Virus record (IMG/VR): IMGVR_UViG_3300033073_001657
Span: 29,419 to 93,418 of that record
DNA length: 64,000 bases
Source of the DNA: a virus
Lineage: Duplodnaviria; Heunggongvirae; Uroviricota; Caudoviricetes
Direction: 5' to 3' (one strand)
How positions within the stretch are numbered: position 1 is the first letter of the stretch; the number at the start of each line of letters is the position of its first letter. Below the pieces are notes generated by a model that made no database searches, was not told the origin of the DNA, and saw only the letters and a program-made list of their open reading frames with translations. The position numbers were made by a program, and so were the translations under genes. This document shows positions 1-64,000 of the stretch, piece by piece.

Positions 1-47
1 AATTAAATACGTCTTGCCACTATGTCGGTGGCCCTCTATCATTATTA

Positions 48-590
48 TCATTTTAATTCTATTCTTCTGGATTCTCCAGCATTAAAGTTGTGTAGTCTAA
101 TCACTTTAGATTTATCAACAAAATACATTTTAACTTGATCTTGTAAAAAATCTTGATATTTTCTTAATTGTTCTAATGAGTCCTCATACACAGAGATCTC
201 TCTTACTTCTGGAAGTTGTTCAAGTTCTGATGCAAGAGTATCGATCTTTTGGGTCATTCGACCTAAAAAATACATTTCATCAAACACTATTCCATGCATC
301 TTAAGTAAACGTTCAGCACATGGACGAAGCTCTTCAGTTCGATGTGTTATTAAGATAGTTCTTGCATTTGGATCCTGTGAAGCTGCTTTCCAATCTTCAT
401 ATACTGGACCAATGATCTGAATGTTATGAATTTCAGGATCCATTGATGTTGGATGGTCGTAAAAAGAATACGGATTTGGAAAACTTAATTCTGGATAGAG
501 CCTCTCTACTGAAAACCTATCAGTGTATCCTGGCATTCTAAATAAAGTCTCATCAAAATCAAAGACTAAAATCTTAGTTATTTCATTCAT
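48..590 (-). CDS. HAD-superfamily hydrolase-like protein
   Basis: 180-aa ORF. The N-terminal motif VFDFDETLF matches HAD motif I (DxDxT). There is no other recognisable domain. Confidence 0.5.
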   Translation of the reverse strand: MNEITKILVFDFDETLFRMPGYTDRFSVERLYPELSFPNPYSFYDHPTSMDPEIHNIQIIGPVYEDWKAASQDPNARTILITHRTEELRPCAERLLKMHGIVFDEMYFLGRMTQKIDTLASELEQLPEVREISVYEDSLEQLRKYQDFLQDQVKMYFVDKSKVIRLHNFNAGESRRIELK

Positions 591-603
591 ACTATATTTT
601 ATT

Positions 604-619
604 GATAAATAATAAAAAG
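604..619 (+). promoter_or_regulatory. late-type promoter box GATAAATAATAAAAAG upstream of ORF 634
   Basis: Instance of the recurrent ATAAATAA(C/T)(T/A)AAAA box, about 15 nt before the ATG. The box resembles the T4 late -10 element TATAAATA. Confidence 0.4.
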
Positions 620-633
620 TTTTATCTTAAAGG

Positions 634-1125
634 ATGACTAAATACGTTAAATTATACGAAGACTATCAACAGGAAATCAATAAGACTACTGAGGAGACTG
701 GTCATACTTGGACTCAAATTAGGGATGCGATTCAAACTAAAATTCCATTCGTAATAATTACTTTTAAGAACAGTGAAAGCTATTCTTCTGCACTCGATTC
801 AGATCTTCTTCAAGACGATTATATCAAGCAGACTGCCGCCCTTAGTCACGATGGTAAGCTACTTGATTATCCTTCAATCTTCATGATACTTGACGATGAT
901 GTCGATTTCAAAGATAAGATACCACAAATCTTCGAAAAATATAAGATCAAGACCCTAATTTTTGGTAAAAAGGGAGAAGAATACGTTGATTATTATTTTG
1001 AAGACGGAACATCATCCCCTGCAGGAAACGAGATAGTCTCATCAATCAGTAAAGACGATATGGAGAACGATGAACACTTTAAAATGGGTTCAACTTATTA
1101 TAAATTCATCGATTTCGCCGGTTAA
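634..1125 (+). CDS. hypothetical protein with CTS-like N-terminus (MTKYVKLYED)
   Basis: 163-aa ORF preceded by a late-type box. The N-terminus KYVKLYED is shared with ORFs 3682-4050 and 55415-56413. Confidence 0.55.
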   Translation: MTKYVKLYEDYQQEINKTTEETGHTWTQIRDAIQTKIPFVIITFKNSESYSSALDSDLLQDDYIKQTAALSHDGKLLDYPSIFMILDDDVDFKDKIPQIFEKYKIKTLIFGKKGEEYVDYYFEDGTSSPAGNEIVSSISKDDMENDEHFKMGSTYYKFIDFAG

Positions 1126-1168
1126 ACTTTTATTCTTTTTTAAGTATAAAGGATAAAATACTTTTATT

Positions 1169-1603
1169 ATGAACGAAGAGACAAAAGCAAAGATTTCTAA
1201 AAAGTTTCAAGATCGTAGAGCTGAGGTTTCTAAAGAGATTTATGAAAATATCGAAAAACTTTCAAATCTTAAGACTCTTAAGGAGGCTCAAGTAAACATG
1301 CTCTCTCTTCGCCAAAGATTATTGGAAGACAATCATACTCTATTAGAACACGTTACTCTTCTTAGGAAAAAATACAGAGACGAGCGCTCGATCGAGATGG
1401 AAAACATATCTAGGAACCTTCAAATACGATACCAAGCCAACGAAAAAAATGTTGTGATTGAGGGTAGAACTTCAAACACCAAAGAATCATTGGAGATATT
1501 TGAAAATCAAATCTCCTTTTTTAATGAATCCATTAAGACTATCGATAACATCATATTTGGTATCAAGACTAGACTCGATATAGAAAAAACACTGGGTCTA
1601 TAA
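1169..1603 (+). CDS. hypothetical coiled-coil protein
   Basis: 144-aa ORF. An AGTATAAA box lies just upstream. Confidence 0.5.
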   Translation: MNEETKAKISKKFQDRRAEVSKEIYENIEKLSNLKTLKEAQVNMLSLRQRLLEDNHTLLEHVTLLRKKYRDERSIEMENISRNLQIRYQANEKNVVIEGRTSNTKESLEIFENQISFFNESIKTIDNIIFGIKTRLDIEKTLGL

Positions 1604-1614
1604 AAAAATGGACA

Positions 1615-3192
1615 ATGTTGTTAAAATTTAAGGTATCAAATGATAAGAAATTCATTAAACTTATAGACTCTACGTTAAATAGTGAAAAGTCAAGTCTATT
1701 TAAGTTTTTCAAACGTAAATCAAAAAAAGCAGCATTTAACGTTCTAGTCGATCGTGGAGTATGGGATGGACTTGACTCATTTATCACAAAAGACGGCAAT
1801 ATCGCGATCGGTTTATGGAAAGAGATTTACAATTTTGCCGATAAGTATGGATATGATTGTGAGATTGAAGGTGCTGAAACCTTTGTTAATAATAAGATCA
1901 GTCGAGAGCAGTACTTAAAGTATGTAGAGAAACTTCTTGATGGAATAGTCGATGAACGTGGTTTTCCAATCGTTCCTCGAGACTATCAAATTGAAGGAGC
2001 TTTTAGAGCAATCAAATACAAGTTCTGTACACAAGAATTGGCAACATCCGCCGGTAAAACTCTAATCTTTTTTATCTATAATTCATTCTTACGAGATGGA
2101 GGAAAGATCACAAAGGAGAAAAAATCATTGATAATCGTTCCAAATATTTCTCTAGTCGGTCAGACTGCTGAAAAATTCGAAATGTATGCTCAACCTGATC
2201 GAGAATGGAATGTATGTACGATTGGTGGAAAGGACAAGTTTACTCAAGAGAAGTTTGATGAAGCTGAAGTCGTGATTTCCACATATCAAAGCTTAATTAA
2301 CTTGCCAGTTCAACTATTTAGATCATTTGCGATAGTTCAAGTGGACGAAGTACATAAGTCTAAAGGTAATTCAATTCGAGAGATCCTTCTCTCTTGCGTC
2401 AACTGGGAATATCGTCTTGGTTTGTCAGGTACAGTTAAGTTAGATGAGCAATTTTCGGATTTTTTCAAAGTTCAGGAAAATGTTGGTCCATTAGTGATGG
2501 TTCTTTCAGCAAAACATCTAATCGATCATGGATATTCACCAAATATTAAGATCAAGATAGTCAAACTAAAATATGATGAGTCTGATCCAATGATTCAGAA
2601 ATACTGGCACCTTAAAGAGACCGGTAAAGAGATGTATAATAACCCCAAAGACTTTGGTCGTGATATGTTAGCCATCGAAAAAGGAATTATTTTTGATAGT
2701 AAAGAGAGACTTGACTTTATTAGCGACTTAGCTAAAAAATTCGGAAAAAACTCACTTATTCTCTTTTCAGACGTCAAAAACGGCTATGGAAAGATGATAC
2801 AGTCTAAACTATTGGAATGGAACCCAAATACTTTCTATATAGATGGCGAAGTCGACTCAAAGGAGCGCGATAGATTTAAAGATATACTGGAATCGCAAGA
2901 TGATGTGATTCTAGTCGCTTCGTTCGGTACTTTTGCTACTGGAATTGACTCTAAAAACTTACATCACATTATCTTAGCCGAATCAATAAAAGCTGAAGTC
3001 ACTTTACGTCAAGCAATAGGTCGAGGAATGAGAAAATTAGCGGAAAAGACAAAAGTCCTAGTTTGGGACCTAGTTGATCAATTGGATGGATATTCAATAC
3101 GACATGCTAAAGTACGAAAAGAGATCTATCGAGAGCAGAAATTTGAGACTTCTGAAAATGAAGTAGATTTAACAAAAAAGCGACTCAGTTGA
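1615..3192 (+). CDS. SF2 DEAD/DEAH-box helicase, UvsW-like
   Basis: DYQ motif, Walker A LATSAGKT (T4 UvsW has LPTSAGKS), Walker B DEVH, and the SAT-like LGLSGT motif. Confidence 0.7.
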   Translation: MLLKFKVSNDKKFIKLIDSTLNSEKSSLFKFFKRKSKKAAFNVLVDRGVWDGLDSFITKDGNIAIGLWKEIYNFADKYGYDCEIEGAETFVNNKISREQYLKYVEKLLDGIVDERGFPIVPRDYQIEGAFRAIKYKFCTQELATSAGKTLIFFIYNSFLRDGGKITKEKKSLIIVPNISLVGQTAEKFEMYAQPDREWNVCTIGGKDKFTQEKFDEAEVVISTYQSLINLPVQLFRSFAIVQVDEVHKSKGNSIREILLSCVNWEYRLGLSGTVKLDEQFSDFFKVQENVGPLVMVLSAKHLIDHGYSPNIKIKIVKLKYDESDPMIQKYWHLKETGKEMYNNPKDFGRDMLAIEKGIIFDSKERLDFISDLAKKFGKNSLILFSDVKNGYGKMIQSKLLEWNPNTFYIDGEVDSKERDRFKDILESQDDVILVASFGTFATGIDSKNLHHIILAESIKAEVTLRQAIGRGMRKLAEKTKVLVWDLVDQLDGYSIRHAKVRKEIYREQKFETSENEVDLTKKRLS

Positions 3193-3206
3193 GTCGCTTT
3201 TTTATT
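3174..3206 (+). terminator. rho-independent terminator
   Basis: Stem gcgactc / gagtcgc with loop agtt, followed by ttttttattt. Confidence 0.6.
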
Positions 3207-3221
3207 TAGAATGCATAAATA

Positions 3222-3623
3222 TTACCATTGCCATCTTCCACTAGAAAATTCTTCATTTGATATTTCTTCAATGCTAATTTCTCCACCAATCTCTTCTTCA
3301 AGCAGTGTCTCTATTAGACGTTTAAGAAACTCTTCTGTAAATACCGTTTTTACTCTAAAGTATGCAGTGTTTCCTACTATATTAACTCCATCATGTTTAC
3401 GGAACATTAAGTAATCGGGTTTAAGCTGAGTAAATTTACGAGTCAACATCCCTTCGCTCCTAGATTGACTTTCAGTACCGACATATTCTGGAGATAGTTC
3501 TACTTTAATTCGATATGCTCTAGGTATTAGGTAAACCATTGTATCCCTATGCTGATTTTGCGTAATAGAATCATCTAGATTTTCATTAATAAACTTAGAA
3601 AAAGTTGGAATATATTCTTTCAT
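3222..3623 (-). CDS. virion/internal protein candidate with CTS (MKEYIPTFSKFINE)
   Basis: 133-aa ORF. The N-terminal FxxFINE motif is present and a late-type box lies at 3626-3650. Confidence 0.6.
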   Translation of the reverse strand: MKEYIPTFSKFINENLDDSITQNQHRDTMVYLIPRAYRIKVELSPEYVGTESQSRSEGMLTRKFTQLKPDYLMFRKHDGVNIVGNTAYFRVKTVFTEEFLKRLIETLLEEEIGGEISIEEISNEEFSSGRWQW

Positions 3624-3681
3624 AATTTTTTATTTTTATTTATCTTTTTGTGATTTTTTTTAGTTAGTCAAAATAATATTT

Positions 3682-4050
3682 CTATCCAGTAGAATCAATA
3701 AATTTCATCTCCTTTGCAGTCATTCCATCAGGTTTCGGATGGCTCTTGCATCGAGCTCGATGAGTGTGTATGAACCAACCGTTCTTATCCACTCCCATCG
3801 AATATCCGGAAGGATATTTACCCTCACGAATCTTCTTTTTTAAGTCCGGATGCAGACTTAGTCCTGTGACTATTCCTTTTTTTGCATTAGTAATATATTG
3901 AATGTATTTACACGCTTCTTCTTTGTATTCCTTTGGCAGGTTTTTCAAGTTCATGATAGATTTAGCTTTCTCATCACTATCATATTTAAAAGAGTGACCG
4001 TATCTACTCTTCTCAACGACTATTTCTTCGTATAATTTAATGTATTTCAT
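3682..4050 (-). CDS. hypothetical protein with CTS-like N-terminus (MKYIKLYEE)
   Basis: 122-aa ORF. The box GAATAAATAAATGT lies directly upstream. Confidence 0.55.
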   Translation of the reverse strand: MKYIKLYEEIVVEKSRYGHSFKYDSDEKAKSIMNLKNLPKEYKEEACKYIQYITNAKKGIVTGLSLHPDLKKKIREGKYPSGYSMGVDKNGWFIHTHRARCKSHPKPDGMTAKEMKFIDSTG

Positions 4051-4054
4051 ACAT

Positions 4055-4816
4055 TTATTTATTCAGTTTTTCAGAATTTTCTATTTTCTCAAAGACTTCT
4101 TCTAGTTTCATGATGATCGGGTGACGTACGATATCTTCTTTAGATAACTGCGCAATTCCGATCTCTTCAACCTCTACAAAATATTCAATTAGGATTTCAA
4201 GAGCACTCTTTTGTCCCTTATTCACCGATTTTTGTTTAATATCTCCTAAAAATACCATTTTAGAATCGCTTCCGATTCGAGTCAATAGAGTGTGTAGATG
4301 GTCTTTCGCTATCTGCTGAGCCTCGTCAATTAAGATGATAGCATTATCTAGAGTCACGCCTAATGCAAACTTAATTGGCAAGATCTCAATGTTTCCGCCA
4401 GCCTTAAGAGACTCAGTTGCCTGTTTTCCAATCACCTTATGAAAGTTCGAGATGAATGGATACATATACATCTCCATCTTCTCTTCTAATGTCCCTTTTA
4501 GATAACCTATCTCCTCATCTTTAGGTACGTTAACTGATTTTATTAAGATAATCTTTTTATAGGTCCCAGGATCATCTTTTAAATATTTCAGTGCTCTTGC
4601 ACAAGAAAGATAAGTCTTACCTGTTCCTGGAGGTCCAGTTATTATTGAAATATCGTGATTTTCAATAGCTGTTAGTGCATCCTTTTGGGCTTTTGACTTG
4701 CATTTTATCTCTATTTTATTATTAAACGCTTTTGCTGCAAGTAATGCTTCACGTTCTCTTTGCCAGGATTCTACATCTTCTAGTTCCTCTCTGCTTAGTT
4801 TTCTTTTTTGTGCCAT
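4055..4816 (-). CDS. phoH: PhoH-like ATPase
   Basis: Walker A GPPGTGKT, Walker B LIDEAQ, and VFLGDIKQ. This is the PhoH family common in marine and T4-like phages. Confidence 0.75.
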   Translation of the reverse strand: MAQKRKLSREELEDVESWQREREALLAAKAFNNKIEIKCKSKAQKDALTAIENHDISIITGPPGTGKTYLSCARALKYLKDDPGTYKKIILIKSVNVPKDEEIGYLKGTLEEKMEMYMYPFISNFHKVIGKQATESLKAGGNIEILPIKFALGVTLDNAIILIDEAQQIAKDHLHTLLTRIGSDSKMVFLGDIKQKSVNKGQKSALEILIEYFVEVEEIGIAQLSKEDIVRHPIIMKLEEVFEKIENSEKLNK

Positions 4817-4819
4817 AGG

Positions 4820-5452
4820 TTAATATATTTTAGCTGCGATCACGATCCCAAGTAGGATCTTTGTATAGTGGATTTGAAAATTAAGGAATGCCTGCACTGC
4901 TTTAAATTGTTTTTCTGAGAATTCAGTAGATTTTAGTGTAGCTTCACTTAATTTTTGCAAACCCAATTTTATTTTTGAGTTGAGAGCAGTGTCGTAAATC
5001 ATCAAGAATTCTGATACTAACTCGTTAAAGTCAATTCCTGTGATTGCGTCACAATTTAAAAGTTTTGAAAATTTTCTTCCTAATTTAATAGCTTTGATCT
5101 TTAGAATAAGGTCTTCGCTAGAGAGTGCCTCATCTAGTGTTTTACGAAGAGCGTCAATTTTCTTTATATGAATTGCCTCTTCAGCTATCCATTCAACGTC
5201 CCCTCTGTATAGTGCGATTGAGACGTCCGATCCTTCTTCAACATAGTAGAAGTTAAGGCTTTGTATCTTTCCAGTATCCCCAAACTCCTTCACTAAAATC
5301 GGCGAAACTCCAAGTTGTATAAAGTCTTCACCTCGTTCAATCATCAGTATGTCATAATCCCTAAATGGAAATTCTGCCATAAATGGAAGAACAGTTAATA
5401 GTTCCGAAGTTCTGTCTACCGTTCCATCTTGATCACGGTCATCCATACCCAA
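4820..5452 (-). CDS. hypothetical protein
   Basis: 210-aa ORF with a late-type box at 5461-5476 upstream. Confidence 0.5.
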   Translation of the reverse strand: MGMDDRDQDGTVDRTSELLTVLPFMAEFPFRDYDILMIERGEDFIQLGVSPILVKEFGDTGKIQSLNFYYVEEGSDVSIALYRGDVEWIAEEAIHIKKIDALRKTLDEALSSEDLILKIKAIKLGRKFSKLLNCDAITGIDFNELVSEFLMIYDTALNSKIKLGLQKLSEATLKSTEFSEKQFKAVQAFLNFQIHYTKILLGIVIAAKIY

Positions 5453-5564
5453 ACTTCTTTTTATTATTTATTCCAACTTTGTCAAATTAAGATTTAATGT
5501 CAATTAAAGATTTAGTATTTTAGTCAGGTCTGAAACTGTATTGTTCAGATAAGTATAACACTAT

Positions 5565-6998
5565 ATGGAAGATAAAGCGAAACACATCAAAAAACTCGAT
5601 CTTAAACAAAATGCGATAAAGATCTTAATTAACTCAATTTACGGTGCCTTTGGAAACAAGTGGTTCTATTTCTATAATCCAGACATTGCCCAATCTATTA
5701 CCCTACAAGGACAAGACTTGATCAAGTTTTCGATTAAAGCAGTAAACCACTATTTTTTAGAAAAGTGGCATACTGACACTGAACTTCATAAGTTATTAGG
5801 AATCGATGGTTACACAATCAATAAAATTGAGGATGAAGCCGCCATCTATACTGATACTGACTCGATCTATGTACAGTTTGACTCTGCTCTTGATTCAATA
5901 GTCGGTGCTGATTTTACAAAAGACGAAGCTTTAAATATCTGTATCAATATAGATCGATATCGACTTTCAAGTTATTTTGATATGTGCTTTGAGAAGTATG
6001 GAAGGCTCTTCAATACTAAAAATAGACTTAAATTCAAATTAGAGAACCTCTCTGAAACTGGTATCTGGCTTAAGAAAAAGAATTATGCTATTCGAGTAGC
6101 GTATGAGCCTAATCCAAATTATGAATTAGAACCTCAAGAAAAAAGATATTTGATCATCAAAGGATTAGAACCAGTCAAAGGATCCTATCCTATTTGGGCT
6201 AGAGATAAATTAATTGAATTGACCTCATTTATCATGGATAGAGGTAAAAAACTAGATATCGAAAAGGATATTATTCCTAGACTTACTGTCTTAAAAGAAG
6301 AAGCTATCTCACTGCATCCGGATGAACTCGCATTCAATTTCAATATCCGAATCTATAACAAGTATGTTGCTAGTGAAGAAAAGCTAGAACTTAGAAAAGG
6401 TATCTCAATTTTTCCTCGAGCTGCTGCGATTTACAATCACATCTTAATTAAAACTGGACTTACTGAAAAATATCCAAAGATCAGAGAAAAAGACAAGATC
6501 AAATTCTATTACTGTAATCCTGCAACTAATGAGGGTGGACATGACGTATTTGCATATTCTCCTGGGACTTATCCCGATGAGATAGCATTACTTATGGATA
6601 TCGATGCTCAGTTCTTTTCACTAATCGTCGAACCAGTAAATCGTCTTCTTACTGCAATGAAGATGAGTTCGCTAGACTCAAACCTAAAAAGAGCAGTTGA
6701 TGTAGTAACAGTAAAGAGCAAAAAGGTACTCACTGACGCTGATATATTTCCTCTCTATATAGTTGATCAAGAAACACTACAATACGTAGAAGTTCCAGAA
6801 AAATTCTGGAGAGTGATCGGTAATCCAGATGCAAATATTCCAGAAGAAGATTTTCAAGAATATTTAGGTGTGATTACACGATATGGATTAAATACTACAA
6901 TCGTTCCCAAACCTGAACTTGAAAAGTACCTAAAGAGAATGACTAAGAAGAAGGAAAAAGCTGAACCTGTTCTTGAATTAGAGGAAGAAAATGATTGA
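5565..6998 (+). CDS. family-B DNA polymerase, C-terminal (palm/thumb) fragment only, gp43B-like
   Basis: The ORF starts immediately before motif B KILINSIYGAFGN (T4 gp43 has KILINSLYGALGN) and also contains motif C YTDTDS (T4 has YGDTDS). There is no exonuclease or motif A region, and no partner ORF is adjacent. Confidence 0.8.
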   Translation: MEDKAKHIKKLDLKQNAIKILINSIYGAFGNKWFYFYNPDIAQSITLQGQDLIKFSIKAVNHYFLEKWHTDTELHKLLGIDGYTINKIEDEAAIYTDTDSIYVQFDSALDSIVGADFTKDEALNICINIDRYRLSSYFDMCFEKYGRLFNTKNRLKFKLENLSETGIWLKKKNYAIRVAYEPNPNYELEPQEKRYLIIKGLEPVKGSYPIWARDKLIELTSFIMDRGKKLDIEKDIIPRLTVLKEEAISLHPDELAFNFNIRIYNKYVASEEKLELRKGISIFPRAAAIYNHILIKTGLTEKYPKIREKDKIKFYYCNPATNEGGHDVFAYSPGTYPDEIALLMDIDAQFFSLIVEPVNRLLTAMKMSSLDSNLKRAVDVVTVKSKKVLTDADIFPLYIVDQETLQYVEVPEKFWRVIGNPDANIPEEDFQEYLGVITRYGLNTTIVPKPELEKYLKRMTKKKEKAEPVLELEEEND

Positions 6999-8124
6999 TC
7001 TATTGACTGGATATAACATACATCAGTTCATAAAGGATCTCTTAAAAAAGAGATTCCCAGAAGACCGATTTAAACAAGAAGTATATGAATCGGGCGATAA
7101 GATAAACTTTGCCTGTCCATACTGTGGCGATTCTAAATCTGACTCTAGAAAAAAGAGAGGAAACTTATACCCAGACCGAGGATTCTATAAATGCTACAAC
7201 GATGGTTGTGGAGTAAAATCAGATATCCCTAAATTTATTTCTAAGTTTGCACTCAAATATTCATTAGGAGTACCTGATGTCAAGCCCGAAGTCAATTGGG
7301 TTCCTCAAACTTCTAAAAAGAAGAGAGGGTCTTTAATTGAGCTACTCATCAACAAGAATGCAAGTGACCACCTCTTGAAAATAGAAGAAGTCGCTCGTAG
7401 ATTTTCATTGACTCCATGTAGCGAGATTGAGCCAGAAACTGAACTTGGAATATTCATAAAGAATCGAGCTCTTGACACTCTTCCTGCATTTCAAAAGTGT
7501 AGTTATTTTGATTCGAGAGAAGACAAGATATATCTCTTTAACCTAGACCAGAGGACAGGCAAGATCCTAGGCTTTGCAATACGTCGAATTGGAGAAGGAA
7601 TTAGTGGACCGAAATATCTAATTAAAAACTATTCTGAGTTAAAAAAGAACGGACTTGTTCGAAATGTTGAAGATGATATTATCACTGATATCGATTCAAT
7701 CAACAACTATTTTAACGTGCTAAATGTTGACTTTTCAAAGCCCATTCTAGTGACAGAAGGTCAGATTGACGCAATGTTCCTAAATAATTCAATTGCGACC
7801 ACTGGTATTTCCAAAAGTAAACTCCTATTGGAAAATCTATTAAGTAAATCAAATACTTTAATCCTATTCGATAGCGACATGGCAGGTAAGAATCAATCAG
7901 TTGATCTAATTAAGAAAGGTTATCGAGTGTTCCTATGGAATAAAGTAATGGCTGATCTTCGTAAAAAATACAATTCGGATTATCGAAATGTCCGACTAAT
8001 CAAAGATGTTAACGACCTATATTCTTTCATGTTGAAACATGATGCGTCTCTTACATTTGATTCCTTTAATGAATTTGTTCTACAATACTTTTCAGAATCT
8101 CCACTAGATTTGCTTTATGTGTAA
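6991..8124 (+). CDS. DNA primase (zinc ribbon + TOPRIM)
   Basis: Zinc ribbon CPYCGDS...CYNDGC, TOPRIM motifs LVTEGQIDAM and ILFDSD. The ORF overlaps the polB stop by 8 nt. Confidence 0.7.
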   Translation: MIDLLTGYNIHQFIKDLLKKRFPEDRFKQEVYESGDKINFACPYCGDSKSDSRKKRGNLYPDRGFYKCYNDGCGVKSDIPKFISKFALKYSLGVPDVKPEVNWVPQTSKKKRGSLIELLINKNASDHLLKIEEVARRFSLTPCSEIEPETELGIFIKNRALDTLPAFQKCSYFDSREDKIYLFNLDQRTGKILGFAIRRIGEGISGPKYLIKNYSELKKNGLVRNVEDDIITDIDSINNYFNVLNVDFSKPILVTEGQIDAMFLNNSIATTGISKSKLLLENLLSKSNTLILFDSDMAGKNQSVDLIKKGYRVFLWNKVMADLRKKYNSDYRNVRLIKDVNDLYSFMLKHDASLTFDSFNEFVLQYFSESPLDLLYV

Positions 8125-8139
8125 ATAAATAATAAAAAA
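8123..8139 (+). promoter_or_regulatory. late-type promoter box TAAATAAATAATAAAAAAT
   Basis: Lies about 10 nt upstream of ORF 8149. Confidence 0.4.
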
Positions 8140-8148
8140 TCAAGATTC

Positions 8149-8457
8149 ATGAAAAGAATCATGTCTTTTAGAGAATATAAATTAAATGAGATGGAGGAAA
8201 TTGAAACTCCATTTGAATTGGACGAGTCGTTGCTTGACGAACTTGTTGAAATCGTCGGATCTGAAGAAGATATCGAAGAAGCTGCTGAGGAAGCTTATAA
8301 TGATCTTGCAGAAGCCGCTGAAAACGGAGAACTTGAAATGTCAGAGGAAGACATGCCAGAAAAACTGGTAGTTGCTGCACTTCTCGTTAAATTAGTAGAA
8401 AAAGGAAAACTTGGTCCAGAAGATGCAGATGGACTGATCGAAAAATACCTAGGATAA
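8149..8457 (+). CDS. small, highly acidic protein with CTS-like N-terminus (MKRIMSFREYKLNE)
   Basis: 102 aa. The protein is very rich in Glu/Asp, and the late box lies upstream. Confidence 0.55.
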   Translation: MKRIMSFREYKLNEMEEIETPFELDESLLDELVEIVGSEEDIEEAAEEAYNDLAEAAENGELEMSEEDMPEKLVVAALLVKLVEKGKLGPEDADGLIEKYLG

Positions 8458-8495
8458 TGCTCTAGCTTTTACCATGTTAGACGTATGTTTGTTTT

Positions 8496-8527
8496 ACCTC
8501 GTTCCTGCCAGAACGAGGTTTTTTCTT
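8496..8527 (+). terminator. rho-independent terminator
   Basis: Stem cctcgttc / gaacgagg followed by ttttttc. Confidence 0.6.
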
Positions 8528-8543
8528 GAAATAAATAATCAAT

Positions 8544-9044
8544 ATGAAGCAAGAAAGAGACATACACGATTTTCTTAAACCACAAAGAGGAAAAGTCAAA
8601 CAGGGTTACTTTACTCCAATGAATCCTGAAAAATATTCTGGCGATGTAAGTAAGATCATCTATCGTTCGAGTTGGGAACTTAAATTCTTGACATATTGCG
8701 ATAACACTGAAGCCGTCGTTGAATACGCTTCAGAACCCATGCCGATTAAATACTGGAACCCTATCTTAAAAAAGGAATCTACTTATTGGGTTGACTGTTA
8801 TATGGCCACAAAGTCACCTGAAGGTGAGATCACTAAATGGCTGATTGAAGTAAAACCTCAAAAGTATCTTAGTCCACCGGAACCGCCTAATCGACTTACT
8901 GAAAAAGCTACTCTTAATTATGCTCGTCATGCTAAAGCGTATATCATCAATGATGCAAAGTTTAGAGCAGCAAAAGTGTATGCAAAAAAGAATAATATGC
9001 GATTCGGCATAATAACAGAAAACTTTCTGTTTAATAAAGTGTAA
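8544..9044 (+). CDS. hypothetical protein
   Basis: 166-aa ORF. Box GAAATAAATAATCAAT lies upstream. Confidence 0.5.
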   Translation: MKQERDIHDFLKPQRGKVKQGYFTPMNPEKYSGDVSKIIYRSSWELKFLTYCDNTEAVVEYASEPMPIKYWNPILKKESTYWVDCYMATKSPEGEITKWLIEVKPQKYLSPPEPPNRLTEKATLNYARHAKAYIINDAKFRAAKVYAKKNNMRFGIITENFLFNKV

Positions 9045-9052
9045 AATATTAG

Positions 9053-9673
9053 GTGAAGAATTTCAACGACATATCAAAAAACAATGGTACACTTCCTCTA
9101 AATGTGGTTGCTAATAATTTTGGCATCGTTCAAAGTAGAGGCCAAGTTATTCCAGGAAGATTCTATTCACTTAAAACTCGAACTGATGTTCCAGCATTGA
9201 CTGAAGAACTTGTTCATGCTATTTCTGGTAAAAACTACTTAGACTTAAATCCAGTGGGTCTTCTTCTTTTTCATGATAATTGGAAAGAGACCGCTCTCAT
9301 ATTGAATCTAAAGGTCATGCCGCCTAGAGCAAGTGCAAAGATACTTGAAGCATATTGGAGATTTTCTCAACTTAATGGATTAAACAATCTTTTTGATAAT
9401 GACGGTAATCTTCGTTCGATCGAGGAGAGACGACTGATTGATCAGAGATTTTATTTAATCACTCCTACTGCACTTAGCACAATACTTGGAGTAAACAACT
9501 TAAATTACGCAATAAATAAATATAACATGGACCAAGTACTAGAAGCTAGGTTAATTGACTGGGATAACTTCGGTATGTTAGTCAACCCTACGATTACAGT
9601 AGATGGTTTATATCCAGATCCAATAAATCTGGCAAAAGTCTACGAAGACTTTTTAACAAATACATTAGTATAA
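9053..9673 (+). CDS. hypothetical protein (GTG start)
   Basis: 206-aa ORF with aggtga just upstream of a GTG start. Confidence 0.4.
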   Translation: MKNFNDISKNNGTLPLNVVANNFGIVQSRGQVIPGRFYSLKTRTDVPALTEELVHAISGKNYLDLNPVGLLLFHDNWKETALILNLKVMPPRASAKILEAYWRFSQLNGLNNLFDNDGNLRSIEERRLIDQRFYLITPTALSTILGVNNLNYAINKYNMDQVLEARLIDWDNFGMLVNPTITVDGLYPDPINLAKVYEDFLTNTLV

Positions 9674-9674
9674 T

Positions 9675-11393
9675 ATGGCAGGATTCTTAGATACCTCAGG
9701 AAGAAGAGTAAGTAGCGCTCTATCAAACTTAAGTAAGTTTGGTACAAGACACGAAGACCTTTTGCTTAAAAATTCACAAGCAATCGGTTTTATTGAAAGT
9801 CAGTTACAGTCTCGTACTTCTAGGCTAAACTCGAACGATGAACTTCTTAAGTTCTCAATGGCGATATCCGATACTACTTCTCAATTAAGAACTAAGGCGA
9901 TAGCTTTCTTTCAATTAGATTATGTAGTAAAAAGAGAGCGATTACGAGACGTTGCAGCCAATGGTGAAATCGAATTTATCCTTGAAACCATCGTCGACGA
10001 TATGATCGTTTATGACGATGAACAACGTTTTATCTATCCTAAAGACCTTACTGGTAAGATGCTTTATCGAGGAGATACAAAAGAAGAACGTTTGAATTTT
10101 CAAGAAAAAGTACTTAGAAAATATAACGATAACTTTGAAAGAATTTACACTGCTTGGGGATTCGCTGAAGGCATTTCTGCATGGCAATATGCATTTCAAT
10201 TCTTAGTAGAAGGACACCTCTCTTTTGAGATTATCTATGATGACTTAGAAAAACCTAAAGAAGTAATTGGATTTAAGGAACTTGATCCTGCTAGTATTGC
10301 TCCTCAATTACAGAAGGACTCTAAAGGTAAGATTTTTCTACAGTGGTTACAATACGATCAACAGACTGGTTCTACCAGAGTTCTTAATGATTCTCAAGTA
10401 ATCTATATCTCGTATGCTAATCACTTTAGAACAAAGAGAGTAAGTTTCGTTGAACGTCTAATTAGATCTTTTAACCTACTAAGAATCATCGAACACAGTA
10501 AAGTTATTTGGCACGTGATGAATGCGCCTATTCGTTTAACAACAACTGTTCCAATCGGAAGTAAGAGTTTTCAAAAGGGTCAAGAAGACGTTCGTGAATT
10601 CTTAAACATGTTCAAAGAAGACATCTATTTTAATGGTGATTCTGGAGAGCTAAACGTAGACGGTAAACCAAATATCCTATTTTATAAGAATTATATTTTA
10701 CCAGTTAATGACCAGAACCAACAAGTAAAAATTGAGACTCTGCAGACTCCTGGACCTAACTTGTCTGGGTCAGAACTATTGAACTATTTTTACAAAAAAT
10801 TGAAAATGGATTCAAAGATTCCTTATTCAAGATGGGAAGGTCAGTCTGGTATGGGTGCATTTACTCTTAATGCTGAAGGTATTACTCGTGAAGAGGTACG
10901 TTATCAAAAATTTGTCAATCGATTAAGATCGGCTTTTTCAGAGATGATGGTTAAACCATGGTATTTGCAAATGTGTTTAGACTTTCCCGATCTAGCCGAC
11001 GACTATAAGTTTAACAATGCAATAGGAATCAAATTCAATAATGATAACGTCTTTGAAGAGATGAAGAAAAATGAAATTGAAGCTAAGCGAATTGCTTCGT
11101 TCCAAGCTAAGAAAGGAGTAATGAAAGATGACGGTACTCCATTCTTCTCTACTGAATACTTAATTAGAGAAGAGCTTAAGATGACTGAATCTGAGATCCA
11201 AGCCAATCAGACTTGGTTCGATCAACACATAGATGAGGAAGAGGAAGCAGCGGCGGCACCTGCCGGAGCCGCTCCAGGAGCACAACCGGCACCAGGAGGC
11301 GGAGCACCGGCCGCTCCAGGCGGAGAGGCACCAGCTGAAGGAGGAAGTGAAGTAAAAGAAGGTGGAGAAACTTCTGGAGAAGGGCAACTTTAA
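9675..11393 (+). CDS. large structural protein, possibly portal
   Basis: 572 aa. The C-terminal tail is low-complexity and Ala/Pro/Gly/Glu-rich. The size and the position before the virion block fit a portal, but no motif was recognised. Confidence 0.3.
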   Translation: MAGFLDTSGRRVSSALSNLSKFGTRHEDLLLKNSQAIGFIESQLQSRTSRLNSNDELLKFSMAISDTTSQLRTKAIAFFQLDYVVKRERLRDVAANGEIEFILETIVDDMIVYDDEQRFIYPKDLTGKMLYRGDTKEERLNFQEKVLRKYNDNFERIYTAWGFAEGISAWQYAFQFLVEGHLSFEIIYDDLEKPKEVIGFKELDPASIAPQLQKDSKGKIFLQWLQYDQQTGSTRVLNDSQVIYISYANHFRTKRVSFVERLIRSFNLLRIIEHSKVIWHVMNAPIRLTTTVPIGSKSFQKGQEDVREFLNMFKEDIYFNGDSGELNVDGKPNILFYKNYILPVNDQNQQVKIETLQTPGPNLSGSELLNYFYKKLKMDSKIPYSRWEGQSGMGAFTLNAEGITREEVRYQKFVNRLRSAFSEMMVKPWYLQMCLDFPDLADDYKFNNAIGIKFNNDNVFEEMKKNEIEAKRIASFQAKKGVMKDDGTPFFSTEYLIREELKMTESEIQANQTWFDQHIDEEEEAAAAPAGAAPGAQPAPGGGAPAAPGGEAPAEGGSEVKEGGETSGEGQL

Positions 11394-11407
11394 TTTATAA
11401 GAACACT

Positions 11408-11433
11408 TGAGTATAATAACTAAAAATTATACT
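11408..11433 (+). promoter_or_regulatory. perfect 9-bp inverted repeat GAGTATAAT(aactaaaa)ATTATACTC abutting start codon of ORF 11435
   Basis: Seen directly in the sequence. The element combines the TATAAT-type and AACTAAAA boxes. Confidence 0.4.
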
Positions 11434-11434
11434 C

Positions 11435-11815
11435 ATGAAAGAAAAATTAACAAGTCTAACTGAGAGACTCATGATCCTTCCTGCTGAAATCTCAGATCTT
11501 CAAATTAAGGCTTTGTCATTAAATGATGGAATCCAATTAATCTCAGAAGAGATCGTTCAAAGAGAGTCTGAGATCAAGACAGAAATCAATTCTGCACTTG
11601 ACGAAAACGGTAAAAAGCTTTATTCTAATGATGAAGCAAGAAAAATTGCGTTTTTGACAGATTCAAAAGAAGATTCTATACTGTCTAAGTTGTATTCTGA
11701 GAAATCTGAACACTCTCACAAGTTAGATCTTATCAGAATCTCAATTGAGCAGCACTCGAATGAACAGAGAAATATACGATCTATCTTATCAGTGATTAAT
11801 TTGTTGGAAGATTAA
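11435..11815 (+). CDS. hypothetical coiled-coil protein
   Basis: 126-aa ORF. Confidence 0.5.
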   Translation: MKEKLTSLTERLMILPAEISDLQIKALSLNDGIQLISEEIVQRESEIKTEINSALDENGKKLYSNDEARKIAFLTDSKEDSILSKLYSEKSEHSHKLDLIRISIEQHSNEQRNIRSILSVINLLED

Positions 11816-12189
11816 TCGTAGAACATTGCAAACGAGTTCTTCGTTTCAGGTATGTCAATAAGAAGTACGAAAATGTCACGATTAGATTTATCATCTGGAT
11901 ATAGTGAAGGAGATACTGTGATCTGTCTTTTTCGTGCTTCTGCGACGTATTTATTGATCTGACCAGTAGCATCTTTACCTAGTCTACTCGGATCAATTGA
12001 ATATTCAAATAGGTAAGAATCTAAATCTATTCCAAAATCAGGTTCACCTAATACTTCTCCTTTTCGGGTAAAAAGAGTCATCTTAACCTGCTGAATAGCA
12101 GATTCTAATTCATCACTAATCTCAACACGGTCTCCTAAATATTTAGGATCCTCATTAGTTCGGGTATAAAAATCTCTAAGGCTTGCCAT
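11812..12189 (-). CDS. baseplate wedge protein, GpW/gp25-like
   Basis: 125 aa. The motif GEVLGEPDFGIDL is typical of the gp25/GpW family. Confidence 0.55.
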   Translation of the reverse strand: MASLRDFYTRTNEDPKYLGDRVEISDELESAIQQVKMTLFTRKGEVLGEPDFGIDLDSYLFEYSIDPSRLGKDATGQINKYVAEARKRQITVSPSLYPDDKSNRDIFVLLIDIPETKNSFAMFYD

Positions 12190-12191
12190 AA

Positions 12192-12926
12192 TTATTGTCT
12201 AGTTAAATACATCCAGTCTGGAGTGTTTTCTCCCTTCATCATCGTCTTAACGTCTTCCATCTCTTTTTCAGCAGTCGTTACGATATTCTGATAGTTTACC
12301 GTAACTCCTCCAGGAAGAGTATAATTAAATGTCTGAAGCATGTGAGCTAATCTCACCTTTGCATGAGCACGAACATATCTTTGAAACATCTCGTCCTCAA
12401 ATAATTTATCTTGATCAAGTTTTTTAAATACTCTAATCACTGCATTAGTTGCTGGTGTTCTACCAATAACTCCAAGTAACTTACTATTTTTATTATAGTC
12501 ATATGCGATAGTATCGATCATCATCGCTTTAGTCAAATCTAAGAATGAGAACATCACGGTTCTATACATAATACTCTCACCGATGAAAGGTGTTAAGAAT
12601 ATCTCAGCTCCAATAAATTTTTGTTCTGCGAAATCTCTATCAATGGTTCCGAAAATAGATCCTCCCTTAGCTTCTTTAAAGTCAACTACAAATTGAACAC
12701 AATCCGGTAATTGTATCTGACGAAGCTTTTTAAATGTTTCGTTTTGAAATAACTCTAACGGAAGCAATAAATATCTACTTTCTACTGCATGTCTCCAGTT
12801 ATCCCAAAAATATCTAGAATCATTCTCAATGATACGTTTCAATTCCTTTTCAGGAAGACCATATGGTAGAGCACCTGAGAAAGTAATCTCATCGTTTATA
12901 TCCTGTATTAACTCCTGTTCTGTCAT
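12192..12926 (-). CDS. hypothetical structural protein (baseplate-associated?)
   Basis: 244-aa ORF in an operon with the gp25-like ORF. Confidence 0.45.
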   Translation of the reverse strand: MTEQELIQDINDEITFSGALPYGLPEKELKRIIENDSRYFWDNWRHAVESRYLLLPLELFQNETFKKLRQIQLPDCVQFVVDFKEAKGGSIFGTIDRDFAEQKFIGAEIFLTPFIGESIMYRTVMFSFLDLTKAMMIDTIAYDYNKNSKLLGVIGRTPATNAVIRVFKKLDQDKLFEDEMFQRYVRAHAKVRLAHMLQTFNYTLPGGVTVNYQNIVTTAEKEMEDVKTMMKGENTPDWMYLTRQ

Positions 12927-12932
12927 GCTTCT

Positions 12933-13376
12933 TTATTGATTTGATCCGGTTCCTCCACCACGTTTATCACTAAATCTAACGCTAGACTTATCAATATCTA
13001 AGTTAAATTCTTTATCTCCCATCGATCTACCGATCGCTCTCTGATTCTTCTTAGCAATTACTGCATCCTGTTTACCAGCTCTTTCCATAGAGTTTTTCAT
13101 TACTTGATCTAGAGCTTGAGCTTTCATCTTTTTCTTCCAATCGCTGTGAAAGATCATATTCATTGCTCTAGTTATATCGACCTCTTGAACATGTCCATCA
13201 TAACGATTTGGGTTGCGTGCAGCTTTTTCATTAGCTAGTTCCCTAGCTATTGACATAATCGAAGTATAAAGTCCACCCAATGCACCTTGCACCATGCCTT
13301 TAAAATTAGTTGGGTACACCACTTCCTTAGTAGCTTCATTGATAAATTGATGATATGTTTTTATGTTTCTTTCCAT
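12933..13376 (-). CDS. internal/virion protein candidate with T4-like CTS (MERNIKTYHQFINE)
   Basis: The N-terminus closely matches the T4 internal protein III CTS MKTYQEFIAE. Confidence 0.6.
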   Translation of the reverse strand: MERNIKTYHQFINEATKEVVYPTNFKGMVQGALGGLYTSIMSIARELANEKAARNPNRYDGHVQEVDITRAMNMIFHSDWKKKMKAQALDQVMKNSMERAGKQDAVIAKKNQRAIGRSMGDKEFNLDIDKSSVRFSDKRGGGTGSNQ

Positions 13377-13705
13377 TATGCAGTAGGTGTAGCTGGGGCA
13401 GCAGGTTGTGCTGGAGCAGCTGGCTGATTTGCAGCAGCATTCTTTTGTGCAGCATTAGACTTAAGAACAGCTGCATCATACGCTTTTTGTAGATTCAAAA
13501 CTTTTGTATCTTGAGTAGCTTTTTGAGTGTTTATTTGAAGCTGTATTTCTTTTTCTTTCTGTAAAGCATTATATTGTGTTAAAAGAGCAGGATCAGTCGG
13601 TGCACCCTCTTCTTTAATCATTTGAGGATTTGCACCAGCTTCTACTTCTTGTGATGCTTTGTTTTCAGCATTTTGAAAGCTTTTAAAACTTTTTACGTAA
13701 GCCAT
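13376..13705 (-). CDS. internal/virion protein candidate with CTS (MAYVKSFKSFQNAE), Ala/Pro/Gln-rich
   Basis: 109 aa. A late box lies at 13715-13733. Confidence 0.55.
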   Translation of the reverse strand: MAYVKSFKSFQNAENKASQEVEAGANPQMIKEEGAPTDPALLTQYNALQKEKEIQLQINTQKATQDTKVLNLQKAYDAAVLKSNAAQKNAAANQPAAPAQPAAPATPTA

Positions 13706-13714
13706 TTTAATCTG

Positions 13715-13733
13715 CTTTTTTATTATTTATTTG
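13715..13733 (-). promoter_or_regulatory. late-type promoter box (AAATAAATAATAAAAAAG on - strand)
   Basis: Recurrent motif. Confidence 0.4.
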
Positions 13734-13998
13734 TAAATCGTTTTGATGTCTCGACAAACTCTTGATACGACAAAACTTTAACTTTTTTCTCCATCCTAGG
13801 ATTAGATCCGAATGCGCTACTCGCACTTCTTCCACCAAGGAACGGAGAATTATTCCATTGTGCTGGAACGGTCCCAGATGATCCCGAATAGAACATCATA
13901 GCATTTGCACGTTTAGTATCCGGCTCCATGATTCTTTCTGCTGGATCTGGTTCCATCATGATTGCACCAAAGCCCTCGACTAGTCTCATTAACCTCAT
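13723..13998 (-). CDS. hypothetical protein
   Basis: 91-aa ORF. Confidence 0.4.
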   Translation of the reverse strand: MRLMRLVEGFGAIMMEPDPAERIMEPDTKRANAMMFYSGSSGTVPAQWNNSPFLGGRSASSAFGSNPRMEKKVKVLSYQEFVETSKRFTNK

Positions 13999-13999
13999 A

Positions 14000-14461
14000 T
14001 TATCCTTGTGGAAAATCTAATTCTTCAGCTGGTTGGTCCAATGAAAATTCAGGAGCCTGTGGTTCCATTTGTTTTGAGAAATTAATATCAGTATCATCAC
14101 CTTCCATTTCAGTCTCTTCAGGAGCTTCTCCAGTAGTCTGATTAAGAATTTCTTCAGTATTTGAGTCAATGAATTGTTGTAGTCCCATACAGATAAGTGG
14201 GTTAATTGCATTACAACGATCGATTAATTCTCTTACCGTCAAGTTCATTACATCAGGTTGAGGCAATGCTTGTTGTTCTTGATCTGGGTTTTCCTGAAAA
14301 TCAAAATCTGGCATCATTTCCTCTGGTGATTGAACTGGTGCAGGTGGAGCCATTTGTGGCATAGATTGATCCATTTGTGGCATAGGTTGAGGGGCTGGCA
14401 TCTGTCCATTCATTGGTAACTGTTGAACATCATCAGCTTCATAAAGTCTCTTAATACGCAT
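14000..14461 (-). CDS. Pro/Gln/Met-rich acidic protein (scaffold- or internal-protein-like)
   Basis: 153 aa with N-terminus MRIKRLYEADD. A late box lies at 14484-14495. Confidence 0.5.
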   Translation of the reverse strand: MRIKRLYEADDVQQLPMNGQMPAPQPMPQMDQSMPQMAPPAPVQSPEEMMPDFDFQENPDQEQQALPQPDVMNLTVRELIDRCNAINPLICMGLQQFIDSNTEEILNQTTGEAPEETEMEGDDTDINFSKQMEPQAPEFSLDQPAEELDFPQG

Positions 14462-14529
14462 AATTTAAAGTTTATTTTATAGTGTTATTTATTTGGAAAC
14501 CGAATCGTCGTTTTAAGATATAATAAATC

Positions 14530-14778
14530 ATGAAGGAAAAAGATATAACTGCTAGACAAGCTGCATTGAATACTGCTCTCCGAGATACAATACTTAAGAA
14601 AATAGATGCCCTTAGGGAAAACATAGTTTTTGGAAAAGGCTCAGACAAGCCATCATATTTTCAAATGTTGATCATGGTGGATGAAGACCTAGATGATGTT
14701 TTACTTAATTGGGAATATGATTCGATTAATCCTAAGTTATCCTTTAATGGAGATGACTCCGATGAAGATGATTATTGA
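14530..14778 (+). CDS. hypothetical protein
   Basis: 82-aa ORF. Confidence 0.4.
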   Translation: MKEKDITARQAALNTALRDTILKKIDALRENIVFGKGSDKPSYFQMLIMVDEDLDDVLLNWEYDSINPKLSFNGDDSDEDDY

Positions 14779-15236
14779 TTCACATCGACTATGAATTTTC
14801 CAGCTCTAAGAAAATTTTTACCTAATATGCATGGATATTTCATGCTTTCTCGATCTGCTAGTGAGACTTTGATTTTAAATGAGTGTTCTCCTAATTCAAC
14901 TGTTGTATTAATCTGATATCTAGTCTCTTCTGAGCCAGAAGAGTTTTTTACTCTTATCTTCTTAAAATTTTTAAATTCCAAAACCTTTTTAGGCGAAGTT
15001 ACCCAAAAGAAGAGAACTCCTCCTTTTTCCTTTATATCATTTGCATGGATTGAGGTTCCGTCTGCACCAGTATCAAGCTTTGCTCTAATTGACTTTATTC
15101 CAAGGTCAGGAAAAGCTATTTTTTCAGCTTGTGATAGAGATCGAGGGTTAGAACCATATATGGTCCATCCATCAGGTCCTTGGTTAATCTTTGCAAGATC
15201 CAGGAATTCTCTAAAATTTTCTACTAATCTTATCAT
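14772..15236 (-). CDS. retropepsin-like aspartic protease domain protein with CTS-like N-terminus
   Basis: The motif AKLDTGADGTSIHA matches the D-T/S-G-A active-site signature. The N-terminus is MIRLVENFREF. Confidence 0.45.
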   Translation of the reverse strand: MIRLVENFREFLDLAKINQGPDGWTIYGSNPRSLSQAEKIAFPDLGIKSIRAKLDTGADGTSIHANDIKEKGGVLFFWVTSPKKVLEFKNFKKIRVKNSSGSEETRYQINTTVELGEHSFKIKVSLADRESMKYPCILGKNFLRAGKFIVDVNQ

Positions 15237-15237
15237 A

Positions 15238-15840
15238 TTAATGACTCATTAGAGCTCCTCCAAGAGAAGAAGCATGTACCGCAAGATGATTTATTGATTC
15301 GATATCAAGTTTAGTTTTTCTTTTAGTATAATCTACTCCGAGAACTCCTATGAACTTGTCATCAAGTGTCTTTATTGCAAAAAGATATGCTGACTTACAT
15401 CCAGATTCTTCAGCTACATATTTTAGTCCAAACGTTGCAATCTTTTCATCTTTAAAGTCTGATATTTCAATAATGTCTGCTGATAATAACTGATTCATTG
15501 ACTTAGTAAAGAGATTTACCGGAATGTTTTGAAAGCTTGTTTGAATCGAAGAAGTATTTACTGAAACCGTTTCATAGATAACACTAAATTTAGCAATCGA
15601 TTTTCCAGTAGGATAAAAATGTCCACCGTTATGAAATTGAGTTACCCAAACTCGATCAGCTTTAAATTCTTCTCTAATATGGTCTAATCTAGATATGACT
15701 AGCTCTCCGACTTTTAATGCATCAGTTACCATATCTGGTTTAGGTTTTGTTTTGTCTAATCTATTCTTGATCAAGATTATTAATACTGGCCCTAACACAC
15801 CAGTTATGAAAGCTATCGCAATTGACGTAAATGATTCCAT
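15238..15840 (-). CDS. membrane-anchored hypothetical protein
   Basis: 200 aa with an N-terminal transmembrane helix. Confidence 0.5.
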   Translation of the reverse strand: MESFTSIAIAFITGVLGPVLIILIKNRLDKTKPKPDMVTDALKVGELVISRLDHIREEFKADRVWVTQFHNGGHFYPTGKSIAKFSVIYETVSVNTSSIQTSFQNIPVNLFTKSMNQLLSADIIEISDFKDEKIATFGLKYVAEESGCKSAYLFAIKTLDDKFIGVLGVDYTKRKTKLDIESINHLAVHASSLGGALMSH

Positions 15841-15861
15841 CCTTTAACTTTAAAAATTTTA

Positions 15862-16446
15862 TTACATGTTGCATCCGCAAGAATATCCGTACTCGTTTGA
15901 GATTGGAACCTCTCCACAAATCTCACAAGTATCATCATCTTCTTCATTATGCGTATGATCTTCTTCGTCAAAAATATTTGGATAGTCTCCGTATTCTTCG
16001 TTAAGAAATTGAGCGAATCCTTTTACTAGAGTGATTCCTTCTTCTACTTTCTTTTTAGGATTTGCTCCAGCTTCAGGATTACCTTCCTCTTTTTCATCTT
16101 CGTCAGCCTCACCTTCTTCTGATCCGCCTTCTGCATGTTCAGCTTCCTCTTCTTCCGGTGACTCTTCGTTTTCATGTTCTTCGTTCTCTTCTGGTGCATT
16201 CATCTCTTGAGTATTATCTGCTGAGAATGCAGGTGAACCTTCTTCTCCAGGTCCAGCTGGGGTCATTTCATAGTTTCCAGCGACCGGTCTATTTGGTCCT
16301 ATTTGAGGTTGATCATATGTTTCTTCGTCAAAGCCTTCTTCGAAATTGGATGCAGCGTTCTTGATATCGTTTACGCTAGCTGGTTCGGTACTTCCATTAG
16401 AATATTTGTCAGAAAATTCCGTAAAATTTAAAACTCTACCTGGCAT
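15862..16446 (-). CDS. highly acidic protein with CTS (MPGRVLNFTEF) and C-terminal Cys cluster
   Basis: 194 aa. A long Glu/Asp run is followed by CEICG...CGC. Late box at 16458-16472. Confidence 0.55.
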   Translation of the reverse strand: MPGRVLNFTEFSDKYSNGSTEPASVNDIKNAASNFEEGFDEETYDQPQIGPNRPVAGNYEMTPAGPGEEGSPAFSADNTQEMNAPEENEEHENEESPEEEEAEHAEGGSEEGEADEDEKEEGNPEAGANPKKKVEEGITLVKGFAQFLNEEYGDYPNIFDEEDHTHNEEDDDTCEICGEVPISNEYGYSCGCNM

Positions 16447-16457
16447 TGTGTATAATT

Positions 16458-16472
16458 ATTTTAGTTATTTAT
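16458..16472 (-). promoter_or_regulatory. late-type promoter box (GATAAATAACTAAAA on - strand)
   Basis: Recurrent motif. Confidence 0.45.
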
Positions 16473-16522
16473 CTTGAACGATTCTTTGGTTTAGATGATA
16501 ACTTTAAAAAAACAAAATAACT

Positions 16523-16732
16523 ATGTCAATTAAAGTAAAGGACGAGTATCGAAAAAATGAATTGAGCCTTGATCCTGGAGGATCAACTGTCACCGCAATT
16601 ATGAGCAATGGAAAAAAATTAGATTATGATAAGATTAAATCTGTTGCAAAATATTGTGCTCGATTAAAAAATGAACCACAGATCGTTGAAATTCTTGTGG
16701 ATGGAGAACCTTATTGGAAACGTAATCAATAA
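16523..16732 (+). CDS. hypothetical protein
   Basis: 69-aa ORF. Confidence 0.4.
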   Translation: MSIKVKDEYRKNELSLDPGGSTVTAIMSNGKKLDYDKIKSVAKYCARLKNEPQIVEILVDGEPYWKRNQ

Positions 16733-16742
16733 AAACTAAAAT

Positions 16743-17153
16743 ATGACCGATGAAATGGAAAAATTGATCGATCTTTATTATGAAGATTCGATCGAATTAC
16801 CTGAAAACAGATTACTCTGTTTTAAGAGAATCTCAAATCACAAGTGCACTGACCGTCAAGCGGTAAGAGTATCAATTGAAGATCTTGAGACCGAAACTAC
16901 CACTGAACTTGGATTATATTTCGATGCTAAATGGACATTTAGTTCACCAATGAATGAAAGGATTTTTTGGCAACACGTAAAATCGAATATTCCAATGTTT
17001 AGAGAAGTCTTTGATCGTATGCGGATGAAGGTTCCAGGAAGAGAGATCCATGCTTATAAAATAAGATTCGGCCAGCTTACGAGTCGAAATTCAGCTAAGC
17101 TTGATAAATTAACAACAATCTTTAAAAGTGAATTAGATGAGTCGAATGTATAA
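16743..17153 (+). CDS. hypothetical protein
   Basis: 136-aa ORF. Confidence 0.45.
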   Translation: MTDEMEKLIDLYYEDSIELPENRLLCFKRISNHKCTDRQAVRVSIEDLETETTTELGLYFDAKWTFSSPMNERIFWQHVKSNIPMFREVFDRMRMKVPGREIHAYKIRFGQLTSRNSAKLDKLTTIFKSELDESNV

Positions 17154-17400
17154 AAACGTAGATATTGATGTCGAGATAGAATTCGATGATATCATGGAAT
17201 ATATTAATGACCATGCATCGGATTCTGAACTAAATTCAATTCGTAAAGAGATTGGTGAAATATTTGCAGAAGAATCAGACAATGGACTTGACGGATCCTA
17301 TATTCGAGGAGAAAAGATTATTCTCTTGGAATTGGCTGCTAAAAAGTATACACTTGAGGAGCTAGAACAACGCCTTGGAAATAAATTTGATTTGATATAA
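17137..17400 (+). CDS. hypothetical protein
   Basis: 87-aa ORF. Confidence 0.4.
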   Translation: MSRMYKNVDIDVEIEFDDIMEYINDHASDSELNSIRKEIGEIFAEESDNGLDGSYIRGEKIILLELAAKKYTLEELEQRLGNKFDLI

Positions 17401-17432
17401 AAAAAGCCGAGTTTAAACTCGGCTTTTTTATT
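17401..17432. terminator. bidirectional rho-independent terminator
   Basis: An A-run precedes the stem agccgagt / actcggct and a T-run follows, between convergent genes. Confidence 0.65.
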
Positions 17433-18214
17433 TACATTCTATATGCTTCTTTAAATGAGGTGTATCCGATGGTAAATCTTCGCCACTCAATTTGTGAATC
17501 GGGTTCGACTCCTTCATCCATTAGGAATTTAATTAGATCCATTGCATTTTTTCGATCTACTGCAAGTAGTGGCATTCTTTCGCTCTCAAACATCTGAATA
17601 GCTCCATCATGAGTTATAAATCCATGTATTACGACTGTTCCCCAGTCGGAATCCTTTCCTACTATTTTAAAATTTGAACCAAATGAACTGCGAAGTTCAA
17701 GATCAGTAACTGATAAATTAACTTCATCTCTATCTTGTCCACCAATAGGCATCCCTATTAGTTTAACCTCAGTAACTTGATTAGTTCCGTATTGTTTTCT
17801 ATGAGATGCTACGCGATCAGCAAAAACGCCCATGTTTCTTCCTCGTAGATCAGTCTCAATTTCTCTCCACTTTTTACCAGATACTTCATTCACATAACTT
17901 TCGAAGGTCTTAACAAAAATATCCCTTTCTGAAAAAGGATCCATTTCTCTATGTGAAGGAACTGCTACACTATTTTTTAGAAAGTTATATACTTCTTGAA
18001 TATCATCAGCTGACGATGCAATATGATCTACTGCCCATTCATGACCACCTTTTAGGATTTCATCAACTTGAGTACGATCCATTTGTACCAATTCATCGAT
18101 TATTCTCTTCATGGTTTCCAAGTTTCCAAAAAACATGTAATTTAGATCAGAGCCAGACTCTGCACATTTATCTGAGCTTCCTCCACATCCACATGAACAT
18201 TCATTAATTCTCAT
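17432..18214 (-). CDS. hypothetical protein with N-terminal Cys cluster
   Basis: 260-aa ORF. Confidence 0.5.
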   Translation of the reverse strand: MRINECSCGCGGSSDKCAESGSDLNYMFFGNLETMKRIIDELVQMDRTQVDEILKGGHEWAVDHIASSADDIQEVYNFLKNSVAVPSHREMDPFSERDIFVKTFESYVNEVSGKKWREIETDLRGRNMGVFADRVASHRKQYGTNQVTEVKLIGMPIGGQDRDEVNLSVTDLELRSSFGSNFKIVGKDSDWGTVVIHGFITHDGAIQMFESERMPLLAVDRKNAMDLIKFLMDEGVEPDSQIEWRRFTIGYTSFKEAYRM

Positions 18215-18223
18215 ATGTAATTT

Positions 18224-18997
18224 TTATTTTTTAATTACTCCCCTAGCGATTAGGATATCCTTTTTAGTGATTTCTCCATCTCCGCTCATATCTGGAAATT
18301 TTCCGCTCTGCTCGGGCTTCTTTTTTAGTTTAGTGCCTTTTTTAACCATTTTAGCTCGGTCTAATTCTTTTTTCGAGTTCTTCTTAGCCTCATTTACGAA
18401 TTGATTAAAACTCATGATTCCTCTAGACTCATTCGGCATCTCACCAACCACTGCATCTGGAGTAACTGCTCCACTTTCAATTTGTTCAGGAGTAGCTGGA
18501 ATAACTTCTTCCTTTGTTGAAGTATCAAGGTCAACTGACTTGATAAATTTAACTGTAATATCTGGAATGACATCCGCTTGTGCCGTTCCAGTTAGTACTT
18601 GAATAACATTAACACTGCTTTCTTCAAATCCCTTTAATATATTATTCTTAGCAGTCTCATCTAAATTAAATACTAAAGCTTCTGCATCATTTTTTTGTTT
18701 TTCATTGCTTGTATTTAAGATCACAAGCTTAATGTCAAGTGATTTAGTCTCATCCTGGTTATTCTTCCATTTAGCATCCTCTTTAGATACAGATTCTCCT
18801 TCCTTTAGATCATCGAAATCCTTTTTAGTAAGGGTGATCTCTAAGATATTTTCTTTAGCTAATATCCTAAAGTCCTTTAGCTTATCTACTGGTTCAGACT
18901 GTGTAGTACTTCCTGGAGTTCCCATCTCTTCTGGATCAAGTGGCATACCCATCTGTTCAGCTTCGTAAATTTTTGTAAAGTTAAAATATTTATGCAT
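18224..18997 (-). CDS. virion protein candidate with CTS-like N-terminus (MHKYFNFTKIYEAE)
   Basis: 257 aa. Late box at 19010-19026. Confidence 0.55.
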   Translation of the reverse strand: MHKYFNFTKIYEAEQMGMPLDPEEMGTPGSTTQSEPVDKLKDFRILAKENILEITLTKKDFDDLKEGESVSKEDAKWKNNQDETKSLDIKLVILNTSNEKQKNDAEALVFNLDETAKNNILKGFEESSVNVIQVLTGTAQADVIPDITVKFIKSVDLDTSTKEEVIPATPEQIESGAVTPDAVVGEMPNESRGIMSFNQFVNEAKKNSKKELDRAKMVKKGTKLKKKPEQSGKFPDMSGDGEITKKDILIARGVIKK

Positions 18998-19009
18998 CTT
19001 ATCAGATTC

Positions 19010-19026
19010 TTTTAGTTATTTATTTA
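19010..19026 (-). promoter_or_regulatory. late-type promoter box (TAAATAAATAACTAAAA on - strand)
   Basis: Recurrent motif. Confidence 0.45.
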
Positions 19027-19057
19027 ACCGTGTGTCAGTATTCTATAAAGAATTTAC

Positions 19058-19070
19058 GAATAAATAAATT
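19058..19070 (+). promoter_or_regulatory. late-type promoter box GAATAAATAAATT
   Basis: Lies 3 nt before the ATG of ORF 19073. Confidence 0.35.
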
Positions 19071-19072
19071 AG

Positions 19073-19816
19073 ATGAAACAACATATATCTACATATAGGA
19101 ATTTTATTTTTGAAAATCGTTTCTATCAAAGCGAACTAAATCCTTCGTTTTGGTCAGATTTTAAATTTGATCCAGAAGTTCGAATGAAATTACTTAAGAT
19201 AGCTAAAGATTTTTATGAGGATCTTGACATAGCTATTCCAGTAATCGACGTTCAGTTAACAGGCTCTCTTGCTAATTATAATTGGACCAAATATTCAGAT
19301 TTGGACGTCCATGTGATAATGGATCTTTCTCAAGTCAATCAAGACGTTGAGCTTGTTAAAAAGGCTCTTGATGGAATTCGAGTAAGCTGGAATCAACGTC
19401 ACCCAGTTGTGATTCGTAAACATGATGTTGAGCTTTATGCTCAAGACATTAATCAACTTCATCTAGCGTCTGGTCTTTTCTCTTTACTTAAAAACGAATG
19501 GATTCGCCAACCTCAATATAATCCACCAACGGTCGATGAAAAAGACGTCACTCGAAAGACTTCTGCTTATCGACATGAGATTGCAGAACTTAATAGAAGA
19601 CTCAAGAAAGCTTCTCCAGAAGAGGCTGCTACTGTTTTAGAATATGCATCTGCCCTTAAAAAGAAAATATCTAGAGCTCGTGATGAAAAATTAGCGCATA
19701 CTGGCGGTGAATTTTCAGTAGAAAACCTTGTTTTTAAAGAGATGAGAAATAATGGTCTTTATGGTGATTTAATCCAATTAAAGTCAGATGCCTACTCTAA
19801 AATCTATTCGGAATAA
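19073..19816 (+). CDS. nucleotidyltransferase-fold (Pol-beta-like) protein with CTS-like N-terminus
   Basis: TGSLANYNWTKYSDLDVHV matches the GS-x(10)-D-x-D minimal nucleotidyltransferase motif. The N-terminus is MKQHISTYRNFIFEN. Confidence 0.5.
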   Translation: MKQHISTYRNFIFENRFYQSELNPSFWSDFKFDPEVRMKLLKIAKDFYEDLDIAIPVIDVQLTGSLANYNWTKYSDLDVHVIMDLSQVNQDVELVKKALDGIRVSWNQRHPVVIRKHDVELYAQDINQLHLASGLFSLLKNEWIRQPQYNPPTVDEKDVTRKTSAYRHEIAELNRRLKKASPEEAATVLEYASALKKKISRARDEKLAHTGGEFSVENLVFKEMRNNGLYGDLIQLKSDAYSKIYSE

Positions 19817-19823
19817 TAATTTT

Positions 19824-20711
19824 ATGAATCTATACATTAAACCATTCGAGCCAATTAATGAGTCCATGAAACAACATGGCATCGTCTTAATTAAGGGTAA
19901 ACCTAAGGGAAAGAACAAAGAGCAAATGCTTTTTGCAACTCACGTAAATACTTGGGCAGAGCTTCGTCCTGGAGCAATGATGATGTTCCTATCCGATACG
20001 TTTTATCGTGTCATCAAGGAAGGTGATAAGCTGAAAGGAGTAAAAATCAATTGGAGAGATGAAGACTCTCTAAAGGATGCTCTTAATTTTAAAGCTCCTG
20101 GTAAAATTAGTGTAGTTCGCAACAATAATAAGACGCCATATCATTGGAAGACTCTAAAGCATACTAATTTAAGAGATGCTCTTGATGCAGTTGAGGGAGA
20201 TCTTAATGGAACAAGTTTTATCTTTGAATCTAGTGATTATACTGAATCAATAGAAAAGCAGGTGGTCGAAGATGCGATCGATGCAATATTTAAAGACGGT
20301 AAGAACGTGATAATCCTAGACTGGGAGATTCCAGACGATGATTTTAGAGATCTTGTCGATAGTGATGATAGTTACGGTTCGGAGATGACTGAATGGGGAG
20401 CAACCTTCGATTGCCTATATGTCGGTCAACCTGAATTGGACAAGGTTCTTGCTGACCTTGAACTTAATCGATTTGAAGTTACTGTCTACTTTGAATCAAG
20501 ATTTTCATTCCAACAGTGGTATTCTCCAGGAGATAGAGACACTCCGCCAGATGGAGAAATCGAAATCACTAGCGTTGATACTGAAATAACTAACATTTCA
20601 GTCAGTGGAATTGATGCAGACGATGTCTCCGGTCTGACTGAGATTGTCGGCACTATGGATGGAGTCGATTTAGAATCATTTATTAAGAAAAAACACGAAA
20701 AATTTATTTAA
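19824..20711 (+). CDS. hypothetical protein, CTS-like N-terminus (MNLYIKPFEPINE)
   Basis: The ORF track starts this gene at 19788. An internal ATG at 19824 gives the CTS-like N-terminus and is preferred. Confidence 0.45.
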   Translation: MNLYIKPFEPINESMKQHGIVLIKGKPKGKNKEQMLFATHVNTWAELRPGAMMMFLSDTFYRVIKEGDKLKGVKINWRDEDSLKDALNFKAPGKISVVRNNNKTPYHWKTLKHTNLRDALDAVEGDLNGTSFIFESSDYTESIEKQVVEDAIDAIFKDGKNVIILDWEIPDDDFRDLVDSDDSYGSEMTEWGATFDCLYVGQPELDKVLADLELNRFEVTVYFESRFSFQQWYSPGDRDTPPDGEIEITSVDTEITNISVSGIDADDVSGLTEIVGTMDGVDLESFIKKKHEKFI

Positions 20712-20752
20712 TCTTTGTTAACCATTAAGTATAATATTCAAAAAAGTACTTA

Positions 20753-21142
20753 ATGGAATCGAATAAAGAAAAGATTGATGCTTATCTAGAATCAATAGGC
20801 GGACTTGAAAACGGCTGGCGGACAGATCGCCCTTCGATCAAAGATGCTCACTTCTTTCAGTGTCACCAAGGCTGGTATCCGCTGATCCAGAAACTAATCG
20901 AAGACATTATTGAACTTGGATGGGACAAGCAAGTTACCCAAGTAAAAGAAAAGTTCGGCGGGCTTAGATTCTATATCAATTCGGCCTCAAGTGAGGTTCA
21001 CGATCGAATCACTGAGGCAGAACGCGAGAGTTACACTATCTGTGAGATGTGTGGTTCGTCTGGTGAACTCCGCCAGGACATTGGATGGCACCGAACTCTC
21101 TGTGATCATCACTATACTGAAATCAAAAACAAAAAATCATGA
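20753..21142 (+). CDS. hypothetical Cys/His-containing protein
   Basis: 129 aa. The AGTATAAT box at 20728-20738 lies upstream. Confidence 0.5.
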   Translation: MESNKEKIDAYLESIGGLENGWRTDRPSIKDAHFFQCHQGWYPLIQKLIEDIIELGWDKQVTQVKEKFGGLRFYINSASSEVHDRITEAERESYTICEMCGSSGELRQDIGWHRTLCDHHYTEIKNKKS

Positions 21143-21486
21143 GAGAGTTTAGATTTTATAAGGAGAATACCCATCGATGGTATGTTGATCTTCCTGAATG
21201 GGAAGGTCCCAAGTCTGCATTAGAAATGATAGACGGTGCCGACTCAATGTTAGAATACATGGCAGAGGGCTCCGGTGAAGTCAGAGCTATTCTTTCCACC
21301 AAGAAGGTAGATAATGCATATCACCTAAATTTTTTACGAGAGACTCCTGAAGTAGGCGAAGGTGCTCAATATCACCTTGATGAATACATCGGACTCACAA
21401 TCAATCTAAGAGTTTGGTTGTGTGACGTCACTAAGTTTGTCTTTGGGGACTTTCCTAAAGATATTTGGGTAGTTCCAGTTAATTAA
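21139..21486 (+). CDS. hypothetical protein
   Basis: 115-aa ORF. Confidence 0.45.
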   Translation: MREFRFYKENTHRWYVDLPEWEGPKSALEMIDGADSMLEYMAEGSGEVRAILSTKKVDNAYHLNFLRETPEVGEGAQYHLDEYIGLTINLRVWLCDVTKFVFGDFPKDIWVVPVN

Positions 21487-21506
21487 TCAATTCTTTTTAG
21501 TATAAT

Positions 21507-22058
21507 ATGAACATGGAAAGATTAAAAATAAAAACTGACTGGGTAGTAGACCAACATCGATGTACTAATCACATGTATGATAAGTATTTGCCTTATGAAT
21601 TCCACCTAAGAATGGTAGTCGAGGCATATAATCGATTTAAACATTTGCTTTCAAATGACCATGGGACAATTGATAACCAAGTAAACGTCTACTTAGCATG
21701 TTGGGGACATGATCTTATTGAAGACACTAGAGTTTCTTATAATGATGTGATGAAAGAGCTCGGTGAAAGTGCAGCCGATATCATCTATGCTGTGAGTAAT
21801 GAGAAAGGAAAGAATCGTGCTGAAAGAGCAAACGACAAGTATTATGAAGGAATTCGTAATCAACCCGGAGCAGTCTTTGTAAAATTGTGTGATCGTATAG
21901 CAAACGTACAATACTCAAAGATGGCGGGTTCTAGAATGTTTGAGATGTACAAGAAAGAAAATCCAAATTTTATGGAGAAATTGGGTTATGAAGAATTGAA
22001 AACTCATGAACTTCATCCACTTTTTGCATATTTAATTGAACTTTTTGAAAACAAATAA
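21507..22058 (+). CDS. HD-domain phosphohydrolase-like protein
   Basis: H...HDLIED motif. The AGTATAAT box at 21498-21508 lies upstream. Confidence 0.5.
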   Translation: MNMERLKIKTDWVVDQHRCTNHMYDKYLPYEFHLRMVVEAYNRFKHLLSNDHGTIDNQVNVYLACWGHDLIEDTRVSYNDVMKELGESAADIIYAVSNEKGKNRAERANDKYYEGIRNQPGAVFVKLCDRIANVQYSKMAGSRMFEMYKKENPNFMEKLGYEELKTHELHPLFAYLIELFENK

Positions 22059-22239
22059 AATGAAAGAACAGAAATTTTTAATCGTTGAAAGCGCATATGA
22101 TGTTAACGATTGGTTGGACAAAGGATGGGAAGTCGTTTCAGTGACTCCACAACACGTCGCAGTTGCTTTGACTGGTAATGTATATAGCCATAAGACTGTG
22201 ACCGGCAAGTTTGCAGTAGTAATTCAAAAACAGAAGTAA
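22036..22239 (+). CDS. hypothetical protein
   Basis: 67-aa ORF. Confidence 0.35.
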   Translation: MNFLKTNKMKEQKFLIVESAYDVNDWLDKGWEVVSVTPQHVAVALTGNVYSHKTVTGKFAVVIQKQK

Positions 22240-22241
22240 TC

Positions 22242-22712
22242 ATGATAGGCTATATTATCGGTGGCGCAGCAATAGTAGGAGTTTCAATAATATTAATTGC
22301 TGACTTCATGGCTAAACTACAGAGAAGAAAAGAGTATTCGGATTGGCAAGTAGGCGACAAGGTCGCAATAAAAGATAATGACGATCTTTACTCTCTTCAG
22401 GGTTGGGAAAAGACGGCTTTCTATGTAGAAAACAAGGACGGGTCTACTGTAAAACTGGAATGGAAGCGACTGGACTTTAATAAGTCTGCTACTTGGAGGA
22501 GAAACCATCAGTCTTGTGAAAAGGCAATGGGTAAGAAACCTGGATTTTCTCCTGAACTTGGAAAAACCACTAGCTCTTCTCAAAAGATTGACGGTAAGCA
22601 TATCGAGCTCTTGACTGAGATTGAGTGTCAGATCTATTTAAAACAGGCTCTTGAGACTGAAGACTATGAGCTTGCTGAAAAGATTAAAAAACAAATGGAA
22701 AAATACAGATGA
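22242..22712 (+). CDS. membrane-anchored protein with C-terminal UVR-like motif
   Basis: N-terminal transmembrane helix. The C-terminal stretch YELAEKIKKQMEK resembles a UvrB/C-type motif. Confidence 0.4.
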   Translation: MIGYIIGGAAIVGVSIILIADFMAKLQRRKEYSDWQVGDKVAIKDNDDLYSLQGWEKTAFYVENKDGSTVKLEWKRLDFNKSATWRRNHQSCEKAMGKKPGFSPELGKTTSSSQKIDGKHIELLTEIECQIYLKQALETEDYELAEKIKKQMEKYR

Positions 22713-23101
22713 AACTATTTTTAGACGATATTCGCCAACCGAAGGACGCGTGTTATCTAGTCTCAAACCCTGCTCTTTATTGGGAAGAGGATTGGCACAT
22801 CGTTAAAAACTATCCTGAATTTTGTGCATGGATCAAGAGAAATGGGCTCCCAAAAATAGTATCATTTGATCATGACTTGGCTGATGTACATTATGAGATC
22901 GATTTTAATGATTGGAACGATCTTACTGCCGATCAACTTGGAGTTGAGGAGACTGGCCTAGACTGTGCAAAATGGATGGTTGAATACTGCTTAGATAACA
23001 GTTTTCCTCTACCTGAATATTACGTGCACTCTGCAAACCCTGCAGGAAAAAAGAACATACAGGCATACTTAGACAATGCCAAGAAACATTTAGAGTTATG
23101 A
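22709..23101 (+). CDS. hypothetical protein
   Basis: 130-aa ORF. Confidence 0.45.
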   Translation: MKLFLDDIRQPKDACYLVSNPALYWEEDWHIVKNYPEFCAWIKRNGLPKIVSFDHDLADVHYEIDFNDWNDLTADQLGVEETGLDCAKWMVEYCLDNSFPLPEYYVHSANPAGKKNIQAYLDNAKKHLEL

Positions 23102-23505
23102 GTGAAACTATATTTGACAAACTAACAGCTTTCTTAAAGACTGAAGAGGGTCAAAGATCCCTTGAAGAGTTTGGTAAAAAACTTGAAAGAGACGCAGAAT
23201 ACAAGAGTCGTCAAGTTGAAAGATTTAAGAAAAATGCAGAGCATCGACTTGATGAAGTGCTTGAGAAGATAATAACTAAGTATGATTCAGATGAATACGT
23301 TCGTCGAGAATATAGACTTGGATATGAACCTAGAGAGACCCTTCTTTGGGTGGCTTTTAATTATGCAGAAGAATACTGTAAGCCCTGTGAAGATCCTCAG
23401 TATGCAAACCCGTTCACTGGCGAGATGTATTGGATCGGATCCTATGTAATTCAAGTAATGCATGGACAAGGCTCAGTAATTAAAATAGAAAAAATAAACA
23501 AATAG
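23098..23505 (+). CDS. hypothetical protein
   Basis: 135-aa ORF. Confidence 0.45.
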   Translation: MSETIFDKLTAFLKTEEGQRSLEEFGKKLERDAEYKSRQVERFKKNAEHRLDEVLEKIITKYDSDEYVRREYRLGYEPRETLLWVAFNYAEEYCKPCEDPQYANPFTGEMYWIGSYVIQVMHGQGSVIKIEKINK

Positions 23506-23506
23506 T

Positions 23507-23914
23507 ATGTTAAAGGATCAAATCAATAAGGATTACATGACTGCTTTCAAGGAGAGAGACACAGTCAAAAAGAATTTACTTTCAGTTATCAAAGGAGAAA
23601 TTCAAACACAAGAAAAAAACCAAGGCATTGACCACCTGTCAGATGATGAAGTCACTAAGATCTTAAATAAGATGGCTAAGTCATTACGCGAAGTTTTTGT
23701 GACAGACAGTTCACAAGTATTAACTGATGTGAAGATCGAATTAGATATCATTGAAGCATACTTGCCTAAGCAGATGTCTCGTGAAGAAATCTCTCTAAAA
23801 CTTGAAGAGTTGTATGGTTCAGGTATTACTCAAATGGGTGATATTATGAAAGCGTTCTCTACTTTACCGGCCGACAAGAAAGTGGTTTCTGAATTAATTA
23901 AAAATCGTAACTAA
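23507..23914 (+). CDS. GatB/YqeY-domain protein
   Basis: The layout resembles YqeY (N-terminal MLKDQINKDYMTAFKERD and a C-terminal helical region). Confidence 0.5.
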   Translation: MLKDQINKDYMTAFKERDTVKKNLLSVIKGEIQTQEKNQGIDHLSDDEVTKILNKMAKSLREVFVTDSSQVLTDVKIELDIIEAYLPKQMSREEISLKLEELYGSGITQMGDIMKAFSTLPADKKVVSELIKNRN

Positions 23915-23915
23915 G

Positions 23916-24809
23916 ATGTCTAAAATTAGCACACTCAATCTCGCATATCCTGAAAAATCAGATATTAAGTTCGAGAAAACAAAATTTCCTGACGGTCAAC
24001 AGTCAATTAAAATAACAAGTAATATTGCATCTGAAATAGCAATTAAAATCTACTCAAGATTTACTAGTTTTCAAGATCTAGAACTTATTCTTTGTGCAAC
24101 TGCCGCTCTTAAGAATTTGGGAATGACTGATATTTTTCTCTACATTCCATATTTCTTAGGTGGTCGTAGCGATCGTAAGTTTGAAGAGGGCTCAATCAAT
24201 TATATCAAAGATGTGGTTGCTCCAATTATTAATGCACAGCATTATAAAGGAGTCCTAGTCTTAGATCCTCACTCTGACGTTATCGAAGCGTGTATTGATC
24301 GACTGGATAAAATTGATAATTATAGCCTAGTTAAAGCGGCGCTTACTTCAATTGATAATACAAATGCTGCTCGAGAAAAAATGTGTATTATTTCGCCAGA
24401 CGCTGGAGCACTTAAGAAGATTTATGGTGTAGCTAAACATTTTGATATTAGAGATGTCTTAACTGCATCTAAAGTCCGAGATCTATCTACTGGTAAGATC
24501 CTGCATACGGAGATCCCGCAAATTCAAGGCACACAGCCTAAGAATTTTGTAATCATCGATGATATCTGTGATGGCGGTCGAACTTTTATTGAAGTAGCTA
24601 AAGCGATTCGTGAAAAACGTCCACATCCAATGTTTAGTGATAAGATCTACTTGATTGTCACCCATGGAATATTTTCAGGTGGACTACTTGAACTTTCTAG
24701 ACATTTTAGCGGAATCTATTCAACGAATAGTGTTAAGGATATTAAAGTTGATGAATATTCTGATTACACAGTAGATGATAGTTTTTTAACTCAATTCAAT
24801 ATATTTTAA
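23916..24809 (+). CDS. ribose-phosphate pyrophosphokinase homolog (Prs / ADPR-pyrophosphokinase Adps-like)
   Basis: FPDGQ aligns with FSDGE, IPYFLGGRSDRK with PYFGYARQDRK, and LDPH with DLH. The PRPP-binding loop VIIDDICDGGRT and the THGIFSGG motif are also present. Confidence 0.8.
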   Translation: MSKISTLNLAYPEKSDIKFEKTKFPDGQQSIKITSNIASEIAIKIYSRFTSFQDLELILCATAALKNLGMTDIFLYIPYFLGGRSDRKFEEGSINYIKDVVAPIINAQHYKGVLVLDPHSDVIEACIDRLDKIDNYSLVKAALTSIDNTNAAREKMCIISPDAGALKKIYGVAKHFDIRDVLTASKVRDLSTGKILHTEIPQIQGTQPKNFVIIDDICDGGRTFIEVAKAIREKRPHPMFSDKIYLIVTHGIFSGGLLELSRHFSGIYSTNSVKDIKVDEYSDYTVDDSFLTQFNIF

Positions 24810-24810
24810 T

Positions 24811-25284
24811 ATGGTAATCGTAAAACCTCCTCACCCAATCACTAAGGTTGGTGCAAATATCCAAGCAATATTTTTGGCTGGAAGCATTGAAATGGGTAGC
24901 GCGGAAGACTGGCAGGCCAAAGTAGAAAAGTTTTTTCGGTACTATCCTAAAGATGTTGTGATTCTTAATCCTCGTCGAGAAGACTGGGACTCTAGTTGGA
25001 CTCAAGAGTTTACTAATCCTCAGTTCTATCAACAAGTCAATTGGGAGCTCACTGCTCTTGATGCAGCTGATCTAATTATTATGTACTTTCATCCAGACAC
25101 GAAGGCTCCGATCTCATTATTAGAATTTGGAAAGTTTGCTGAGTCTGGTAAAATGATGGTGTGTTGCCCTACTGGATTTTGGAGAAAAGGTAACGTTGAT
25201 ATCGTGTGTGAACGATATGGAATCCCAAACTATGAGACACTAGACGAATTATTACAGGACATTCACAATAAAAACATAATATGA
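24811..25284 (+). CDS. nucleoside 2-deoxyribosyltransferase-like protein
   Basis: IFLAGSIEMG and LLEFGKFAESGK resemble the NDT-family motifs. Confidence 0.45.
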   Translation: MVIVKPPHPITKVGANIQAIFLAGSIEMGSAEDWQAKVEKFFRYYPKDVVILNPRREDWDSSWTQEFTNPQFYQQVNWELTALDAADLIIMYFHPDTKAPISLLEFGKFAESGKMMVCCPTGFWRKGNVDIVCERYGIPNYETLDELLQDIHNKNII

Positions 25285-25475
25285 TTGAATTTTTAGAGTT
25301 TACGTTCAGATCTTTCTGGACATTTATTGGAGTACTGATCCTAATTTCAGTACCCCTAAAATTTTTATTTAAGATGTGGAACCGTTTTTGGAGACACATG
25401 AGCATTCGTAAACATGGATATCCACAAAACTGCGATGCAGATGGAGATTTTCTAAAAAAGGGAGACGATGAATAA
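25281..25475 (+). CDS. small membrane protein
   Basis: 64 aa with a hydrophobic core. Confidence 0.4.
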   Translation: MIEFLEFTFRSFWTFIGVLILISVPLKFLFKMWNRFWRHMSIRKHGYPQNCDADGDFLKKGDDE

Positions 25476-25815
25476 TACAAAAAAGTTTTATCGAGTATCT
25501 AATGAGACCACTCAACAGGGATTGTGGTATGCATTCGATGGTGCATTCACTGGAAACATACACCATAAATTTAATTTCTGCAAACACAGGGATCTTGCAA
25601 TGGACTTTGATGAAGAACTAGTAGGTTTTATTTCAGCGACTCCTTCATTAGAGGAACTATATATGTGGTTTCCAAAAGAAGACATTATCCGACTTCAGAA
25701 ACACGGATATTACATTCATGTGTTTGAATCAAATAATCATAAGTTCTATGAAAGATTTCAACATCAAGTGATTGATCAAAAGACTGCAAAACTCATTGAA
25801 AAAATAGTACTATGA
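25468..25815 (+). CDS. hypothetical protein
   Basis: 115-aa ORF. Confidence 0.45.
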   Translation: MNNTKKFYRVSNETTQQGLWYAFDGAFTGNIHHKFNFCKHRDLAMDFDEELVGFISATPSLEELYMWFPKEDIIRLQKHGYYIHVFESNNHKFYERFQHQVIDQKTAKLIEKIVL

Positions 25816-26006
25816 ATCGATATGAATTACTTGTAATAATTGGTGATCAAACAGAAAGTTATACTGTTTTTGCTGAACATTTTAGCACTCAGACGACGAG
25901 CAGTACATCTTCTGGATTTTATGCATTCTATGCAGATCGTAAACTTGTTTGTTGCTATCCAATTGAGAGAACAATAATTGCTTCAATCGAAGATGCAGAT
26001 GAATAG
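25812..26006 (+). CDS. hypothetical protein
   Basis: 64-aa ORF. Confidence 0.35.
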   Translation: MNRYELLVIIGDQTESYTVFAEHFSTQTTSSTSSGFYAFYADRKLVCCYPIERTIIASIEDADE

Positions 26007-26511
26007 GATAGACGGTGACTTGATCCAACTTGCTAAAGAGGGTAAGTTTGACGTGATTGCACATGGTTGTAATTGCATGAGCACAATGGGCGCTGGTATT
26101 GCTCCTCAAATGGCTAAAGCATTCGGTTGCGACAGATTCGAGATGGAACTTTGGGGTCGAGATATTAATAAGCTAGGTAACATTGACTATCAAACTTTTG
26201 TACTTGGCAAAAAGGCTATTTGGTCACTAGAAGATGCAAAGAACAATCGTAATGAACCTGAGTTGACTGTTGTAAATGCATATACTCAATATAATTATGG
26301 TCGCAATCATAAAGATGGTGCAATTGCTCCATTTGATTATGAAGCATTTACCCTATGCATGAGAAAAATTAATACTATCTTTGGAGGAAAACATATTGGC
26401 TTGCCAAAGATTGGTGCAGGTCTTGCTGGAGGAGACTGGGAAAGGATTGAAAAGATTATTGAGAAGGAGCTTTGGTTTTGTGAAGTGACAATAGTTAGCT
26501 ACCGACCATAA
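25999..26511 (+). CDS. Macro-domain protein (ADP-ribose binding/processing)
   Basis: FDVIAHGCNCMSTMGAGIAPQMAKAFG matches the Macro signature DxIVNAAN...GGGVxxAI. The start is chosen at the ATG at 25999, which overlaps the upstream stop. Confidence 0.6.
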   Translation: MNRIDGDLIQLAKEGKFDVIAHGCNCMSTMGAGIAPQMAKAFGCDRFEMELWGRDINKLGNIDYQTFVLGKKAIWSLEDAKNNRNEPELTVVNAYTQYNYGRNHKDGAIAPFDYEAFTLCMRKINTIFGGKHIGLPKIGAGLAGGDWERIEKIIEKELWFCEVTIVSYRP

Positions 26512-26574
26512 TAATTTTAATCTTACAGTTTTTATTGGTATCATATAAACATAACCACCAATAAAATCAAAACC

Positions 26575-27087
26575 ATGAAAACTTTATTTTTAGCCCTAGT
26601 TGTATTAATCAGCACATCGATTTTTTCACAACAGTTTAGAGGAATGCGTCAAGCTGAGTTAAAGTTTCTAAAAAGATATGGCATCAATTATATGTCTCCA
26701 TGGGCTAGGAATGTTGTAAATACAAAATCAACACTTGACAGTTATACGGCAGTTGATCGTAAAACATTACAGTCAGCATACTCCAAATTTGTCACATGGA
26801 ATAAAGGCAATTTTGCATTAGACCCAATTAACTCAAAGGTAATATTAGATGGATCTTCTTTCTATTACGATATTGATCCAAATCCATGTCAGATCACTGG
26901 AAAGATTCGAATTACAGTAGATAGAGATGATATTGAATACATCGAGATAGTTGAATACACAGTAGTAAGAGGAAATGCAACTGATCATGAATCCATAATT
27001 CTAGTAAAATATGTATATCATCCAGTCGAGCAGTATTGGAATGATACTTTCTATGAAGATTGTGGACAATGTCCGACTTTAAACTAA
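26575..27087 (+). CDS. secreted hypothetical protein (signal peptide)
   Basis: N-terminus MKTLFLALVVLISTSIFSQQ. Confidence 0.5.
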   Translation: MKTLFLALVVLISTSIFSQQFRGMRQAELKFLKRYGINYMSPWARNVVNTKSTLDSYTAVDRKTLQSAYSKFVTWNKGNFALDPINSKVILDGSSFYYDIDPNPCQITGKIRITVDRDDIEYIEIVEYTVVRGNATDHESIILVKYVYHPVEQYWNDTFYEDCGQCPTLN

Positions 27088-27089
27088 AT

Positions 27090-27117
27090 AAAAAAGGGAG
27101 CTTCTGCTCCCTTTTTG
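27090..27117. terminator. bidirectional rho-independent terminator
   Basis: aaaaa gggagc ttct gctccc ttttt, between convergent genes. Confidence 0.65.
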
Positions 27118-27135
27118 TTATTTATATAGTATCGA

Positions 27136-27795
27136 TTATACTGCAGCAATTGCAGCATCTCCTACCTTTTGCATCAGTGATGCCATTCCTTTAGTAGGTT
27201 TTGTTTGTTTTTGCCATTCAGCAGGGTCTTTTCTAATTGACCAAAAGACCTTTTTTAAATATGCGGCGTTTGCACAAATAGTATTTACATATTGTAAGAA
27301 GGTATTTGTTGCATATGGATCCCAAAATGAAGAATCAAATCCTTTAAATCCGATTCCAGTATCATCATTTCGATTAGTTAGAGAATTATCGGAAACACTT
27401 ACTCCTTTTCCAGATGCATCCATTTGTGGTGAAACTTTTCCAGTTCGATCAACATAACATGATCCTAAGTATATAGGAGTTGGCCAGCTTGACTTAGATG
27501 TACCTATACAATAAACATTAAATGTCAATTGTGCTGAATTATAACTAGCACTACCGGCTTCAGTATTTTCTGATTTTTTTTCTAATTTACAATATAGCTG
27601 TTTTCCTGCATATTCTACTACCTGATCATATGGAAGCTTACCTCCACCTGCAGCAGCGACTGCTTTACCCATTGCAATACAGTCTGGGTGTTTATCCAAT
27701 GATACTGCCGTAATTGCAACCTGTTCAAAGATCCCTTGGGTTTTTCTAGCTTCATTGACTCTTACCCAATTTTTAAAATTTAAAACGTTTGACAT
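27136..27795 (-). CDS. virion protein candidate with CTS (MSNVLNFKNWVRVNEA)
   Basis: 219 aa. Late box at 27809-27824. Confidence 0.6.
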   Translation of the reverse strand: MSNVLNFKNWVRVNEARKTQGIFEQVAITAVSLDKHPDCIAMGKAVAAAGGGKLPYDQVVEYAGKQLYCKLEKKSENTEAGSASYNSAQLTFNVYCIGTSKSSWPTPIYLGSCYVDRTGKVSPQMDASGKGVSVSDNSLTNRNDDTGIGFKGFDSSFWDPYATNTFLQYVNTICANAAYLKKVFWSIRKDPAEWQKQTKPTKGMASLMQKVGDAAIAAV

Positions 27796-27808
27796 GTGTT
27801 AATGTTTT

Positions 27809-27824
27809 CTTATTATTTATTTAG
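27809..27824 (-). promoter_or_regulatory. late-type promoter box (CTAAATAAATAATAAG on - strand)
   Basis: Recurrent motif. Confidence 0.4.
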
Positions 27825-27887
27825 ATTGTGTCTAAAATTTTTAAAAGTGTCCTAGAATATAGTATAGTAGCTATAAATAAAACTATA

Positions 27888-28667
27888 ATGGGATTAGACA
27901 TTTATCTTTATAAGTATCAGGATTTTGAGAAGACTCAAAAGGCTGAACAAGAATACGAAGAATTTTCAGAGAAACTTTGGGAAGGTCTTGACTATGAGTC
28001 AATGGCACAAGAGGAAAAGGATTCTCTTCGCGAAAAAGAAAAAGAGTTTGCAGCAAGTCTTGGACTCGATGAATGGGGCGAGTCTAAAACCGGTAAAGAG
28101 AGTATAGAGCTACCGCATCCAGAATATCCAGATCACTATTTCAAAATAGGATATTTTAGAAGCTCTTATAATCCTGGTGGACTTGAAAGAATCTTACGAA
28201 ATCTTGGATTGCCAACTATGCATGATATCTTTCAAAAGAATGATGAAGAATATGCATTTCAACCAGATTGGCAAGAGGCTCTAACTAGAGTTACTGAGTT
28301 AATCAAAGTATTCAAAGAAAAAGGAGCATATCGAGTACACTCAGTCTCAGCCAATATGTTTAGCGAGCCTAACATAAAATCTGAAGCTGCTGCACTTGAA
28401 GCATTTACTGCTGAACTTAAACGAGAAAATCCACTTAACTCAAACTATTCTAATAAGACTGGAGAGTTTTATGTTGCTGAACCTCTGAAAGTCTTAGCTA
28501 TGATACCTGGAAAGTCTACCCTCCTTAGAGAACGTGACTGCATATACGTCGTGACTGAAAGCGACAATTCATGGTACGAACATGCTCTTGAGATAATCAA
28601 GGCGACTTGTGAACATGTTCTTGCACAGGACGACAATGAAAAATATTACCTACACTGGAGTGGATAA
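27888..28667 (+). CDS. hypothetical protein
   Basis: The track ORF runs 27828-28667. Start at the ATG at 27888 is preferred. Confidence 0.45.
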   Translation: MGLDIYLYKYQDFEKTQKAEQEYEEFSEKLWEGLDYESMAQEEKDSLREKEKEFAASLGLDEWGESKTGKESIELPHPEYPDHYFKIGYFRSSYNPGGLERILRNLGLPTMHDIFQKNDEEYAFQPDWQEALTRVTELIKVFKEKGAYRVHSVSANMFSEPNIKSEAAALEAFTAELKRENPLNSNYSNKTGEFYVAEPLKVLAMIPGKSTLLRERDCIYVVTESDNSWYEHALEIIKATCEHVLAQDDNEKYYLHWSG

Positions 28668-28950
28668 ACACACTAAACCTACAACGAGCGACTTTCGAGC
28701 AGTTGCTACTAGCGAGTCTTGCATAGAGATCACGATATCTGAAGAATTAGATCTAAGCGGAGCTTCGCTAAAGATCTTGGGAGAAAATAGGAATTTTTTG
28801 ACCGAGATAAAGAACCCAGAGTACTTTACACAATTATGTACCTATTCTGGAAACCCGATGTTCATTGAGTTGCACACTCCGACTGGAGTATCAGTACAGT
28901 ATGTCACTGGATCGGGCAAAGATTTTTATAAGAACTTTAATAATAACTAA
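28636..28950 (+). CDS. hypothetical protein
   Basis: The track ORF runs 28609-28950. The start is uncertain and overlaps the upstream gene. Confidence 0.3.
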   Translation: MKNITYTGVDKHTKPTTSDFRAVATSESCIEITISEELDLSGASLKILGENRNFLTEIKNPEYFTQLCTYSGNPMFIELHTPTGVSVQYVTGSGKDFYKNFNNN

Positions 28951-28952
28951 AT

Positions 28953-30431
28953 ATGTTTAAGCCAATTTCGCTTTTTTACACCGATGGCTACAAGATCGGC
29001 CATCGTAAGATGTTATCTCCAGGAACAGATTTCCTTTATGGAACCTGGATTCCACGTAGCACAAAACATGCACCTAAGGGTATCACTAAAATCGTTTCTT
29101 TCGGTCAACAATTAGTTGTTCGATGGTTACATGACGAATTCGCTGAGAATTTCTTTAAACTTCCTAAAGACGAAGCTCTAAAGTTTGGTCAAGACATGTC
29201 GATGTATTTGGGTATGGAATTTGATGCATCACACTTTGCTGATCTTCATGATTTAGGTTACTTGCCTATTCGAATCAAGTCTCTACCTGAGGGAATTGAG
29301 ACTAGTCCAAATGTTCCTCACATGACATTCGTCAATACTGTCAATGGATTTGCATGGTTGACTCTTTATTTGGAGACAATCATCTCCTCTCTTGCATGGA
29401 AACCTGCGACATCAGCTACAATCGCTCTTCAGTACAAAAGAAACTTGGTGGAATGGGTAATGAAGACTGACCCTGCAAATGCTTGGTTAATTCCTTTCTT
29501 AGCTCACGACTTTAGCGCCAGAGGATTAAGCCCATGGGATATGTTATCTAGCGGACTTGGTCATGCTACCTCTTTTAGAGGCTCAGATTCAATCATCGTG
29601 ATTCCAGGAGCTCGATACTTCTATGGAGAACCAGAACATGAAGTTTGTATCAATTCAGTGAATGCTTCAGAGCACTCAGTGTCTACTACTTGTATCTTCA
29701 CGATGGGTGAATCGCAAATGTTAAAATACTTCATGGATCAGTTTCCTACTGGAATTCTTTCAGTTGTATCAGATACATTCGACCTATGGAAATTGATTAC
29801 TGAATACCTTCCTGAAAACAAGGAACAGATCATGTCACGTGATGGTAAATTAGTTATTCGTCCCGATTCTGGAAACCCAGTTGATATTCTTTGTGGATGG
29901 GGAGGGTTTGACCCTGAAGAGGAAAGTGAAGAAGCTAGAAACCAACCCCAAAATAAAGGAGTTATCGAATTACTTTGGGACATCTTCGGTGGAACCATCA
30001 ATGAACAGGGATTCAAAGTTCTAGATCCTCACATCGGTGCAATCTATGGAGATTCAATTACACTGGACCGTCAGATTCAAATCTATGAAAGATTGGCTGC
30101 AAAAGGATTCGCTGCAACAAATATCGTATTAGGTGTTGGATCATATACATATCAAATGAATACTCGAGACACTTTCGGATTTGCAGCTAAGGGTGCATGG
30201 TTTGAAGCAAATGGAGTAGGCTACGATATCTACAAAGATCCAATTACTGATGATGGAACTAAAAAGTCACTGAAAGGTCTGATCGCGGTAGATGAGGATC
30301 ATGTAGTACACACTCAATGTTCTTGGGAAGAGGAAGAGACTGGACTCTTACGTACTATTTATGAAGATGGAAAGTTCCTTAATGAGGACACTCTAACCCA
30401 GATTCGTGAACGATTAGACTCAGCAATATAA
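28953..30431 (+). CDS. nadV: nicotinamide phosphoribosyltransferase family (NAMPT/NadV; Namat-like)
   Basis: Motif-by-motif match to NAMPT: TDGYKIGH, LPIRIKSLPEGIE, LAHDFSARGLS, SVVSDTFDLW, LVIRPDSGNPVD and GVGYDIYKDPITD. Confidence 0.85.
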   Translation: MFKPISLFYTDGYKIGHRKMLSPGTDFLYGTWIPRSTKHAPKGITKIVSFGQQLVVRWLHDEFAENFFKLPKDEALKFGQDMSMYLGMEFDASHFADLHDLGYLPIRIKSLPEGIETSPNVPHMTFVNTVNGFAWLTLYLETIISSLAWKPATSATIALQYKRNLVEWVMKTDPANAWLIPFLAHDFSARGLSPWDMLSSGLGHATSFRGSDSIIVIPGARYFYGEPEHEVCINSVNASEHSVSTTCIFTMGESQMLKYFMDQFPTGILSVVSDTFDLWKLITEYLPENKEQIMSRDGKLVIRPDSGNPVDILCGWGGFDPEEESEEARNQPQNKGVIELLWDIFGGTINEQGFKVLDPHIGAIYGDSITLDRQIQIYERLAAKGFAATNIVLGVGSYTYQMNTRDTFGFAAKGAWFEANGVGYDIYKDPITDDGTKKSLKGLIAVDEDHVVHTQCSWEEEETGLLRTIYEDGKFLNEDTLTQIRERLDSAI

Positions 30432-30691
30432 TGAAACGATTAATTATCTTGAGTGCAGTTCTAGTTGGACTGCACTCTTGTGCCTTTGAAGACAAGGACA
30501 CTAAGAAGAACTCACCAGTCAAGTATTTAGATAAGTCTTCACAGTATTATGATAAGCAGTATGAAATATACATGTTAGACGGGTGTGAGTATATAGTAGT
30601 CAATCGAGGTATTACAAAATGGGGTTCACATAAAGGAGACTGTAAAAATCCAATACACATACATAATGGAGAAGTACATCCTTCTAATTGA
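30431..30691 (+). CDS. lipoprotein
   Basis: Signal peptide with a lipobox (LVGLHSC). Confidence 0.5.
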   Translation: MKRLIILSAVLVGLHSCAFEDKDTKKNSPVKYLDKSSQYYDKQYEIYMLDGCEYIVVNRGITKWGSHKGDCKNPIHIHNGEVHPSN

Positions 30692-31034
30692 TATCGATGG
30701 CACCATTTGTGAGGATATCAAGAATGAGGATTCTCATCTATACCATTCAGCCAGACCTATTGAGGGTGCTCGTGAACGGTGTAATGCGTGGTATAAGGCG
30801 GGTGCACAAATCCATTTCTTTACAGCTAGGGAATCTAAAGATCGTGAAGTGACTGAGTTATGGCTTCGTCGTGAAGGTTTTCAATATCATTCACTAGTAA
30901 TGGACAAACCTAGAATTAAGGAAGGCGAAGAGTATATCTGGATCGATAATCGAAAAGTCAGAGCAGTAACTTTTAAAGGATTATGGTCAGACCTGGTAGA
31001 ATATACAAAAAAGATTTTATCTTTTGAAGAATAA
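30666..31034 (+). CDS. small HAD-like phosphatase
   Basis: LLIDIDGTI matches the DxDGT motif. It is a paralog of ORFs 38770-39156 and 42531-42929. Confidence 0.55.
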   Translation: MEKYILLIDIDGTICEDIKNEDSHLYHSARPIEGARERCNAWYKAGAQIHFFTARESKDREVTELWLRREGFQYHSLVMDKPRIKEGEEYIWIDNRKVRAVTFKGLWSDLVEYTKKILSFEE

Positions 31035-31070
31035 TAGTATAATAATCAAATAATCAATTAAATTAAATAA

Positions 31071-32933
31071 ATGTTAGAAACAGTTTTAAATTATGCATGG
31101 ACGTTAATTCCATTTTTAGCTCTAGTGTTTTACAAATTCACATTAAGAGTATTTTTCGGTATGGTAATTATCCCAGAAGACAAGATCGGGTTAGTTACTA
31201 AAAAGTTTGTTCTCTTCGGAGCAAACCGCTCTCTACCTGATGGTAAAATCATTGCACTCAATGGTGAAGCCGGTTTCCAAGCAGACACTCTTGCTCCTGG
31301 TTTATATTGGGGCTTTTGGGTATGGCAGTATTCTATTGAACAGGCAAACTTAACGATCGTTGAAAAAGGTAAGATCGGTTTGATCTCAGCCAAGGACGGT
31401 GCTCAGCTTCCTACTGGTGCGATCTTAGCTCGACACGTAGAGTGTGATAATTTCCAAGATGCTCGTGCATTCTTAACAGGTGGAGGTCAACGTGGTAAGC
31501 AAGTAGGCTATTTAAACAATGGTGTGTATCGTATCAACCCACAGTTATTCGATATCTATGCTGCTGAAATTACTTATATCGAAGACGGACAGGTCGGAAT
31601 TATTACTGCACTTGATGGTGTTCCATTAGATCAAGGAAATATCGCTGGTAAGATGATCGAGGATCATAATAACTATCAAGATTTCGATAAGTTCTTGGAT
31701 CATGGGGGTCAACGTGGTCTACAGACACAAGTTATTCAAGCTGGTACATATACTCTAAGCCCATGGGCAGTACAAGTCGAAAAAGTACCAATGACTCAGA
31801 TTCCAATCGGTCATGTTGGAGTTGTTATCTCATTCGTTGGTGATGAAGGAGAGGATACTTCTGGAGATTCTTTTAAACACGGTAACATCGTGAAAAAAGG
31901 ACAAAAAGGTGTATGTATCACTCCATTAGATCCAGGTAAATACGCGATCAATCCATACACTCACAAGATCGAGGTGGTACCGACTACTAACTTGGTTCTT
32001 AACTGGGCGAATGCACGAAACGAGTCTCACCAGTTGGACAAAGGATTAAGTACAATCACAGTACGTTCTAAAGACGGTTTCCCATTCAACTTGGACGTAT
32101 CTCAAATCATCCATATCCCTGCAACTGAAGCGCCTAAAGTAATTGCACGATTCGGTTCAATGCAAAACTTGGTTTCTCAAGTATTAGAGCCGACTATCGG
32201 AAACTACTTCCGTAACTCTGCTCAAGACTCAGATGTGATCTCTTTCTTATCTACACGTCAAAAACGTCAGGATGCAGCTAAAGAGTCTATCTCTAAAGTA
32301 CTTGACGAATATAACGTACATGCAGTCGATACCTTAATTGGTGATATCACTCCACCTGCAGAATTGATGAAGACTCTTACTGATCGTAAGATTGCATCTG
32401 AAGAGGAGGTAACTTTCGAGACTCAACGTAAAGCTCAAGATCAACGTAAGACCTTAGAATCTGCAAAAGCATTGGCTGATATGCAAGGAAAAATGGTTGC
32501 TGCTCAACAGTCAGTAGAGATCTCACAACGTGAAGCTGAAGCTGCCGTTAAGAGATCTGAGGGTGAAGCTCAAGCGACTAAGTTGAAAGCTGGTGCTCAG
32601 GCTGAGGCTAAGAAAATGATGGCCGAAGCGGATGCTGCTCAAATCGAATTGACTGGTGCTGCTGAAGCAAGTAAGATCGAAGCGATCGGTAAGGCAACTG
32701 CTGAAGCGTATGACTTACAAGTTAAGGCAATGGGCGAGGACAACTTCGGTAAATTGAAAGTCACTGAGATGATCGGTACGAACGGCATCAAAATTATCCC
32801 AGAGATCCTGATCTCAGGTAATGATGGAGCCGGTTCAATCAATGGCTTACTTGGAATGGAAATGTTAAAACAAATCCAAGAGAAGAAAAAATCTGAAATT
32901 GCACCGACTAGTGTAACTCCTCCGACTGAGTAA
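31071..32933 (+). CDS. flotillin/SPFH(band-7)-like membrane protein
   Basis: N-terminal transmembrane helix and an internal duplicated GGQRG motif. The C-terminal coiled coil carries Ala/Glu-rich AEA repeats like the flotillin C-terminus. Confidence 0.4.
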   Translation: MLETVLNYAWTLIPFLALVFYKFTLRVFFGMVIIPEDKIGLVTKKFVLFGANRSLPDGKIIALNGEAGFQADTLAPGLYWGFWVWQYSIEQANLTIVEKGKIGLISAKDGAQLPTGAILARHVECDNFQDARAFLTGGGQRGKQVGYLNNGVYRINPQLFDIYAAEITYIEDGQVGIITALDGVPLDQGNIAGKMIEDHNNYQDFDKFLDHGGQRGLQTQVIQAGTYTLSPWAVQVEKVPMTQIPIGHVGVVISFVGDEGEDTSGDSFKHGNIVKKGQKGVCITPLDPGKYAINPYTHKIEVVPTTNLVLNWANARNESHQLDKGLSTITVRSKDGFPFNLDVSQIIHIPATEAPKVIARFGSMQNLVSQVLEPTIGNYFRNSAQDSDVISFLSTRQKRQDAAKESISKVLDEYNVHAVDTLIGDITPPAELMKTLTDRKIASEEEVTFETQRKAQDQRKTLESAKALADMQGKMVAAQQSVEISQREAEAAVKRSEGEAQATKLKAGAQAEAKKMMAEADAAQIELTGAAEASKIEAIGKATAEAYDLQVKAMGEDNFGKLKVTEMIGTNGIKIIPEILISGNDGAGSINGLLGMEMLKQIQEKKKSEIAPTSVTPPTE

Positions 32934-32954
32934 TCAGTCCTCATATACCGACCG

Positions 32955-32983
32955 AGAGCTTGCTAATCGCAAGCTCTTTTTCG
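32955..32983 (+). terminator. rho-independent terminator
   Basis: Stem agagcttgc / gcaagctct followed by ttttc. Confidence 0.6.
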
Positions 32984-33015
32984 GGTTAAGAAGAGATAGA
33001 AATAACAAATTAGAA

Positions 33016-33417
33016 ATGAAAGTATACTGTAAATCTTGCGAAAAACCTACATCACATCGTCAAAAGCTACACGATATCGTGTGCGATAAATGTGATATCT
33101 GTAACTATCCAATCTTCCTTCAGAGGATCGGAGATGGACGCAGTAATGTTGGAAAGAAGTTGATATGGGTTGAATGGACTGAGGAAGGTCGAGGAAAGGC
33201 TGTACACACCGAGCCTCAAGTAGGATTTAGTTTATGTTTAGATCCGTATACTATTAAGTCTAGTACTGAAAACTTGCCGAGTGCTTCAGGTTTCGGTTGG
33301 ATGACGACTGAAGTCACTGAAATCTTAGAAGATAAGAAGTCTAAGGAATATCGTAAGATCCATTTCAAGACCAAGAATTCAGAATATGTTTTACATGTAA
33401 CAACAATTGAATCATGA
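33016..33417 (+). CDS. zinc-ribbon protein
   Basis: CKSCEK...CDKCDIC. Confidence 0.5.
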   Translation: MKVYCKSCEKPTSHRQKLHDIVCDKCDICNYPIFLQRIGDGRSNVGKKLIWVEWTEEGRGKAVHTEPQVGFSLCLDPYTIKSSTENLPSASGFGWMTTEVTEILEDKKSKEYRKIHFKTKNSEYVLHVTTIES

Positions 33418-33590
33418 CAATTTTATTTTTAATACTTGTATTAATCGTTCTAAATCTAGGCTGTTGGATCTTCTCAACATCTACCCTAGTGAACGGTGAA
33501 CATAATCGAACTGCATTCATTGTAAAATCGATCTTTTACTGGATCTCAGTAATTGCAAACGTTTCAATAGGAATCTTATTAATGACCATA
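33414..33590 (+). CDS. small two-TM membrane protein (58 aa)
   Basis: An ATGA overlap joins it to the upstream stop. It is not in the ORF track because it is shorter than 60 aa. Confidence 0.35.
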
Positions 33591-33790
33591 TGACAGACTG
33601 GAAAGAAATACCAAGCACAGCTCAGTGTTTTCAATTAGACGAAGAACCTGAACTAATCCATGTAATTAAGACTGGATTTAGAGATATGTACATGATAGTT
33701 CATGAAGATGCATATGAATATTCAATAGGAAAAGTTGAATTCGGAACCAAAAGAGATATTGAAGTAAGATATAAAATAAAAATTAATTAA
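33590..33790 (+). CDS. hypothetical protein
   Basis: 66-aa ORF. Confidence 0.4.
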   Translation: MTDWKEIPSTAQCFQLDEEPELIHVIKTGFRDMYMIVHEDAYEYSIGKVEFGTKRDIEVRYKIKIN

Positions 33791-34207
33791 ATGGACTCTA
33801 AAAGAATCATCTTAAACCAGATCAAGACACCAGACGGTACGATCTTAAAATCCATGCACCGACATGACTATGTGACATATACTGATAAAAACGGTCTTGA
33901 ATATATGGTCGATGGGGGTCATGACTATTTACGTCGTATTGTTCATGACTCCGCTCCATATGAAGAGTTAACAGTATATGAAGATGCTCCGTTCGAGGAG
34001 ATTCGTGAAGCTTTCCACAGAGGAGGTCGAGGCAAGGATGGGCTACAACCATTAACTTGGGTACCAATGTCAAAGATGAGTAATAACTGGTTACTTGCGT
34101 GTATCACATACAATGAGGAACGTGGACTTGGAGAAAGTTTCGCAAATGACATGTACAAGAAAGAATTAATGTACCGTCAGGAAAAAGGAATTGAAATAGA
34201 AGATTAG
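33791..34207 (+). CDS. hypothetical protein
   Basis: 138-aa ORF. Confidence 0.45.
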   Translation: MDSKRIILNQIKTPDGTILKSMHRHDYVTYTDKNGLEYMVDGGHDYLRRIVHDSAPYEELTVYEDAPFEEIREAFHRGGRGKDGLQPLTWVPMSKMSNNWLLACITYNEERGLGESFANDMYKKELMYRQEKGIEIED

Positions 34208-34791
34208 GTAAGAAGATCAGCTACTAACGTGTCTCGAGTAACATCAGCTTTAATTTTCTTAGCTGCTGCAATAAAGCCTTTAATATAACCTTCTGTATCA
34301 TTTTCATTAGGCGGAGCATAAGTATAGAAAAATTGAGCAATCGTAGGTTTAGCTCCCTTAACATACTTCTTTCCGCCTTTGCTTGAAACGATTAATGTCT
34401 GATTACCGGCAGTTGGTGGCATTCCGCCATTTGCCCATTTAATTATCTTCTTTTCGATTAGTGCTTTTGCTCCTAACTCAGGTTTAGAAAAAGCAGCATA
34501 TCTACCGGGTGTTCCATCTAATTTAGTTTCAACCTTAACTGCAGGATCAATATCTTTAAAGTCAGTTCCATCAAGATTTCCTGGGTTGTTATTACGATAT
34601 GATCTAGTTCCCTTTCCGCCATTCGGTTTAGGATCCCATCCTTCTTTATTTGCAATAATTTTTGCTATTTCAAATGGAGCAGATCCGACTGCATATCCGC
34701 TTGCAGCGATAACTGAATCTATGTTGTTCTTGTTTACATTAGTTGTTTCACTCTCATTAATGTGGTTTAACCATTGATTGAAATTTAACAT
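34204..34791 (-). CDS. virion protein candidate with CTS (MLNFNQWLNHINE)
   Basis: 195-aa ORF. Confidence 0.55.
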   Translation of the reverse strand: MLNFNQWLNHINESETTNVNKNNIDSVIAASGYAVGSAPFEIAKIIANKEGWDPKPNGGKGTRSYRNNNPGNLDGTDFKDIDPAVKVETKLDGTPGRYAAFSKPELGAKALIEKKIIKWANGGMPPTAGNQTLIVSSKGGKKYVKGAKPTIAQFFYTYAPPNENDTEGYIKGFIAAAKKIKADVTRDTLVADLLT

Positions 34792-34807
34792 TCGTATTTA
34801 GTTTAAT

Positions 34808-36181
34808 TTAAAATAACCAGTTTCCTGATGATTGACCTTTTGCGGATGACGTTCTTTTAAATTCATTATCGGCATCATCCATTGTAACTCCCAATAAACC
34901 TGCAATACTGATTTCAGGAGCTTTAATCTTACCTGTTACTAAGTATGCTGCAAACTTATCGATTGCTCCATCTAGTGTATGTGTAGCGATAATGCTAGGA
35001 ATAGAAGCATACTCACCAGCGATTGGCAATTCTCTTTTATATTTTTCAGCCTGTGCCTCTCTAAATCCAGTTTCAGGATCAGTTCCCTCTTCGTCTGGAC
35101 TAAATTTTTTAGTACTTACTTTATACGGTCTTAACCAGAATGCTCGACTTGAAGCCTCTTGATTTTCTTTTTCTAACTCAAAGCCAGAAGTCTTAGTATA
35201 TGCACTAGGAGCTCCTTGAACTCGGCCTCGGCCTTCTTCAAAAAGTTCTTTTCTAAATTCTGCGAAGTTATGATATAGCCAGTATTGTGCGCGACCTGCA
35301 TCTGAACCCAATGCTGTCGCTAGTTCATCAAACTCTGGATCTTTTACGTTAGATGAGTGTTCATTATCAATCGCATTGATTAGTCTCTCCTGAATTTGAG
35401 GTTTAGCTTTAGCTACGATCTTTGCAAATCTGCTAGCAAACACTCTTAGGAACTCAGTCGAAGTCGTCTCACCTTTTGCTGAAGTTCGGGTTTCTCTAGT
35501 TGTTCGAGGCTCAGTTGCTGGAGTCACAGGTAAAACATAAACATATAATGGTTTCTCTAAAGAAGGAGCATATTTCTTTTCTCCTTGTCTAGTCATTGCT
35601 CTAACGAATTCTTGAATCTTACCGTTAGTGTTTCCTCCTTTTGTATCGTGAACTCCTCTTAATTGAGAACGGTCAACTCCACTAGTAGTCAACTCAGAAT
35701 ATCCATAATCAATTACCTTCTTTCTTTCAGGATCCCATGCCATTACTGCATATTGTTCTCCAGTAGCGCCTTTACTTGGCTGTTTGTGATATAGGAACAT
35801 AAAGAAATCGATCTCTTTATTTATAATAAAGATTCTAATCTCACCAAATGGAATAGATTGTAGGTACCATGCAAAATCCGTATACTCACTCTTAACCTCC
35901 TTGTCTTGGAATGGACTACGATTTGACTTACGGCCTCTCAACTTAATTGGTTCAGGAATCTCAATGTCTGGCGAAGGGATATAATACTTATACGGCATCG
36001 GAATAGCCGCTCTAGATTTATATGTGTGACCCATTTGAGGATACTTTTCAGTGTAGTGCTCTTCCTTAGTATGGATCTTTCTGATCATATCTTTAGGAAG
36101 ACCTAATTGACTTAAGTTTGAGTCTTCAAATATAGCAAACGACTCAAACGTCGGCGCACAATAAATATCTCTTTTAGACAT
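34808..36181 (-). CDS. hypothetical virion-block protein
   Basis: 457-aa ORF. Late box at 36191-36206 upstream. Confidence 0.5.
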   Translation of the reverse strand: MSKRDIYCAPTFESFAIFEDSNLSQLGLPKDMIRKIHTKEEHYTEKYPQMGHTYKSRAAIPMPYKYYIPSPDIEIPEPIKLRGRKSNRSPFQDKEVKSEYTDFAWYLQSIPFGEIRIFIINKEIDFFMFLYHKQPSKGATGEQYAVMAWDPERKKVIDYGYSELTTSGVDRSQLRGVHDTKGGNTNGKIQEFVRAMTRQGEKKYAPSLEKPLYVYVLPVTPATEPRTTRETRTSAKGETTSTEFLRVFASRFAKIVAKAKPQIQERLINAIDNEHSSNVKDPEFDELATALGSDAGRAQYWLYHNFAEFRKELFEEGRGRVQGAPSAYTKTSGFELEKENQEASSRAFWLRPYKVSTKKFSPDEEGTDPETGFREAQAEKYKRELPIAGEYASIPSIIATHTLDGAIDKFAAYLVTGKIKAPEISIAGLLGVTMDDADNEFKRTSSAKGQSSGNWLF

Positions 36182-36197
36182 TGTATTAAGTTTTTTA

Positions 36198-37340
36198 TTA
36201 TTTATCTTCAGGCTCTTCTAGATTGTCTTCGATTCGGTCATCTGTTTGAGCAGGTTGACCGGCCTGTAAGAATTCTACAAATCCTTGAACAGTTTTTGTG
36301 TCTGCGACAAATGGATGCTTTCCTCCTTTAATATCTGTGTAGTCTTTAGTTGGCATTCTATATAAAACATAAAATGCAAATCGAGTATCGACATTTGGTC
36401 TCTTCTTGTCTAGGCCAGCAACAATTTCCTCAATATTACGGCGAATCGTCCGCATATCTGTCCCAGAATGTTTATTGTCATCGATAATTAACATTCTGCT
36501 GCCATTCACGGCACAGTCAACGACTGCTTCTATGAATGACGTAGTCTCGTAGTCATATTTGTCTTTCCACATGCTTCGAGCACCTCCAAAATTTATACCT
36601 GAACTTCTTACTATAAATGGCTTGGCCGGCTTATTATTAACAATGTCTCTCCAGACTATTCCATATGCTGCAACCGCTCGTCTAAGTTCATCTACTGTTG
36701 TCGCTGCCGTAATTGCTGCTTTAAGCTCAGGCGGAGTCTGTTCTTTATCAATATAGTCATATATCGTGTTTTTAGCTTTCCTAAAAGTTGCCGCGCCATT
36801 TCTATCTACTTGGCTATTTACTTCTTTCCAATCAAATGCATCATATGCATCAAAATAAACAACTTTAGGTAATTCAATAATTTTTACACTTGAACCTACT
36901 GTTTGTGAAATTGCAGTTGCCATTGAATTTACTAAACCTGCAGTCGAACCAACTGTGACTACGTAGTCTGGTCTAAAATTAGAAGTTATTCCTACTCTTC
37001 TAAATGATCCTTTAATAAAATCATTTAAACTTGATGGCATGTCGGCAATTTCGCCATTCTTTAATTTATCCATAGTATATTTTATTCTACCTGGATGATC
37101 TATCTTTGGAGAAATATTATCTGGTCCTAATCCCCAAAAAATCGGCCATGACCATAAGTCAGGTCGTTTATCATCTTTACCTGAAGTGAAAGTTCCTTCT
37201 GCATGAGATCTGCCAGAATCAGCTGTCTTTAAGACCTCGGCCGGATTATTTCTATCATCTGCATATTGTAGATGAACAAGACCGTCCTGTCCAAGATACG
37301 CGCCTTCATTGATAAATTGATTGAATGATAATAGTTCCAT
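36198..37340 (-). CDS. virion protein candidate with CTS (MELLSFNQFINEG), weak PRTase-like loop
   Basis: 380 aa. MLIIDDNKHSGTD resembles the PRPP-binding loop hhIVDDhhxTGxT. Late box at 37343-37356. Confidence 0.55.
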   Translation of the reverse strand: MELLSFNQFINEGAYLGQDGLVHLQYADDRNNPAEVLKTADSGRSHAEGTFTSGKDDKRPDLWSWPIFWGLGPDNISPKIDHPGRIKYTMDKLKNGEIADMPSSLNDFIKGSFRRVGITSNFRPDYVVTVGSTAGLVNSMATAISQTVGSSVKIIELPKVVYFDAYDAFDWKEVNSQVDRNGAATFRKAKNTIYDYIDKEQTPPELKAAITAATTVDELRRAVAAYGIVWRDIVNNKPAKPFIVRSSGINFGGARSMWKDKYDYETTSFIEAVVDCAVNGSRMLIIDDNKHSGTDMRTIRRNIEEIVAGLDKKRPNVDTRFAFYVLYRMPTKDYTDIKGGKHPFVADTKTVQGFVEFLQAGQPAQTDDRIEDNLEEPEDK

Positions 37341-37349
37341 ATTGTTTAT

Positions 37350-37784
37350 TTATTCTTCTATAAATGCTCGAATATCTTCTCCATCTGGATTATCTAGGGT
37401 CCAACATGCATCTCCGATTGAACTACTTGCACAATCAATAGTAGTGTCCTTCTTCAGTTTTGCCCAAATCTTATCGACCATTGGATTTTGACGACGACCT
37501 TTGCCTGAATAGAGATGACCGAGTCGATCAATTAGCGCTCGATAGATCTTGGTGGCAAGCCCCATTCCTCTAAGGTTCTCGTCAAGAGTTATGTGAGGTT
37601 GATATAAGTAATCATGAATTACCTGAAGGGTTAATACTATTCCTGGATTAGGAACATCCTCTCCAGGTAAAATAACTCCCAGATTCATTAAGTTACCCTC
37701 TGATTCTAATCTCACGAATCTTATCCCTTGCCAATTTAGATCTTGACTAAAAAATTCTTCTCTTTCTAGGATATGTTTTAACAC
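37350..37784 (-). CDS. hypothetical protein (GTG start)
   Basis: 144 aa. Late box AATAAATAACTAAAAG at 37793-37808. Confidence 0.45.
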
Positions 37785-37819
37785 TTAAAAATCTTTTAGT
37801 TATTTATTATAAAAGAGAG

Positions 37820-38326
37820 ATGGAAAAGATTATAACATTCACTAAAGTTAAGCTTCCATATGGTTGGTTGGGCAACATGTCCCCATATCCAATTGAATAT
37901 GATGGCAAGGAATGGAGAACGACGGAAGCCTTGTTCCAAGCGCTTCGATTTGAGGATGAAGATATACGTGAATTGATACGAAGTCAAAAGTCTCCGATGG
38001 CTGCAAAGATGATGGCAAAGAAACATCGTGAGTCAATGAAAGTTGAGCCACTTTCTGATGAAGACTATGGCAACATGGCCTTATGCTTGATCCTAAAACT
38101 CAAACATCATCCTGAACTAATAGATGCTCTTCTTGAAACTGGAGATTCAGTAATCGTTGAGGACGTTACTTCTAGGGGATCAAGAGGATCTAATCTTTAT
38201 TGGGGAGCGATGCTCGATGAGAATGGAAACTGGATCGGAGAAAATAAACTTGGAAGATCTTGGATGTATCTTAGAGAATTATATCAAGTTAGTGTAAACT
38301 CTCCTGAAAAAGAGAGTACAATATAA
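37820..38326 (+). CDS. NADAR (YbiA-like, DUF1768) domain protein
   Basis: [30 protein letters not shown]...SP..AK matches the NADAR consensus W.SN..P....G..y.s.Eh.fqa.kf. Confidence 0.55.
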
Positions 38327-38334
38327 AAGTTCTT

Positions 38335-38752
38335 TGAATATTGCATGAGCAGGTAGGAATTGGGTATGAATAAGCAACCTTGTGTTCTCAAGGCGCCCTT
38401 TGACCGAAAGCTCTGCTCTTAACTACTGACTGAATGTTGACACAGAGGAAACAATAGACGCTATCAAACCTTGGGGGTCTTTAACTTTGATAAGGACTCA
38501 GCAAGTTAGGAGGAACGGAATTGGGACATTGGGGTAATAACACGTCGAGCGACTGACACAAAAGGCCGAACCTTTGTCTGAAACTGTTTACAGCCAAGAG
38601 TATTCGATTCGATGCATAGTGTCGAGTCAACGGTAAGGTATTTGATTCCTTGAGGCTAATCATTCTGAATGGAGCCAAGATTAGGTAGAATATTCCAATT
38701 GGAAATGGATCAAGTAGTTATTAAGGCCCCTTCGGGGGCCTTTTTATTTTTG
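38335..38752 (+). ncRNA. candidate structured non-coding RNA (unclassified)
   Basis: About 430 bp with no credible ORF and visibly higher GC than the flanks. It contains local hairpins and ends in a strong UUCG-loop terminator at 38723-38752. Confidence 0.3.
38723..38752 (+). terminator. rho-independent terminator
   Basis: Stem aaggcccc / ggggcctt with loop ttcg, followed by tttttatttttg. Confidence 0.7.
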
Positions 38753-38769
38753 TAAAATAATTTAGAATA

Positions 38770-39156
38770 ATGGATATATTAGTAGACTTCGATGGGACTT
38801 GCACGACACATGACTTTCCAAAGGTAGGTAAAGAAATTGGCGCACCTGAAGTATTGAGAGACTTAGTATTAGCAGGACATAGACTAATCTTGTTCACCAT
38901 GCGTAGCGATACAAGTCAAGGTAATTATCTAAAGGACGCAGTTCGCTGGTTTGAAGAACAAGATATCCCACTATATGGGATTCAAGAAAATCCTACTCAA
39001 AAGGCATGGACAAGTTCGCCTAAGGCTTATGGCCAACTAATCATTGATGATATATGTTTAGGCATTCCGTTAATGGTGGATCCTGAACTATCAGACAGAC
39101 CCTTTGTTGATTGGGCAAAATGTCGAATCTTAATGGAGGAGTCAGGAATTCTTTAA
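38770..39156 (+). CDS. small HAD-like phosphatase
   Basis: VDFDGTC matches the DxDGT motif. Confidence 0.5.
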   Translation: MDILVDFDGTCTTHDFPKVGKEIGAPEVLRDLVLAGHRLILFTMRSDTSQGNYLKDAVRWFEEQDIPLYGIQENPTQKAWTSSPKAYGQLIIDDICLGIPLMVDPELSDRPFVDWAKCRILMEESGIL

Positions 39157-39479
39157 TCTCTGAACTTTCCTGGAAAAATGCGTCTCCATTCATGACCTTT
39201 AGGAACGTCCTTTGTTCTTACTCCAAAGATTTTCTTTTCAGATTGACGACATGCATCTTCACCATTCCATTTGAATCCATTACGACAGGCCCAACCTTTA
39301 ATAAAAGGAATTTGTAAAGGTTGTCCAGTAACAAAAGGAAAGATAATTCCACTATTGTTTTCGATCTCCTCGATCTTACCGTGACGAATTTTTAGTATAA
39401 TCTCACGACCCATTCTAGAAGTCATGATTATCTCTTCTTCACGTTGCCAGCTTTCAAATAATTGAATATATTGTTTCAT
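39153..39479 (-). CDS. hypothetical protein, CTS-like N-terminus (MKQYIQLFESW)
   Basis: 108-aa ORF. Confidence 0.45.
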   Translation of the reverse strand: MKQYIQLFESWQREEEIIMTSRMGREIILKIRHGKIEEIENNSGIIFPFVTGQPLQIPFIKGWACRNGFKWNGEDACRQSEKKIFGVRTKDVPKGHEWRRIFPGKFRD

Positions 39480-39488
39480 GTCTTTGGA

Positions 39489-39821
39489 TTATACAATTGG
39501 TGTAACTGCTGCAACTAATTCATCGACTAGGTTACCTAAAAGAGTTGTATCGATTTCAGTCATGCTAATGATAAAGTCAGTCTTATCTGCATGATTTCCG
39601 GTACCTTTACCTAAATAACGAACGTCCATTCCATTAAAAATATGAATGACGTGATAATCAGTCAATACAACTTCTTCTGGTTTAAAAGTCAATACATGAT
39701 CTACAAATGCTTGTAAATTTGTTAAGGTATCTGATTTTACAGTACCGTTATTATCTTTTCCAATAATTTGTGAATCACCGAATCCAAATAGGTGAATTGT
39801 ATTAAATTGTGACATTGTCAT
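39489..39821 (-). CDS. hypothetical protein
   Basis: 110 aa. Late box at 39828-39845. Confidence 0.5.
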   Translation of the reverse strand: MTMSQFNTIHLFGFGDSQIIGKDNNGTVKSDTLTNLQAFVDHVLTFKPEEVVLTDYHVIHIFNGMDVRYLGKGTGNHADKTDFIISMTEIDTTLLGNLVDELVAAVTPIV

Positions 39822-39840
39822 TAATTATTTTTATTATTTA

Positions 39841-39877
39841 TCTCATAAAACAACAAAGGATCCCTTTCGAGATCCTT
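39841..39877 (-). terminator. rho-independent terminator for ORF 39900-40655
   Basis: Stem aaggatc / gatcctt followed by a T-run on the minus strand. Confidence 0.55.
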
Positions 39878-39899
39878 CATTAGAGCCTGACTTTAAAAT

Positions 39900-40655
39900 T
39901 TAGATAGGAGTTCCGCAATTAGGGCAGAACTTCCAGCTTGATTTTTTGTGACGTGAACCACAATTGGTGCAATAGTTTCTGATTTCTTTTACCTCCACCG
40001 GTTTTTGAGATTCCGGTAATATCTGCATGTGAACAGTATGACACGTCCAAGCGTTATATGTAGAATCGTCATTAGTGAATCCTTGATCTGAACTTTCTCC
40101 CTTTTCAGCACGACCAGTCTCAAAAGAATCTAGGGTAACTGATGAAGTAGTAATTGAACTGTTCTGACCAATAATATCACTTGATATTCCAAGTGAAGAT
40201 GTAAAGTAGACTTGATTGTGAGTCGTTCCTCCATAAACCGGCTGACTCGTAGAGTCGTATGTCCATGTGCTAGTTGGCATGATATTCAAGTTCGGTCGAG
40301 ATGTCGACTCCTCATAGAATTCCACCCTTACTTTTCCGTTCTCACTGACCGCTTTTTTAGCCTCCTTTGAGTTTTCTATCTCATATGTCTCGAATAAGAA
40401 CTTTTTAGGTTCATCGATCCATCTCTCTAGGAAGACTCTTTGTCCTGGTTTAAGTACTATTCCTGCATTGGAGATTGCAACTCCATCTAGAAAGATCTTA
40501 GCTAAGACTTTTGTTGTTTTTGGATTAAAGAGCTCGATCTCAAAGTGAGTCGCGTTCTTTAAATAGATTTTTTCGCCATATTGTTTTAAGCGATTTCTGT
40601 TTACTGCAATATTTGCAGTTGGACTTGAGTAGCCCGTGATGTTTGTAAAGTACAT
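39900..40655 (-). CDS. hypothetical protein with C-terminal zinc ribbon
   Basis: 251 aa. The C-terminus carries CTNCGS...CPNCG. Confidence 0.5.
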   Translation of the reverse strand: MYFTNITGYSSPTANIAVNRNRLKQYGEKIYLKNATHFEIELFNPKTTKVLAKIFLDGVAISNAGIVLKPGQRVFLERWIDEPKKFLFETYEIENSKEAKKAVSENGKVRVEFYEESTSRPNLNIMPTSTWTYDSTSQPVYGGTTHNQVYFTSSLGISSDIIGQNSSITTSSVTLDSFETGRAEKGESSDQGFTNDDSTYNAWTCHTVHMQILPESQKPVEVKEIRNYCTNCGSRHKKSSWKFCPNCGTPI

Positions 40656-40834
40656 AGTTTACCTGTTATTTTTATAAGCAGACGTCTTCGCGGCACAAAC
40701 CGCTCAAAAGTTATAAACTCAACGCCGACTAGAGTGTCAGGCTCTATTAATATTTAACTATAATTTTTACAATAGTTTTAAAGATAATTATTTCTTTAGT
40801 ACAATATTACTATTGTCTAACTAAAATAAAAATT

Positions 40835-41155
40835 ATGAACTTTAACAAAGTAGTGATTGCTCGAAGTTTAAAGCCAATCATCAACGTAGTCATTCTAGTT
40901 TCGATCTCGACAGCTGCGTTCCAATTGGGAGGCATGTATGCCACTTCGAAAAAGAAAGAGGTTAAACAAGAAAACCCTTATGCTCATGCATTTTCTCCTG
41001 AGGAGATCTCAATTGCGGTCAACGAAAGCAATGAATTGATCATGATTGAGAGAGCGACTGGAAAGTACATCGTATATTCGGACAAGATCGGTCAGACCAT
41101 CTTTGGAATGTATGCTAATCGTATTCACCAAGAAGTGACTGATGCTGGTAAATAG
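40835..41155 (+). CDS. membrane protein (holin/lysis-accessory candidate)
   Basis: One transmembrane helix. It lies immediately upstream of the transglycosylase and overlaps it. Confidence 0.35.
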   Translation: MNFNKVVIARSLKPIINVVILVSISTAAFQLGGMYATSKKKEVKQENPYAHAFSPEEISIAVNESNELIMIERATGKYIVYSDKIGQTIFGMYANRIHQEVTDAGK

Positions 41156-41669
41156 TATTAAAATCGGTATTGTGGTGGGAGCTTTTGCTGTCACCGCTCT
41201 CACCGTTACTGAACCGGAAGTGCCTCAAAAACAAGAGGTCCGTATTCCGGCGAGTATCGATCAAGGTTCTCCTCCATGCATACAGATGTACAGATACATT
41301 AAAGAATACGCAGATACTTTCGATATCCCTATTCGATATGCATTTGGAATAGCTTATGCTGAGACTCGATACGATGGTCCTTTTCATTGGAAGTACAATC
41401 CAGCCCAAACAAGTTCAGCCGGCGCAGTAGGTCCGATGCAAGTGATGGTAGCTACAGCTAGATACGTTAATCGAGATGGGGTCTCAAAGGACTATTTGAG
41501 AACCAATATAAAATACAATGTATATACTTCAATGAAACTCTTACGTCGTCTCTATAACTTACGAGGTAATTGGAAAGTAGTATTTGGAGAGTATAACACA
41601 GGTCGGCCGTGCATAAACGAATACGCTGAGCGTGTGTACAACCATAAAATAGATTGGGAACTAAATTAA
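41142..41669 (+). CDS. lytic transglycosylase (SLT domain) with N-terminal signal-anchor
   Basis: IAYAETRYD...SSAGAVGPMQV matches the SLT signature ES...S.AGA.GLMQ. An N-terminal transmembrane segment is present. Confidence 0.65.
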   Translation: MLVNSIKIGIVVGAFAVTALTVTEPEVPQKQEVRIPASIDQGSPPCIQMYRYIKEYADTFDIPIRYAFGIAYAETRYDGPFHWKYNPAQTSSAGAVGPMQVMVATARYVNRDGVSKDYLRTNIKYNVYTSMKLLRRLYNLRGNWKVVFGEYNTGRPCINEYAERVYNHKIDWELN

Positions 41670-41676
41670 ACACATA

Positions 41677-42054
41677 ATGCAAGAAAAAGCAACTCAAATT
41701 CTTGGTTGGAACGGAGCGATGCTCTCCGGCTCCAAATCAGGATACATTCAAAGAAACCCAAAAAACATGGCAATCTTTAATTCGAATGTTATCGCAATGG
41801 GCAGTCAACCTGAAAAAATCTGGTATGGAGATCTTGATGTGACTATGAGCTTAGAGAAACTAAAGACCTTAGCTGAAACTATTGGAACTGAAGTGAGAGT
41901 TCTACGCGAAATGGACGCTCGATTCGAATATGAAGAGAAGCCTAACGTGAAAAAGTTTGTGATTAGTGTTCAACCTGATGGCTCATATGAACTAGGTAAT
42001 TTCGAAAAGGATTATTATTTACACGAAAGCTTAACTCGAAAAGACGATGAGTGA
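41677..42054 (+). CDS. hypothetical protein
   Basis: 125-aa ORF. Confidence 0.45.
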   Translation: MQEKATQILGWNGAMLSGSKSGYIQRNPKNMAIFNSNVIAMGSQPEKIWYGDLDVTMSLEKLKTLAETIGTEVRVLREMDARFEYEEKPNVKKFVISVQPDGSYELGNFEKDYYLHESLTRKDDE

Positions 42055-42421
42055 AATACATTTTAAATTAGATTCAATAACTCGAATCACACTGGTAAAA
42101 AGAAAGCCTAGTGAATATTATTGGGCATCATCTCGCCCAGAAAAAAGAACTTTTTTCGGTTTAATCGTATCACAGAAAGCTTTACCTGCAGGCTGGGCTT
42201 ATAACAAAGATGATCGGACAGAATTAAAAGATATTCTAAAGTACAAGTGGTATGGTTTTGATGAATCTAAGAATGAGATCTACATTAAACCCCTAGTCGA
42301 AATAAGATTGCTTGAAAAAGGAGAAATCGGTCAGCGTTTTAATTCAGACGAAGAAGCCATTGCATGGATCGATGATGTCATTGCTCAAGCTAAACATAAA
42401 TTTGTTGTAATAGGTCGATAA
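42047..42421 (+). CDS. hypothetical protein
   Basis: 124-aa ORF. Confidence 0.45.
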   Translation: MSEIHFKLDSITRITLVKRKPSEYYWASSRPEKRTFFGLIVSQKALPAGWAYNKDDRTELKDILKYKWYGFDESKNEIYIKPLVEIRLLEKGEIGQRFNSDEEAIAWIDDVIAQAKHKFVVIGR

Positions 42422-42530
42422 AATAATCAGTGTTCTATGAATAATAAATTAGCAGTCGTTTACACAATCCTCTGGTTCGTAGTAGTTGTGATTATTGCAC
42501 TAATCGTAACTTAATAAAATTTGTAAAAAG

Positions 42531-42929
42531 ATGAAAGTAAGCTTTGATTTCGACGGTACTCTACGCCGATCTGACGTACAAAAATATGCAAAGGGTCTAG
42601 TGGAAGAGGGTCATGAAGTATGGATCGTTACTACTCGAACCTCTACTGAAGACATACTTGCGAGAGACTGGCACTGGTGTAAAGATCAAAATATTATTCT
42701 TTTCGAGATAGCCGAGTCCTGTGGAATACTTAAGGAACACATTGTCTTTACTGACCATCAAGATAAGATACATTTTCTTAAAGGTAAGGGTTTTGCTTTT
42801 CACTTAGACGATGATGTCGATGAACTCATGAAGATATCTGAAGGTAGAGATCCATGCCGACCAGTAAATGTAGAACATTTTGAATGGAAAGAGAGATGTG
42901 CAGGAGTTCTTAGTAAAACAAATGATTGA
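42531..42929 (+). CDS. small HAD-like phosphatase
   Basis: FDFDGTL matches the HAD motif. Confidence 0.5.
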   Translation: MKVSFDFDGTLRRSDVQKYAKGLVEEGHEVWIVTTRTSTEDILARDWHWCKDQNIILFEIAESCGILKEHIVFTDHQDKIHFLKGKGFAFHLDDDVDELMKISEGRDPCRPVNVEHFEWKERCAGVLSKTND

Positions 42930-43152
42930 TTGTAAAATAAAAATTATGGGAAAAAATAGAAGTAATGAATTGTTAGAATCTTTACTGGGACTAACCAAAG
43001 AAGAGGGTTTAAAATTATGTTCAGAAAATGACTATATTGTTAGAGTTAAAAGAGAAGATTCTAACCATTATAGTATCAACTTGGACTATCGTTTTAATAG
43101 AATTAATTTGGAATTAGATAAGGGAATAATAACTAAATGTAATATTGGTTAG
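42880..43152 (+). CDS. hypothetical protein
   Basis: 90-aa ORF. Confidence 0.35.
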   Translation: MNGKRDVQEFLVKQMIDCKIKIMGKNRSNELLESLLGLTKEEGLKLCSENDYIVRVKREDSNHYSINLDYRFNRINLELDKGIITKCNIG

Positions 43153-43213
43153 TTATTTTATTACATATAACAGTTGCAAATTAGCTTCTCGCTAGATTTA
43201 GTATAATTATCAC

Positions 43214-43795
43214 ATGGAAGAATACATTCGTAAGGGCAATCATCACATCGCAGTGTTCATGGAAGATTTCTATGATACTGGATTAGAACCTTCATATTAC
43301 ATTCGTAAGAATAAAGAGTATAAGATTGAGGAAGCTCAATACCATTCTTCTTGGGAATGGCTCATGACTGTCGTTGAAAAGATCGAAGAGCTTGGATTTC
43401 GAGTCTATCTTGCAAAGGAATCTTGTCAGATCTATAAAAAGTATTGCGACTTTCCAGATAACTTTATTATCGATGCAGACTTTAAATGGGACAGGTTGGA
43501 GAATGCATTTGATGGGATCTCTGCATTCGCAGAATGGTGGGAACGTAAAGGACGAAAACAACCAGCTTTAAAAAAGTATTCAGAGCTTCATAAAGAAGTT
43601 GATGAATTCATCGATCAGTGGTTACTTGAAAAGGTTCGTTATCGAGAGGAAGAAGTATTTGAGACTGAACCTCGTCCAGGACTGATCAGAAAATGGCATC
43701 CTGTACATCCAAAGGGAAGTTCAAATAGACCATTCCTTGAAGAGAAGATGAGAGCTGATTTAATCTCAATGTTTAAATTAAAATCTGAAAAATAG
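43214..43795 (+). CDS. hypothetical protein
   Basis: 193 aa. The TAGTATAAT box at 43199-43209 lies upstream. Confidence 0.5.
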   Translation: MEEYIRKGNHHIAVFMEDFYDTGLEPSYYIRKNKEYKIEEAQYHSSWEWLMTVVEKIEELGFRVYLAKESCQIYKKYCDFPDNFIIDADFKWDRLENAFDGISAFAEWWERKGRKQPALKKYSELHKEVDEFIDQWLLEKVRYREEEVFETEPRPGLIRKWHPVHPKGSSNRPFLEEKMRADLISMFKLKSEK

Positions 43796-43807
43796 TATAA
43801 TATACAC

Positions 43808-44413
43808 ATGAAGTTATACGTACCAGAAATCGGAGATCATATAATCTTAACTAAAGATTGGACATTTGATCTACATGCAGAGACTCGTAATGAACAATTA
43901 GGCGCACTCTTTGGTCACTACCTATCTAGTGCATATCGAGGCGGTTGGATTGAAGAAGAAATACTTCCTCGACTTAGACCACTCGACTATTCAATTAACT
44001 ATCCATCATATGATGATCCAAAGTTTCGTAAGAGGTTTGGAGGATTTGATAAGGAAGCATATGATCGAGCAAAAAAAGAAGCTGAAGATTCTTGTCCAGA
44101 ATTCGCGAAATATTGGGCAGACCATAAAGAATGGAATGATCGCGCTAATGAGATAATGAAGGAGAAACTTACAGTTACTATCCCAGCTGGCACGACGCTA
44201 GCCGTCGATCGAATCTATATTCGTAAGGGCGCTTCTGATTACTCATCGATCACGTTTTATGCAAAGCAATTGGGAGAAGTAACAATTCCAGGAAGCAGAT
44301 GGAGCTGGGGAAATCCCAAAGCAAAAAAGGTCAAAGCTCAGCGATTTTGGGCAAAATTGACTGACTGTAACACTATTGAATTTAAACTATTATCTCAAGA
44401 TGAAAAAAACTAG
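43808..44413 (+). CDS. hypothetical protein
   Basis: 201 aa. The TAGTATAAT box at 43793-43803 lies upstream. Confidence 0.5.
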   Translation: MKLYVPEIGDHIILTKDWTFDLHAETRNEQLGALFGHYLSSAYRGGWIEEEILPRLRPLDYSINYPSYDDPKFRKRFGGFDKEAYDRAKKEAEDSCPEFAKYWADHKEWNDRANEIMKEKLTVTIPAGTTLAVDRIYIRKGASDYSSITFYAKQLGEVTIPGSRWSWGNPKAKKVKAQRFWAKLTDCNTIEFKLLSQDEKN

Positions 44414-44696
44414 GAACCCAATAACTGAAACTGAGATATTCGTTTGTGAATGCCACTCCTTTGAGCATCAGATGAAATTCGTTCATGATAGTGAAGAAAA
44501 CTTGTTATATGTATATGTTCACTTAACTAAAGATAAGTTTTGGGCAAGATTAAAGAAAGGCATCAAATATATCTTTGGTCACTCTTCTCGCTTTGGAGAA
44601 TGGGATGAGTTCATTTTTCAAGAAAAAGACGAAGTTGCCTTGCGTGACTTTTTAAATCAAATCAAACGCAAAGAAGATGAAGACCCGCTCCCTTAA
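44376..44696 (+). CDS. hypothetical protein
   Basis: 106-aa ORF. Confidence 0.4.
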   Translation: MNLNYYLKMKKTRNPITETEIFVCECHSFEHQMKFVHDSEENLLYVYVHLTKDKFWARLKKGIKYIFGHSSRFGEWDEFIFQEKDEVALRDFLNQIKRKEDEDPLP

Positions 44697-44982
44697 AATG
44701 AAGATTGGAATCGTTGAATATAATTTCAGTGAGATTATCGACGAATGGGTCACAGCAGACTGTCGACTTGAGGCACGTGAGATTATTCGACACATGTTGA
44801 AATGGGATACTCGATATACGTATGCTCTACTTGTTGAGTTTATCATATATCATGAAAAAGGCATGGGAAGCATTGTATGCAGCCATCTTGATTTTATGAA
44901 ATCAAAGCTAGTAGACTTTGGAAAGATGAAAGCTGGAGGATGTTTCGGCTCTCCATTCACCAAACTAGAAGATGATGTTTAA
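44677..44982 (+). CDS. hypothetical protein
   Basis: 101-aa ORF. Confidence 0.4.
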   Translation: MKTRSLKMKIGIVEYNFSEIIDEWVTADCRLEAREIIRHMLKWDTRYTYALLVEFIIYHEKGMGSIVCSHLDFMKSKLVDFGKMKAGGCFGSPFTKLEDDV

Positions 44983-45665
44983 GAATTGACTGCTCTCATT
45001 TGAGAATCAGTTAACTCTACTGCGATGCATGCTTCTCCTTGTTGTTTAATCAAACGTTCCATATAAGGAATAGTGATCCATGCATGACCTCCTTGACCCC
45101 AAGATTGACCCCAAGAGTTTTTAATTCTAATTTTATTGGCTTTAGTATCGACTCCATTTAAGACGTATGCATGTCCTCCCATTAACTGACCAGTAGGTTG
45201 GATAAATCCAATCTGATTAGTATTCATCATGTTTGCATACCAATTAGTTCCTACGACCAGTGGTCCAGTCGTTAGAAGAGTATTTACGATCGTCTTAATA
45301 TCGAATGCCCAATAATAACTAGAAATTTTCTTAGCTGATCTTAAGTATTTTGCTGCTCCTCTAACTGAAGTGCCTTCATAATTTTCACCAGCCCATTCAT
45401 CAAGACGTTGAGCATTATCATATATAAGCTTTGGCGGAACGATTGGTGCAATTCCACCGTGTTCAACTGGTCCGTCTTCGATCCAATGCGCCCATGCATA
45501 ACCTACACAGTAAGGAGTTTCACCTTGATCTCCCCACCAGCCATTATCATTCCAGTAACGCTGTGTGTATTGAATAGTCTTATTGACTGGCAAGTGTTGC
45601 CTGATTAGATATTTTTTATCCCTAGCATCCGGTAGATAGACTCTATTTAGAGTAAAAGATGACAT
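44979..45665 (-). CDS. papain-like (C1 family) cysteine peptidase
   Basis: QGETPYCVGYAWAHW matches QGxCGSCWAF around the catalytic Cys. HAYVLNG...NSWGQSWGQGG matches the His and NSWG..WG..GY motifs. Confidence 0.65.
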   Translation of the reverse strand: MSSFTLNRVYLPDARDKKYLIRQHLPVNKTIQYTQRYWNDNGWWGDQGETPYCVGYAWAHWIEDGPVEHGGIAPIVPPKLIYDNAQRLDEWAGENYEGTSVRGAAKYLRSAKKISSYYWAFDIKTIVNTLLTTGPLVVGTNWYANMMNTNQIGFIQPTGQLMGGHAYVLNGVDTKANKIRIKNSWGQSWGQGGHAWITIPYMERLIKQQGEACIAVELTDSQMRAVNS

Positions 45666-45666
45666 A

Positions 45667-47163
45667 TTAAGAATTAAGTTTTATCCAAATCTCATAAGGA
45701 AGTAGAGCAGATTCACCAAGATATTTCTTACGAACTGCTTCGGCTGCTTCTCTTCCGCCCTTTTGATATGCGTCCAAGATACGATCATTAATCTCCTCTT
45801 GAGAAAGATTCTCATCTTCTTCTGGTTCAAACATAGATCCCGGTTCTTCTTCAATTTCAGGTGCGACCTGTGCAGGCCCCGGAGATCCTTGTTTTTGAGC
45901 AGCTTGATACGCCTCTTCAGCATCTAAGTTGTTGAGAGCCTCTTCTACCAAAGGATGAAATAACTCTTCTATTTTTGTTTGATCTTCACTTAATACTGTA
46001 TAAACGATCTTTAACATTTCTTTTGCATCCTCTTGATGAGAAACTGCAAGTAAACCAAATACCATCCAGAAGAGTCTTTCCTCAAAGGCTCCAAGCTCGT
46101 CCCAGTCTTCATCCGATTCAAGATTATTTCGATATCCTTCAAGTCTCTCATTTACATCAGGCTGAGAGGAGATTGCTCTATAAAAAGATTCTTGCATCTC
46201 AGGCCCATACTTAAATTCCTGTGCCTCATCAAGTAGAGTATCAGTATTTGATATTACTAAGTCGGCTCCTTCTCCATAGAGGTGTTCTAGGCTCAACTGT
46301 AAAGGAAGCTTATAGACTGCTTTAATTGCTTCGTGAATTAGAACTGACATGTCCACTCCTCGAGCAGTAATGCTTGCACCTATTCCCTGAACTAAGTCCG
46401 CAGCTGCTTCACTGTCTTCCAATGGAGACCCGTTCATGATTTCATCAATAAGATCTTCAGCAGATTTTTCTTTTTGTTCAGCTTCTTCATCAGACTTAAA
46501 ATTTTCTTTCTCTTCAAAATCGATTTTACAGGCACCAGCAGTTCCTCCACGTAATGCTCGCTTAATGAATTCCTCTGATAATCTCCAATCGTTAAATTGA
46601 CTGATGCTTGAAATCTTATTTAATACTTCAAGATATTCATCAGCTGCGTCTCCGATAATGCTGCGAACTCCATTTTTAAACATTGGCAAGTTTAAAATAG
46701 CTTTAGAGGTTAGACCTTTACCTTGTTGAATAGTTCTTAATATTTTACGTCTCTCGATCTCACTTAAAATTCTTTCATCATCGATAGATTCGATCCTCTG
46801 TTCGATGTTACTCTCGTCTGGAGTTTCTTGAATCATTTGACTTGCTTCCGGTCCAATCTTAAAACTAAGAGTGACATCATTAAGAAAACTTCCAAATAAC
46901 TTTATAAATGAATCTTCTGCAAGTTTTGATAAATCGTCTTCATGTCCTCTTTGGATCTGCTGTGATCTACCGATTAACTGGCCAAATCTCATAAGATCTT
47001 GGCGATTCTCTCTCTCGAAATTAGCCATTTTTGCCTCTTTCTCAGTGCTAGTCTTCTTTAGCCATGAGTTAGATTCATCTCCAGCTTCTCCTGGAATTCC
47101 TCTATTTCCTTCTAATGAAACTTCATTTAGGAAAGATTTAAAATCGCGTACCTTATTTTGCAT
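45667..47163 (-). CDS. large acidic virion/internal protein candidate with CTS (MQNKVRDFKSFLNE)
   Basis: 498-aa ORF. Confidence 0.6.
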   Translation of the reverse strand: MQNKVRDFKSFLNEVSLEGNRGIPGEAGDESNSWLKKTSTEKEAKMANFERENRQDLMRFGQLIGRSQQIQRGHEDDLSKLAEDSFIKLFGSFLNDVTLSFKIGPEASQMIQETPDESNIEQRIESIDDERILSEIERRKILRTIQQGKGLTSKAILNLPMFKNGVRSIIGDAADEYLEVLNKISSISQFNDWRLSEEFIKRALRGGTAGACKIDFEEKENFKSDEEAEQKEKSAEDLIDEIMNGSPLEDSEAAADLVQGIGASITARGVDMSVLIHEAIKAVYKLPLQLSLEHLYGEGADLVISNTDTLLDEAQEFKYGPEMQESFYRAISSQPDVNERLEGYRNNLESDEDWDELGAFEERLFWMVFGLLAVSHQEDAKEMLKIVYTVLSEDQTKIEELFHPLVEEALNNLDAEEAYQAAQKQGSPGPAQVAPEIEEEPGSMFEPEEDENLSQEEINDRILDAYQKGGREAAEAVRKKYLGESALLPYEIWIKLNS

Positions 47164-47425
47164 ATCTATCGTGTAAATTTTTGATCATCATCTTTCCTTC
47201 TGGAGTATCTTTAATATTTTCCAATTCTTGAAAGAATAAGTCAATCATTTCAGCATACTCAGCCATAGGTTTAGTCTTTTCCTTTTCGCTAGGTCTCTTA
47301 GTAGGAACTGGTCTAAATGGTCTAGTAACTGGCGGTGCAGTAACAGGAGGAGCAGTAGTCGGTTTAGTTTTAGTATCATCCATTAAGAACCTTTCGTTCA
47401 TAGTCTTGATGTGCTTTCTAGCCAT
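47153..47425 (-). CDS. hypothetical Pro/Thr-rich protein
   Basis: 90 aa. Late box ATAAATAACTAAAA at 47438-47454. Confidence 0.5.
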   Translation of the reverse strand: MARKHIKTMNERFLMDDTKTKPTTAPPVTAPPVTRPFRPVPTKRPSEKEKTKPMAEYAEMIDLFFQELENIKDTPEGKMMIKNLHDRYAK

Positions 47426-47437
47426 AAAAATAGATTT

Positions 47438-47454
47438 ATTTTAGTTATTTATCT
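47438..47454 (-). promoter_or_regulatory. late-type promoter box (GATAAATAACTAAAA on - strand)
   Basis: Recurrent motif. Confidence 0.45.
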
Positions 47455-47530
47455 CCATATTTAGATCAAACCGAAAAAGAAAGAGTACAATCTTTAAGAT
47501 AAATAAGTCTATAAAACAGTTTATTTTATT

Positions 47531-49048
47531 ATGAATGGAATTTTAAATTTTTCCCAATGGGTCAGAACTACTGCACTAAATGAAAACGTTAAAGCAGCAA
47601 AAGCTTACTTAATTAAAAAGTACGCCGACTATCATAAGCTTGAGGAAATTACACCAGAAGATGAACGCAAAGCAGTTGACATTAAAGCTTATCATCAGAT
47701 TAGAGAAATAGTTGGATCGAACGATGGATACGTTTACCCATTCATTAAGTTTCATTTTGAGCAAAAAATACCTATATCTGGTTCAGCTGAGACTCGAGTT
47801 ACCCTAAAAAATCTCTATGCTAAGATTAAGGATCACGCTGGAATTCTAAATACTCTTCCTATGACTATTCAACAGTATTCTGAAACTCCAATGGTTGGAG
47901 GTGTTTCTGGCTGTGAAGCGTTAATGGATGAGTTTGATAGATATGATCTTAGGAAAAAACATAAATGGGTCATTGAAAAAGTTAATGGCGAGTTACGTAG
48001 AAGCATTAAGCAATTGTCAAGAGATGAAATTAACAGGTTGTATGATGCCGCTAAGATAATAGATGATGTTGATGCGGAGTCCGGAAAAGAATATAAAGAC
48101 AGTCAGCAAGTAAGCATATTAAAGAAATCTAATGCATTTAAAGATGGATTAACTTATTTGAATGCAATTGAATCTACCGCTGAAGGTTTATCAAACTCAG
48201 ATGTAAATCAAAAAATTAATGAATTAAGAACAGTTTCACCAGAAGCAGGTTTAATTTATGCTGGTGGAGGATACCTTGTAATATCAGTTAGAACACAGAG
48301 AGCTCAACTTGAACTATTTAAAATAGTTGATTCGACATGGTGCTTAAATTATGCAAAAGCTCATAAATCATATGGAGGAAAGCCAGGATACCTACAGTAT
48401 AATATTTTCAATTTTAATTTACCAGTAACAGATCAGTTATATATTGTTGGGAATACAATTGATGCATCTAATAATCTTTCAAATGCTCATCAGATGAATG
48501 ATGCGTCAATCGTAAAATCTAGAAATTTTGCTGAACACCTTAGAATATTAGGATATCCAGAAGAATTAATTACGGCGACCGTTGAAAGTATCCCAGAAGA
48601 GAGACAAATTAAAAATATTGTTGCTGACTTAGAATTAGAGTCTCCTAATCCAACAGAATCACTATTTAAAATTATTAAATCGAGTTACCACACGAGCATA
48701 GATAAGGATCCTGAGCTTTTAAGCATCATAGTTGGAATTATACGAGACCAATTAGCTAAAAGACTTTCTAAACAAGCTATTTTAGAAGGTTACATGAAGT
48801 TTGGAGTCATGTCCGAATTTTCGGCGAGAGTATTAAATGTTCTTATTCCAAATATCACAGATGAAGAAAAAACTCAGCTACTAAATAAAAATGATCAGAT
48901 CATAAATGATCCGGTTAGAGGTTTTAAAGCAGTTATAGCTAGAAACGGTAGATCGATGTATCCACAAATAACTAAAGCTGTCGATAATGAAGAAAAAATT
49001 AAAGACATTATTGCTAGTGGAGAATCAATTACTTCTGAAGGTTTCTAA
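47531..49048 (+). CDS. virion/internal protein candidate with CTS (MNGILNFSQWVRTTALNE)
   Basis: 505-aa ORF. Confidence 0.55.
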   Translation: MNGILNFSQWVRTTALNENVKAAKAYLIKKYADYHKLEEITPEDERKAVDIKAYHQIREIVGSNDGYVYPFIKFHFEQKIPISGSAETRVTLKNLYAKIKDHAGILNTLPMTIQQYSETPMVGGVSGCEALMDEFDRYDLRKKHKWVIEKVNGELRRSIKQLSRDEINRLYDAAKIIDDVDAESGKEYKDSQQVSILKKSNAFKDGLTYLNAIESTAEGLSNSDVNQKINELRTVSPEAGLIYAGGGYLVISVRTQRAQLELFKIVDSTWCLNYAKAHKSYGGKPGYLQYNIFNFNLPVTDQLYIVGNTIDASNNLSNAHQMNDASIVKSRNFAEHLRILGYPEELITATVESIPEERQIKNIVADLELESPNPTESLFKIIKSSYHTSIDKDPELLSIIVGIIRDQLAKRLSKQAILEGYMKFGVMSEFSARVLNVLIPNITDEEKTQLLNKNDQIINDPVRGFKAVIARNGRSMYPQITKAVDNEEKIKDIIASGESITSEGF

Positions 49049-49078
49049 ACTTTTAACGGCACCTGAGTATAATCTATC

Positions 49079-49357
49079 ATGAAACAAAATAAGATAGACG
49101 ATGCTCTTTTTGATTGTTATCGAGAGCTTTTTGCTAATTCTACACCAGTTGGAGACTTTGATAAATTGGTAGAGACTGCTACCGTCAATGAAAGAGGTCA
49201 AAAGGAGATCCCGTTTGATGATTATGAAATAAGTGAAGAGAGATTTCAGGAGATTATCAAAGAGACTTTAACTAAACATAAGGTTCCAAAAAGATTACAT
49301 GAATCATTTAGCGTCGCGATTCATTTAGGTTGTTCACCAAGATTTACTAAGAGGTGA
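49079..49357 (+). CDS. hypothetical protein
   Basis: 92 aa. The GAGTATAAT box at 49065-49074 lies upstream. Confidence 0.45.
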   Translation: MKQNKIDDALFDCYRELFANSTPVGDFDKLVETATVNERGQKEIPFDDYEISEERFQEIIKETLTKHKVPKRLHESFSVAIHLGCSPRFTKR

Positions 49358-49563
49358 GAGATTACTTGAGACTCATGGTCCCAGCCATACGCTGACATCT
49401 TTCCATTGTGAGTGAACGACCAAGTCATTGGATTCTTACCATGATAGTTTACAATGACTATTTCATATCCATTATCACGAAGTAATTTTAGGTTAGCTCG
49501 ATACTCTTCTTGCATCGCTTGAAGCTTAGCTCTCTTTTTTGGGCCAATATAATCGTTTCTCAT
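49321..49563 (-). CDS. hypothetical protein
   Basis: 80 aa. An ATGA overlap joins it to the stop of the M28 gene. Confidence 0.4.
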   Translation of the reverse strand: MRNDYIGPKKRAKLQAMQEEYRANLKLLRDNGYEIVIVNYHGKNPMTWSFTHNGKMSAYGWDHESQVISHLLVNLGEQPK

Positions 49564-50309
49564 TCTTGTGTGACTATTGGAACTAATATCTTTTCAACAA
49601 AGGTTTGCATGTCTTCAGTATCAATCGTGTCCAGAGAATCTCTTTCAGAGTGACAGTTGTAAACCATTGAAAAATCTAAATATTCATCTCCCCATTTTAC
49701 ATTCGACTCACCTTCGGTCAATATCGGTAGGGGATTGATTACGACAGAATCGATTCCATGCTTTCTAAAGATCACCGAATCATTGAATGGAGTACGAACT
49801 ATCGGACATTCAAAGATCCCTCTAATGTGATCTGATAATTTACCTGGGTAATCGCCAATAAAGAAAGTATCTCCTCCTTTTCCAGTCAGTTCAAGGTTAA
49901 GAATCCATTCGACTTCTCCGAACTCTCCGCCATTGACCTGATTAGCTAAATGTTCTGAACCTAGACCTCCGACCTCTTCGCCATCTAAAAGAACGACGGT
50001 TAATTCAGGACAAAGGAGTTTTAGTGCGATCGCATTTATCACCGATGCTGAATTATCGTTTGCATTATCGATGTTTGGATTCACGATGTCATGATGGGCA
50101 GTGACAATCCTATTGCTCGTACCTCGTAAAACGATATTGAATCCTCGATTATTATCATCGATCCACCACGTGTGAAGTTCCTGAAGAATTCCATGTTTTT
50201 GAATAAGTTCAGTCAAGAAATTTACTCGTGGAGTAGTGTCAAATCCGTTTCTATAACACGAACCAGTGTTTCTTGCTTTACAGAATTCTATTATCTCTTC
50301 ATATATCAT
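49560..50309 (-). CDS. M28-family zinc aminopeptidase-like protein
   Basis: Motifs AHHD (HxD), NANDNSASV (DDxSG-like), LLDGEEVGGLGS (EExGLxGS) and ILNLELTG. Confidence 0.55.
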   Translation of the reverse strand: MIYEEIIEFCKARNTGSCYRNGFDTTPRVNFLTELIQKHGILQELHTWWIDDNNRGFNIVLRGTSNRIVTAHHDIVNPNIDNANDNSASVINAIALKLLCPELTVVLLDGEEVGGLGSEHLANQVNGGEFGEVEWILNLELTGKGGDTFFIGDYPGKLSDHIRGIFECPIVRTPFNDSVIFRKHGIDSVVINPLPILTEGESNVKWGDEYLDFSMVYNCHSERDSLDTIDTEDMQTFVEKILVPIVTQE

Positions 50310-50320
50310 GATCTAATAAT

Positions 50321-50355
50321 ACTAAAAATGCCCCTGATAATAAAACCAAGGGCAT
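50321..50355 (-). terminator. rho-independent terminator after ORF 50377-50769
   Basis: Stem atgcccctg / caagggcat with a T-run on the minus strand. Confidence 0.5.
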
Positions 50356-50376
50356 CATAAAATAAGATTTAATGAG

Positions 50377-50769
50377 TTATTCTTCTACTTTAGAGTATTT
50401 TCTAGAAGTTCTAGAGGTTGCGCTTAATAGAGTAGGTGCAGCCGCCCCTTCAGGTAAAGGAACAGTCATTATGTATTTGATGCTTGGGCACTTTCCAGCA
50501 AGGGCAATGATATCCACCGTGTCTTCATGAGTGTCTTTACCTGCAAACTCTACTTTTTCTGAGACTAATTGATCACTTAAGTCAATTCTTTTAAACTGCT
50601 CTCTAACCGCGAGCTTAACTTCAGCAACAGTCAAACTATCTGATTCTTTATTGATGTCAAAGACGAATGATCTAGTTGCAGGTTTAGTTGTTCCTTCAAA
50701 GAAGGCTTCTACTTTTACGAATGCTTTCATGTTTATGAATTTAAGTTTTTTTAATAGTATGAATACCAT
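50377..50769 (-). CDS. hypothetical protein
   Basis: 130-aa ORF. Confidence 0.45.
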   Translation of the reverse strand: MVFILLKKLKFINMKAFVKVEAFFEGTTKPATRSFVFDINKESDSLTVAEVKLAVREQFKRIDLSDQLVSEKVEFAGKDTHEDTVDIIALAGKCPSIKYIMTVPLPEGAAAPTLLSATSRTSRKYSKVEE

Positions 50770-52934
50770 GCTGGGAAGTCATTCTCCCACCAATAATCAC
50801 TCGGACCGACGTTTACTACGCTTACTGATGACTGTCCAAAATAATAGTGATCTGATGCATTAACATTTGTATCAGGTACAATACTAATAATTGCACGATC
50901 AGTAAGATTCCATACATCGACTTCACCAGTCACGTTAGCATCTGCCGAGATGTTTGTTCCAGATAAAATATTTCCTTTTAGATCATATAAGTTGGCACTC
51001 CAACCGCCGATGTTATTTTGCCATGCAAATAACAGAGTATCACGGCCAAGTTCTCCTTTCCAATCATTTGAATAGATCATAGGTAGAGTATACTCGAAAT
51101 AATCTTCACGTAGGATAGAAATGGTCTTGCCATAGTCAGCATCATCTACTCCAGTATCATGAACGATCACGATTGATCCCCATCCAGTGTTATTTGGATA
51201 GTATGCGAACTCAATGGTCGGCGAGATATCACCATACCCGTTCTTATGAGAAACGAATACTTTATTGTACCAAACACCAGTCTCAGTATTAAGATCTAGA
51301 ATATCGTAGTTTGAGTTTTTATTCACAATATACGTTCTTTCACTGCTGAAATCGACTATTGCCAGCGTATCATGCGTTCGATAATATTGAGTGGATGAAC
51401 CTAAGTTCTGAGATACAGAATTGCTCTGCCCATCACTATCAACTTTAATCCAAAAATATGTATTGTTACTATTATCGTAAAAACAATATAGTCTCGCAGA
51501 ACTTAGGAAGAAGCCATCGACTAACTTAGAAGTATTGATACTAATTGCTGCGTTTACGACAGTACGCGAAGCATTAGGCTTAAAGATCACTCTTTGATAA
51601 TTCTCGCTGCCTCGACCGACTCCCTCATCCCAGGTAAATCCGTCGAAGATGATTGTTTGGTCTTCACTAAATGAACGAATCACTCTTTCATAATCGAAGT
51701 GGAAAGTATCAAACGCATAAGCTAGAGTAGTGTCTTCGCTAAAACTTGAAGTTCCATCAAATAGTACATAAGTATTTAATGTATCTACTCGATACCACCA
51801 TATGTTATTATCATACCAACTGTCGATCTCGTTAGAATAGGTCACCATCAAATCATTACTTAAGGTTACTCCAAGTATTCCGTCATCATTATAGTCAGAC
51901 ATTCCATTAGGATAATCTGAATCCCAATAGTGATAATAAACATTGATGTCTAATAGATTAGCACCGGCGGCTGTCTGTTGGATGATCTCATTCGTGTTAT
52001 AATCGTATGAGCAAATTAAATTTGAATCGTCGGAAGATCCGCTTAATATAAAAAAGTATTTATTATTTCCATAAAAAGAATCTCTTCTAAAGTTATCGTG
52101 TTGGTATGAAGTAAGATTAAGAGATTTTATAACTGCACCGGTTGAATCAAACACTTTAAATGATTTATATTCACCAGTTGTATAATCTGCCTTAGTCACT
52201 GTGATAAAGTCTGCATTCCAATCATTTGTAATATTCCAAGTCTCTTCTCCTGTTATGATACTATCGACTATTGAAACTGAACCATTAATCATGGTTCCTA
52301 AATAGTATTTGGTTGAATCAGCACTTCTCCAACTAATAAAAGTCTCTCCGTTTTTCATTGGATGTACGGAATAGTCAGCACCACCTCCAAATGGATATAA
52401 GTAAATATCACTAATCGTATATTTCTTAACTGTTGATCCATTAAATATGTGGAGTTCTAATCCAGTGGTTTCAGATATTGCATATACGTAAAACATTACT
52501 CCATTTTTAACATAACGACCTGTTACAACATACTGAGTAGTATCAATCGTTAGTTTCTTGATCACGTCTCCGTTAATATCAGTAAAAATATATTTTCTGA
52601 TATTATTACTTGAATATCGTAAAATGAAGCCCTTGTCTTGTAAAACATAAATCGTATCTGAATATGTCGACGGTATATTAGTAGCTCTAATATCAGTTAA
52701 CATATCAGTATCGTAGTTATACGTATAATACTTGTATTCTCCATCTTCTATGAAACTACTCATTGACGACCGACCAGTCAGTGCATAATTTTTCGCAAGC
52801 CCGCCTGATCCAGCAGCGGCTGCTGCCGCCATTGCCGCACTATACGACATCTGCTCGAACAGCATACGTTCTTCCATCTTGCGTCGAATTTCCTTCTGCT
52901 CAGGAGTCTCATGTCCCCAGTTAATAAATGACAT
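50751..52934 (-). CDS. tail fibre/tailspike-like protein (shared N-terminal anchor domain)
   Basis: 727 aa. N-terminal MSFINWGHETPEQKEIRRKMEE...AAAAAAGSGG is about 70% nucleotide-identical to the N-terminus of ORF 61891-62757. The C-terminus is Asn/Tyr/Ser/Thr-rich. Late box at 52947-52961. Confidence 0.55.
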   Translation of the reverse strand: MSFINWGHETPEQKEIRRKMEERMLFEQMSYSAAMAAAAAAGSGGLAKNYALTGRSSMSSFIEDGEYKYYTYNYDTDMLTDIRATNIPSTYSDTIYVLQDKGFILRYSSNNIRKYIFTDINGDVIKKLTIDTTQYVVTGRYVKNGVMFYVYAISETTGLELHIFNGSTVKKYTISDIYLYPFGGGADYSVHPMKNGETFISWRSADSTKYYLGTMINGSVSIVDSIITGEETWNITNDWNADFITVTKADYTTGEYKSFKVFDSTGAVIKSLNLTSYQHDNFRRDSFYGNNKYFFILSGSSDDSNLICSYDYNTNEIIQQTAAGANLLDINVYYHYWDSDYPNGMSDYNDDGILGVTLSNDLMVTYSNEIDSWYDNNIWWYRVDTLNTYVLFDGTSSFSEDTTLAYAFDTFHFDYERVIRSFSEDQTIIFDGFTWDEGVGRGSENYQRVIFKPNASRTVVNAAISINTSKLVDGFFLSSARLYCFYDNSNNTYFWIKVDSDGQSNSVSQNLGSSTQYYRTHDTLAIVDFSSERTYIVNKNSNYDILDLNTETGVWYNKVFVSHKNGYGDISPTIEFAYYPNNTGWGSIVIVHDTGVDDADYGKTISILREDYFEYTLPMIYSNDWKGELGRDTLLFAWQNNIGGWSANLYDLKGNILSGTNISADANVTGEVDVWNLTDRAIISIVPDTNVNASDHYYFGQSSVSVVNVGPSDYWWENDFPAWYSYY

Positions 52935-52946
52935 ATTAAAAAGTTA

Positions 52947-52961
52947 TTTTAGTTATTTATC
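52947..52961 (-). promoter_or_regulatory. late-type promoter box (GATAAATAACTAAAA on - strand)
   Basis: Recurrent motif. Confidence 0.45.
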
Positions 52962-53000
52962 TTACTCTTATTTTAAAATTAGATCTCTATTTTGTATAAT

Positions 53001-53957
53001 ATGTACATGAAAAAAAGAAGCATAGGCAATACGATCGAACGAATTCGAGAAGAAATGAGATTAGAAGAAGAACCAAAGGACTTAACTGTTCCGTGTTGTT
53101 GGAGCAATTTGAAGAACGATGCATTTGCGCCAGCGTATATCACAGTAGAACAGGTTCCAGCTGGCGTATATGAGATCGATTATAATAGCTCGATAGGTAC
53201 ACATACATTAAATAAGCAGCCATTCAAAACGGATGAATTATATCATCTCCCTTCTCCTGAGATCATGGATATCCTTAAAGATATCGAAAACTTTTGGACC
53301 AGGGCAGATATCTATCGTAAGTACAACTTTGTACATAAACGAGGTATCTTAATGTATGGAGAACCCGGATGTGGTAAATCAGGTATCATTCAGATCCTAG
53401 CTAACATGCTGATGGAATTGAATGGAATTGTGATCAATATTAAGTCGCAGCAAGATATCGATTACTTCATTGATTTTATCCCAACATTTAGAAAGATTGA
53501 GCCATCACGACCGCTAGTCGTGATTCTTGAAGACATCGATGCTCTTGCTGGAGAGGACAGATATTCTACTTCTCAACTCTTAAATATCCTAGATGGAGTA
53601 AAACAGATTGAGGGAGTAGTGTATATTGCAACGACGAACTATCCAGAAAAATTACAGGAACGTTTGACTAATCGACCTTCTCGATTTGATCGTCGATACA
53701 AGATCGAGTTGCCTAGCAAAGAGATTCGCCGAGCTTACATCACAAATAAGCTTAATGCAGAGGACCTTGCCAATATCGATCTTGATGAATGGGTAAAGAG
53801 AACCGACGGCATGTCGCTATCTCACCTAAAAGAAGTAGTGGTGTCAGTTGTTGTAATGGGCAGAACTTTTGAGGAGACAATAGATTCTCTTGAAGAACTT
53901 AAGAAGGCACCTAAAGTAAAAGAAACTAAACAAGTAGGTTTTGGAACAGAACGATAA
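53001..53957 (+). CDS. AAA+ ATPase (classic AAA clade)
   Basis: Walker A GEPGCGKSG, Walker B VVILEDID, and the SRH-like TTNYPEKL...RPSRFDRRY. The track starts the ORF at TTG 52992, which is probably a TTGTATAAT promoter box. ATG at 53001 or 53007 is preferred. Confidence 0.75.
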   Translation: MYMKKRSIGNTIERIREEMRLEEEPKDLTVPCCWSNLKNDAFAPAYITVEQVPAGVYEIDYNSSIGTHTLNKQPFKTDELYHLPSPEIMDILKDIENFWTRADIYRKYNFVHKRGILMYGEPGCGKSGIIQILANMLMELNGIVINIKSQQDIDYFIDFIPTFRKIEPSRPLVVILEDIDALAGEDRYSTSQLLNILDGVKQIEGVVYIATTNYPEKLQERLTNRPSRFDRRYKIELPSKEIRRAYITNKLNAEDLANIDLDEWVKRTDGMSLSHLKEVVVSVVVMGRTFEETIDSLEELKKAPKVKETKQVGFGTER

Positions 53958-54339
53958 TTGGAAATTTTTTAAAGAGATTGACTTCTCAGACGAGTCGGTC
54001 ATAAAATATAACGTTGATACTCGAGACTTCCATGTGAGTTGCATGAGAGCGGAGGATATAGATTCAGAGTTCGATACGACCAAGATAGAGAAGTACGCAG
54101 ATCGCTTCTTTCACACCTCAGACGAGGTCATTGATCTATTGGATCGGTACTTTATTGAGAGCGGAGGCCGAGTCAAGTGGAGGTTCTTTTCGCTAGAAGG
54201 AATAGATAACTGGTCAATGAAATACATCAGAATTCGTCGCACGCCTCATGGATTAGTAGTATGTAATGAGGACAATCGAGCTCTAAGAAAAGATATTTTA
54301 GCGAATAAAGTTAATCCGGAACATTTAAGTGCTCACTAA
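53941..54339 (+). CDS. hypothetical protein
   Basis: 132-aa ORF. Confidence 0.45.
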   Translation: MEQNDNWKFFKEIDFSDESVIKYNVDTRDFHVSCMRAEDIDSEFDTTKIEKYADRFFHTSDEVIDLLDRYFIESGGRVKWRFFSLEGIDNWSMKYIRIRRTPHGLVVCNEDNRALRKDILANKVNPEHLSAH

Positions 54340-54370
54340 TTTATAGTATAATAATTAAAATCAATAACTT

Positions 54371-54577
54371 ATGGTAATTACAATCGCAATCTTAAGCCTA
54401 ATTGGAATGATCCTTAGTCTTTTTAACAATGTCTTTAATCACGATAAGTGTGATGTTAATCTTCTTTTTCCAGCAATTTTAACAATTGCAGTATGGGAAG
54501 CAAATATTACTCTAGCCATAATTACAATAGTTGTGACTGCAGTGATCGCAATAATTGGTTTAGCGCATAATAATTAA
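54371..54577 (+). CDS. small membrane protein
   Basis: 68 aa with two transmembrane helices. The TAGTATAATAAT box at 54345-54356 lies upstream. Confidence 0.45.
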   Translation: MVITIAILSLIGMILSLFNNVFNHDKCDVNLLFPAILTIAVWEANITLAIITIVVTAVIAIIGLAHNN

Positions 54578-54579
54578 AT

Positions 54580-54882
54580 ATGAAACACTTAATCAAACAG
54601 TATCCTAACGATCAGGAATTAGGTCGCGCGATACGAAAACGATTCTTAACTGAAGGTGATGAAGCAGCTGAGCTCTTAAAGGAGGTTCTTGCTCTACATG
54701 GATTTGGTGGGTATGGTTATACGAACGGTTTAGTCGAAAGAGGTATTTATCTTGAGACAGAAGACGGTCAGATCAGAAAGTGGAAGAACTCTTGTGATGG
54801 CGAGATGATGAATGAAGTAGATGCAAAAATAAGAGCATTCTTAGAAAAAATAGGAGACAATGACAGGAAAGATCGTAAATAA
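54580..54882 (+). CDS. hypothetical protein
   Basis: 100-aa ORF. Confidence 0.45.
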   Translation: MKHLIKQYPNDQELGRAIRKRFLTEGDEAAELLKEVLALHGFGGYGYTNGLVERGIYLETEDGQIRKWKNSCDGEMMNEVDAKIRAFLEKIGDNDRKDRK

Positions 54883-55093
54883 GGATAATGAGTTAATGGT
54901 TGAGTACTTGACTCAGTACGGTAGAACTAAAACGATTCCTATTATCAAAGCACCTGAGTCAATCAAAGAGGGACATGTAGTTGATTTTCAACCAGTTGAC
55001 GAGTTTTCTCATCCTATGCTCTTCGTAAACGTTGGCCTTTTTGAAGGGCTTGAATCAGCACTAATCCTAGTAGACTACGGCAACAATGATTGA
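54860..55093 (+). CDS. hypothetical protein
   Basis: 77-aa ORF. Confidence 0.4.
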   Translation: MTGKIVNKDNELMVEYLTQYGRTKTIPIIKAPESIKEGHVVDFQPVDEFSHPMLFVNVGLFEGLESALILVDYGNND

Positions 55094-55418
55094 TGATATT
55101 AAGATCGTGCATCTAAAGAGCAATGCACAACGTCTTGAGACATGGATCGCTATGGTCAATGGTGAGATAGTTGGTCACATCTATATGGAACGAGAAGAGA
55201 ATAAGAAGATCAAGTTCTTGGATGCTTGGGTTCATGAAGATCACCGACGTAAAGGAATATTCAGAAGTCTTTGGGATGCTAGATGGGACTATGTACAATT
55301 AAAGTTTAAAGGCTATCTAGTCTATGCTTGGTGTAAGCCGGCTTCTCTACCTCTACTTATTGAAAAGGGCTTTGATGCTGGTGAGACATGTACATATGTT
55401 GAAAAAATAGTAGATTAA
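55086..55418 (+). CDS. small GNAT-like acetyltransferase (putative)
   Basis: HEDHRRKGIFRSLW resembles GNAT motif A (R/Q-x-x-G-x-G/A). Confidence 0.35.
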   Translation: MIDDIKIVHLKSNAQRLETWIAMVNGEIVGHIYMEREENKKIKFLDAWVHEDHRRKGIFRSLWDARWDYVQLKFKGYLVYAWCKPASLPLLIEKGFDAGETCTYVEKIVD

Positions 55419-56413
55419 GCGATTCCTTTTGGGCCATCAATCGATGGAAATCTTGCCGGGTTAGTGAAAGCAATAAATATCTGACGAATATATGCGCCTT
55501 TTCCCTGCCAACCGAAATCCTTTATGTCTTTGATCTCAACGTTAGGGTCAGCTAAACCTGATTTAATTCGAGTCTTAAGCTCATCGATTTGAAGTTTAGC
55601 TCTAGCGATAGAGCCAGATGGACCTTCCTTCGGTCCAGCCCCTCCTCTACTTGTCAATCCCATCCACGCTTTACCGTCTTTACTCTCCTCAATAACTACT
55701 CTCCAATTTACTTTCCAAGAGGAATCATCCATTTTAATATCAATGCTCGTAATCTCAGGATTACGACCGCTCTGATAGAATTCTAGCAGTGCTTTATTTA
55801 CTTTAGTGTTCATCATTCCTCCGAAACCATCCTTTTTTCTAGACTGGAATGAGTGCATCGCGTCGTAGTCTCCAGGTCTAGGGGAATACGATCCCTCGAC
55901 AATTACCCTGTTTGGAGTAGACCTTTGAGATCCAGTAGAGATCGATGCATATTTTTTTAGAGCTCCCCAATGGAGTGGACTATTTGACTTAGATTCGCCT
56001 GGAACAATTCCTTCACCTCGACTAAAACCAGAACCTACATATACATTTTTTGCAGGTATCCCATTTTTTACTGCATTTACTACTATTTGTTTAGCGCTAG
56101 GTCCGTGTGGCTCAATTATGAAAACTCTACTAGGATTGATGTGAGGACTTTTTGATATTTCTTCAGCCTTACTACATCCTGCACTAAACATATAAACGTC
56201 AATCTTTGGATTTTTAGATAAGAATTCTAGTATTACTGAAGTAGGAGTGTTATATCTAAAGCCTTTTACGTTCTTAGAAGAGCCGTATGTCTTCTTTAAT
56301 AGTTGTACCTGTTGATCGATCTTATAATCACTAGGTCGATAGTCAAGTCCACCGATTAGCACTGCATCATACGATGAACCTTCATAATCTTCGTAAATTT
56401 TAATGTACTTCAT
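55415..56413 (-). CDS. virion protein candidate with CTS-like N-terminus (MKYIKIYEDYE)
   Basis: 332 aa. Late box at 56414-56428. Confidence 0.55.
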   Translation of the reverse strand: MKYIKIYEDYEGSSYDAVLIGGLDYRPSDYKIDQQVQLLKKTYGSSKNVKGFRYNTPTSVILEFLSKNPKIDVYMFSAGCSKAEEISKSPHINPSRVFIIEPHGPSAKQIVVNAVKNGIPAKNVYVGSGFSRGEGIVPGESKSNSPLHWGALKKYASISTGSQRSTPNRVIVEGSYSPRPGDYDAMHSFQSRKKDGFGGMMNTKVNKALLEFYQSGRNPEITSIDIKMDDSSWKVNWRVVIEESKDGKAWMGLTSRGGAGPKEGPSGSIARAKLQIDELKTRIKSGLADPNVEIKDIKDFGWQGKGAYIRQIFIAFTNPARFPSIDGPKGIA

Positions 56414-56448
56414 ATTTTTTATTTATTCTATTTTGTAGTATAATAGTC
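56414..56448. promoter_or_regulatory. back-to-back divergent promoter core (late box for - gene, TAGTATAAT box for + gene)
   Basis: attttttatttattctattttgtagtataatag lies between ORFs 55415-56413 (-) and 56451-57101 (+). Confidence 0.4.
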
Positions 56449-56450
56449 TC

Positions 56451-57101
56451 ATGATAGACAACTTGGAACTCATAAGACCCTTACTTAACTTCTCAGAACC
56501 AGGAGATTTCTATATGCTCTATGTGTTTAAACGTAAGAAGGACCAGCCCGAAGGGGAACGCGAAAATCACCAGTCGGTCAGAACTATTAAAAGCTATTGC
56601 ATTGAGAGTATCGATCACCTAGAGAGACGCTGGGATGAGATCAAGCAGCTGTGCGAAGTATTTAAGGCTAGAGCTTATATTCATGTGCAAAAACAAAACC
56701 ATATGGAAGTCTCACTGAACATGATGGTCGACCTAGCTGAACGTATTCGAAATGGTGTCCCAAATCAAAAGGGACTCTTTGATTCGGTCGTTGGTCAAAT
56801 GAAGACTCAAGAGAAACGTTGGATCATTGACGTGGACGATCAAAAAGAGCCAAGCCCAATGATGGCAACATTTATTGAATATGAATGTATGCCATATACT
56901 GACATTATATTTGATGGTGCTGGTATGCCGGTCGGATTTGCAAAAGGTCCAAAGATCGAGGCAGTTATTCCCACTAAGAACGGACATCACTTGATCACCA
57001 AAAAATTTGACGTGCTGAAGTTTAGAGAGAAATATCCAGACATCGACATACAGAAGAAGAATCCGACTTTATTATATTATCCAAATTCACTAGAGAAATG
57101 A
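56451..57101 (+). CDS. hypothetical protein
   Basis: 216-aa ORF. Confidence 0.5.
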   Translation: MIDNLELIRPLLNFSEPGDFYMLYVFKRKKDQPEGERENHQSVRTIKSYCIESIDHLERRWDEIKQLCEVFKARAYIHVQKQNHMEVSLNMMVDLAERIRNGVPNQKGLFDSVVGQMKTQEKRWIIDVDDQKEPSPMMATFIEYECMPYTDIIFDGAGMPVGFAKGPKIEAVIPTKNGHHLITKKFDVLKFREKYPDIDIQKKNPTLLYYPNSLEK

Positions 57102-57424
57102 GTATAGTTATAGGAGGAAGCGCACTTAACTCATGTTATTATAACACGGCATACGGAGTATGTACACCACCAGTCCAAACAGTTAGTCCACCGTCTGAAG
57201 CTACTTATGTTTCTCTAGTAAAAAGAGTTGGACTTGACTGGAAGATTGAAATGCACGAAAGCAGAGACAAACAGAAACATCTTAATTATATTGAGAGTCT
57301 TCGTGGAAATCCAAATGTTGAAGTAGCGAAAGTCTTACAGTTTGTCAAAATTGCCGAGATTACTAATGTTTCGACTCAAAGTAAAGGCAAGAGTAATGAG
57401 CCTGATCTAGACAAGATATTATGA
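57098..57424 (+). CDS. hypothetical protein
   Basis: 108-aa ORF. Confidence 0.45.
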   Translation: MSIVIGGSALNSCYYNTAYGVCTPPVQTVSPPSEATYVSLVKRVGLDWKIEMHESRDKQKHLNYIESLRGNPNVEVAKVLQFVKIAEITNVSTQSKGKSNEPDLDKIL

Positions 57425-57843
57425 TTGATTATCAGAAAATTTGTGAAGAATATGGAATCATCCTGCATCAAGTGGTTCCTGGAGACAAATGGTGTAAGAT
57501 GGAGGGAGAAGATCACTACATTAATCGATCTTTCTGTGCAGGTCGAGATGAGATCTGGTTGGGCATCTATGATGATCCAGACTGGAAGACGGCTTCCTTT
57601 TTTCATGAGATGGGTCACTGCTTGACTCAACAAGAATGGAACGACGAGATGCTTAAGTTCCATTACGAATTGGATGCATGGTTAGTAGGTTTACAATTGG
57701 GTCAGGAATACGGATACTATGTCAAACCCAAGACAATAAAACAGTTTGTGATAAAGTCACTCTTTTCATACCAACACTGGGAAGCTAAGGAGATTCAAAA
57801 TCCGACTGGAGAAATAAAAGAATTAATTAAAAGATACAAATGA
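57421..57843 (+). CDS. HExxH zinc metallopeptidase-like protein
   Basis: FFHEMGHCL motif. Confidence 0.35.
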   Translation: MIDYQKICEEYGIILHQVVPGDKWCKMEGEDHYINRSFCAGRDEIWLGIYDDPDWKTASFFHEMGHCLTQQEWNDEMLKFHYELDAWLVGLQLGQEYGYYVKPKTIKQFVIKSLFSYQHWEAKEIQNPTGEIKELIKRYK

Positions 57844-58235
57844 AGACATTAGGACTAATCAATTATGAAGGTGACTGTTTAAAAGCAGTCAAAGTCGACA
57901 GCTATTTTATCAAAGTACTTGACCAGTATGGGGAATCATGTAGCACACTCACAGTTGAAGAATTTTACGGGTTCATCGACGGTCTGATCAACATCGTTGA
58001 TAGTAAAGGTAAGTCTTGGAATTTTCCAAGCGAACACAGGGACGCTAAGCCAAGCCAGTCGAGGATCTATCATTTTACGAAAGGTTTCAGGTTCACTGAA
58101 ACGGAGCTAAATGATGCCTTCGTTAAGGGTTGGGAGCTTCGACACATGGGTCTGAGTGATGAACTGATCATTCACGAATTCGTAGGTTTCTTAAACGAAG
58201 TTCACGGAAAAAGAGAAAAAAGGAGAAATACTTAG
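57840..58235 (+). CDS. hypothetical protein
   Basis: 131-aa ORF. Confidence 0.45.
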   Translation: MKTLGLINYEGDCLKAVKVDSYFIKVLDQYGESCSTLTVEEFYGFIDGLINIVDSKGKSWNFPSEHRDAKPSQSRIYHFTKGFRFTETELNDAFVKGWELRHMGLSDELIIHEFVGFLNEVHGKREKRRNT

Positions 58236-58257
58236 TATAATAACTAAAAATTAAATC

Positions 58258-58773
58258 ATGTTAAAATTTTATGAATTAAGTCAAAATAATACTGGTGGCT
58301 CATTCGATGTCGACAGTAAGCTATGTCATCGCCTAGTCATTGAGGCTGGATCAGAAGAGGAAGCCTTATCGATAGCCGAAGATCTAGGTTGTTACTGGTA
58401 TGGAGTCGATAATGGAAATGACTGTCCTTGTTGCGGAGACCGATGGTATCGATCTGCCAGTGAAATAGATATTGAAACGTATAATGAAAAATGGAATGGG
58501 ATGGAACTCTCTGAGTGGGGCACTTCTTCGGAGACCGATCATGACAAAGCTATTAAGGAGCTCGAAGCAAAGTATCCGGGTGTCGAATGGTCAGTTAAAC
58601 CTCAGGCTGAAGACAAGTATGGATCAGTTAGAGTGACTGGAAGGATCCGACTGAGAAGCATGGAAGAGTATGCTCAACTCATGGCAGATCAGTTTGGCTG
58701 GACGACGCCAGATATTCGAATCTTTTACAAGAACGGAGAAGTCAAAGAAATATTCAGTAAAAAAGTAAAATAA
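58258..58773 (+). CDS. hypothetical protein
   Basis: 171 aa. The box TAGTATAATAACTAAAAA at 58233-58250 lies upstream. Confidence 0.5.
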   Translation: MLKFYELSQNNTGGSFDVDSKLCHRLVIEAGSEEEALSIAEDLGCYWYGVDNGNDCPCCGDRWYRSASEIDIETYNEKWNGMELSEWGTSSETDHDKAIKELEAKYPGVEWSVKPQAEDKYGSVRVTGRIRLRSMEEYAQLMADQFGWTTPDIRIFYKNGEVKEIFSKKVK

Positions 58774-58774
58774 T

Positions 58775-59323
58775 ATGAAACTTAATCACAACAGTATCTC
58801 AGCTCGATTATATCGCTGGTTTTATATCACAGATCAGATGCCGCAAAACTTATGTCCATATTTTTGGAAACTCGTAATCATGTGGGTGTTAATCATTCCA
58901 TATGGTCTGATCTCCTTACCGACGATAGTCACTAACCAGGCTCCAGAAGAATGGGGAGTCAGACCTCTCTTCGGAGCATTCATGTACCTCTTCCTATTTG
59001 TGGTATTCATAGCTCTATTTCCATTGACCTACTTCGTTTGGGGCTGGTTTGGTCACAACTCAACATTTGGTAAGTGGCAAGTCGGAGGTATTTTAATCTG
59101 GGCAGTAGTTTTAATGATTGCAGTCGTTTGGGGAATACTAAGGATTATCGATAGGAGAAAACGTATAAGGAGACATCGTCAGACTGAATTTATATGGAAT
59201 GATGAGGGAGATTATATACCAAATCCTGATTATGTTCCATACGAGGAGAAACCAAGCATCATCATTGAATTTATTAAGGCAAAATATAATAAGTACTGTC
59301 CTAAGATAGATTGGACCGAATAA
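58775..59323 (+). CDS. multi-pass membrane protein
   Basis: 182 aa with several hydrophobic helices. Confidence 0.5.
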   Translation: MKLNHNSISARLYRWFYITDQMPQNLCPYFWKLVIMWVLIIPYGLISLPTIVTNQAPEEWGVRPLFGAFMYLFLFVVFIALFPLTYFVWGWFGHNSTFGKWQVGGILIWAVVLMIAVVWGILRIIDRRKRIRRHRQTEFIWNDEGDYIPNPDYVPYEEKPSIIIEFIKAKYNKYCPKIDWTE

Positions 59324-59721
59324 ATTACACCATGACAGAAGAGAGTAAAATAATGATTTTCAACCAGACTTTAATTAGTCAGGTTGACTTACGAAGTAAT
59401 CCTGAAGAAGAATTGGGACTTGACTGGGATATCCATGCAGATAGTATAGTTAAAGGTGACCTCTATTGTGATGCCGGACTAGTCAACATCGATCAACTGA
59501 TCGATACCTTGACTGAGATGAGAAGCAAAGGTGCAACTCACGCTGCATGTGACTGGCATTGTGACCATCAGGAGCTTGAAGTATATGGAGTCAAGTTTGA
59601 GCTCGCAAGCGAAGAGGAACGTCAAGCCCACTTTGATCGAGTAAAAGAACGTGACCAAAAGAAAAAAGAGATGGAGATTAAGGCTCTTGAACACAAGTTG
59701 GCTAAACTAAAAGGAGAATAA
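59311..59721 (+). CDS. hypothetical protein
   Basis: 136-aa ORF. Confidence 0.45.
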   Translation: MDRINYTMTEESKIMIFNQTLISQVDLRSNPEEELGLDWDIHADSIVKGDLYCDAGLVNIDQLIDTLTEMRSKGATHAACDWHCDHQELEVYGVKFELASEEERQAHFDRVKERDQKKKEMEIKALEHKLAKLKGE

Positions 59722-59722
59722 G

Positions 59723-59947
59723 ATGTTAGATATTTCAAAACTAAAGATCGGAGACCGTGTCCATTACACACCATTTGAAGGGTGTGATGAGTCCCTGATC
59801 GAAAACGGTAGAGTCAAGGAGATTCCGGATCACACCAATACTTCAGTGAGAGTAGTCTTTAACTGTGCTGGTGAGTGGGACCTGTTCATGAATTACACCT
59901 CTCAGTTGACTCCAATTGATAAGCTTGAGATTGGATGGAAACACTAA
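59723..59947 (+). CDS. hypothetical protein
   Basis: 74-aa ORF. Confidence 0.4.
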   Translation: MLDISKLKIGDRVHYTPFEGCDESLIENGRVKEIPDHTNTSVRVVFNCAGEWDLFMNYTSQLTPIDKLEIGWKH

Positions 59948-60074
59948 GCGAAAAGTGGTTTACTTTTAGGAGGATTCCATGTAAGGAAGGGTGTATCGAT
60001 ATGTGGCAAGGAGATCAGGCTAATGATCCGAATCGAGATGAAAGTCACCATATAACTTGAACTCAGGCTCGACC

Positions 60075-60317
60075 ATGTTCAGGCTTAATGGCGAGGGACA
60101 ATGGTACCATCAGTCAAGCCTAGTCGGTCTCTATCCCGACATCATTATTGGATATCCTGAAATATTTTCAGCGACTGACCTGTGGTACATGGCTCAAATC
60201 AAGACGATTCATCGAGTGACCAGTTATTCAAAGGAAGAGTGCGGAGTTCTACTTGAGGAACATGGAACAGTCGATGCAGCAATCGCATGGTTTGTTAAAA
60301 ATAAAAAATCAAAGTAA
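60075..60317 (+). CDS. hypothetical protein
   Basis: The track starts the ORF at TTG 60057. An internal ATG is preferred. Confidence 0.35.
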   Translation: MFRLNGEGQWYHQSSLVGLYPDIIIGYPEIFSATDLWYMAQIKTIHRVTSYSKEECGVLLEEHGTVDAAIAWFVKNKKSK

Positions 60318-60589
60318 TGAATACACCAGTTATTGGAGAATACCGATTGATTCCGAAAGGAACGCCTGTGTGGTCAATACATAATCAGTTATCGATGATC
60401 TTGAGTGATGATGAGATCGTTGAAATTACACATACTGTTGTGGTCGGTGATTATGTATACTGTAAACCTAAACAACTTCTATTTAATATTCCAGGTCATA
60501 TTCCTACTCTAATTGGTCGAGGTCAAGATGAATGGGGAATACAATATTCTAAAACTGAATCGTATTGTGTGCCAGAACCTCAATTCTAA
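60317..60589 (+). CDS. hypothetical protein
   Basis: 90-aa ORF. Confidence 0.4.
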   Translation: MNTPVIGEYRLIPKGTPVWSIHNQLSMILSDDEIVEITHTVVVGDYVYCKPKQLLFNIPGHIPTLIGRGQDEWGIQYSKTESYCVPEPQF

Positions 60590-60628
60590 TAAAACCATAG
60601 TTTTCTTTAAAGTAAAAGAAAGTAAACT

Positions 60629-61069
60629 ATGAAACTTTTAGTTATCAACTTCCTAAAGAAGTTGCTTAAACACAGGTGTAAGACTTTCAAGTTAGGCGAA
60701 GGCCACGTCAAAAGGTACACTATCATCGAGATCAGATCTCTATTCTCAATCTACATTCACGAAATCGAGACCCGTTGTCAGGACAGGTTCCATACCCATG
60801 CGTTCAATGCGATCGGATGGACCATAACTGGTGGATATCTTGAAGAACAGCTACCGTCCATGAATCATGCTGGTCCAGGTAAAATAGTCAAGGTCTCAGG
60901 AGTCAGGCGGATTCCTCGAGAGCTTAATCATAAGCTTCTAAGAGCATTACCTAACACGAATACTATTCTTTTTACTGGTGCCTACTCTCATCTCTGGACA
61001 GAGGAAGATGACGAAGGAGTCAAGGTGATCACGACACATCAACAAATAGTCGGACATTTTAAAAAATAA
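60629..61069 (+). CDS. hypothetical protein
   Basis: 146-aa ORF. Confidence 0.45.
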   Translation: MKLLVINFLKKLLKHRCKTFKLGEGHVKRYTIIEIRSLFSIYIHEIETRCQDRFHTHAFNAIGWTITGGYLEEQLPSMNHAGPGKIVKVSGVRRIPRELNHKLLRALPNTNTILFTGAYSHLWTEEDDEGVKVITTHQQIVGHFKK

Positions 61070-61105
61070 GTTTAATATCTCTCTAGTTTTGAGTATACTA
61101 TACCC

Positions 61106-61426
61106 ATGGAAGATAAATCACCAACTAAGATCCGAGTTGAACGAGAGATTTTCAGAAAGGACTCTCAAAAACCTTTTACTTGGAAACAACTGAAGGAGAT
61201 CAAATTTAAAGATGATGATCGTCTTGAAATCGGTTATGACGAAGGTCATTACTCAGAAAACAACTCATGGGACCCACATTATTATGCGGTAGTGTATCGA
61301 ATGGAGGAGGAGACTGATATCGAGTTTGAAAGACGTCAGGCCAGAATAGTGATAGATGAAAAGTTGATGAAGAAACGTCGATACGAAAGCTACCTAAAAC
61401 TTAAAAAAGAATTTGAGAATGAATAG
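61106..61426 (+). CDS. hypothetical protein
   Basis: 106-aa ORF. Confidence 0.45.
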   Translation: MEDKSPTKIRVEREIFRKDSQKPFTWKQLKEIKFKDDDRLEIGYDEGHYSENNSWDPHYYAVVYRMEEETDIEFERRQARIVIDEKLMKKRRYESYLKLKKEFENE

Positions 61427-61640
61427 AGAAGAGATCTTCGCTGTTACTCAGGCGATGTGCCTTGAGACATATAATGAGAATGACAAATACTTCTGTATCA
61501 AGGGAGTCAATGGTCATGCAACAACCGTCTACTATGGAGATGGAGCAATGGCGATGTTGCGTGGTCATCTAATTCAAATGGGCCGAGACGAGCTAAAAAT
61601 GGAACTCAATCAGCTATTGGATATAACTAAACATCATTAG
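61413..61640 (+). CDS. hypothetical protein
   Basis: 75-aa ORF. Confidence 0.4.
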   Translation: MRMNREEIFAVTQAMCLETYNENDKYFCIKGVNGHATTVYYGDGAMAMLRGHLIQMGRDELKMELNQLLDITKHH

Positions 61641-61646
61641 AATAAG

Positions 61647-61889
61647 ATGGAACTAGTTAAAGTAATCTTAGTGCTCTCTATGGCATGTCAAACGGCCTCA
61701 TTTGTTGTGATCTCAATCATGGGTCAAGATGCACCCAAACTCATAAGGATTTTCGGATGGATCTCATCGGCAATCGTCATTATCGCACTATCGACGTTCA
61801 TATCATACGTTGATAGCGATACTTATCGTGATCGACCTTGCCCTGAATACAAGAGGATTGAAACGCCTGTCTATAAATTAGTAGAATAA
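61647..61889 (+). CDS. small membrane protein
   Basis: 80 aa with two transmembrane helices. Confidence 0.4.
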   Translation: MELVKVILVLSMACQTASFVVISIMGQDAPKLIRIFGWISSAIVIIALSTFISYVDSDTYRDRPCPEYKRIETPVYKLVE

Positions 61890-61890
61890 A

Positions 61891-62757
61891 TTATCTTTTG
61901 CTTGATCTGCGAGCTTCTCCGCTTGACATCATAGATCTTCTCATACCAAGTTGAGGAGTATAGCTCTTTCCTGAAAGATAAGAGTGAATGTTCATTCGTA
62001 AGTAAGTGGCTTCAGGCTGAGGGTCGTGAAACTCAGTGACGGTCATTCCCCCAAAGATCACTTTACCATCACCCCAGCTAATTTCTCCACAGACAATCTT
62101 CTCTCCAGGATTCACGATTAATGTTGTTATGCTGCCCTCGATTATTGCATGAGCAAAGGAATTTCCAGTCCAAACATCTCCGCAATTTCCAGGACCAATA
62201 AATATCGGATGGCTTTCTTGACCAGTTGAGATCGTCACTTGATCTGAGTTATTTACGTCGTCTGCATAGATTAGAGTAGTTCCACCGAATCCGAGATTAA
62301 TATTTCCTCCTTCATTTGGTGCAGCATTTAGAAATAGGTTACCTCCGCTATAAACCCAGTTCTCGATAATTTCATGGTTATCTGCCAAGAATGTGGCAAG
62401 CTCTTCTGCACCGTTGTCACTACCGTCAATAAAAACATAGGTCGTTCCTTCAGCAAATACTCCAGCAGGATCGACTGATTCGAATGTATTTAGGGCCCAT
62501 CCATTTTCTCCAAAAACCGCATTGAGTTCATTAATATTTGTGGTCCCATCCCAAGGCTCAGTGTTTGCATCGTCTCCGCTAGAATCAAATGCTCTTAGAT
62601 AATAAACAGTAGGTGCTTTCTTAATTCCACCTGAGCCTGCAGCTGCCGCTGCAGTCGCTGCGCTTTGCATAGCTTGTTCAAGAAGCATCTGTTCTTCCAA
62701 TAGTTTACGTATCCTTAGTTGTTCTGGGCTCTCGCTGCCCCAATTGATAAATGACAT
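61891..62757 (-). CDS. tail fibre/receptor-binding-like protein, paralog of ORF 50751-52934 N-terminus
   Basis: N-terminal MSFINWGSESPEQLRIRKLLEEQ...AAAAAGSGG. The C-terminus is Gly/Asn-rich. An ATAAATAAAACAAATAAAC box lies upstream. Confidence 0.55.
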   Translation of the reverse strand: MSFINWGSESPEQLRIRKLLEEQMLLEQAMQSAATAAAAAGSGGIKKAPTVYYLRAFDSSGDDANTEPWDGTTNINELNAVFGENGWALNTFESVDPAGVFAEGTTYVFIDGSDNGAEELATFLADNHEIIENWVYSGGNLFLNAAPNEGGNINLGFGGTTLIYADDVNNSDQVTISTGQESHPIFIGPGNCGDVWTGNSFAHAIIEGSITTLIVNPGEKIVCGEISWGDGKVIFGGMTVTEFHDPQPEATYLRMNIHSYLSGKSYTPQLGMRRSMMSSGEARRSSKR

Positions 62758-62765
62758 CTTAAAAT

Positions 62766-62808
62766 CGGTTTATTTGTTTTATTTATCATCAGAATTATAG
62801 TATAATAG
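62766..62808. promoter_or_regulatory. divergent promoter core: late-type box for the - fibre gene plus TAGTATAATAG box for a small + ORF
   Basis: ggtttatttgttttatttatc ... tagtataatag. A 27-aa ORF at 62813-62896 follows on the plus strand. Confidence 0.35.
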
Positions 62809-63054
62809 ATACATGAAGAAATTATTCAAGCTATTGAGATTCCTTGAGGACCATCGCATTAAGGCAATGATTTACACAGGATCGGCTAACTATTAAATCA
62901 GAACAGGATGGACTTTGCATTAGGATACATATCAGGCGTGATTGTCATGTGGGCAGCATCAAGAATGCTTAAAGCTCAATGGAAAAGAGACCTTGAAAAA
63001 TTAGAGGACTTTGATACTTGGAAGGAGTGGAAGAATAGAAAGAAAAACTAAAAT

Positions 63055-63165
63055 AGTCAGGTGGCGGAATGGTAGACGCACATCGGCAGGTGATTCTGAT
63101 TGAGGGTACACCGGCAGTCGAGGCCACAATCACATAGAATACAGGTTCGAATCCTGTCCTGACTA
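63055..63165 (+). tRNA. tRNA-like element (type-II/Leu-like D-arm) with non-canonical 61-nt anticodon/variable region
   Basis: A perfect 7-bp acceptor stem pairs AGTCAGG with CCTGACT. U8 is present. The D-arm GCGGAATGGTAGACGC matches tRNA-Leu GCGGAAUUGGUAGACGC. The T-arm is ACAGG-TTCGAAT-CCTGT with discriminator A. No canonical 5-bp/7-nt anticodon arm can be found between the D-arm and T-arm. Confidence 0.45.
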
Positions 63166-63180
63166 CTAAAAAATAATAAG

Positions 63181-63510
63181 ATGAAAGTAAGATTACTTAA
63201 AAGGATTAGAAAGAGATTTGAGATTCACCACTTGCCTAACGGAGAGATCGGTCCGTTTGGCGACCATTATGATTACAATCTCTTTAAACTCACTGACTCA
63301 ACTAATGCGTATTTTGAAAGATACGCTCAGTTTAGAAGTAAAGAAGGAGCCAAACAGTTTTGTCCACTCGAACAGAGATTTGATACTGAAGAGAAGTGCA
63401 TCAACTATCTTAAGAGTCTTATTATCGGTCGACTTAGAAGCGAAGGTTATCGTGGCAGAAAAGATCGCCATATATCTAGCTCTCAAGAGAAGAAGTGGTA
63501 TAAAAAATAA
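63181..63510 (+). CDS. hypothetical basic protein
   Basis: 109-aa ORF. Confidence 0.45.
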   Translation: MKVRLLKRIRKRFEIHHLPNGEIGPFGDHYDYNLFKLTDSTNAYFERYAQFRSKEGAKQFCPLEQRFDTEEKCINYLKSLIIGRLRSEGYRGRKDRHISSSQEKKWYKK

Positions 63511-63607
63511 TACATAATATGATTGAAATCAATCCAAAAACCCTATTGCAGATTGCACTAGTTGCCGGTATCGTTTACCTAGCCTCATATGGAATAGATG
63601 GCTGGGG

Positions 63608-63844
63608 ATGGTTAACCTTTGCTCTATTTCTTACGCTATGAAACTAGGCAAACCAGAGAAGAGTGTAACGACTCGAATTGAGCATCTCTCGTTTGAGGTC
63701 AATGGTTCCTACATGGACGTTGAATCCCATGATGGATACGTTGATATTACAATCGGCGGTATCGAGAACGAAAAGCTCTCAGTCACTCTAGAGGAATGGC
63801 AGGAGATCAATGAACATGTTGTTAAACTCTTAAAACAGGGATAA
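63608..63844 (+). CDS. hypothetical protein
   Basis: 78-aa ORF. Confidence 0.4.
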   Translation: MVNLCSISYAMKLGKPEKSVTTRIEHLSFEVNGSYMDVESHDGYVDITIGGIENEKLSVTLEEWQEINEHVVKLLKQG

Positions 63845-64000
63845 TCAATCTAGGGTAATTCTAAATAAATAATTAAAAAAGAATAGGATGATAAAAAAGT
63901 TCGATGAATGGTTGGTAGAGAATGCCAATGGAGTTGGTGGAATAGACCTACGAGAGCTAAAAACACTCATACAGGACGCTGTTCTAGGTAACGCTGAAAT

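What the first reader, a model, noticed from the sequence alone, without database searches (positions are those of the whole stretch)
50751..62757. Two fibre-like proteins share a conserved 45-aa N-terminal module with divergent C-termini
ORF 50751-52934 (727 aa) begins MSFINWGHETPEQKEIRRKMEERMLFEQMSYSAAMAAAAAAGSGG. ORF 61891-62757 (288 aa) begins MSFINWGSESPEQLRIRKLLEEQMLLEQAMQSAATAAAAAGSGG. The nucleotide sequences are also similar. After the module the sequences are unrelated: one is Asn/Tyr/Ser/Thr-rich and the other Gly/Asn-rich. Both lie behind late-type boxes. This is the pattern of interchangeable receptor-binding proteins that share one virion-attachment adaptor domain, and it implies dual or alternative host-receptor specificity.
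Basis: seen in the sequence. Interest (0 to 1): 0.6.

Follow-up and report, generated by a model that had tools for sequence, protein, structure and literature searches.

The report
Shared N-terminal docking tag, swappable cargo
Two late genes of an uncultured T4-like jumbo phage begin with the same about 45-residue helical tag, which in related phages heads about 30 unrelated, mostly adhesin-like globular domains, so it is most likely a tag that attaches interchangeable binding proteins to the virion, although neither protein is a fibre and the attachment site is unknown.

Summary
ORF A (50751-52934, minus strand, 727 aa) and ORF B (61891-62757, minus strand, 288 aa) share 30 of their first 48 residues (E 5e-12) and nothing afterwards. 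They are the only two copies in the window. "Fibre-like" is wrong. Both models show an N-terminal helix (residues 11-40) and a disordered Ala/Gly linker, followed by a globular body. ORF A's body is tandem beta-propellers. ORF B's is a glutamine-amidotransferase-like alpha/beta domain whose cellular homologues are secreted Bacteroidota proteins.

The tag defines a phage-restricted family of 153 clusters among 1.84 billion proteins. It always sits at residue 1 and heads about 30 unrelated cargoes, including LRR, LamG and PKD domains, propellers and poly-Thr tails. There is also a cargo-less 62-75-aa member. Partial genomes carry up to four copies.

The tag is far more conserved than the cargo, and synonymous sites between the two window copies are saturated. 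Conserved genomic slots hold different cargoes. ORF A-type genes are followed by a cognate small partner gene. Most copies sit about 26 nt behind a late-type ATAAATA box.

Best reading: a virion-docking tag for interchangeable surface binding proteins. Whether it docks on the tail, on the head or inside the capsid is unresolved. It is a new variant of a known principle.

The parts
52953..52960 (-). Late-type promoter-like box ATAAATAA (context GATAAATAACTAAAA), 26 nt upstream of the ORF A start codon
   Evidence: 20 of the 26 boxes in the window lie 8-45 nt upstream of an ORF start on the same strand, against 0.66 expected. Relatives have the same box at -24 to -28 in 32 of 44 module genes.
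52800..52934 (-). ORF A module, codons 1-45: invariant N-terminal hook MSFINWG, an amphipathic helix, an Ala-rich segment and GSGG
   Evidence: The module scores 109 bits against the family profile. AlphaFold predicts a helix at residues 11-40 followed by a disordered linker.
50751..52799 (-). ORF A cargo: acidic (pI 4.4), all-beta, tandem beta-propeller body that ends in ...ENDFPAWYSYY
   Evidence: pLDDT 75, regular 4-strand repeats. (Foldseek hits to tandem-propeller proteins EMC1, UTP, LRP6 and DDB1, at fold level only). (orthologues at 49-56% identity, distant 930-aa family)..
50377..50730 (-). Small partner gene of ORF A. The true start is Met14 of the listed ORF, giving 117 aa; it begins 20 nt after the ORF A stop. 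Function unknown; candidate chaperone or adaptor.
   Evidence: 62-65% identical to the genes that follow ORF A orthologues in L077 and L078. In L078 a second cassette has its own unrelated 127-aa partner; the 930-aa family has a 92-aa partner in the same position. Searches find no Pfam or PHROGs hit.
62779..62786 (-). Late-type box ATAAATAA (context GATAAATAAAACAAA), 29 nt upstream of the ORF B start codon
62623..62757 (-). ORF B module, codons 1-45 (MSFINWGSESPEQLRIRKLLEEQMLLEQAMQSAATAAAAAGSGG)
   Evidence: 90 bits. AlphaFold predicts a helix at residues 11-40 and disorder at 41-49.
61891..62622 (-). ORF B cargo: acidic globular alpha/beta domain (residues 50-262) with a class I glutamine-amidotransferase-like fold, plus a disordered basic Ser/Arg tail
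   Evidence: pLDDT 86.7. (matches domain B of GH42, GH164 and GH112 enzymes, E about 1e-6, 11-14% identity, with no catalytic barrel); homologues at 35-47% identity in Crocinitomicaceae, Chitinophagales and other bacteria, with signal peptides, T9SS C-terminal domains, fn3 or PEP-CTERM.
53001..53957 (+). AAA+ ATPase gene, the conserved divergent neighbour that marks one edge of the ORF A slot (context, not shown to be functionally linked)
   Evidence: PF00004, E 1e-17. Searches show it conserved next to the module gene in L001, L004-L007, L036, L077 and L078.
49560..50309 (-). M28-family peptidase gene, the conserved neighbour that marks the other edge of the ORF A slot. It is inverted here relative to relatives. 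(Context, not shown to be functionally linked.)
   Evidence: PF04389, E 5.5e-10.. In relatives a stand-alone 63-66-aa module gene follows it; the window has none there.

Best explanation
The first 30-45 residues of both proteins form a portable docking module. It consists of an invariant N-terminal hook (MSFINWG-x-E), a helix of about 30 residues and a flexible Ala/Gly-rich hinge. I propose that the module fixes otherwise unrelated, late-expressed globular binding domains to a common site on the virion, so that the cargo hangs on a flexible tether at the particle surface. New cargoes arise by recombination just downstream of the module, within conserved slots or at new slots. Some cargo domains, such as ORF B's, were captured from secreted surface proteins of Bacteroidota. 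ORF A and its cognate small partner gene look like an adhesin or receptor-binding cassette with its chaperone or adaptor, and ORF B looks like an accessory displayed domain. Shown: the module exists, is portable, is restricted to this phage clade, is always at the N-terminus and is under strong protein-level constraint; cargo is exchanged at conserved slots; a late-type box lies upstream; the cargoes have globular, adhesin-like folds. Inferred: incorporation into virions, surface exposure, binding function and the docking site (baseplate or tail, versus neck or capsid).
For: The module heads about 30 unrelated cargo clusters. It always occupies residues 1 to about 48 in the 153 cluster representatives found among 1.84 billion proteins, and 14 clusters were already seen in the IMG/VR loci. 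The module is 72-95% identical where the cargo is 22-54% identical. Synonymous sites between the two window copies are saturated, so selection acts on the peptide. The ORF A slot, bounded by the AAA ATPase and the M28 peptidase, holds a 727-aa propeller protein here, a 542-aa LRR+LamG protein in L001 and L036, and a protein of about 930 aa in L004-L007. The position equivalent to ORF B's holds a 268-aa LRR protein in L012 and L013. Partial genomes carry up to four copies. The recognisable cargo domains are all of extracellular or adhesive type: LRR_4/5/8, the EndoS-type LRR, Laminin_G_3, PKD, DUF285, PQQ and DUF5122 propellers, and poly-Thr tails. Cellular homologues of ORF B's cargo are secreted, with a signal peptide plus a T9SS C-terminal domain. 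Both AlphaFold models show a helix at residues 11-40, a disordered linker and then a globular body. A late-type box sits at a nearly fixed distance upstream. A cognate small partner gene lies 20 nt downstream of ORF A-type and 930-aa-type genes, and in L078 a second cassette carries a different partner. This is the layout of tail-fibre genes with their chaperones (established knowledge, for example T4 gp37/gp38). Short conserved N-terminal docking peptides on secondary receptor-binding proteins (RBPs) are documented in Klebsiella phages, and that paper also discusses truncated RBPs retained as docking sites (PMC6872550).
Against: There is no direct evidence that any family member is in a virion, and no cultured relative exists. 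The nearest portal proteins are 31-38% identical and belong to huge uncultured phages and Lak phages. The cargoes have monomeric globular folds, unlike the trimeric fibres and spikes of known RBPs. The genes are scattered among non-structural genes rather than grouped in a tail module. No docking partner was identified, and only 64 kb of a genome estimated at about 250 kb is available. The module contains an invariant Glu27 inside a hydrophobic-x-Glu motif that fits the T4 prohead-protease rule, so a cleaved targeting propeptide remains possible. The cargo-less member of about 65 aa cannot itself be a receptor-binding protein.
Confidence: 0.52

Rival explanations
1. Strict first-reader version. 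Both proteins are tail-fibre or baseplate receptor-binding proteins attached through one adaptor domain, which gives the phage two alternative host-receptor specificities. This is a narrower case of the best explanation.
For: It rests on the same comparative evidence as the best explanation. The partner gene downstream of ORF A-type genes resembles an RBP plus chaperone pair. Cargo swapping at a conserved slot is typical of host-range cassettes (PMC6872550).
Against: Neither body is fibrous, beta-helical or depolymerase-like. There is no Pfam or PHROGs tail-fibre signal. The genes are not in a tail gene cluster. The family includes members of 62-200 aa and poly-Thr tails that cannot be receptor-binding fibres. 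ORF B has no partner gene. With up to four or more paralogues competing for one site, a simple 'dual specificity' picture is unlikely.
Confidence: 0.22
2. The module is a long capsid-targeting propeptide. It would be a second class of leader beside the T4-type short leaders seen on other late genes of this phage. It would load diverse proteins into the prohead core and then be cut off by the prohead protease after Glu27, and the cargo would be ejected into the host.
For: T4 internal proteins share only an N-terminal targeting leader, are hypervariable and sit in plastic loci (PMC3012670; PMC9026906), which is the same population-level pattern as here. Glu27 is invariant. The residue two positions before it (P3) is L, I, M or V, and the residue after it is Q or A. 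In the window copies this gives L-F-E|Q in ORF A and L-L-E|Q in ORF B, both of which fit the gp21 L/I-x-E rule. The same late box precedes the genes that carry T4-CTS-like leaders.
Against: The module is 45 residues long rather than 10 and is unlike the CTS. Conservation continues past the putative cut site into the Ala-rich helix and the Gly hinge, which a discarded propeptide would not need. All cargoes are strongly acidic, with pI 4.0-5.0 and net charge down to -106, whereas T4-type internal proteins are described as basic. The cargo folds are extracellular-type binding domains, one of them derived from secreted host proteins. The phage already has a separate short-leader system on at least 13 genes. 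A hydrophobic-x-Glu motif is easily found by chance in a Glu-rich helix.
Confidence: 0.18
3. The module is only an oligomerisation or co-assembly helix, for example a coiled coil shared with the cargo-less member of about 65 aa. On this reading it joins late proteins that are not part of the virion, such as soluble factors released at lysis.
For: A long amphipathic helix is predicted in both proteins. The stand-alone member consists of the module plus a conserved acidic and aromatic C-terminal peptide and could be a partner subunit. Soluble, non-virion depolymerases have been proposed for some phages (PMC6872550).
Against: The strictly invariant extreme N-terminus (M1, F3, I4, N5, W6, G7, E9) points to a specific docking contact rather than a generic coiled coil. 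The module is always at residue 1. The fixed late box and spacing match those of other late genes.
Confidence: 0.12
4. The module is a secretion, sorting or membrane-targeting signal.
For: The Ala-rich stretch followed by GSGG loosely resembles an h-region and c-region. The cargoes are of extracellular type.
Against: There is no hydrophobic core, and 30 charged helical residues precede the Ala run. No cellular genome among 185,579 species representatives encodes the module; all 42 pattern hits are chance heptapeptides. Cellular homologues of ORF B's cargo use classical signal peptides and T9SS C-terminal domains, both of which the phage version lacks.
Confidence: 0.03

Closest known systems
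Conserved N-terminal anchor domains and short 'conserved docking peptides' of multi-RBP phages (T7/K1F gp17 anchor; G7C, KP32, KP34, Menlow and PhiK64-1/RaK2 branched RBP systems; PMC6872550)
   Same: A short N-terminal sequence is conserved among paralogues and across related phages, and the rest of each protein is unrelated. Synteny is broken by cargo exchange at fixed slots. One genome carries several such proteins. Truncated members are retained.
   Different: There is no sequence similarity to any known anchor or peptide. The cargo is globular (beta-propeller, LRR, LamG, glutamine-amidotransferase-like) rather than trimeric beta-helix or fibre. The genes are scattered, each behind its own late box, rather than clustered in the tail module. 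No partner with a T4gp10-like branching domain was identified. The phage is a T4-like jumbo phage, probably infecting Bacteroidota.
T4 capsid targeting sequence (CTS) on internal proteins IPI, IPII, IPIII and Alt (PMC9026906, PMC3012670)
   Same: An N-terminal leader starting at residue 1 is the only feature shared by a hypervariable set of late proteins in plastic loci. A candidate L/I-x-E protease site is present.
   Different: The leader is 45 residues rather than 10 and has a different sequence. It includes a helix and a flexible hinge that are conserved beyond the putative cut site. The cargoes are large, acidic and adhesin-like rather than small and basic. A separate CTS-like leader family already exists in the same window.
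Capsid and neck display proteins of T4-type phages (Hoc with Ig-like domains; fibritin/Wac with an N-terminal neck-binding segment); from established knowledge, not tested here
   Same: These are non-essential, late, surface-exposed proteins that present binding domains on a tether. Their genes lie outside the main structural clusters. Some family members carry PKD (Ig-like) domains.
   Different: There is no homology to Hoc or Wac. Hoc binds the capsid through its C-terminal domain, not through an N-terminal peptide. Hoc and Wac are single genes, not a multigene family of paralogues sharing one docking segment as seen here.
Adenovirus fibre N-terminal tail, and the PRD1 P5/P31 shared N-terminus (from established knowledge)
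   Same: A short conserved N-terminal peptide docks different fibre or spike proteins to one vertex protein. Some adenoviruses encode two fibres with the same tail.
   Different: The viruses and sequences are unrelated, and the bodies in those systems are trimeric fibres.

Membership tests
Phage RBP systems with an N-terminal anchor or conserved docking peptide | N-terminus conserved among paralogous and orthologous proteins whose remainder is divergent | tested here: met
Phage RBP systems with an N-terminal anchor or conserved docking peptide | Cargo exchanged at syntenic positions between related phages | tested here: met
   The slot between the AAA ATPase and the M28 peptidase holds proteins of 727, 542 (LRR+LamG) or about 930 aa.
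Phage RBP systems with an N-terminal anchor or conserved docking peptide | Body is a trimeric fibre, tailspike (beta-helix) or depolymerase | tested here: not met
   The bodies are tandem beta-propellers and a glutamine-amidotransferase-like alpha/beta domain. Searches find no fibre, spike or depolymerase family hit.
Phage RBP systems with an N-terminal anchor or conserved docking peptide | Sequence homology to a described anchor domain or peptide | tested here: not met
   Pfam, PHROGs and PDB sequence searches give nothing. tblastn of the module against 50,697 phage records gives no match.
Phage RBP systems with an N-terminal anchor or conserved docking peptide | A docking partner (adaptor or T4gp10-like branching domain) encoded in the genome | not testable with these tools
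   Only 64 kb of a genome estimated at about 250 kb is available, and no multimer structure prediction could be run.
Phage RBP systems with an N-terminal anchor or conserved docking peptide | Protein present in the virion and needed for adsorption | not testable with these tools
   The phage lineage is uncultured.
T4-type capsid targeting sequence / internal proteins | Leader of about 10 residues with key aromatic residues at positions 4 and 7 (MKTYQEFIAE type) | tested here: not met
   The module is 45 residues long and starts MSFINWG. CTS-like leaders do occur, but on 13 other ORFs of the window. CTS definition: PMC9026906.
T4-type capsid targeting sequence / internal proteins | Prohead-protease site L/I-x-E at the end of the leader | tested here: inconclusive
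   Glu27 is invariant and P3 is L, I, M or V. However, conservation continues beyond the site, and the motif is easily found by chance in a Glu-rich helix.
T4-type capsid targeting sequence / internal proteins | Small basic cargo compatible with co-packaging with DNA | tested here: not met
   All cargoes have pI 4.0-5.0 and net charge from -3 to -106, and proteins reach 1,118 aa.
T4-type capsid targeting sequence / internal proteins | Hypervariable cargo behind a constant leader in plastic loci | tested here: met
Sec, Tat or T9SS sorting signals | Hydrophobic h-region or twin-arginine motif, and use by cellular proteins | tested here: not met
   No hydrophobic core is present. None of the 42 genome hits is a real module. 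Cellular homologues of the cargo carry ordinary signal peptides instead.

The most novel reading that the evidence does not exclude
A clade of uncultured T4-like jumbo phages, probably infecting Bacteroidota, may run a natural 'plug-and-display' system. On this reading one 30-45-residue N-terminal docking peptide has its own cargo-less core subunit of about 65 aa. It lets the virion carry a changing mixture of 30 or more unrelated binding domains, including domains captured from the host's own T9SS-secreted surface proteins. Each gene would be inserted as a self-contained cassette of late promoter, tag and cargo. The docking principle and the partner would both be new, and the tag could be reused for phage display or host-range engineering.
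Probability: 0.3. Interest if true: 0.7.

Novelty: new variant of a known kind. Interest (0 to 1): 0.5.

Why it matters
If the module is a virion-docking tag, it defines the attachment grammar of a whole uncultured clade of large freshwater phages. It would also immediately identify that clade's candidate adhesins and receptor-binding proteins, about 150 protein clusters that no database currently annotates. It would show that conserved-peptide docking, known from Klebsiella and Ackermannviridae tailspikes, can also carry globular lectin, LRR and propeller domains, including ones taken from host surface proteins. A 30-45-residue tag with a flexible hinge would be a compact handle for engineering. 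If the module is instead a capsid-targeting propeptide, it would be a second and much longer class of CTS, loading large acidic proteins into heads. Either outcome can be tested with a single proteomics experiment on an enriched environmental sample or a future isolate.

Tried and rejected
- Close relatives in GenBank phages. Megablast of 13 kb gave no match, and tblastn of the module gave no match even at E 10.
- Family annotation. Pfam and PHROGs gave nothing for ORF A, ORF B, the partner gene or most other family members. The DUF3116 hit on ORF A is below threshold and was ignored.
- Shared C-terminal signal. I asked whether the acidic and aromatic C-terminal peptide of the cargo-less members (…YVEDGYFE) is also present on cargo-bearing members, which would make the cargo an insertion between two conserved ends. 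Rejected: only the ORF A, 930-aa and 684-aa families share ND[FY]xxWY, and the other families end differently.
- Host from genomes. The DNA-pattern scan of 185,579 species genomes gave 42 hits, all chance heptapeptides. This is useful only as a negative result.
- Module against solved structures. The only hits are compositional, to Ala-rich helices, with E 0.03 or worse.
- Viral structure library. The only close matches to ORF A are uncharacterised proteins of uncultured phages. Matches to entries annotated as adhesin or tail fibre have TM-scores below 0.2 and were not used as evidence.
- Recent duplication or gene conversion as the cause of the similarity. Rejected because synonymous sites are saturated.
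- More sequence to the right of the window. The exact-protein look-up for ORF B returned only a 1.9-kb contig.

Full report
**1. The observation**

ORF A (50751-52934, 727 aa) and ORF B (61891-62757, 288 aa) both exist, on the minus strand. BLASTP aligns their first 48 and 47 residues at 30/48 identities with one gap (E 5e-12). Nothing after that is significant. A motif scan and a full-sensitivity profile search of all six reading frames find only these two copies, at 109 and 90 bits against noise of 5 bits or less. The composition claims hold: ORF A's cargo is enriched in Y, N, T and S, and ORF B's in G and N.

Over the 44 aligned codons, nucleotide identity is 59%, 17 of 29 identical residues use different codons, and synonymous sites are saturated with pS 0.92. 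The similarity is therefore maintained by selection on the peptide. It is not a product of recent duplication or gene conversion.

**2. The genome**

The window comes from a distant T4-like myovirus with about 37% G+C. It encodes a gp20-type portal (9675-11393), a UvsW-like helicase, a family B polymerase fragment, a primase and a gp25-like wedge protein. GenBank holds no close phage. The nearest portal proteins are 31-38% identical and belong to huge uncultured phages and Prevotella Lak megaphages. Exact copies of both proteins sit on a 95.9-kb JGI contig, and relatives are the 'UFOVP' uncultured Caudovirales contigs of about 250 kb.

**3. The late-type boxes**

Both genes have GATAAATAA 26-29 nt upstream of the ATG. 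The box ATAAATAA occurs 26 times in the window, and 20 of these lie 8-45 nt upstream of an ORF start on the same strand, against 0.66 expected by position. In relatives, 32 of 44 module genes have ATAAATA at -24 to -28. Many other genes in the window sit behind TAGTATAAT-type boxes instead. Timing of expression was not tested.

**4. Structure of the two proteins**

The AlphaFold model of ORF B was built from 38 sequences and has mean pLDDT 86.7. It shows a helix at residues 11-40, disorder at 41-49, a confident alpha/beta domain at 50-262 and a disordered basic tail. Foldseek matches the globular domain to 'domain B' of GH42, GH164 and GH112 enzymes, at E about 1e-6 and 11-14% identity. This domain has a glutamine-amidotransferase-like fold and is non-catalytic, and ORF B has no catalytic barrel.

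The model of ORF A was built from 17 sequences and has mean pLDDT 75. It shows the same N-terminal helix and a disordered linker, followed by an all-beta body of regular four-strand repeats. That body matches tandem beta-propeller proteins such as EMC1, UTP proteins, LRP6 and DDB1, at fold level only. Neither protein is fibrous, beta-helical or depolymerase-like, so the 'fibre-like' label in the title does not hold.

**5. A portable, phage-restricted module**

- **Hits to ORF B's cargo.** Homology searches with ORF B recover orthologues that carry the module. They also recover cellular proteins from Crocinitomicaceae, Chitinophagales and other bacteria that share only the cargo domain. In those proteins the cargo sits behind classical signal peptides and is fused to T9SS C-terminal domains, fn3 or PEP-CTERM.
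- **Module-only hits.** The same searches also pick up proteins that share only the module and carry quite different cargo. These include LRR, LRR+LamG and PQQ-propeller proteins and several with no annotation.
- **Copies in viral contigs.** A protein-pattern scan of IMG/VR found 33 loci. A DNA-pattern scan found 44 genes on 22 contigs, with up to four per partial contig.
- **Family size.** An exhaustive HMMER search of 1.84 billion cluster representatives found 153 with E of 1e-3 or better. In essentially all true members the module occupies residues 1 to about 48. Total lengths range from 42 to 1,118 aa.
- **Cargo diversity.** The cargo of 74 longer representatives falls into about 30 unrelated clusters. 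The domains Pfam recognises are LRR_1/4/5/8, LRR_EndoS, Laminin_G_3, PKD and DUF285. Some cargoes are only poly-Thr tails.
- **Charge.** Every cargo is strongly acidic, with pI 4.0-5.0.
- **Absence from cells.** No real module was found in 185,579 species-representative bacterial and archaeal genomes; all 42 pattern hits were chance heptapeptides.

**6. Constraint and exchange**

Within ORF A orthologues the module is 72-95% identical while the rest is 48-54% identical. Against the family of about 930 aa the figures are 82-95% and 22-24%. Invariant positions cluster at the extreme N-terminus (M1, F3, I4, N5, W6, G7, E9) and along the helix (Q13, R17, E21, E27).

Synteny shows cassette behaviour. 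The slot flanked by the AAA ATPase and the M28 peptidase carries ORF A in the window. It carries a 542-aa LRR+LamG protein in L001, L036 and L037, and proteins of about 930 aa in L004-L007. The position equivalent to ORF B's holds a 268-aa LRR protein in L012 and L013. Other genomes have module genes at further slots, including a tandem pair in L010 and L011. A diverged 138-aa member lies between the portal and gp25-like genes in L029-L032.

**7. Two further regularities**

First, there is a cargo-less sub-family of 62-75 aa. It consists of the module, a Gly-rich linker and a conserved acidic and aromatic C-terminal peptide (…N-x-Y-V-x-N-G-Y-V-E-D-x-Y-F-E). In several relatives its gene lies just beyond the M28 peptidase gene, behind its own late box. 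The window has none at that position.

Second, ORF A-type genes are always followed, 20 nt after the stop codon, by a small co-directional gene. In the window this is 50377-50730 (117 aa, starting at Met14 of the listed ORF). It is 62-65% identical to its counterparts in L077 and L078. L078 carries a second cassette, a 723-aa module protein with its own unrelated 127-aa partner. The 930-aa family has a 92-aa partner in the same position. A variable binding protein followed by a cognate small gene is the familiar layout of tail-fibre genes with their chaperones. That comparison rests on established knowledge (for example T4 gp37/gp38) and is an analogy, not a test.

**8. Interpretation**

The best-supported reading is that the module docks interchangeable, adhesin-like proteins to a common site on the virion, tethered by the flexible hinge (confidence about 0.5).

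- **Shown:** portability, restriction to this phage clade, exclusive N-terminal position, strong protein-level constraint, cargo exchange at conserved slots, the late-type box, and globular binding-type folds.
- **Inferred:** virion incorporation, surface exposure, binding function and the docking site.
  - the non-fibrous folds;
  - the scattered gene positions;
  - the very small and cargo-less members;
  - the higher copy number in relatives.
- **The main rival** is a long capsid-targeting propeptide (about 0.2).
  - For it: T4 internal proteins share only an N-terminal leader and are hypervariable (PMC3012670; PMC9026906). Both window modules also contain an L-x-E site at the invariant Glu27 that fits the gp21 rule.
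  - Against it: conservation continues past that site, the cargoes are acidic and of extracellular type, and the window already has a separate T4-CTS-like leader on at least 13 genes.
- **An oligomerisation-only, non-virion role** has about 0.1.
- **A secretion signal** has about 0.03.

**9. Comparison with known systems**

The system works like the conserved N-terminal anchors and docking peptides of multi-RBP phages (PMC6872550). It fails that group's structural criterion of a trimeric fibre or spike body, and it has no sequence homology to any described anchor. It shares population-level behaviour with T4 CTS proteins but fails on leader length and sequence and on cargo charge. I therefore rate it a new variant of a known principle. 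It is neither a member of a described family nor categorically new.

**10. Limits**

- There is no cultured relative and no proteomics.
- Only 64 kb of a genome estimated at about 250 kb was available.
- No multimer structure prediction could be run.
- The docking partner is unknown.

Noticed in passing
window ORF starts at 634(+), 3623(-), 4050(-), 8149(+), 13376(-), 18997(-), 19073(+), 21139(+), 34791(-), 37340(-), 39479(-), 47163(-), 56413(-): Thirteen of 86 ORFs of 100 aa or more begin with a leader that resembles the T4 capsid targeting sequence (for example MKEYIPTFSKFINE, MELLSFNQFINE, MKYIKLYEE, MKQYIQLFES, against T4 MKTYQEFIAE). These leaders end in a hydrophobic-x-Glu motif. Only 0.65 would be expected from the motif's internal frequency, and the leader is associated with the late box (Fisher p 0.0014). 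This suggests an unusually large set of head-targeted internal proteins. A few more look-alikes escaped the regex, at 13705(-), 14461(-), 15236(-), 16446(-), 27795(-) and 47531(+).
   Followed up: partly
window, 26 sites (e.g. 605+, 3643-, 13730-, 16472-, 19023-, 36205-, 47499+, 52960-, 56426-, 62786-): The consensus (A/G)ATAAATAA(T/C)(A/T)AAAA behaves as a late-promoter-like box 12-32 nt upstream of start codons; 20 of 26 occurrences are start-associated. A second set of genes, mostly on the plus strand, sits behind TAGTATAAT-type extended -10 boxes.
   Followed up: partly
window 63055-63165 (+): Rfam calls a tRNA of 111 nt (41.7 bits) with canonical acceptor, D and T arms, but with 55 nt where the anticodon arm and variable region normally take about 17. 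ARAGORN missed it. It may carry an intron or be a degenerate or unusual tRNA. It lies about 300 nt upstream of ORF B, on the opposite strand.
   Followed up: partly
window 61891-62622 (-), ORF B cargo; P0010, P0016, P0032: ORF B's cargo domain is 35-47% identical to domains of secreted Bacteroidota proteins (Crocinitomicaceae, Chitinophagales, Crocinitomix catalasitica). Some of these have the domain duplicated, and some carry T9SS C-terminal sorting domains. This looks like host-to-phage domain capture and hints at a Bacteroidota host. Near-invariant motifs (DGSD, NAAPNEGG, HA) suggest a conserved pocket of unknown function.
   Followed up: partly
window 49560-50309 (-) versus L001, L004-L007, L036, L077, L078: The M28-family peptidase gene next to the ORF A slot is conserved in all relatives but is inverted in the window relative to them. 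In relatives it is flanked by module genes on both sides (cargo-bearing and stand-alone). Any functional link to the module is unknown. Gln28, which follows the invariant Glu27, would become an N-terminal Gln if the module were cleaved there, but that is pure speculation.
   Followed up: no
window 61891-61970 (-), C-terminus of ORF B; window 50377-50420 (-), C-terminus of the partner; L077 and L078 partners: ORF B and the small partner proteins of ORF A-type genes all end in disordered Ser/Arg/Lys-rich basic tails (…RRSMMSSGEARRSSKR; …SATSRTSRKYSKVEE; …NNRSKRSSKNND), although the proteins are otherwise acidic. This could be a shared assembly or nucleic-acid-binding tail.
   Followed up: no
P0015 (252 aa, ENA contig of 2 kb): A homologue of ORF B's cargo sits behind a different N-terminal helix followed by an Ala/Gly-rich linker (MNRQKELENIRQKSIESWASAQKKALHEAVKN…AQAAAGTG). 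This may be an analogous docking tag from another phage lineage carrying the same cargo.
   Followed up: no
L078 10001-15206: A relative has a tandem pair of cassettes in the ORF A slot: [743-aa module protein][127-aa partner][723-aa module protein with different cargo][unrelated 127-aa partner]. This shows cassette duplication followed by diversification in place.
   Followed up: partly
window 5565-6998 (+): The family B DNA polymerase ORF matches only the C-terminal part of full-length polymerase profiles (phrog_262 positions 501-840; also phrog_1918). It is preceded by genes on the opposite strand, so the polymerase appears to be split.
   Followed up: no
window 28953-30431 (+) and 31071-32933 (+): Two auxiliary genes are present: a nicotinamide/nicotinate phosphoribosyltransferase-family protein (PF04095, E 3e-31) and a 620-aa SPFH/Band 7 membrane protein (PF01145, E 3e-27).
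   Followed up: no

What the first reader, a model, noticed from the sequence alone, without database searches (positions are those of the whole stretch)
63055..63165. tRNA-like element with canonical ends but a 61-nt non-canonical core
The acceptor stem is perfect (7 bp). The D-arm is Leu/Ser-type, GCGGAATGGTAGACGC. The T-arm GG-TTCGAAT-CC and the discriminator are textbook. However, 61 nt separate the D-arm and T-arm, where 21-38 nt is expected. No 5-bp stem with a 7-nt loop anticodon arm can be drawn there. The best helices are GTGATT/AATCAC (63090-95 with 63128-33) and a direct repeat CGGCAG (63084-89 and 63112-17). Possible explanations are an intron-containing or insertion-disrupted tRNA, a tRNA pseudogene, or a tRNA-like structure with another role. 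Such roles could include an integration or attachment relic, or a decoy or target for anticodon nucleases.
Basis: seen in the sequence. Interest (0 to 1): 0.6.

Follow-up and report, generated by a model that had tools for sequence, protein, structure and literature searches.

The report
Phage tRNA-shaped scaffold RNA, no anticodon
This 111-nt phage RNA keeps the upper half of a leucine tRNA but has a folded insert where the anticodon should be, and it belongs to a large, apparently undescribed family of phage RNAs that share this tRNA frame and carry more than 100 unrelated inserts.

Summary
Window 63055-63165 (+) has a perfect acceptor stem, a Leu-type D-arm, a canonical T-arm, discriminator A, and 61 nt where an anticodon arm should be.

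It is neither a broken nor an intron-containing tRNA. Eighteen distinct homologs keep the core at 82-96% identity, while their flanking DNA and genes are unrelated. Covariation and RNAalifold support a long hairpin, 63098-63107 paired with 63123-63131.

The same scaffold occurs in at least 170 non-redundant uncultured-virus loci (275 members, at least 111 unrelated cores, 70-169 nt in total). Up to six sit in one locus, often inside tRNA arrays. Their flanks match those of genuine tRNAs in the same arrays (T at -1, C after the discriminator). None was found in 50,697 isolated phages, in isolate bacterial genomes, in Rfam families other than tRNA, or in the searchable literature.

Best reading (confidence about 0.58): a tRNA-Leu-derived scaffold RNA, matured by the tRNA-processing enzymes, whose insert is the functional part. 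What the insert does is unknown. Charging with leucine is plausible but untested.

The parts
63055..63165 (+). Whole tRNA-shaped scaffold RNA (111 nt, including discriminator A63165)
   Evidence: Rfam RF00005 41.7 bits at these exact ends. Similarity to 30 other loci begins and ends at the element. Covariance model R1 scores subfamily members 137-143 bits.
63054..63054 (+). T at position -1, the preferred context for RNase P cleavage; 3 nt after the stop codon (63049-51) of a 47-aa ORF
   Evidence: Sequence. T at -1 in 139/168 family members and in 325/476 genuine tRNAs of the same phage arrays.
63055..63061 (+). Acceptor stem, 5' strand AGTCAGG (pairs with 63158-63164)
   Evidence: 7/7 pairs. 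Four of the seven pairs show changes on both sides among 18 homologs, 99.2% paired.
63064..63079 (+). Leu-type D-arm GCG-GAATGGTAGA-CGC (A14, A15, G18, G19, U20, A20a)
   Evidence: A14, A15, G18, G19, U20 and A20a are invariant in the core-selected alignment A1. Same D-arm as a canonical phage tRNA-Leu(TAG) in L254.
63081..63092 (+). Possible remnant of the anticodon arm: 4-bp stem CATC/GGTG capped by GGCA (no anticodon). Alternatively part of a pseudoknot with 63109-63121.
   Evidence: RNAalifold consensus. ACATCG is the 5' strand of the anticodon stem in the related tRNA-Leu of L254. These columns were fixed by my search pattern, so covariation cannot test them. The pseudoknot alternatives are 100% and 98.9% paired.
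63098..63131 (+). Long irregular hairpin in the variable-arm position: GATTG 63098-102 with CAATC 63127-131; GGT 63105-107 with GCC 63123-125; apical C-GGCA-G
   Evidence: Covariation: pair 63099-63130 is UA 11 / AU 6 / GC 1; pair 63106-63124 is AU 10 / GC 8. The helix is 100% paired. RNAalifold predicts it independently.
63132..63140 (+). Variable linker ending in T63140 (U48, partner of A15 in the Levitt pair)
   Evidence: Most variable stretch of alignment A1, with a 6-nt deletion in L253. T immediately before the T-stem in 101/111 non-redundant cores.
63141..63157 (+). T-arm ACAGG-TTCGAAT-CCTGT
   Evidence: Three of the five pairs show changes on both sides (for example ACTCG/CGGGT in L256), 98.9% paired.
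63158..63166 (+). Acceptor 3' strand CCTGACT, discriminator A63165, then C63166. CCA is not encoded (ACTAAAA).
   Evidence: Discriminator A in 112/124. C after the discriminator in 163/168 members and in 449/476 genuine tRNAs of the same arrays.

Best explanation
The element is a stable non-coding RNA built on a tRNA frame. It descends from a class II (leucine-type) phage tRNA and keeps everything that makes the upper half and corner of the tRNA L-shape: the 7-bp acceptor stem, discriminator A73, U8/A14, A15-U48, G18G19, A20a and the T-arm.

The anticodon arm is lost or reduced to a short capped stem. The variable-arm region has grown into a conserved 34-nt hairpin domain.

Proposed mechanism:
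1. It is transcribed together with the small flanking ORFs.
2. RNase P cuts it out at the 5' end.
3. The 3' end is trimmed and CCA is completed, exactly as for the true tRNAs encoded by these phages.
4. The tRNA fold gives it stability and defined ends.
5. The folded insert is the working part. It probably binds a specific host or phage factor.

It cannot read codons. It is one member of a large modular family in uncultured phages: the same frame with more than 100 unrelated inserts, often several per genome.

Shown here: the fold, its conservation, the family, the tRNA-like flank signature, and the absence of an anticodon arm. Inferred: processing by RNase P and the CCA-adding enzyme, and that the insert is an effector. 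Unknown: what the insert binds or does.
For: Real and conserved:
- Rfam tRNA 41.7 bits.
- 18 distinct homologs. Similarity (82-96%) is confined to the element, and none of 11 flanking window proteins has a homolog in those 30 loci.

Structure:
- 99.6% of cells paired, against 28-41% when partners are slid. Nine pairs change on both sides, 0/500 shuffles reach this.
- RNAalifold independently returns the same core hairpin.

Not a decoder:
- ARAGORN finds none.
- Intron-mode calls are inconsistent.

Family:
- Pattern scans give 239 loci.
- At least 111 non-redundant cores.
- 170 non-redundant loci with 275 members, up to 6 per locus, 70-169 nt.
- Bimodal model scores, 137-143 against 67 bits or less, show discrete core families.
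- A second unrelated subfamily also shows compensatory pairs in its insert.
- Cores are more structured than dinucleotide shuffles: mean z -0.76, p = 5e-11.
- Inserts are typically stem-closed, starting about 4 nt after the D-stem and ending about 2 nt before the T-stem.

Processed like tRNAs:
- Members lie inside tRNA arrays.
- They share the flank signature of the genuine tRNAs there: T at -1, C after the discriminator, CAA trailer.

Other:
- No own sigma-70-type promoter or terminator.
- Origin: same D-arm and ACATCG junction as a canonical tRNA-Leu(TAG) in L254.
Against: - No expression, processing or binding data exist.
- The target of the insert is unknown, and no recurrent protein partner was found.
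- The single-sequence fold of this element is not unusually stable (z = -0.97).
- Loci were retrieved with exact-match patterns. D-arm and T-loop conservation across the family is therefore partly imposed, as is invariance of 63080-63095 and 63100-63105 within the subfamily.
- Selection on the insert could merely be selection to fold on its own and not disturb the frame.
- The core shows no antisense match to the window beyond chance and no similarity to known aptamers or ribozymes. So there is no positive clue to its activity.
Confidence: 0.58

Rival explanations
1. A leucine-accepting tRNA mimic. Host LeuRS charges the RNA, since LeuRS needs neither the anticodon nor the variable arm. The charged or uncharged mimic then acts outside decoding. 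It might titrate LeuRS or EF-Tu, feed an aminoacyl-tRNA-dependent transferase, or report on or perturb amino-acid signalling. This can coexist with the main explanation.
For: The scaffold keeps the full published E. coli leucine identity set: A73, A14, A15-U48, G18G19, A20a and the D/T-loop tertiary pairs. tRNA-Leu lacking both the anticodon arm and the variable arm is still charged (PMC9976931). Features my patterns did not impose: discriminator A in 112/124, T48 in 101/111, and A14, A15, G18, G19 and A20a invariant in the core-selected alignment.
Against: These features are also what simple descent from a tRNA-Leu, plus the need to keep the tRNA fold, would leave. The identity rules come from E. 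coli and Aquifex, and the hosts here are unknown. This idea does not explain why more than 100 different structured inserts are maintained. Nothing was tested biochemically.
Confidence: 0.15
2. A transcript punctuation signal, like plant mitochondrial t-elements or the mascRNA end of MALAT1. Only the tRNA frame matters. RNase P and 3' cleavage at the frame cut polycistronic phage mRNAs and set the stability of the neighbouring genes. The insert is a tolerated passenger.
For: In the window the element sits 3 nt after one ORF and 15 nt before the next, on the same strand, with no promoter or terminator of its own. In 15 loci it lies about 28 nt upstream of the terminase large-subunit gene. A conserved frame with a hypervariable interior is what this model predicts.
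Against: Tandem arrays of 4-8 members with no ORFs between them are hard to explain as punctuation. Inserts are conserved at 82-96% across unrelated contexts and show compensatory changes in two subfamilies, so they are not free passengers. Ordinary tRNAs in the same arrays would already serve as cleavage sites.
Confidence: 0.12
3. A working tRNA interrupted by an intron or a small insertion that is removed to give a normal decoder.
For: ARAGORN with introns allowed returns tRNA-Thr(GGT) with a 17-nt intron. The 5' end of the core is a relic of a tRNA-Leu anticodon stem.
Against: That model has a 4-bp stem with a G-U pair, A at position 33 and an unpaired 30-nt 'variable arm'. In homologs the call changes to Val or Cys, or disappears in 10 of 18. 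Across the family, intron mode yields nearly every isotype with arbitrary intron positions on a Leu-type body. Members with 20-nt cores cannot hold an anticodon arm. At 61 nt the spacer is far below group I intron size, and no intron family matched.
Confidence: 0.03
4. A decaying tRNA-Leu pseudogene, or a selfish or recombination module with no function for the phage.
For: Broken copies exist: L261 lacks the 5' acceptor strand and L266 has its 3' part replaced. Positions are not syntenic even among related phages.
Against: There are compensatory substitutions in the acceptor stem, the T-stem and the insert. The tertiary-pair nucleotides are retained. The core is highly conserved while all flanking sequence has diverged beyond recognition. 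Presence in at least 170 non-redundant loci argues for selection.
Confidence: 0.05
5. A decoy or sponge for a host protein that recognises the tRNA elbow or acceptor end, such as a tRNA-targeting defence toxin. Alternatively an attachment-site relic.
For: Many defence systems target tRNAs, and phage tRNA arrays are thought to counter them (general knowledge, not tested here). The invariant part is the elbow and acceptor module.
Against: There is no anticodon loop, so it cannot mimic the substrates of anticodon nucleases. A pure decoy would not need more than 100 different structured inserts. On the attachment-site idea: the scaffold sequence is absent from isolate bacterial genomes (8 hits, all on MAG contigs) and no integrase recurs nearby.
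Confidence: 0.07

Closest known systems
Class II bacterial/phage tRNA-Leu
   Same: 7-bp acceptor stem, A73, 3-bp D-stem with the loop GAAUGGUAGA, A15-U48, canonical T-arm. Same D-arm and ACATCG junction as a canonical tRNA-Leu(TAG) in a phage that carries this RNA (L254). Same flank signature as the genuine tRNAs of these arrays.
   Different: No 5-bp stem with 7-nt loop and no anticodon. The variable-arm region is a 34-nt irregular hairpin followed by a 9-nt linker. Rfam scores are 33-49 bits, against 50-74 bits for neighbouring true tRNAs.
Phage T4 species 1 / species 2 RNAs (rnaC, rnaD)
   Same: Stable RNAs of unknown function encoded in a phage tRNA cluster. rnaC has a tRNA-like 3' domain (acceptor ACGGAACG/CGTTTCGT, T-arm CCGGG-TTCGAAT-CCCGG) around a non-canonical core of about 59 nt.
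   Different: No sequence relationship. rnaC has a 5' extension of about 46 nt and no clear Leu-type D-arm, and it scores below the Rfam tRNA thresholds (17.5 bits). No family with one frame and many inserts is known for it.
Engineered 'tRNA scaffold' for recombinant RNA expression (Ponchon and Dardel approach; PMC3401473, PMC3753655 seen)
   Same: The same design principle. An RNA of interest replaces the anticodon stem-loop of a tRNA. The tRNA frame provides processing by cellular enzymes and protection from nucleases. Family inserts are typically stem-closed at the same junction.
   Different: That is a laboratory construct; this is natural. The frame here is Leu-type, and in the window copy the insert lies mainly in the variable-arm position.
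tmRNA tRNA-like domain
   Same: Acceptor stem plus T-arm, no anticodon, pseudoknot-rich body. Also encoded by some of these phages (L060).
   Different: tmRNA is about 300-400 nt, has a tag reading frame, lacks a true D-stem and is charged with alanine. The Rfam tmRNA model does not match here. The reading frames in the core are not conserved among homologs (read from alignment A1).
Bacterial Y RNA-like YrlA (tRNA mimic; PMC4201824)
   Same: A non-coding RNA that mimics the tRNA D/T-loop elbow and acceptor-like stem, and is also found in some phages.
   Different: In YrlA the RNA termini lie in the Ro-binding stem and the tRNA-like acceptor is closed by a loop, so the topology is permuted. No Rfam hit here. 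No Ro/Rsr gene was seen nearby.
tRNA-like processing signals (plant mitochondrial t-elements, MALAT1 mascRNA)
   Same: tRNA-shaped elements cut by RNase P/Z within longer transcripts. The window copy lies between two ORFs.
   Different: Those are eukaryotic or organellar, occur singly, and have no conserved inserted domains. Tandem ORF-free arrays do not fit.

Membership tests
Canonical decoding tRNA (Rfam RF00005) | 7-bp acceptor stem plus discriminator, D-arm with A14/G18G19, T-arm with the GTTCRANYC loop | tested here: met
   Sequence. Rfam 41.7 bits against a gathering score of 29. Stems covary.
Canonical decoding tRNA (Rfam RF00005) | Anticodon arm: 5-bp stem and 7-nt loop with U33 and a purine at 37, presenting an anticodon | tested here: not met
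   ARAGORN default finds none in the window. The Rfam alignment skips 55 nt. The covariation-supported structure leaves no such arm.
Intron-containing tRNA (bacterial group I intron in the anticodon loop, or archaeal bulge-helix-bulge intron) | Removing one contiguous segment leaves a canonical tRNA whose identity is the same in homologs | tested here: not met
   ARAGORN -i gives Thr, Val, Cys or nothing among 18 homologs, and arbitrary isotypes and intron positions across 196 family members.
Intron-containing tRNA (bacterial group I intron in the anticodon loop, or archaeal bulge-helix-bulge intron) | Intron with a group I catalytic core (usually over 200 nt) | tested here: not met
   The spacer is 61 nt. 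No intron family matched at E <= 5.
tmRNA | tRNA-like domain plus tag reading frame and pseudoknots, about 300-400 nt, matched by RF00023 | tested here: not met
   111 nt. No tmRNA hit. No conserved reading frame in alignment A1.
YrlA / bacterial Y RNA | Termini form a Ro-binding stem, and the tRNA-like module is internal (permuted) | tested here: not met
   The termini form the acceptor stem. No Rfam Y RNA hit.
Substrate of LeuRS (leucine identity, E. coli rules) | A73, A14, A15-U48 Levitt pair, G18G19, A20a, intact D/T-loop tertiary pairs. Anticodon and variable arm not required. | tested here: met
   All are present in the window copy and conserved. Rules taken from PMC9976931. This shows only that the sequence is compatible.
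Substrate of LeuRS (leucine identity, E. coli rules) | Actual aminoacylation with leucine | not testable with these tools
   Needs an in vitro charging assay or in vivo charged-RNA assays.
RNase P / tRNA 3'-end processing substrate | Coaxial acceptor/T-arm helix of 12 bp, elbow, favourable -1 nucleotide, and a trailer like that of co-encoded tRNAs | tested here: met
   Structure. T at -1 and C after the discriminator, as in 476 genuine tRNAs of the same arrays. Cleavage itself was not tested.
T4 species 1 RNA (rnaC)-like | Sequence or model-detectable homology to T4 rnaC | tested here: not met
   No similarity. blastn of the element against 50,697 phage records gives only partial hits to ordinary tRNAs. 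rnaC has a different architecture. The resemblance is conceptual.
Phage attachment site derived from a host tRNA gene | Identity to the 3' part of a host tRNA gene, with an integrase nearby | tested here: not met
   The 25-nt 5' half occurs in only 8 MAG contigs among 185,579 species genomes. No integrase is among the recurrent neighbours. Multiple copies occur per locus.

The most novel reading that the evidence does not exclude
Uncultured phages carry a combinatorial repertoire of natural 'tRNA-scaffolded aptamers'. One invariant tRNA-Leu-derived frame guarantees processing, stability and possibly leucylation. It displays more than 100 interchangeable structured RNA domains, held in arrays beside true tRNAs and exchanged between unrelated phages. 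Each domain would act as an RNA effector against a host factor, for example by sequestering a defence protein, a signalling nucleotide or a translation component. That would make this an RNA-based counterpart of protein anti-defence gene cassettes.
Probability: 0.25. Interest if true: 0.92.

Novelty: new variant of a known kind. Interest (0 to 1): 0.8.

Why it matters
Phage tRNA clusters have long been known to hold odd stable RNAs with no assigned function; the T4 species 1 and 2 RNAs are still annotated only as small stable RNAs. This family puts that puzzle on a comparative footing. It gives hundreds of loci, one precisely defined frame, discrete insert families with covariation, and clear experimental predictions about RNase P cleavage, CCA addition, LeuRS charging and insert-specific partners.

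If the inserts are effectors, this would be a new class of phage-encoded RNA tools. It would also be a natural precedent for the tRNA-scaffold trick used in RNA biotechnology.

There is a practical point too. tRNA finders either miss these RNAs or call them as random isotypes or 'intron-containing' tRNAs. That distorts tRNA and codon-usage annotation in phage metagenomes.

Tried and rejected
1. Intron-containing tRNA. ARAGORN -i calls are inconsistent within the subfamily and across the family.
2. It is broken in most homologs.
3. A canonical 'parent' tRNA with the same frame and a normal-sized core. The short-core members are not real tRNAs either.
4. Presence in isolated phages. None of 50,697 records holds both halves.
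5. A host origin for the frame. Only 8 MAG contigs match, and no isolate genomes.
6. A dedicated neighbouring protein. There is none; the recurrent neighbours are terminase subunits, an exonuclease and unknowns. The window's neighbours are ORFans and have no relatives near other copies.
7. The core as an antisense or guide RNA. The best match in the window scores 24 bits, against up to 30 bits for shuffles.
8. The core as a known aptamer or ribozyme. Nothing matched at permissive Rfam thresholds.
9. A general pseudoknot between the 5' tail and a hairpin loop across cores. Mean z is about 0.
10. A Shine-Dalgarno-like motif shared by cores. It looked enriched against mononucleotide shuffles. It is not significant against dinucleotide shuffles (58 against 47.5 +/- 5.3), and the reverse-complement control behaves similarly.
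11. Concerted evolution of acceptor variants within a genome. L257 is the only case, 1 of 48 pairs against about 0.3 expected.
12. A tmRNA-like tag frame. There is a 12-codon frame ending at TAG 63135-37 in the window copy, but it is not conserved in homologs (alignment A1).
13. The pseudoknot models 63083-87/63117-21 and 63086-92/63109-15 against the nested mini-hairpin 63081-92. All are compatible with the data. They cannot be resolved because those columns were fixed by the retrieval pattern.
14. Literature. Six full-text searches found no description of this family.
Full report
1. THE OBSERVATION

- acceptor stem AGTCAGG (63055-61) with CCTGACT (63158-64), 7/7 pairs;
- U8 G9 (63062-63);
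- D-arm GCG-GAATGGTAGA-CGC (63064-79);
- T-arm ACAGG-TTCGAAT-CCTGT (63141-57);
- discriminator A (63165);
- a 61-nt spacer (63080-63140).

Rfam's tRNA model matches exactly 63055-63165 at 41.7 bits (gathering score 29), skipping 55 nt in the middle. Default ARAGORN finds no tRNA anywhere in the 64 kb. So this is a real tRNA-shaped element without a recognisable anticodon arm, and it is the only tRNA-like sequence in the window.

2. THE GENOME

The window comes from a divergent T4-like large phage. It has a Gp20-type portal, a UvsW-like helicase, a family-B polymerase, NAPRTase and an SPFH protein. The closest portals, at 31-38% identity, are in uncultured huge phages and Lak megaphages. There is no nucleotide match in 50,697 phage records.

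The element lies 3 nt after the stop codon of a 47-aa ORF and 15 nt before a 109-aa ORF, on the same strand. It has no sigma-70-type promoter or terminator of its own. Its neighbours are ORFans.

3. IT IS NOT A ONE-OFF

Scans with shorter (18-47 nt) and longer (77-107 nt) spacers added 55 and 67 more.

Features the first scan's pattern did not impose are strongly conserved:
- a perfect 7-bp acceptor stem in 117/124, mostly the very sequence AGTCAGG/CCTGACT;
- discriminator A in 112/124;
- T immediately before the T-stem in 101/111. With A15 this is the A15-U48 Levitt pair;
- T at -1 in 139/168 and C after the discriminator in 163/168, with no encoded CCA.

The interior, in contrast, falls into at least 111 unrelated sequence families, 20-107 nt long. 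With a detector that fixes only the tRNA geometry and a Leu-type D-arm, I count 275 members in 170 non-redundant loci. Total lengths run from 70 to 169 nt, with a median of 110. Up to six members sit in one locus. They lie on one strand, often inside large arrays of ordinary tRNAs.

The short-core members are not canonical tRNAs either. ARAGORN fails on them or assigns scattered identities to the same body. So there is no ordinary 'parent' tRNA with this frame.

The frame is absent from isolated phages. Among 185,579 species genomes it occurs on only 8 short MAG contigs, three of them binned as Chitinophagaceae or Sediminibacterium. It is therefore virus-borne and not a copy of a host gene.

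4. THE WINDOW'S OWN SUBFAMILY

A core-specific pattern retrieved 31 copies, 20 of them distinct, from viral and metagenome contigs of up to 222 kb. Eighteen intact sequences were aligned as A1.

Similarity to the window (82-96%) begins and ends at the element. None of 11 flanking window proteins has a homolog in the 30 loci. In those phages the RNA is usually one member of an array of 3-7 frame RNAs with different inserts, interleaved with true tRNAs. Relatives of the window's phage carry frame RNAs at other, non-syntenic places. In L224, for example, one lies 30 nt after the NAPRTase homolog, whereas the window has none there.

A covariance model of the subfamily scores its members at 137-143 bits and every other frame RNA at 67 bits or less. 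Insert families are therefore discrete, without intermediates.

5. STRUCTURE

Covariation confirms the tRNA frame. Four acceptor pairs and three T-stem pairs change on both sides, for example AGTCCTG/CAGGACT and ACTCG/CGGGT.

In the core, two columns that my search pattern left free covary perfectly:
- 63099 with 63130 (U-A 11, A-U 6, G-C 1);
- 63106 with 63124 (A-U 10, G-C 8), where L079 breaks the phylogenetic grouping.

These define a hairpin: GATTG/CAATC (63098-102 with 63127-131) plus GGT/GCC (63105-107 with 63123-125). It is 100% paired, and RNAalifold predicts the same hairpin independently. The whole model is 99.6% paired, against 28-41% for slid partners, and 0/500 shuffles reach the observed values.

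It is only 74.8% paired.

The 5' part of the core (63081-63097) can form any of three structures:
- a 4-bp stem capped by GGCA (63081-92);
- a pseudoknot with 63117-121;
- a pseudoknot with 63109-115.

These columns were fixed by my retrieval pattern, so I cannot choose between them.

The linker 63132-63139 is the most variable stretch and is partly deleted in L253.

The first bases of the core (ACATCG) equal the 5' strand of the anticodon stem of a canonical tRNA-Leu(TAG) with the same D-arm in L254. The RNA is therefore a tRNA-Leu derivative in which the anticodon arm was lost or reduced and the variable-arm region expanded.

6. ARE THE INSERTS SELECTED IN GENERAL?

- Cores are more structured than dinucleotide shuffles (mean z -0.76, p = 5e-11).
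- They are typically closed by a stem that starts about 4 nt after the D-stem and ends about 2 nt before the T-stem.
- A second, unrelated subfamily (11 distinct sequences, alignment A2) keeps a 6-bp stem at the canonical anticodon-stem position, then an internal loop, a second 6-bp stem and a 9-nt loop. It has compensatory pairs, C-G to U-A and C-G to G-C, and 98.5-100% pairing.

So the frame carries genuine folded domains, placed in the anticodon-arm or the variable-arm position.

7. MATURATION

The 476 genuine tRNAs encoded in the same loci have T at -1 (68%) and C after the discriminator (94%), with 'CAA' as the commonest trailer. The frame RNAs show the same signature.

The frame also has an intact 12-bp acceptor/T-arm helix and an intact elbow. 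From this I infer, but have not shown, that the RNA is cut by RNase P at 63054/63055, trimmed at the 3' end and completed with CCA.

8. LEUCINE IDENTITY

By the published E. coli rules (PMC9976931), leucine identity rests on A73, the A15-U48 pair, G18G19, A20a and the D/T-loop tertiary pairs. [quoted passage not shown]

The frame keeps all of these. Charging is therefore plausible. However, the same features follow from descent from tRNA-Leu, and nothing was tested.

9. WHAT IT IS NOT

- An intron-containing tRNA.
- A pseudogene. Covariation and conservation in unrelated contexts argue against it.
- A tmRNA, a Y RNA, or a known aptamer or ribozyme.
- An antisense RNA to anything in the window.
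- An attachment site.

No recurrent protein partner exists. In 15 smaller phages the RNA lies about 28 nt upstream of the terminase large-subunit gene.

10. COMPARISON WITH KNOWN SYSTEMS, AND VERDICT

The element works like the engineered tRNA scaffold. It recalls T4 species 1 RNA, which I checked directly. T4 rnaC has a tRNA-like acceptor and T-arm around an odd core of about 59 nt, but no sequence relationship to this family. Six literature searches and Rfam gave no description of a family with one tRNA frame and many inserts.

I conclude that the finding is real. The element is a member of a large, apparently undescribed class of phage tRNA-Leu-derived scaffold RNAs. The function of the insert remains unknown. 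My preferred mechanism is a tRNA-processed, stable effector RNA. The rivals are a leucylated mimic, transcript punctuation, and a decoy.

11. CAVEATS

All loci were retrieved by exact-match patterns, so the conservation of the D-arm and T-loop across the family, and of 63080-63095 and 63100-63105 within the subfamily, is partly imposed. Two of the three family scans also fixed the acceptor 3' strand, which inflates the share of AGTCAGG in the pooled counts. Hosts and expression are unknown.

Noticed in passing
L165, L177, L163, L188, L216, L232, L091, L133, L101, L212, L084, L077, L032, L061, L046, L005 and others: the 25-30 nt immediately 5' of the frame RNA: A small conserved leader hairpin, TGAC-R-[4-6 bp covarying stem]-GAAAGA-[stem']-AAYAT, ends 4-6 nt before position +1 in about 30 of 268 members, whose farther-upstream sequence is otherwise unrelated. 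Its geometry does not fit a sigma-70 promoter. Two other recurrent leaders exist (…CTGGGGGTAAT… and ACAACACAGAGGACTTCTCATCCTCAACAT). The window copy has none of these.
   Followed up: partly
L146 5774-6004 (+): A sub-threshold but full-length match to the archaeal-type RNase P RNA model (RF00373, 48 bits against a gathering score of 84, E = 1.9e-10). It lies directly after a long phage tRNA array that also holds four frame RNAs. It may be a phage-encoded minimal RNase P RNA.
   Followed up: no
L038 1293-1710 (+); L060 8670-9115 (-): A GOLLD RNA (262 bits), immediately followed by a tRNA, and a phage-encoded tmRNA (65.5 bits) occur in loci that also carry frame RNAs. So these phages concentrate several large or unusual non-coding RNAs around their tRNA islands.
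   Followed up: no
L257 (168-kb contig), reverse-strand coordinates 1108-2295: Three frame RNAs with different inserts, including the window's insert type, share the rare acceptor variant AGTCCTG/CAGGACT. This suggests local gene conversion or duplication with insert replacement. Across all loci such sharing is not statistically supported (1 of 48 pairs).
   Followed up: yes
L261 109-226 and L266 784-870: Damaged copies of the window's subfamily. L261 has lost the 5' acceptor strand and D-stem. L266 diverges completely after ...GGCAGTCG. So copies do decay or recombine.
   Followed up: partly
L224 5377-5501 compared with window 30431-31071: A relative of the window's phage (proteins 54-72% identical) has a 125-nt frame RNA with a different insert 30 nt downstream of its NAPRTase gene. 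The window has no such RNA after its NAPRTase gene (28953-30431). The RNAs are therefore gained and lost at different sites within one phage lineage.
   Followed up: partly
L288 (phage T4) 2409-2547 (-), rnaC: T4 species 1 RNA contains a recognisable tRNA-like 3' domain (8-bp acceptor ACGGAACG/CGTTTCGT and T-arm CCGGG-TTCGAAT-CCCGG) that Rfam's tRNA models score below threshold (17.5 bits for tRNA-Sec).
   Followed up: partly
window 1-64000: Apart from this element, the 64-kb window of a large T4-like phage has no tRNA or other Rfam-detectable RNA, whereas related contigs carry arrays of up to 24 tRNAs. Several large ORFs (727, 505, 498, 457 and 380 aa) have no Pfam match.
   Followed up: no
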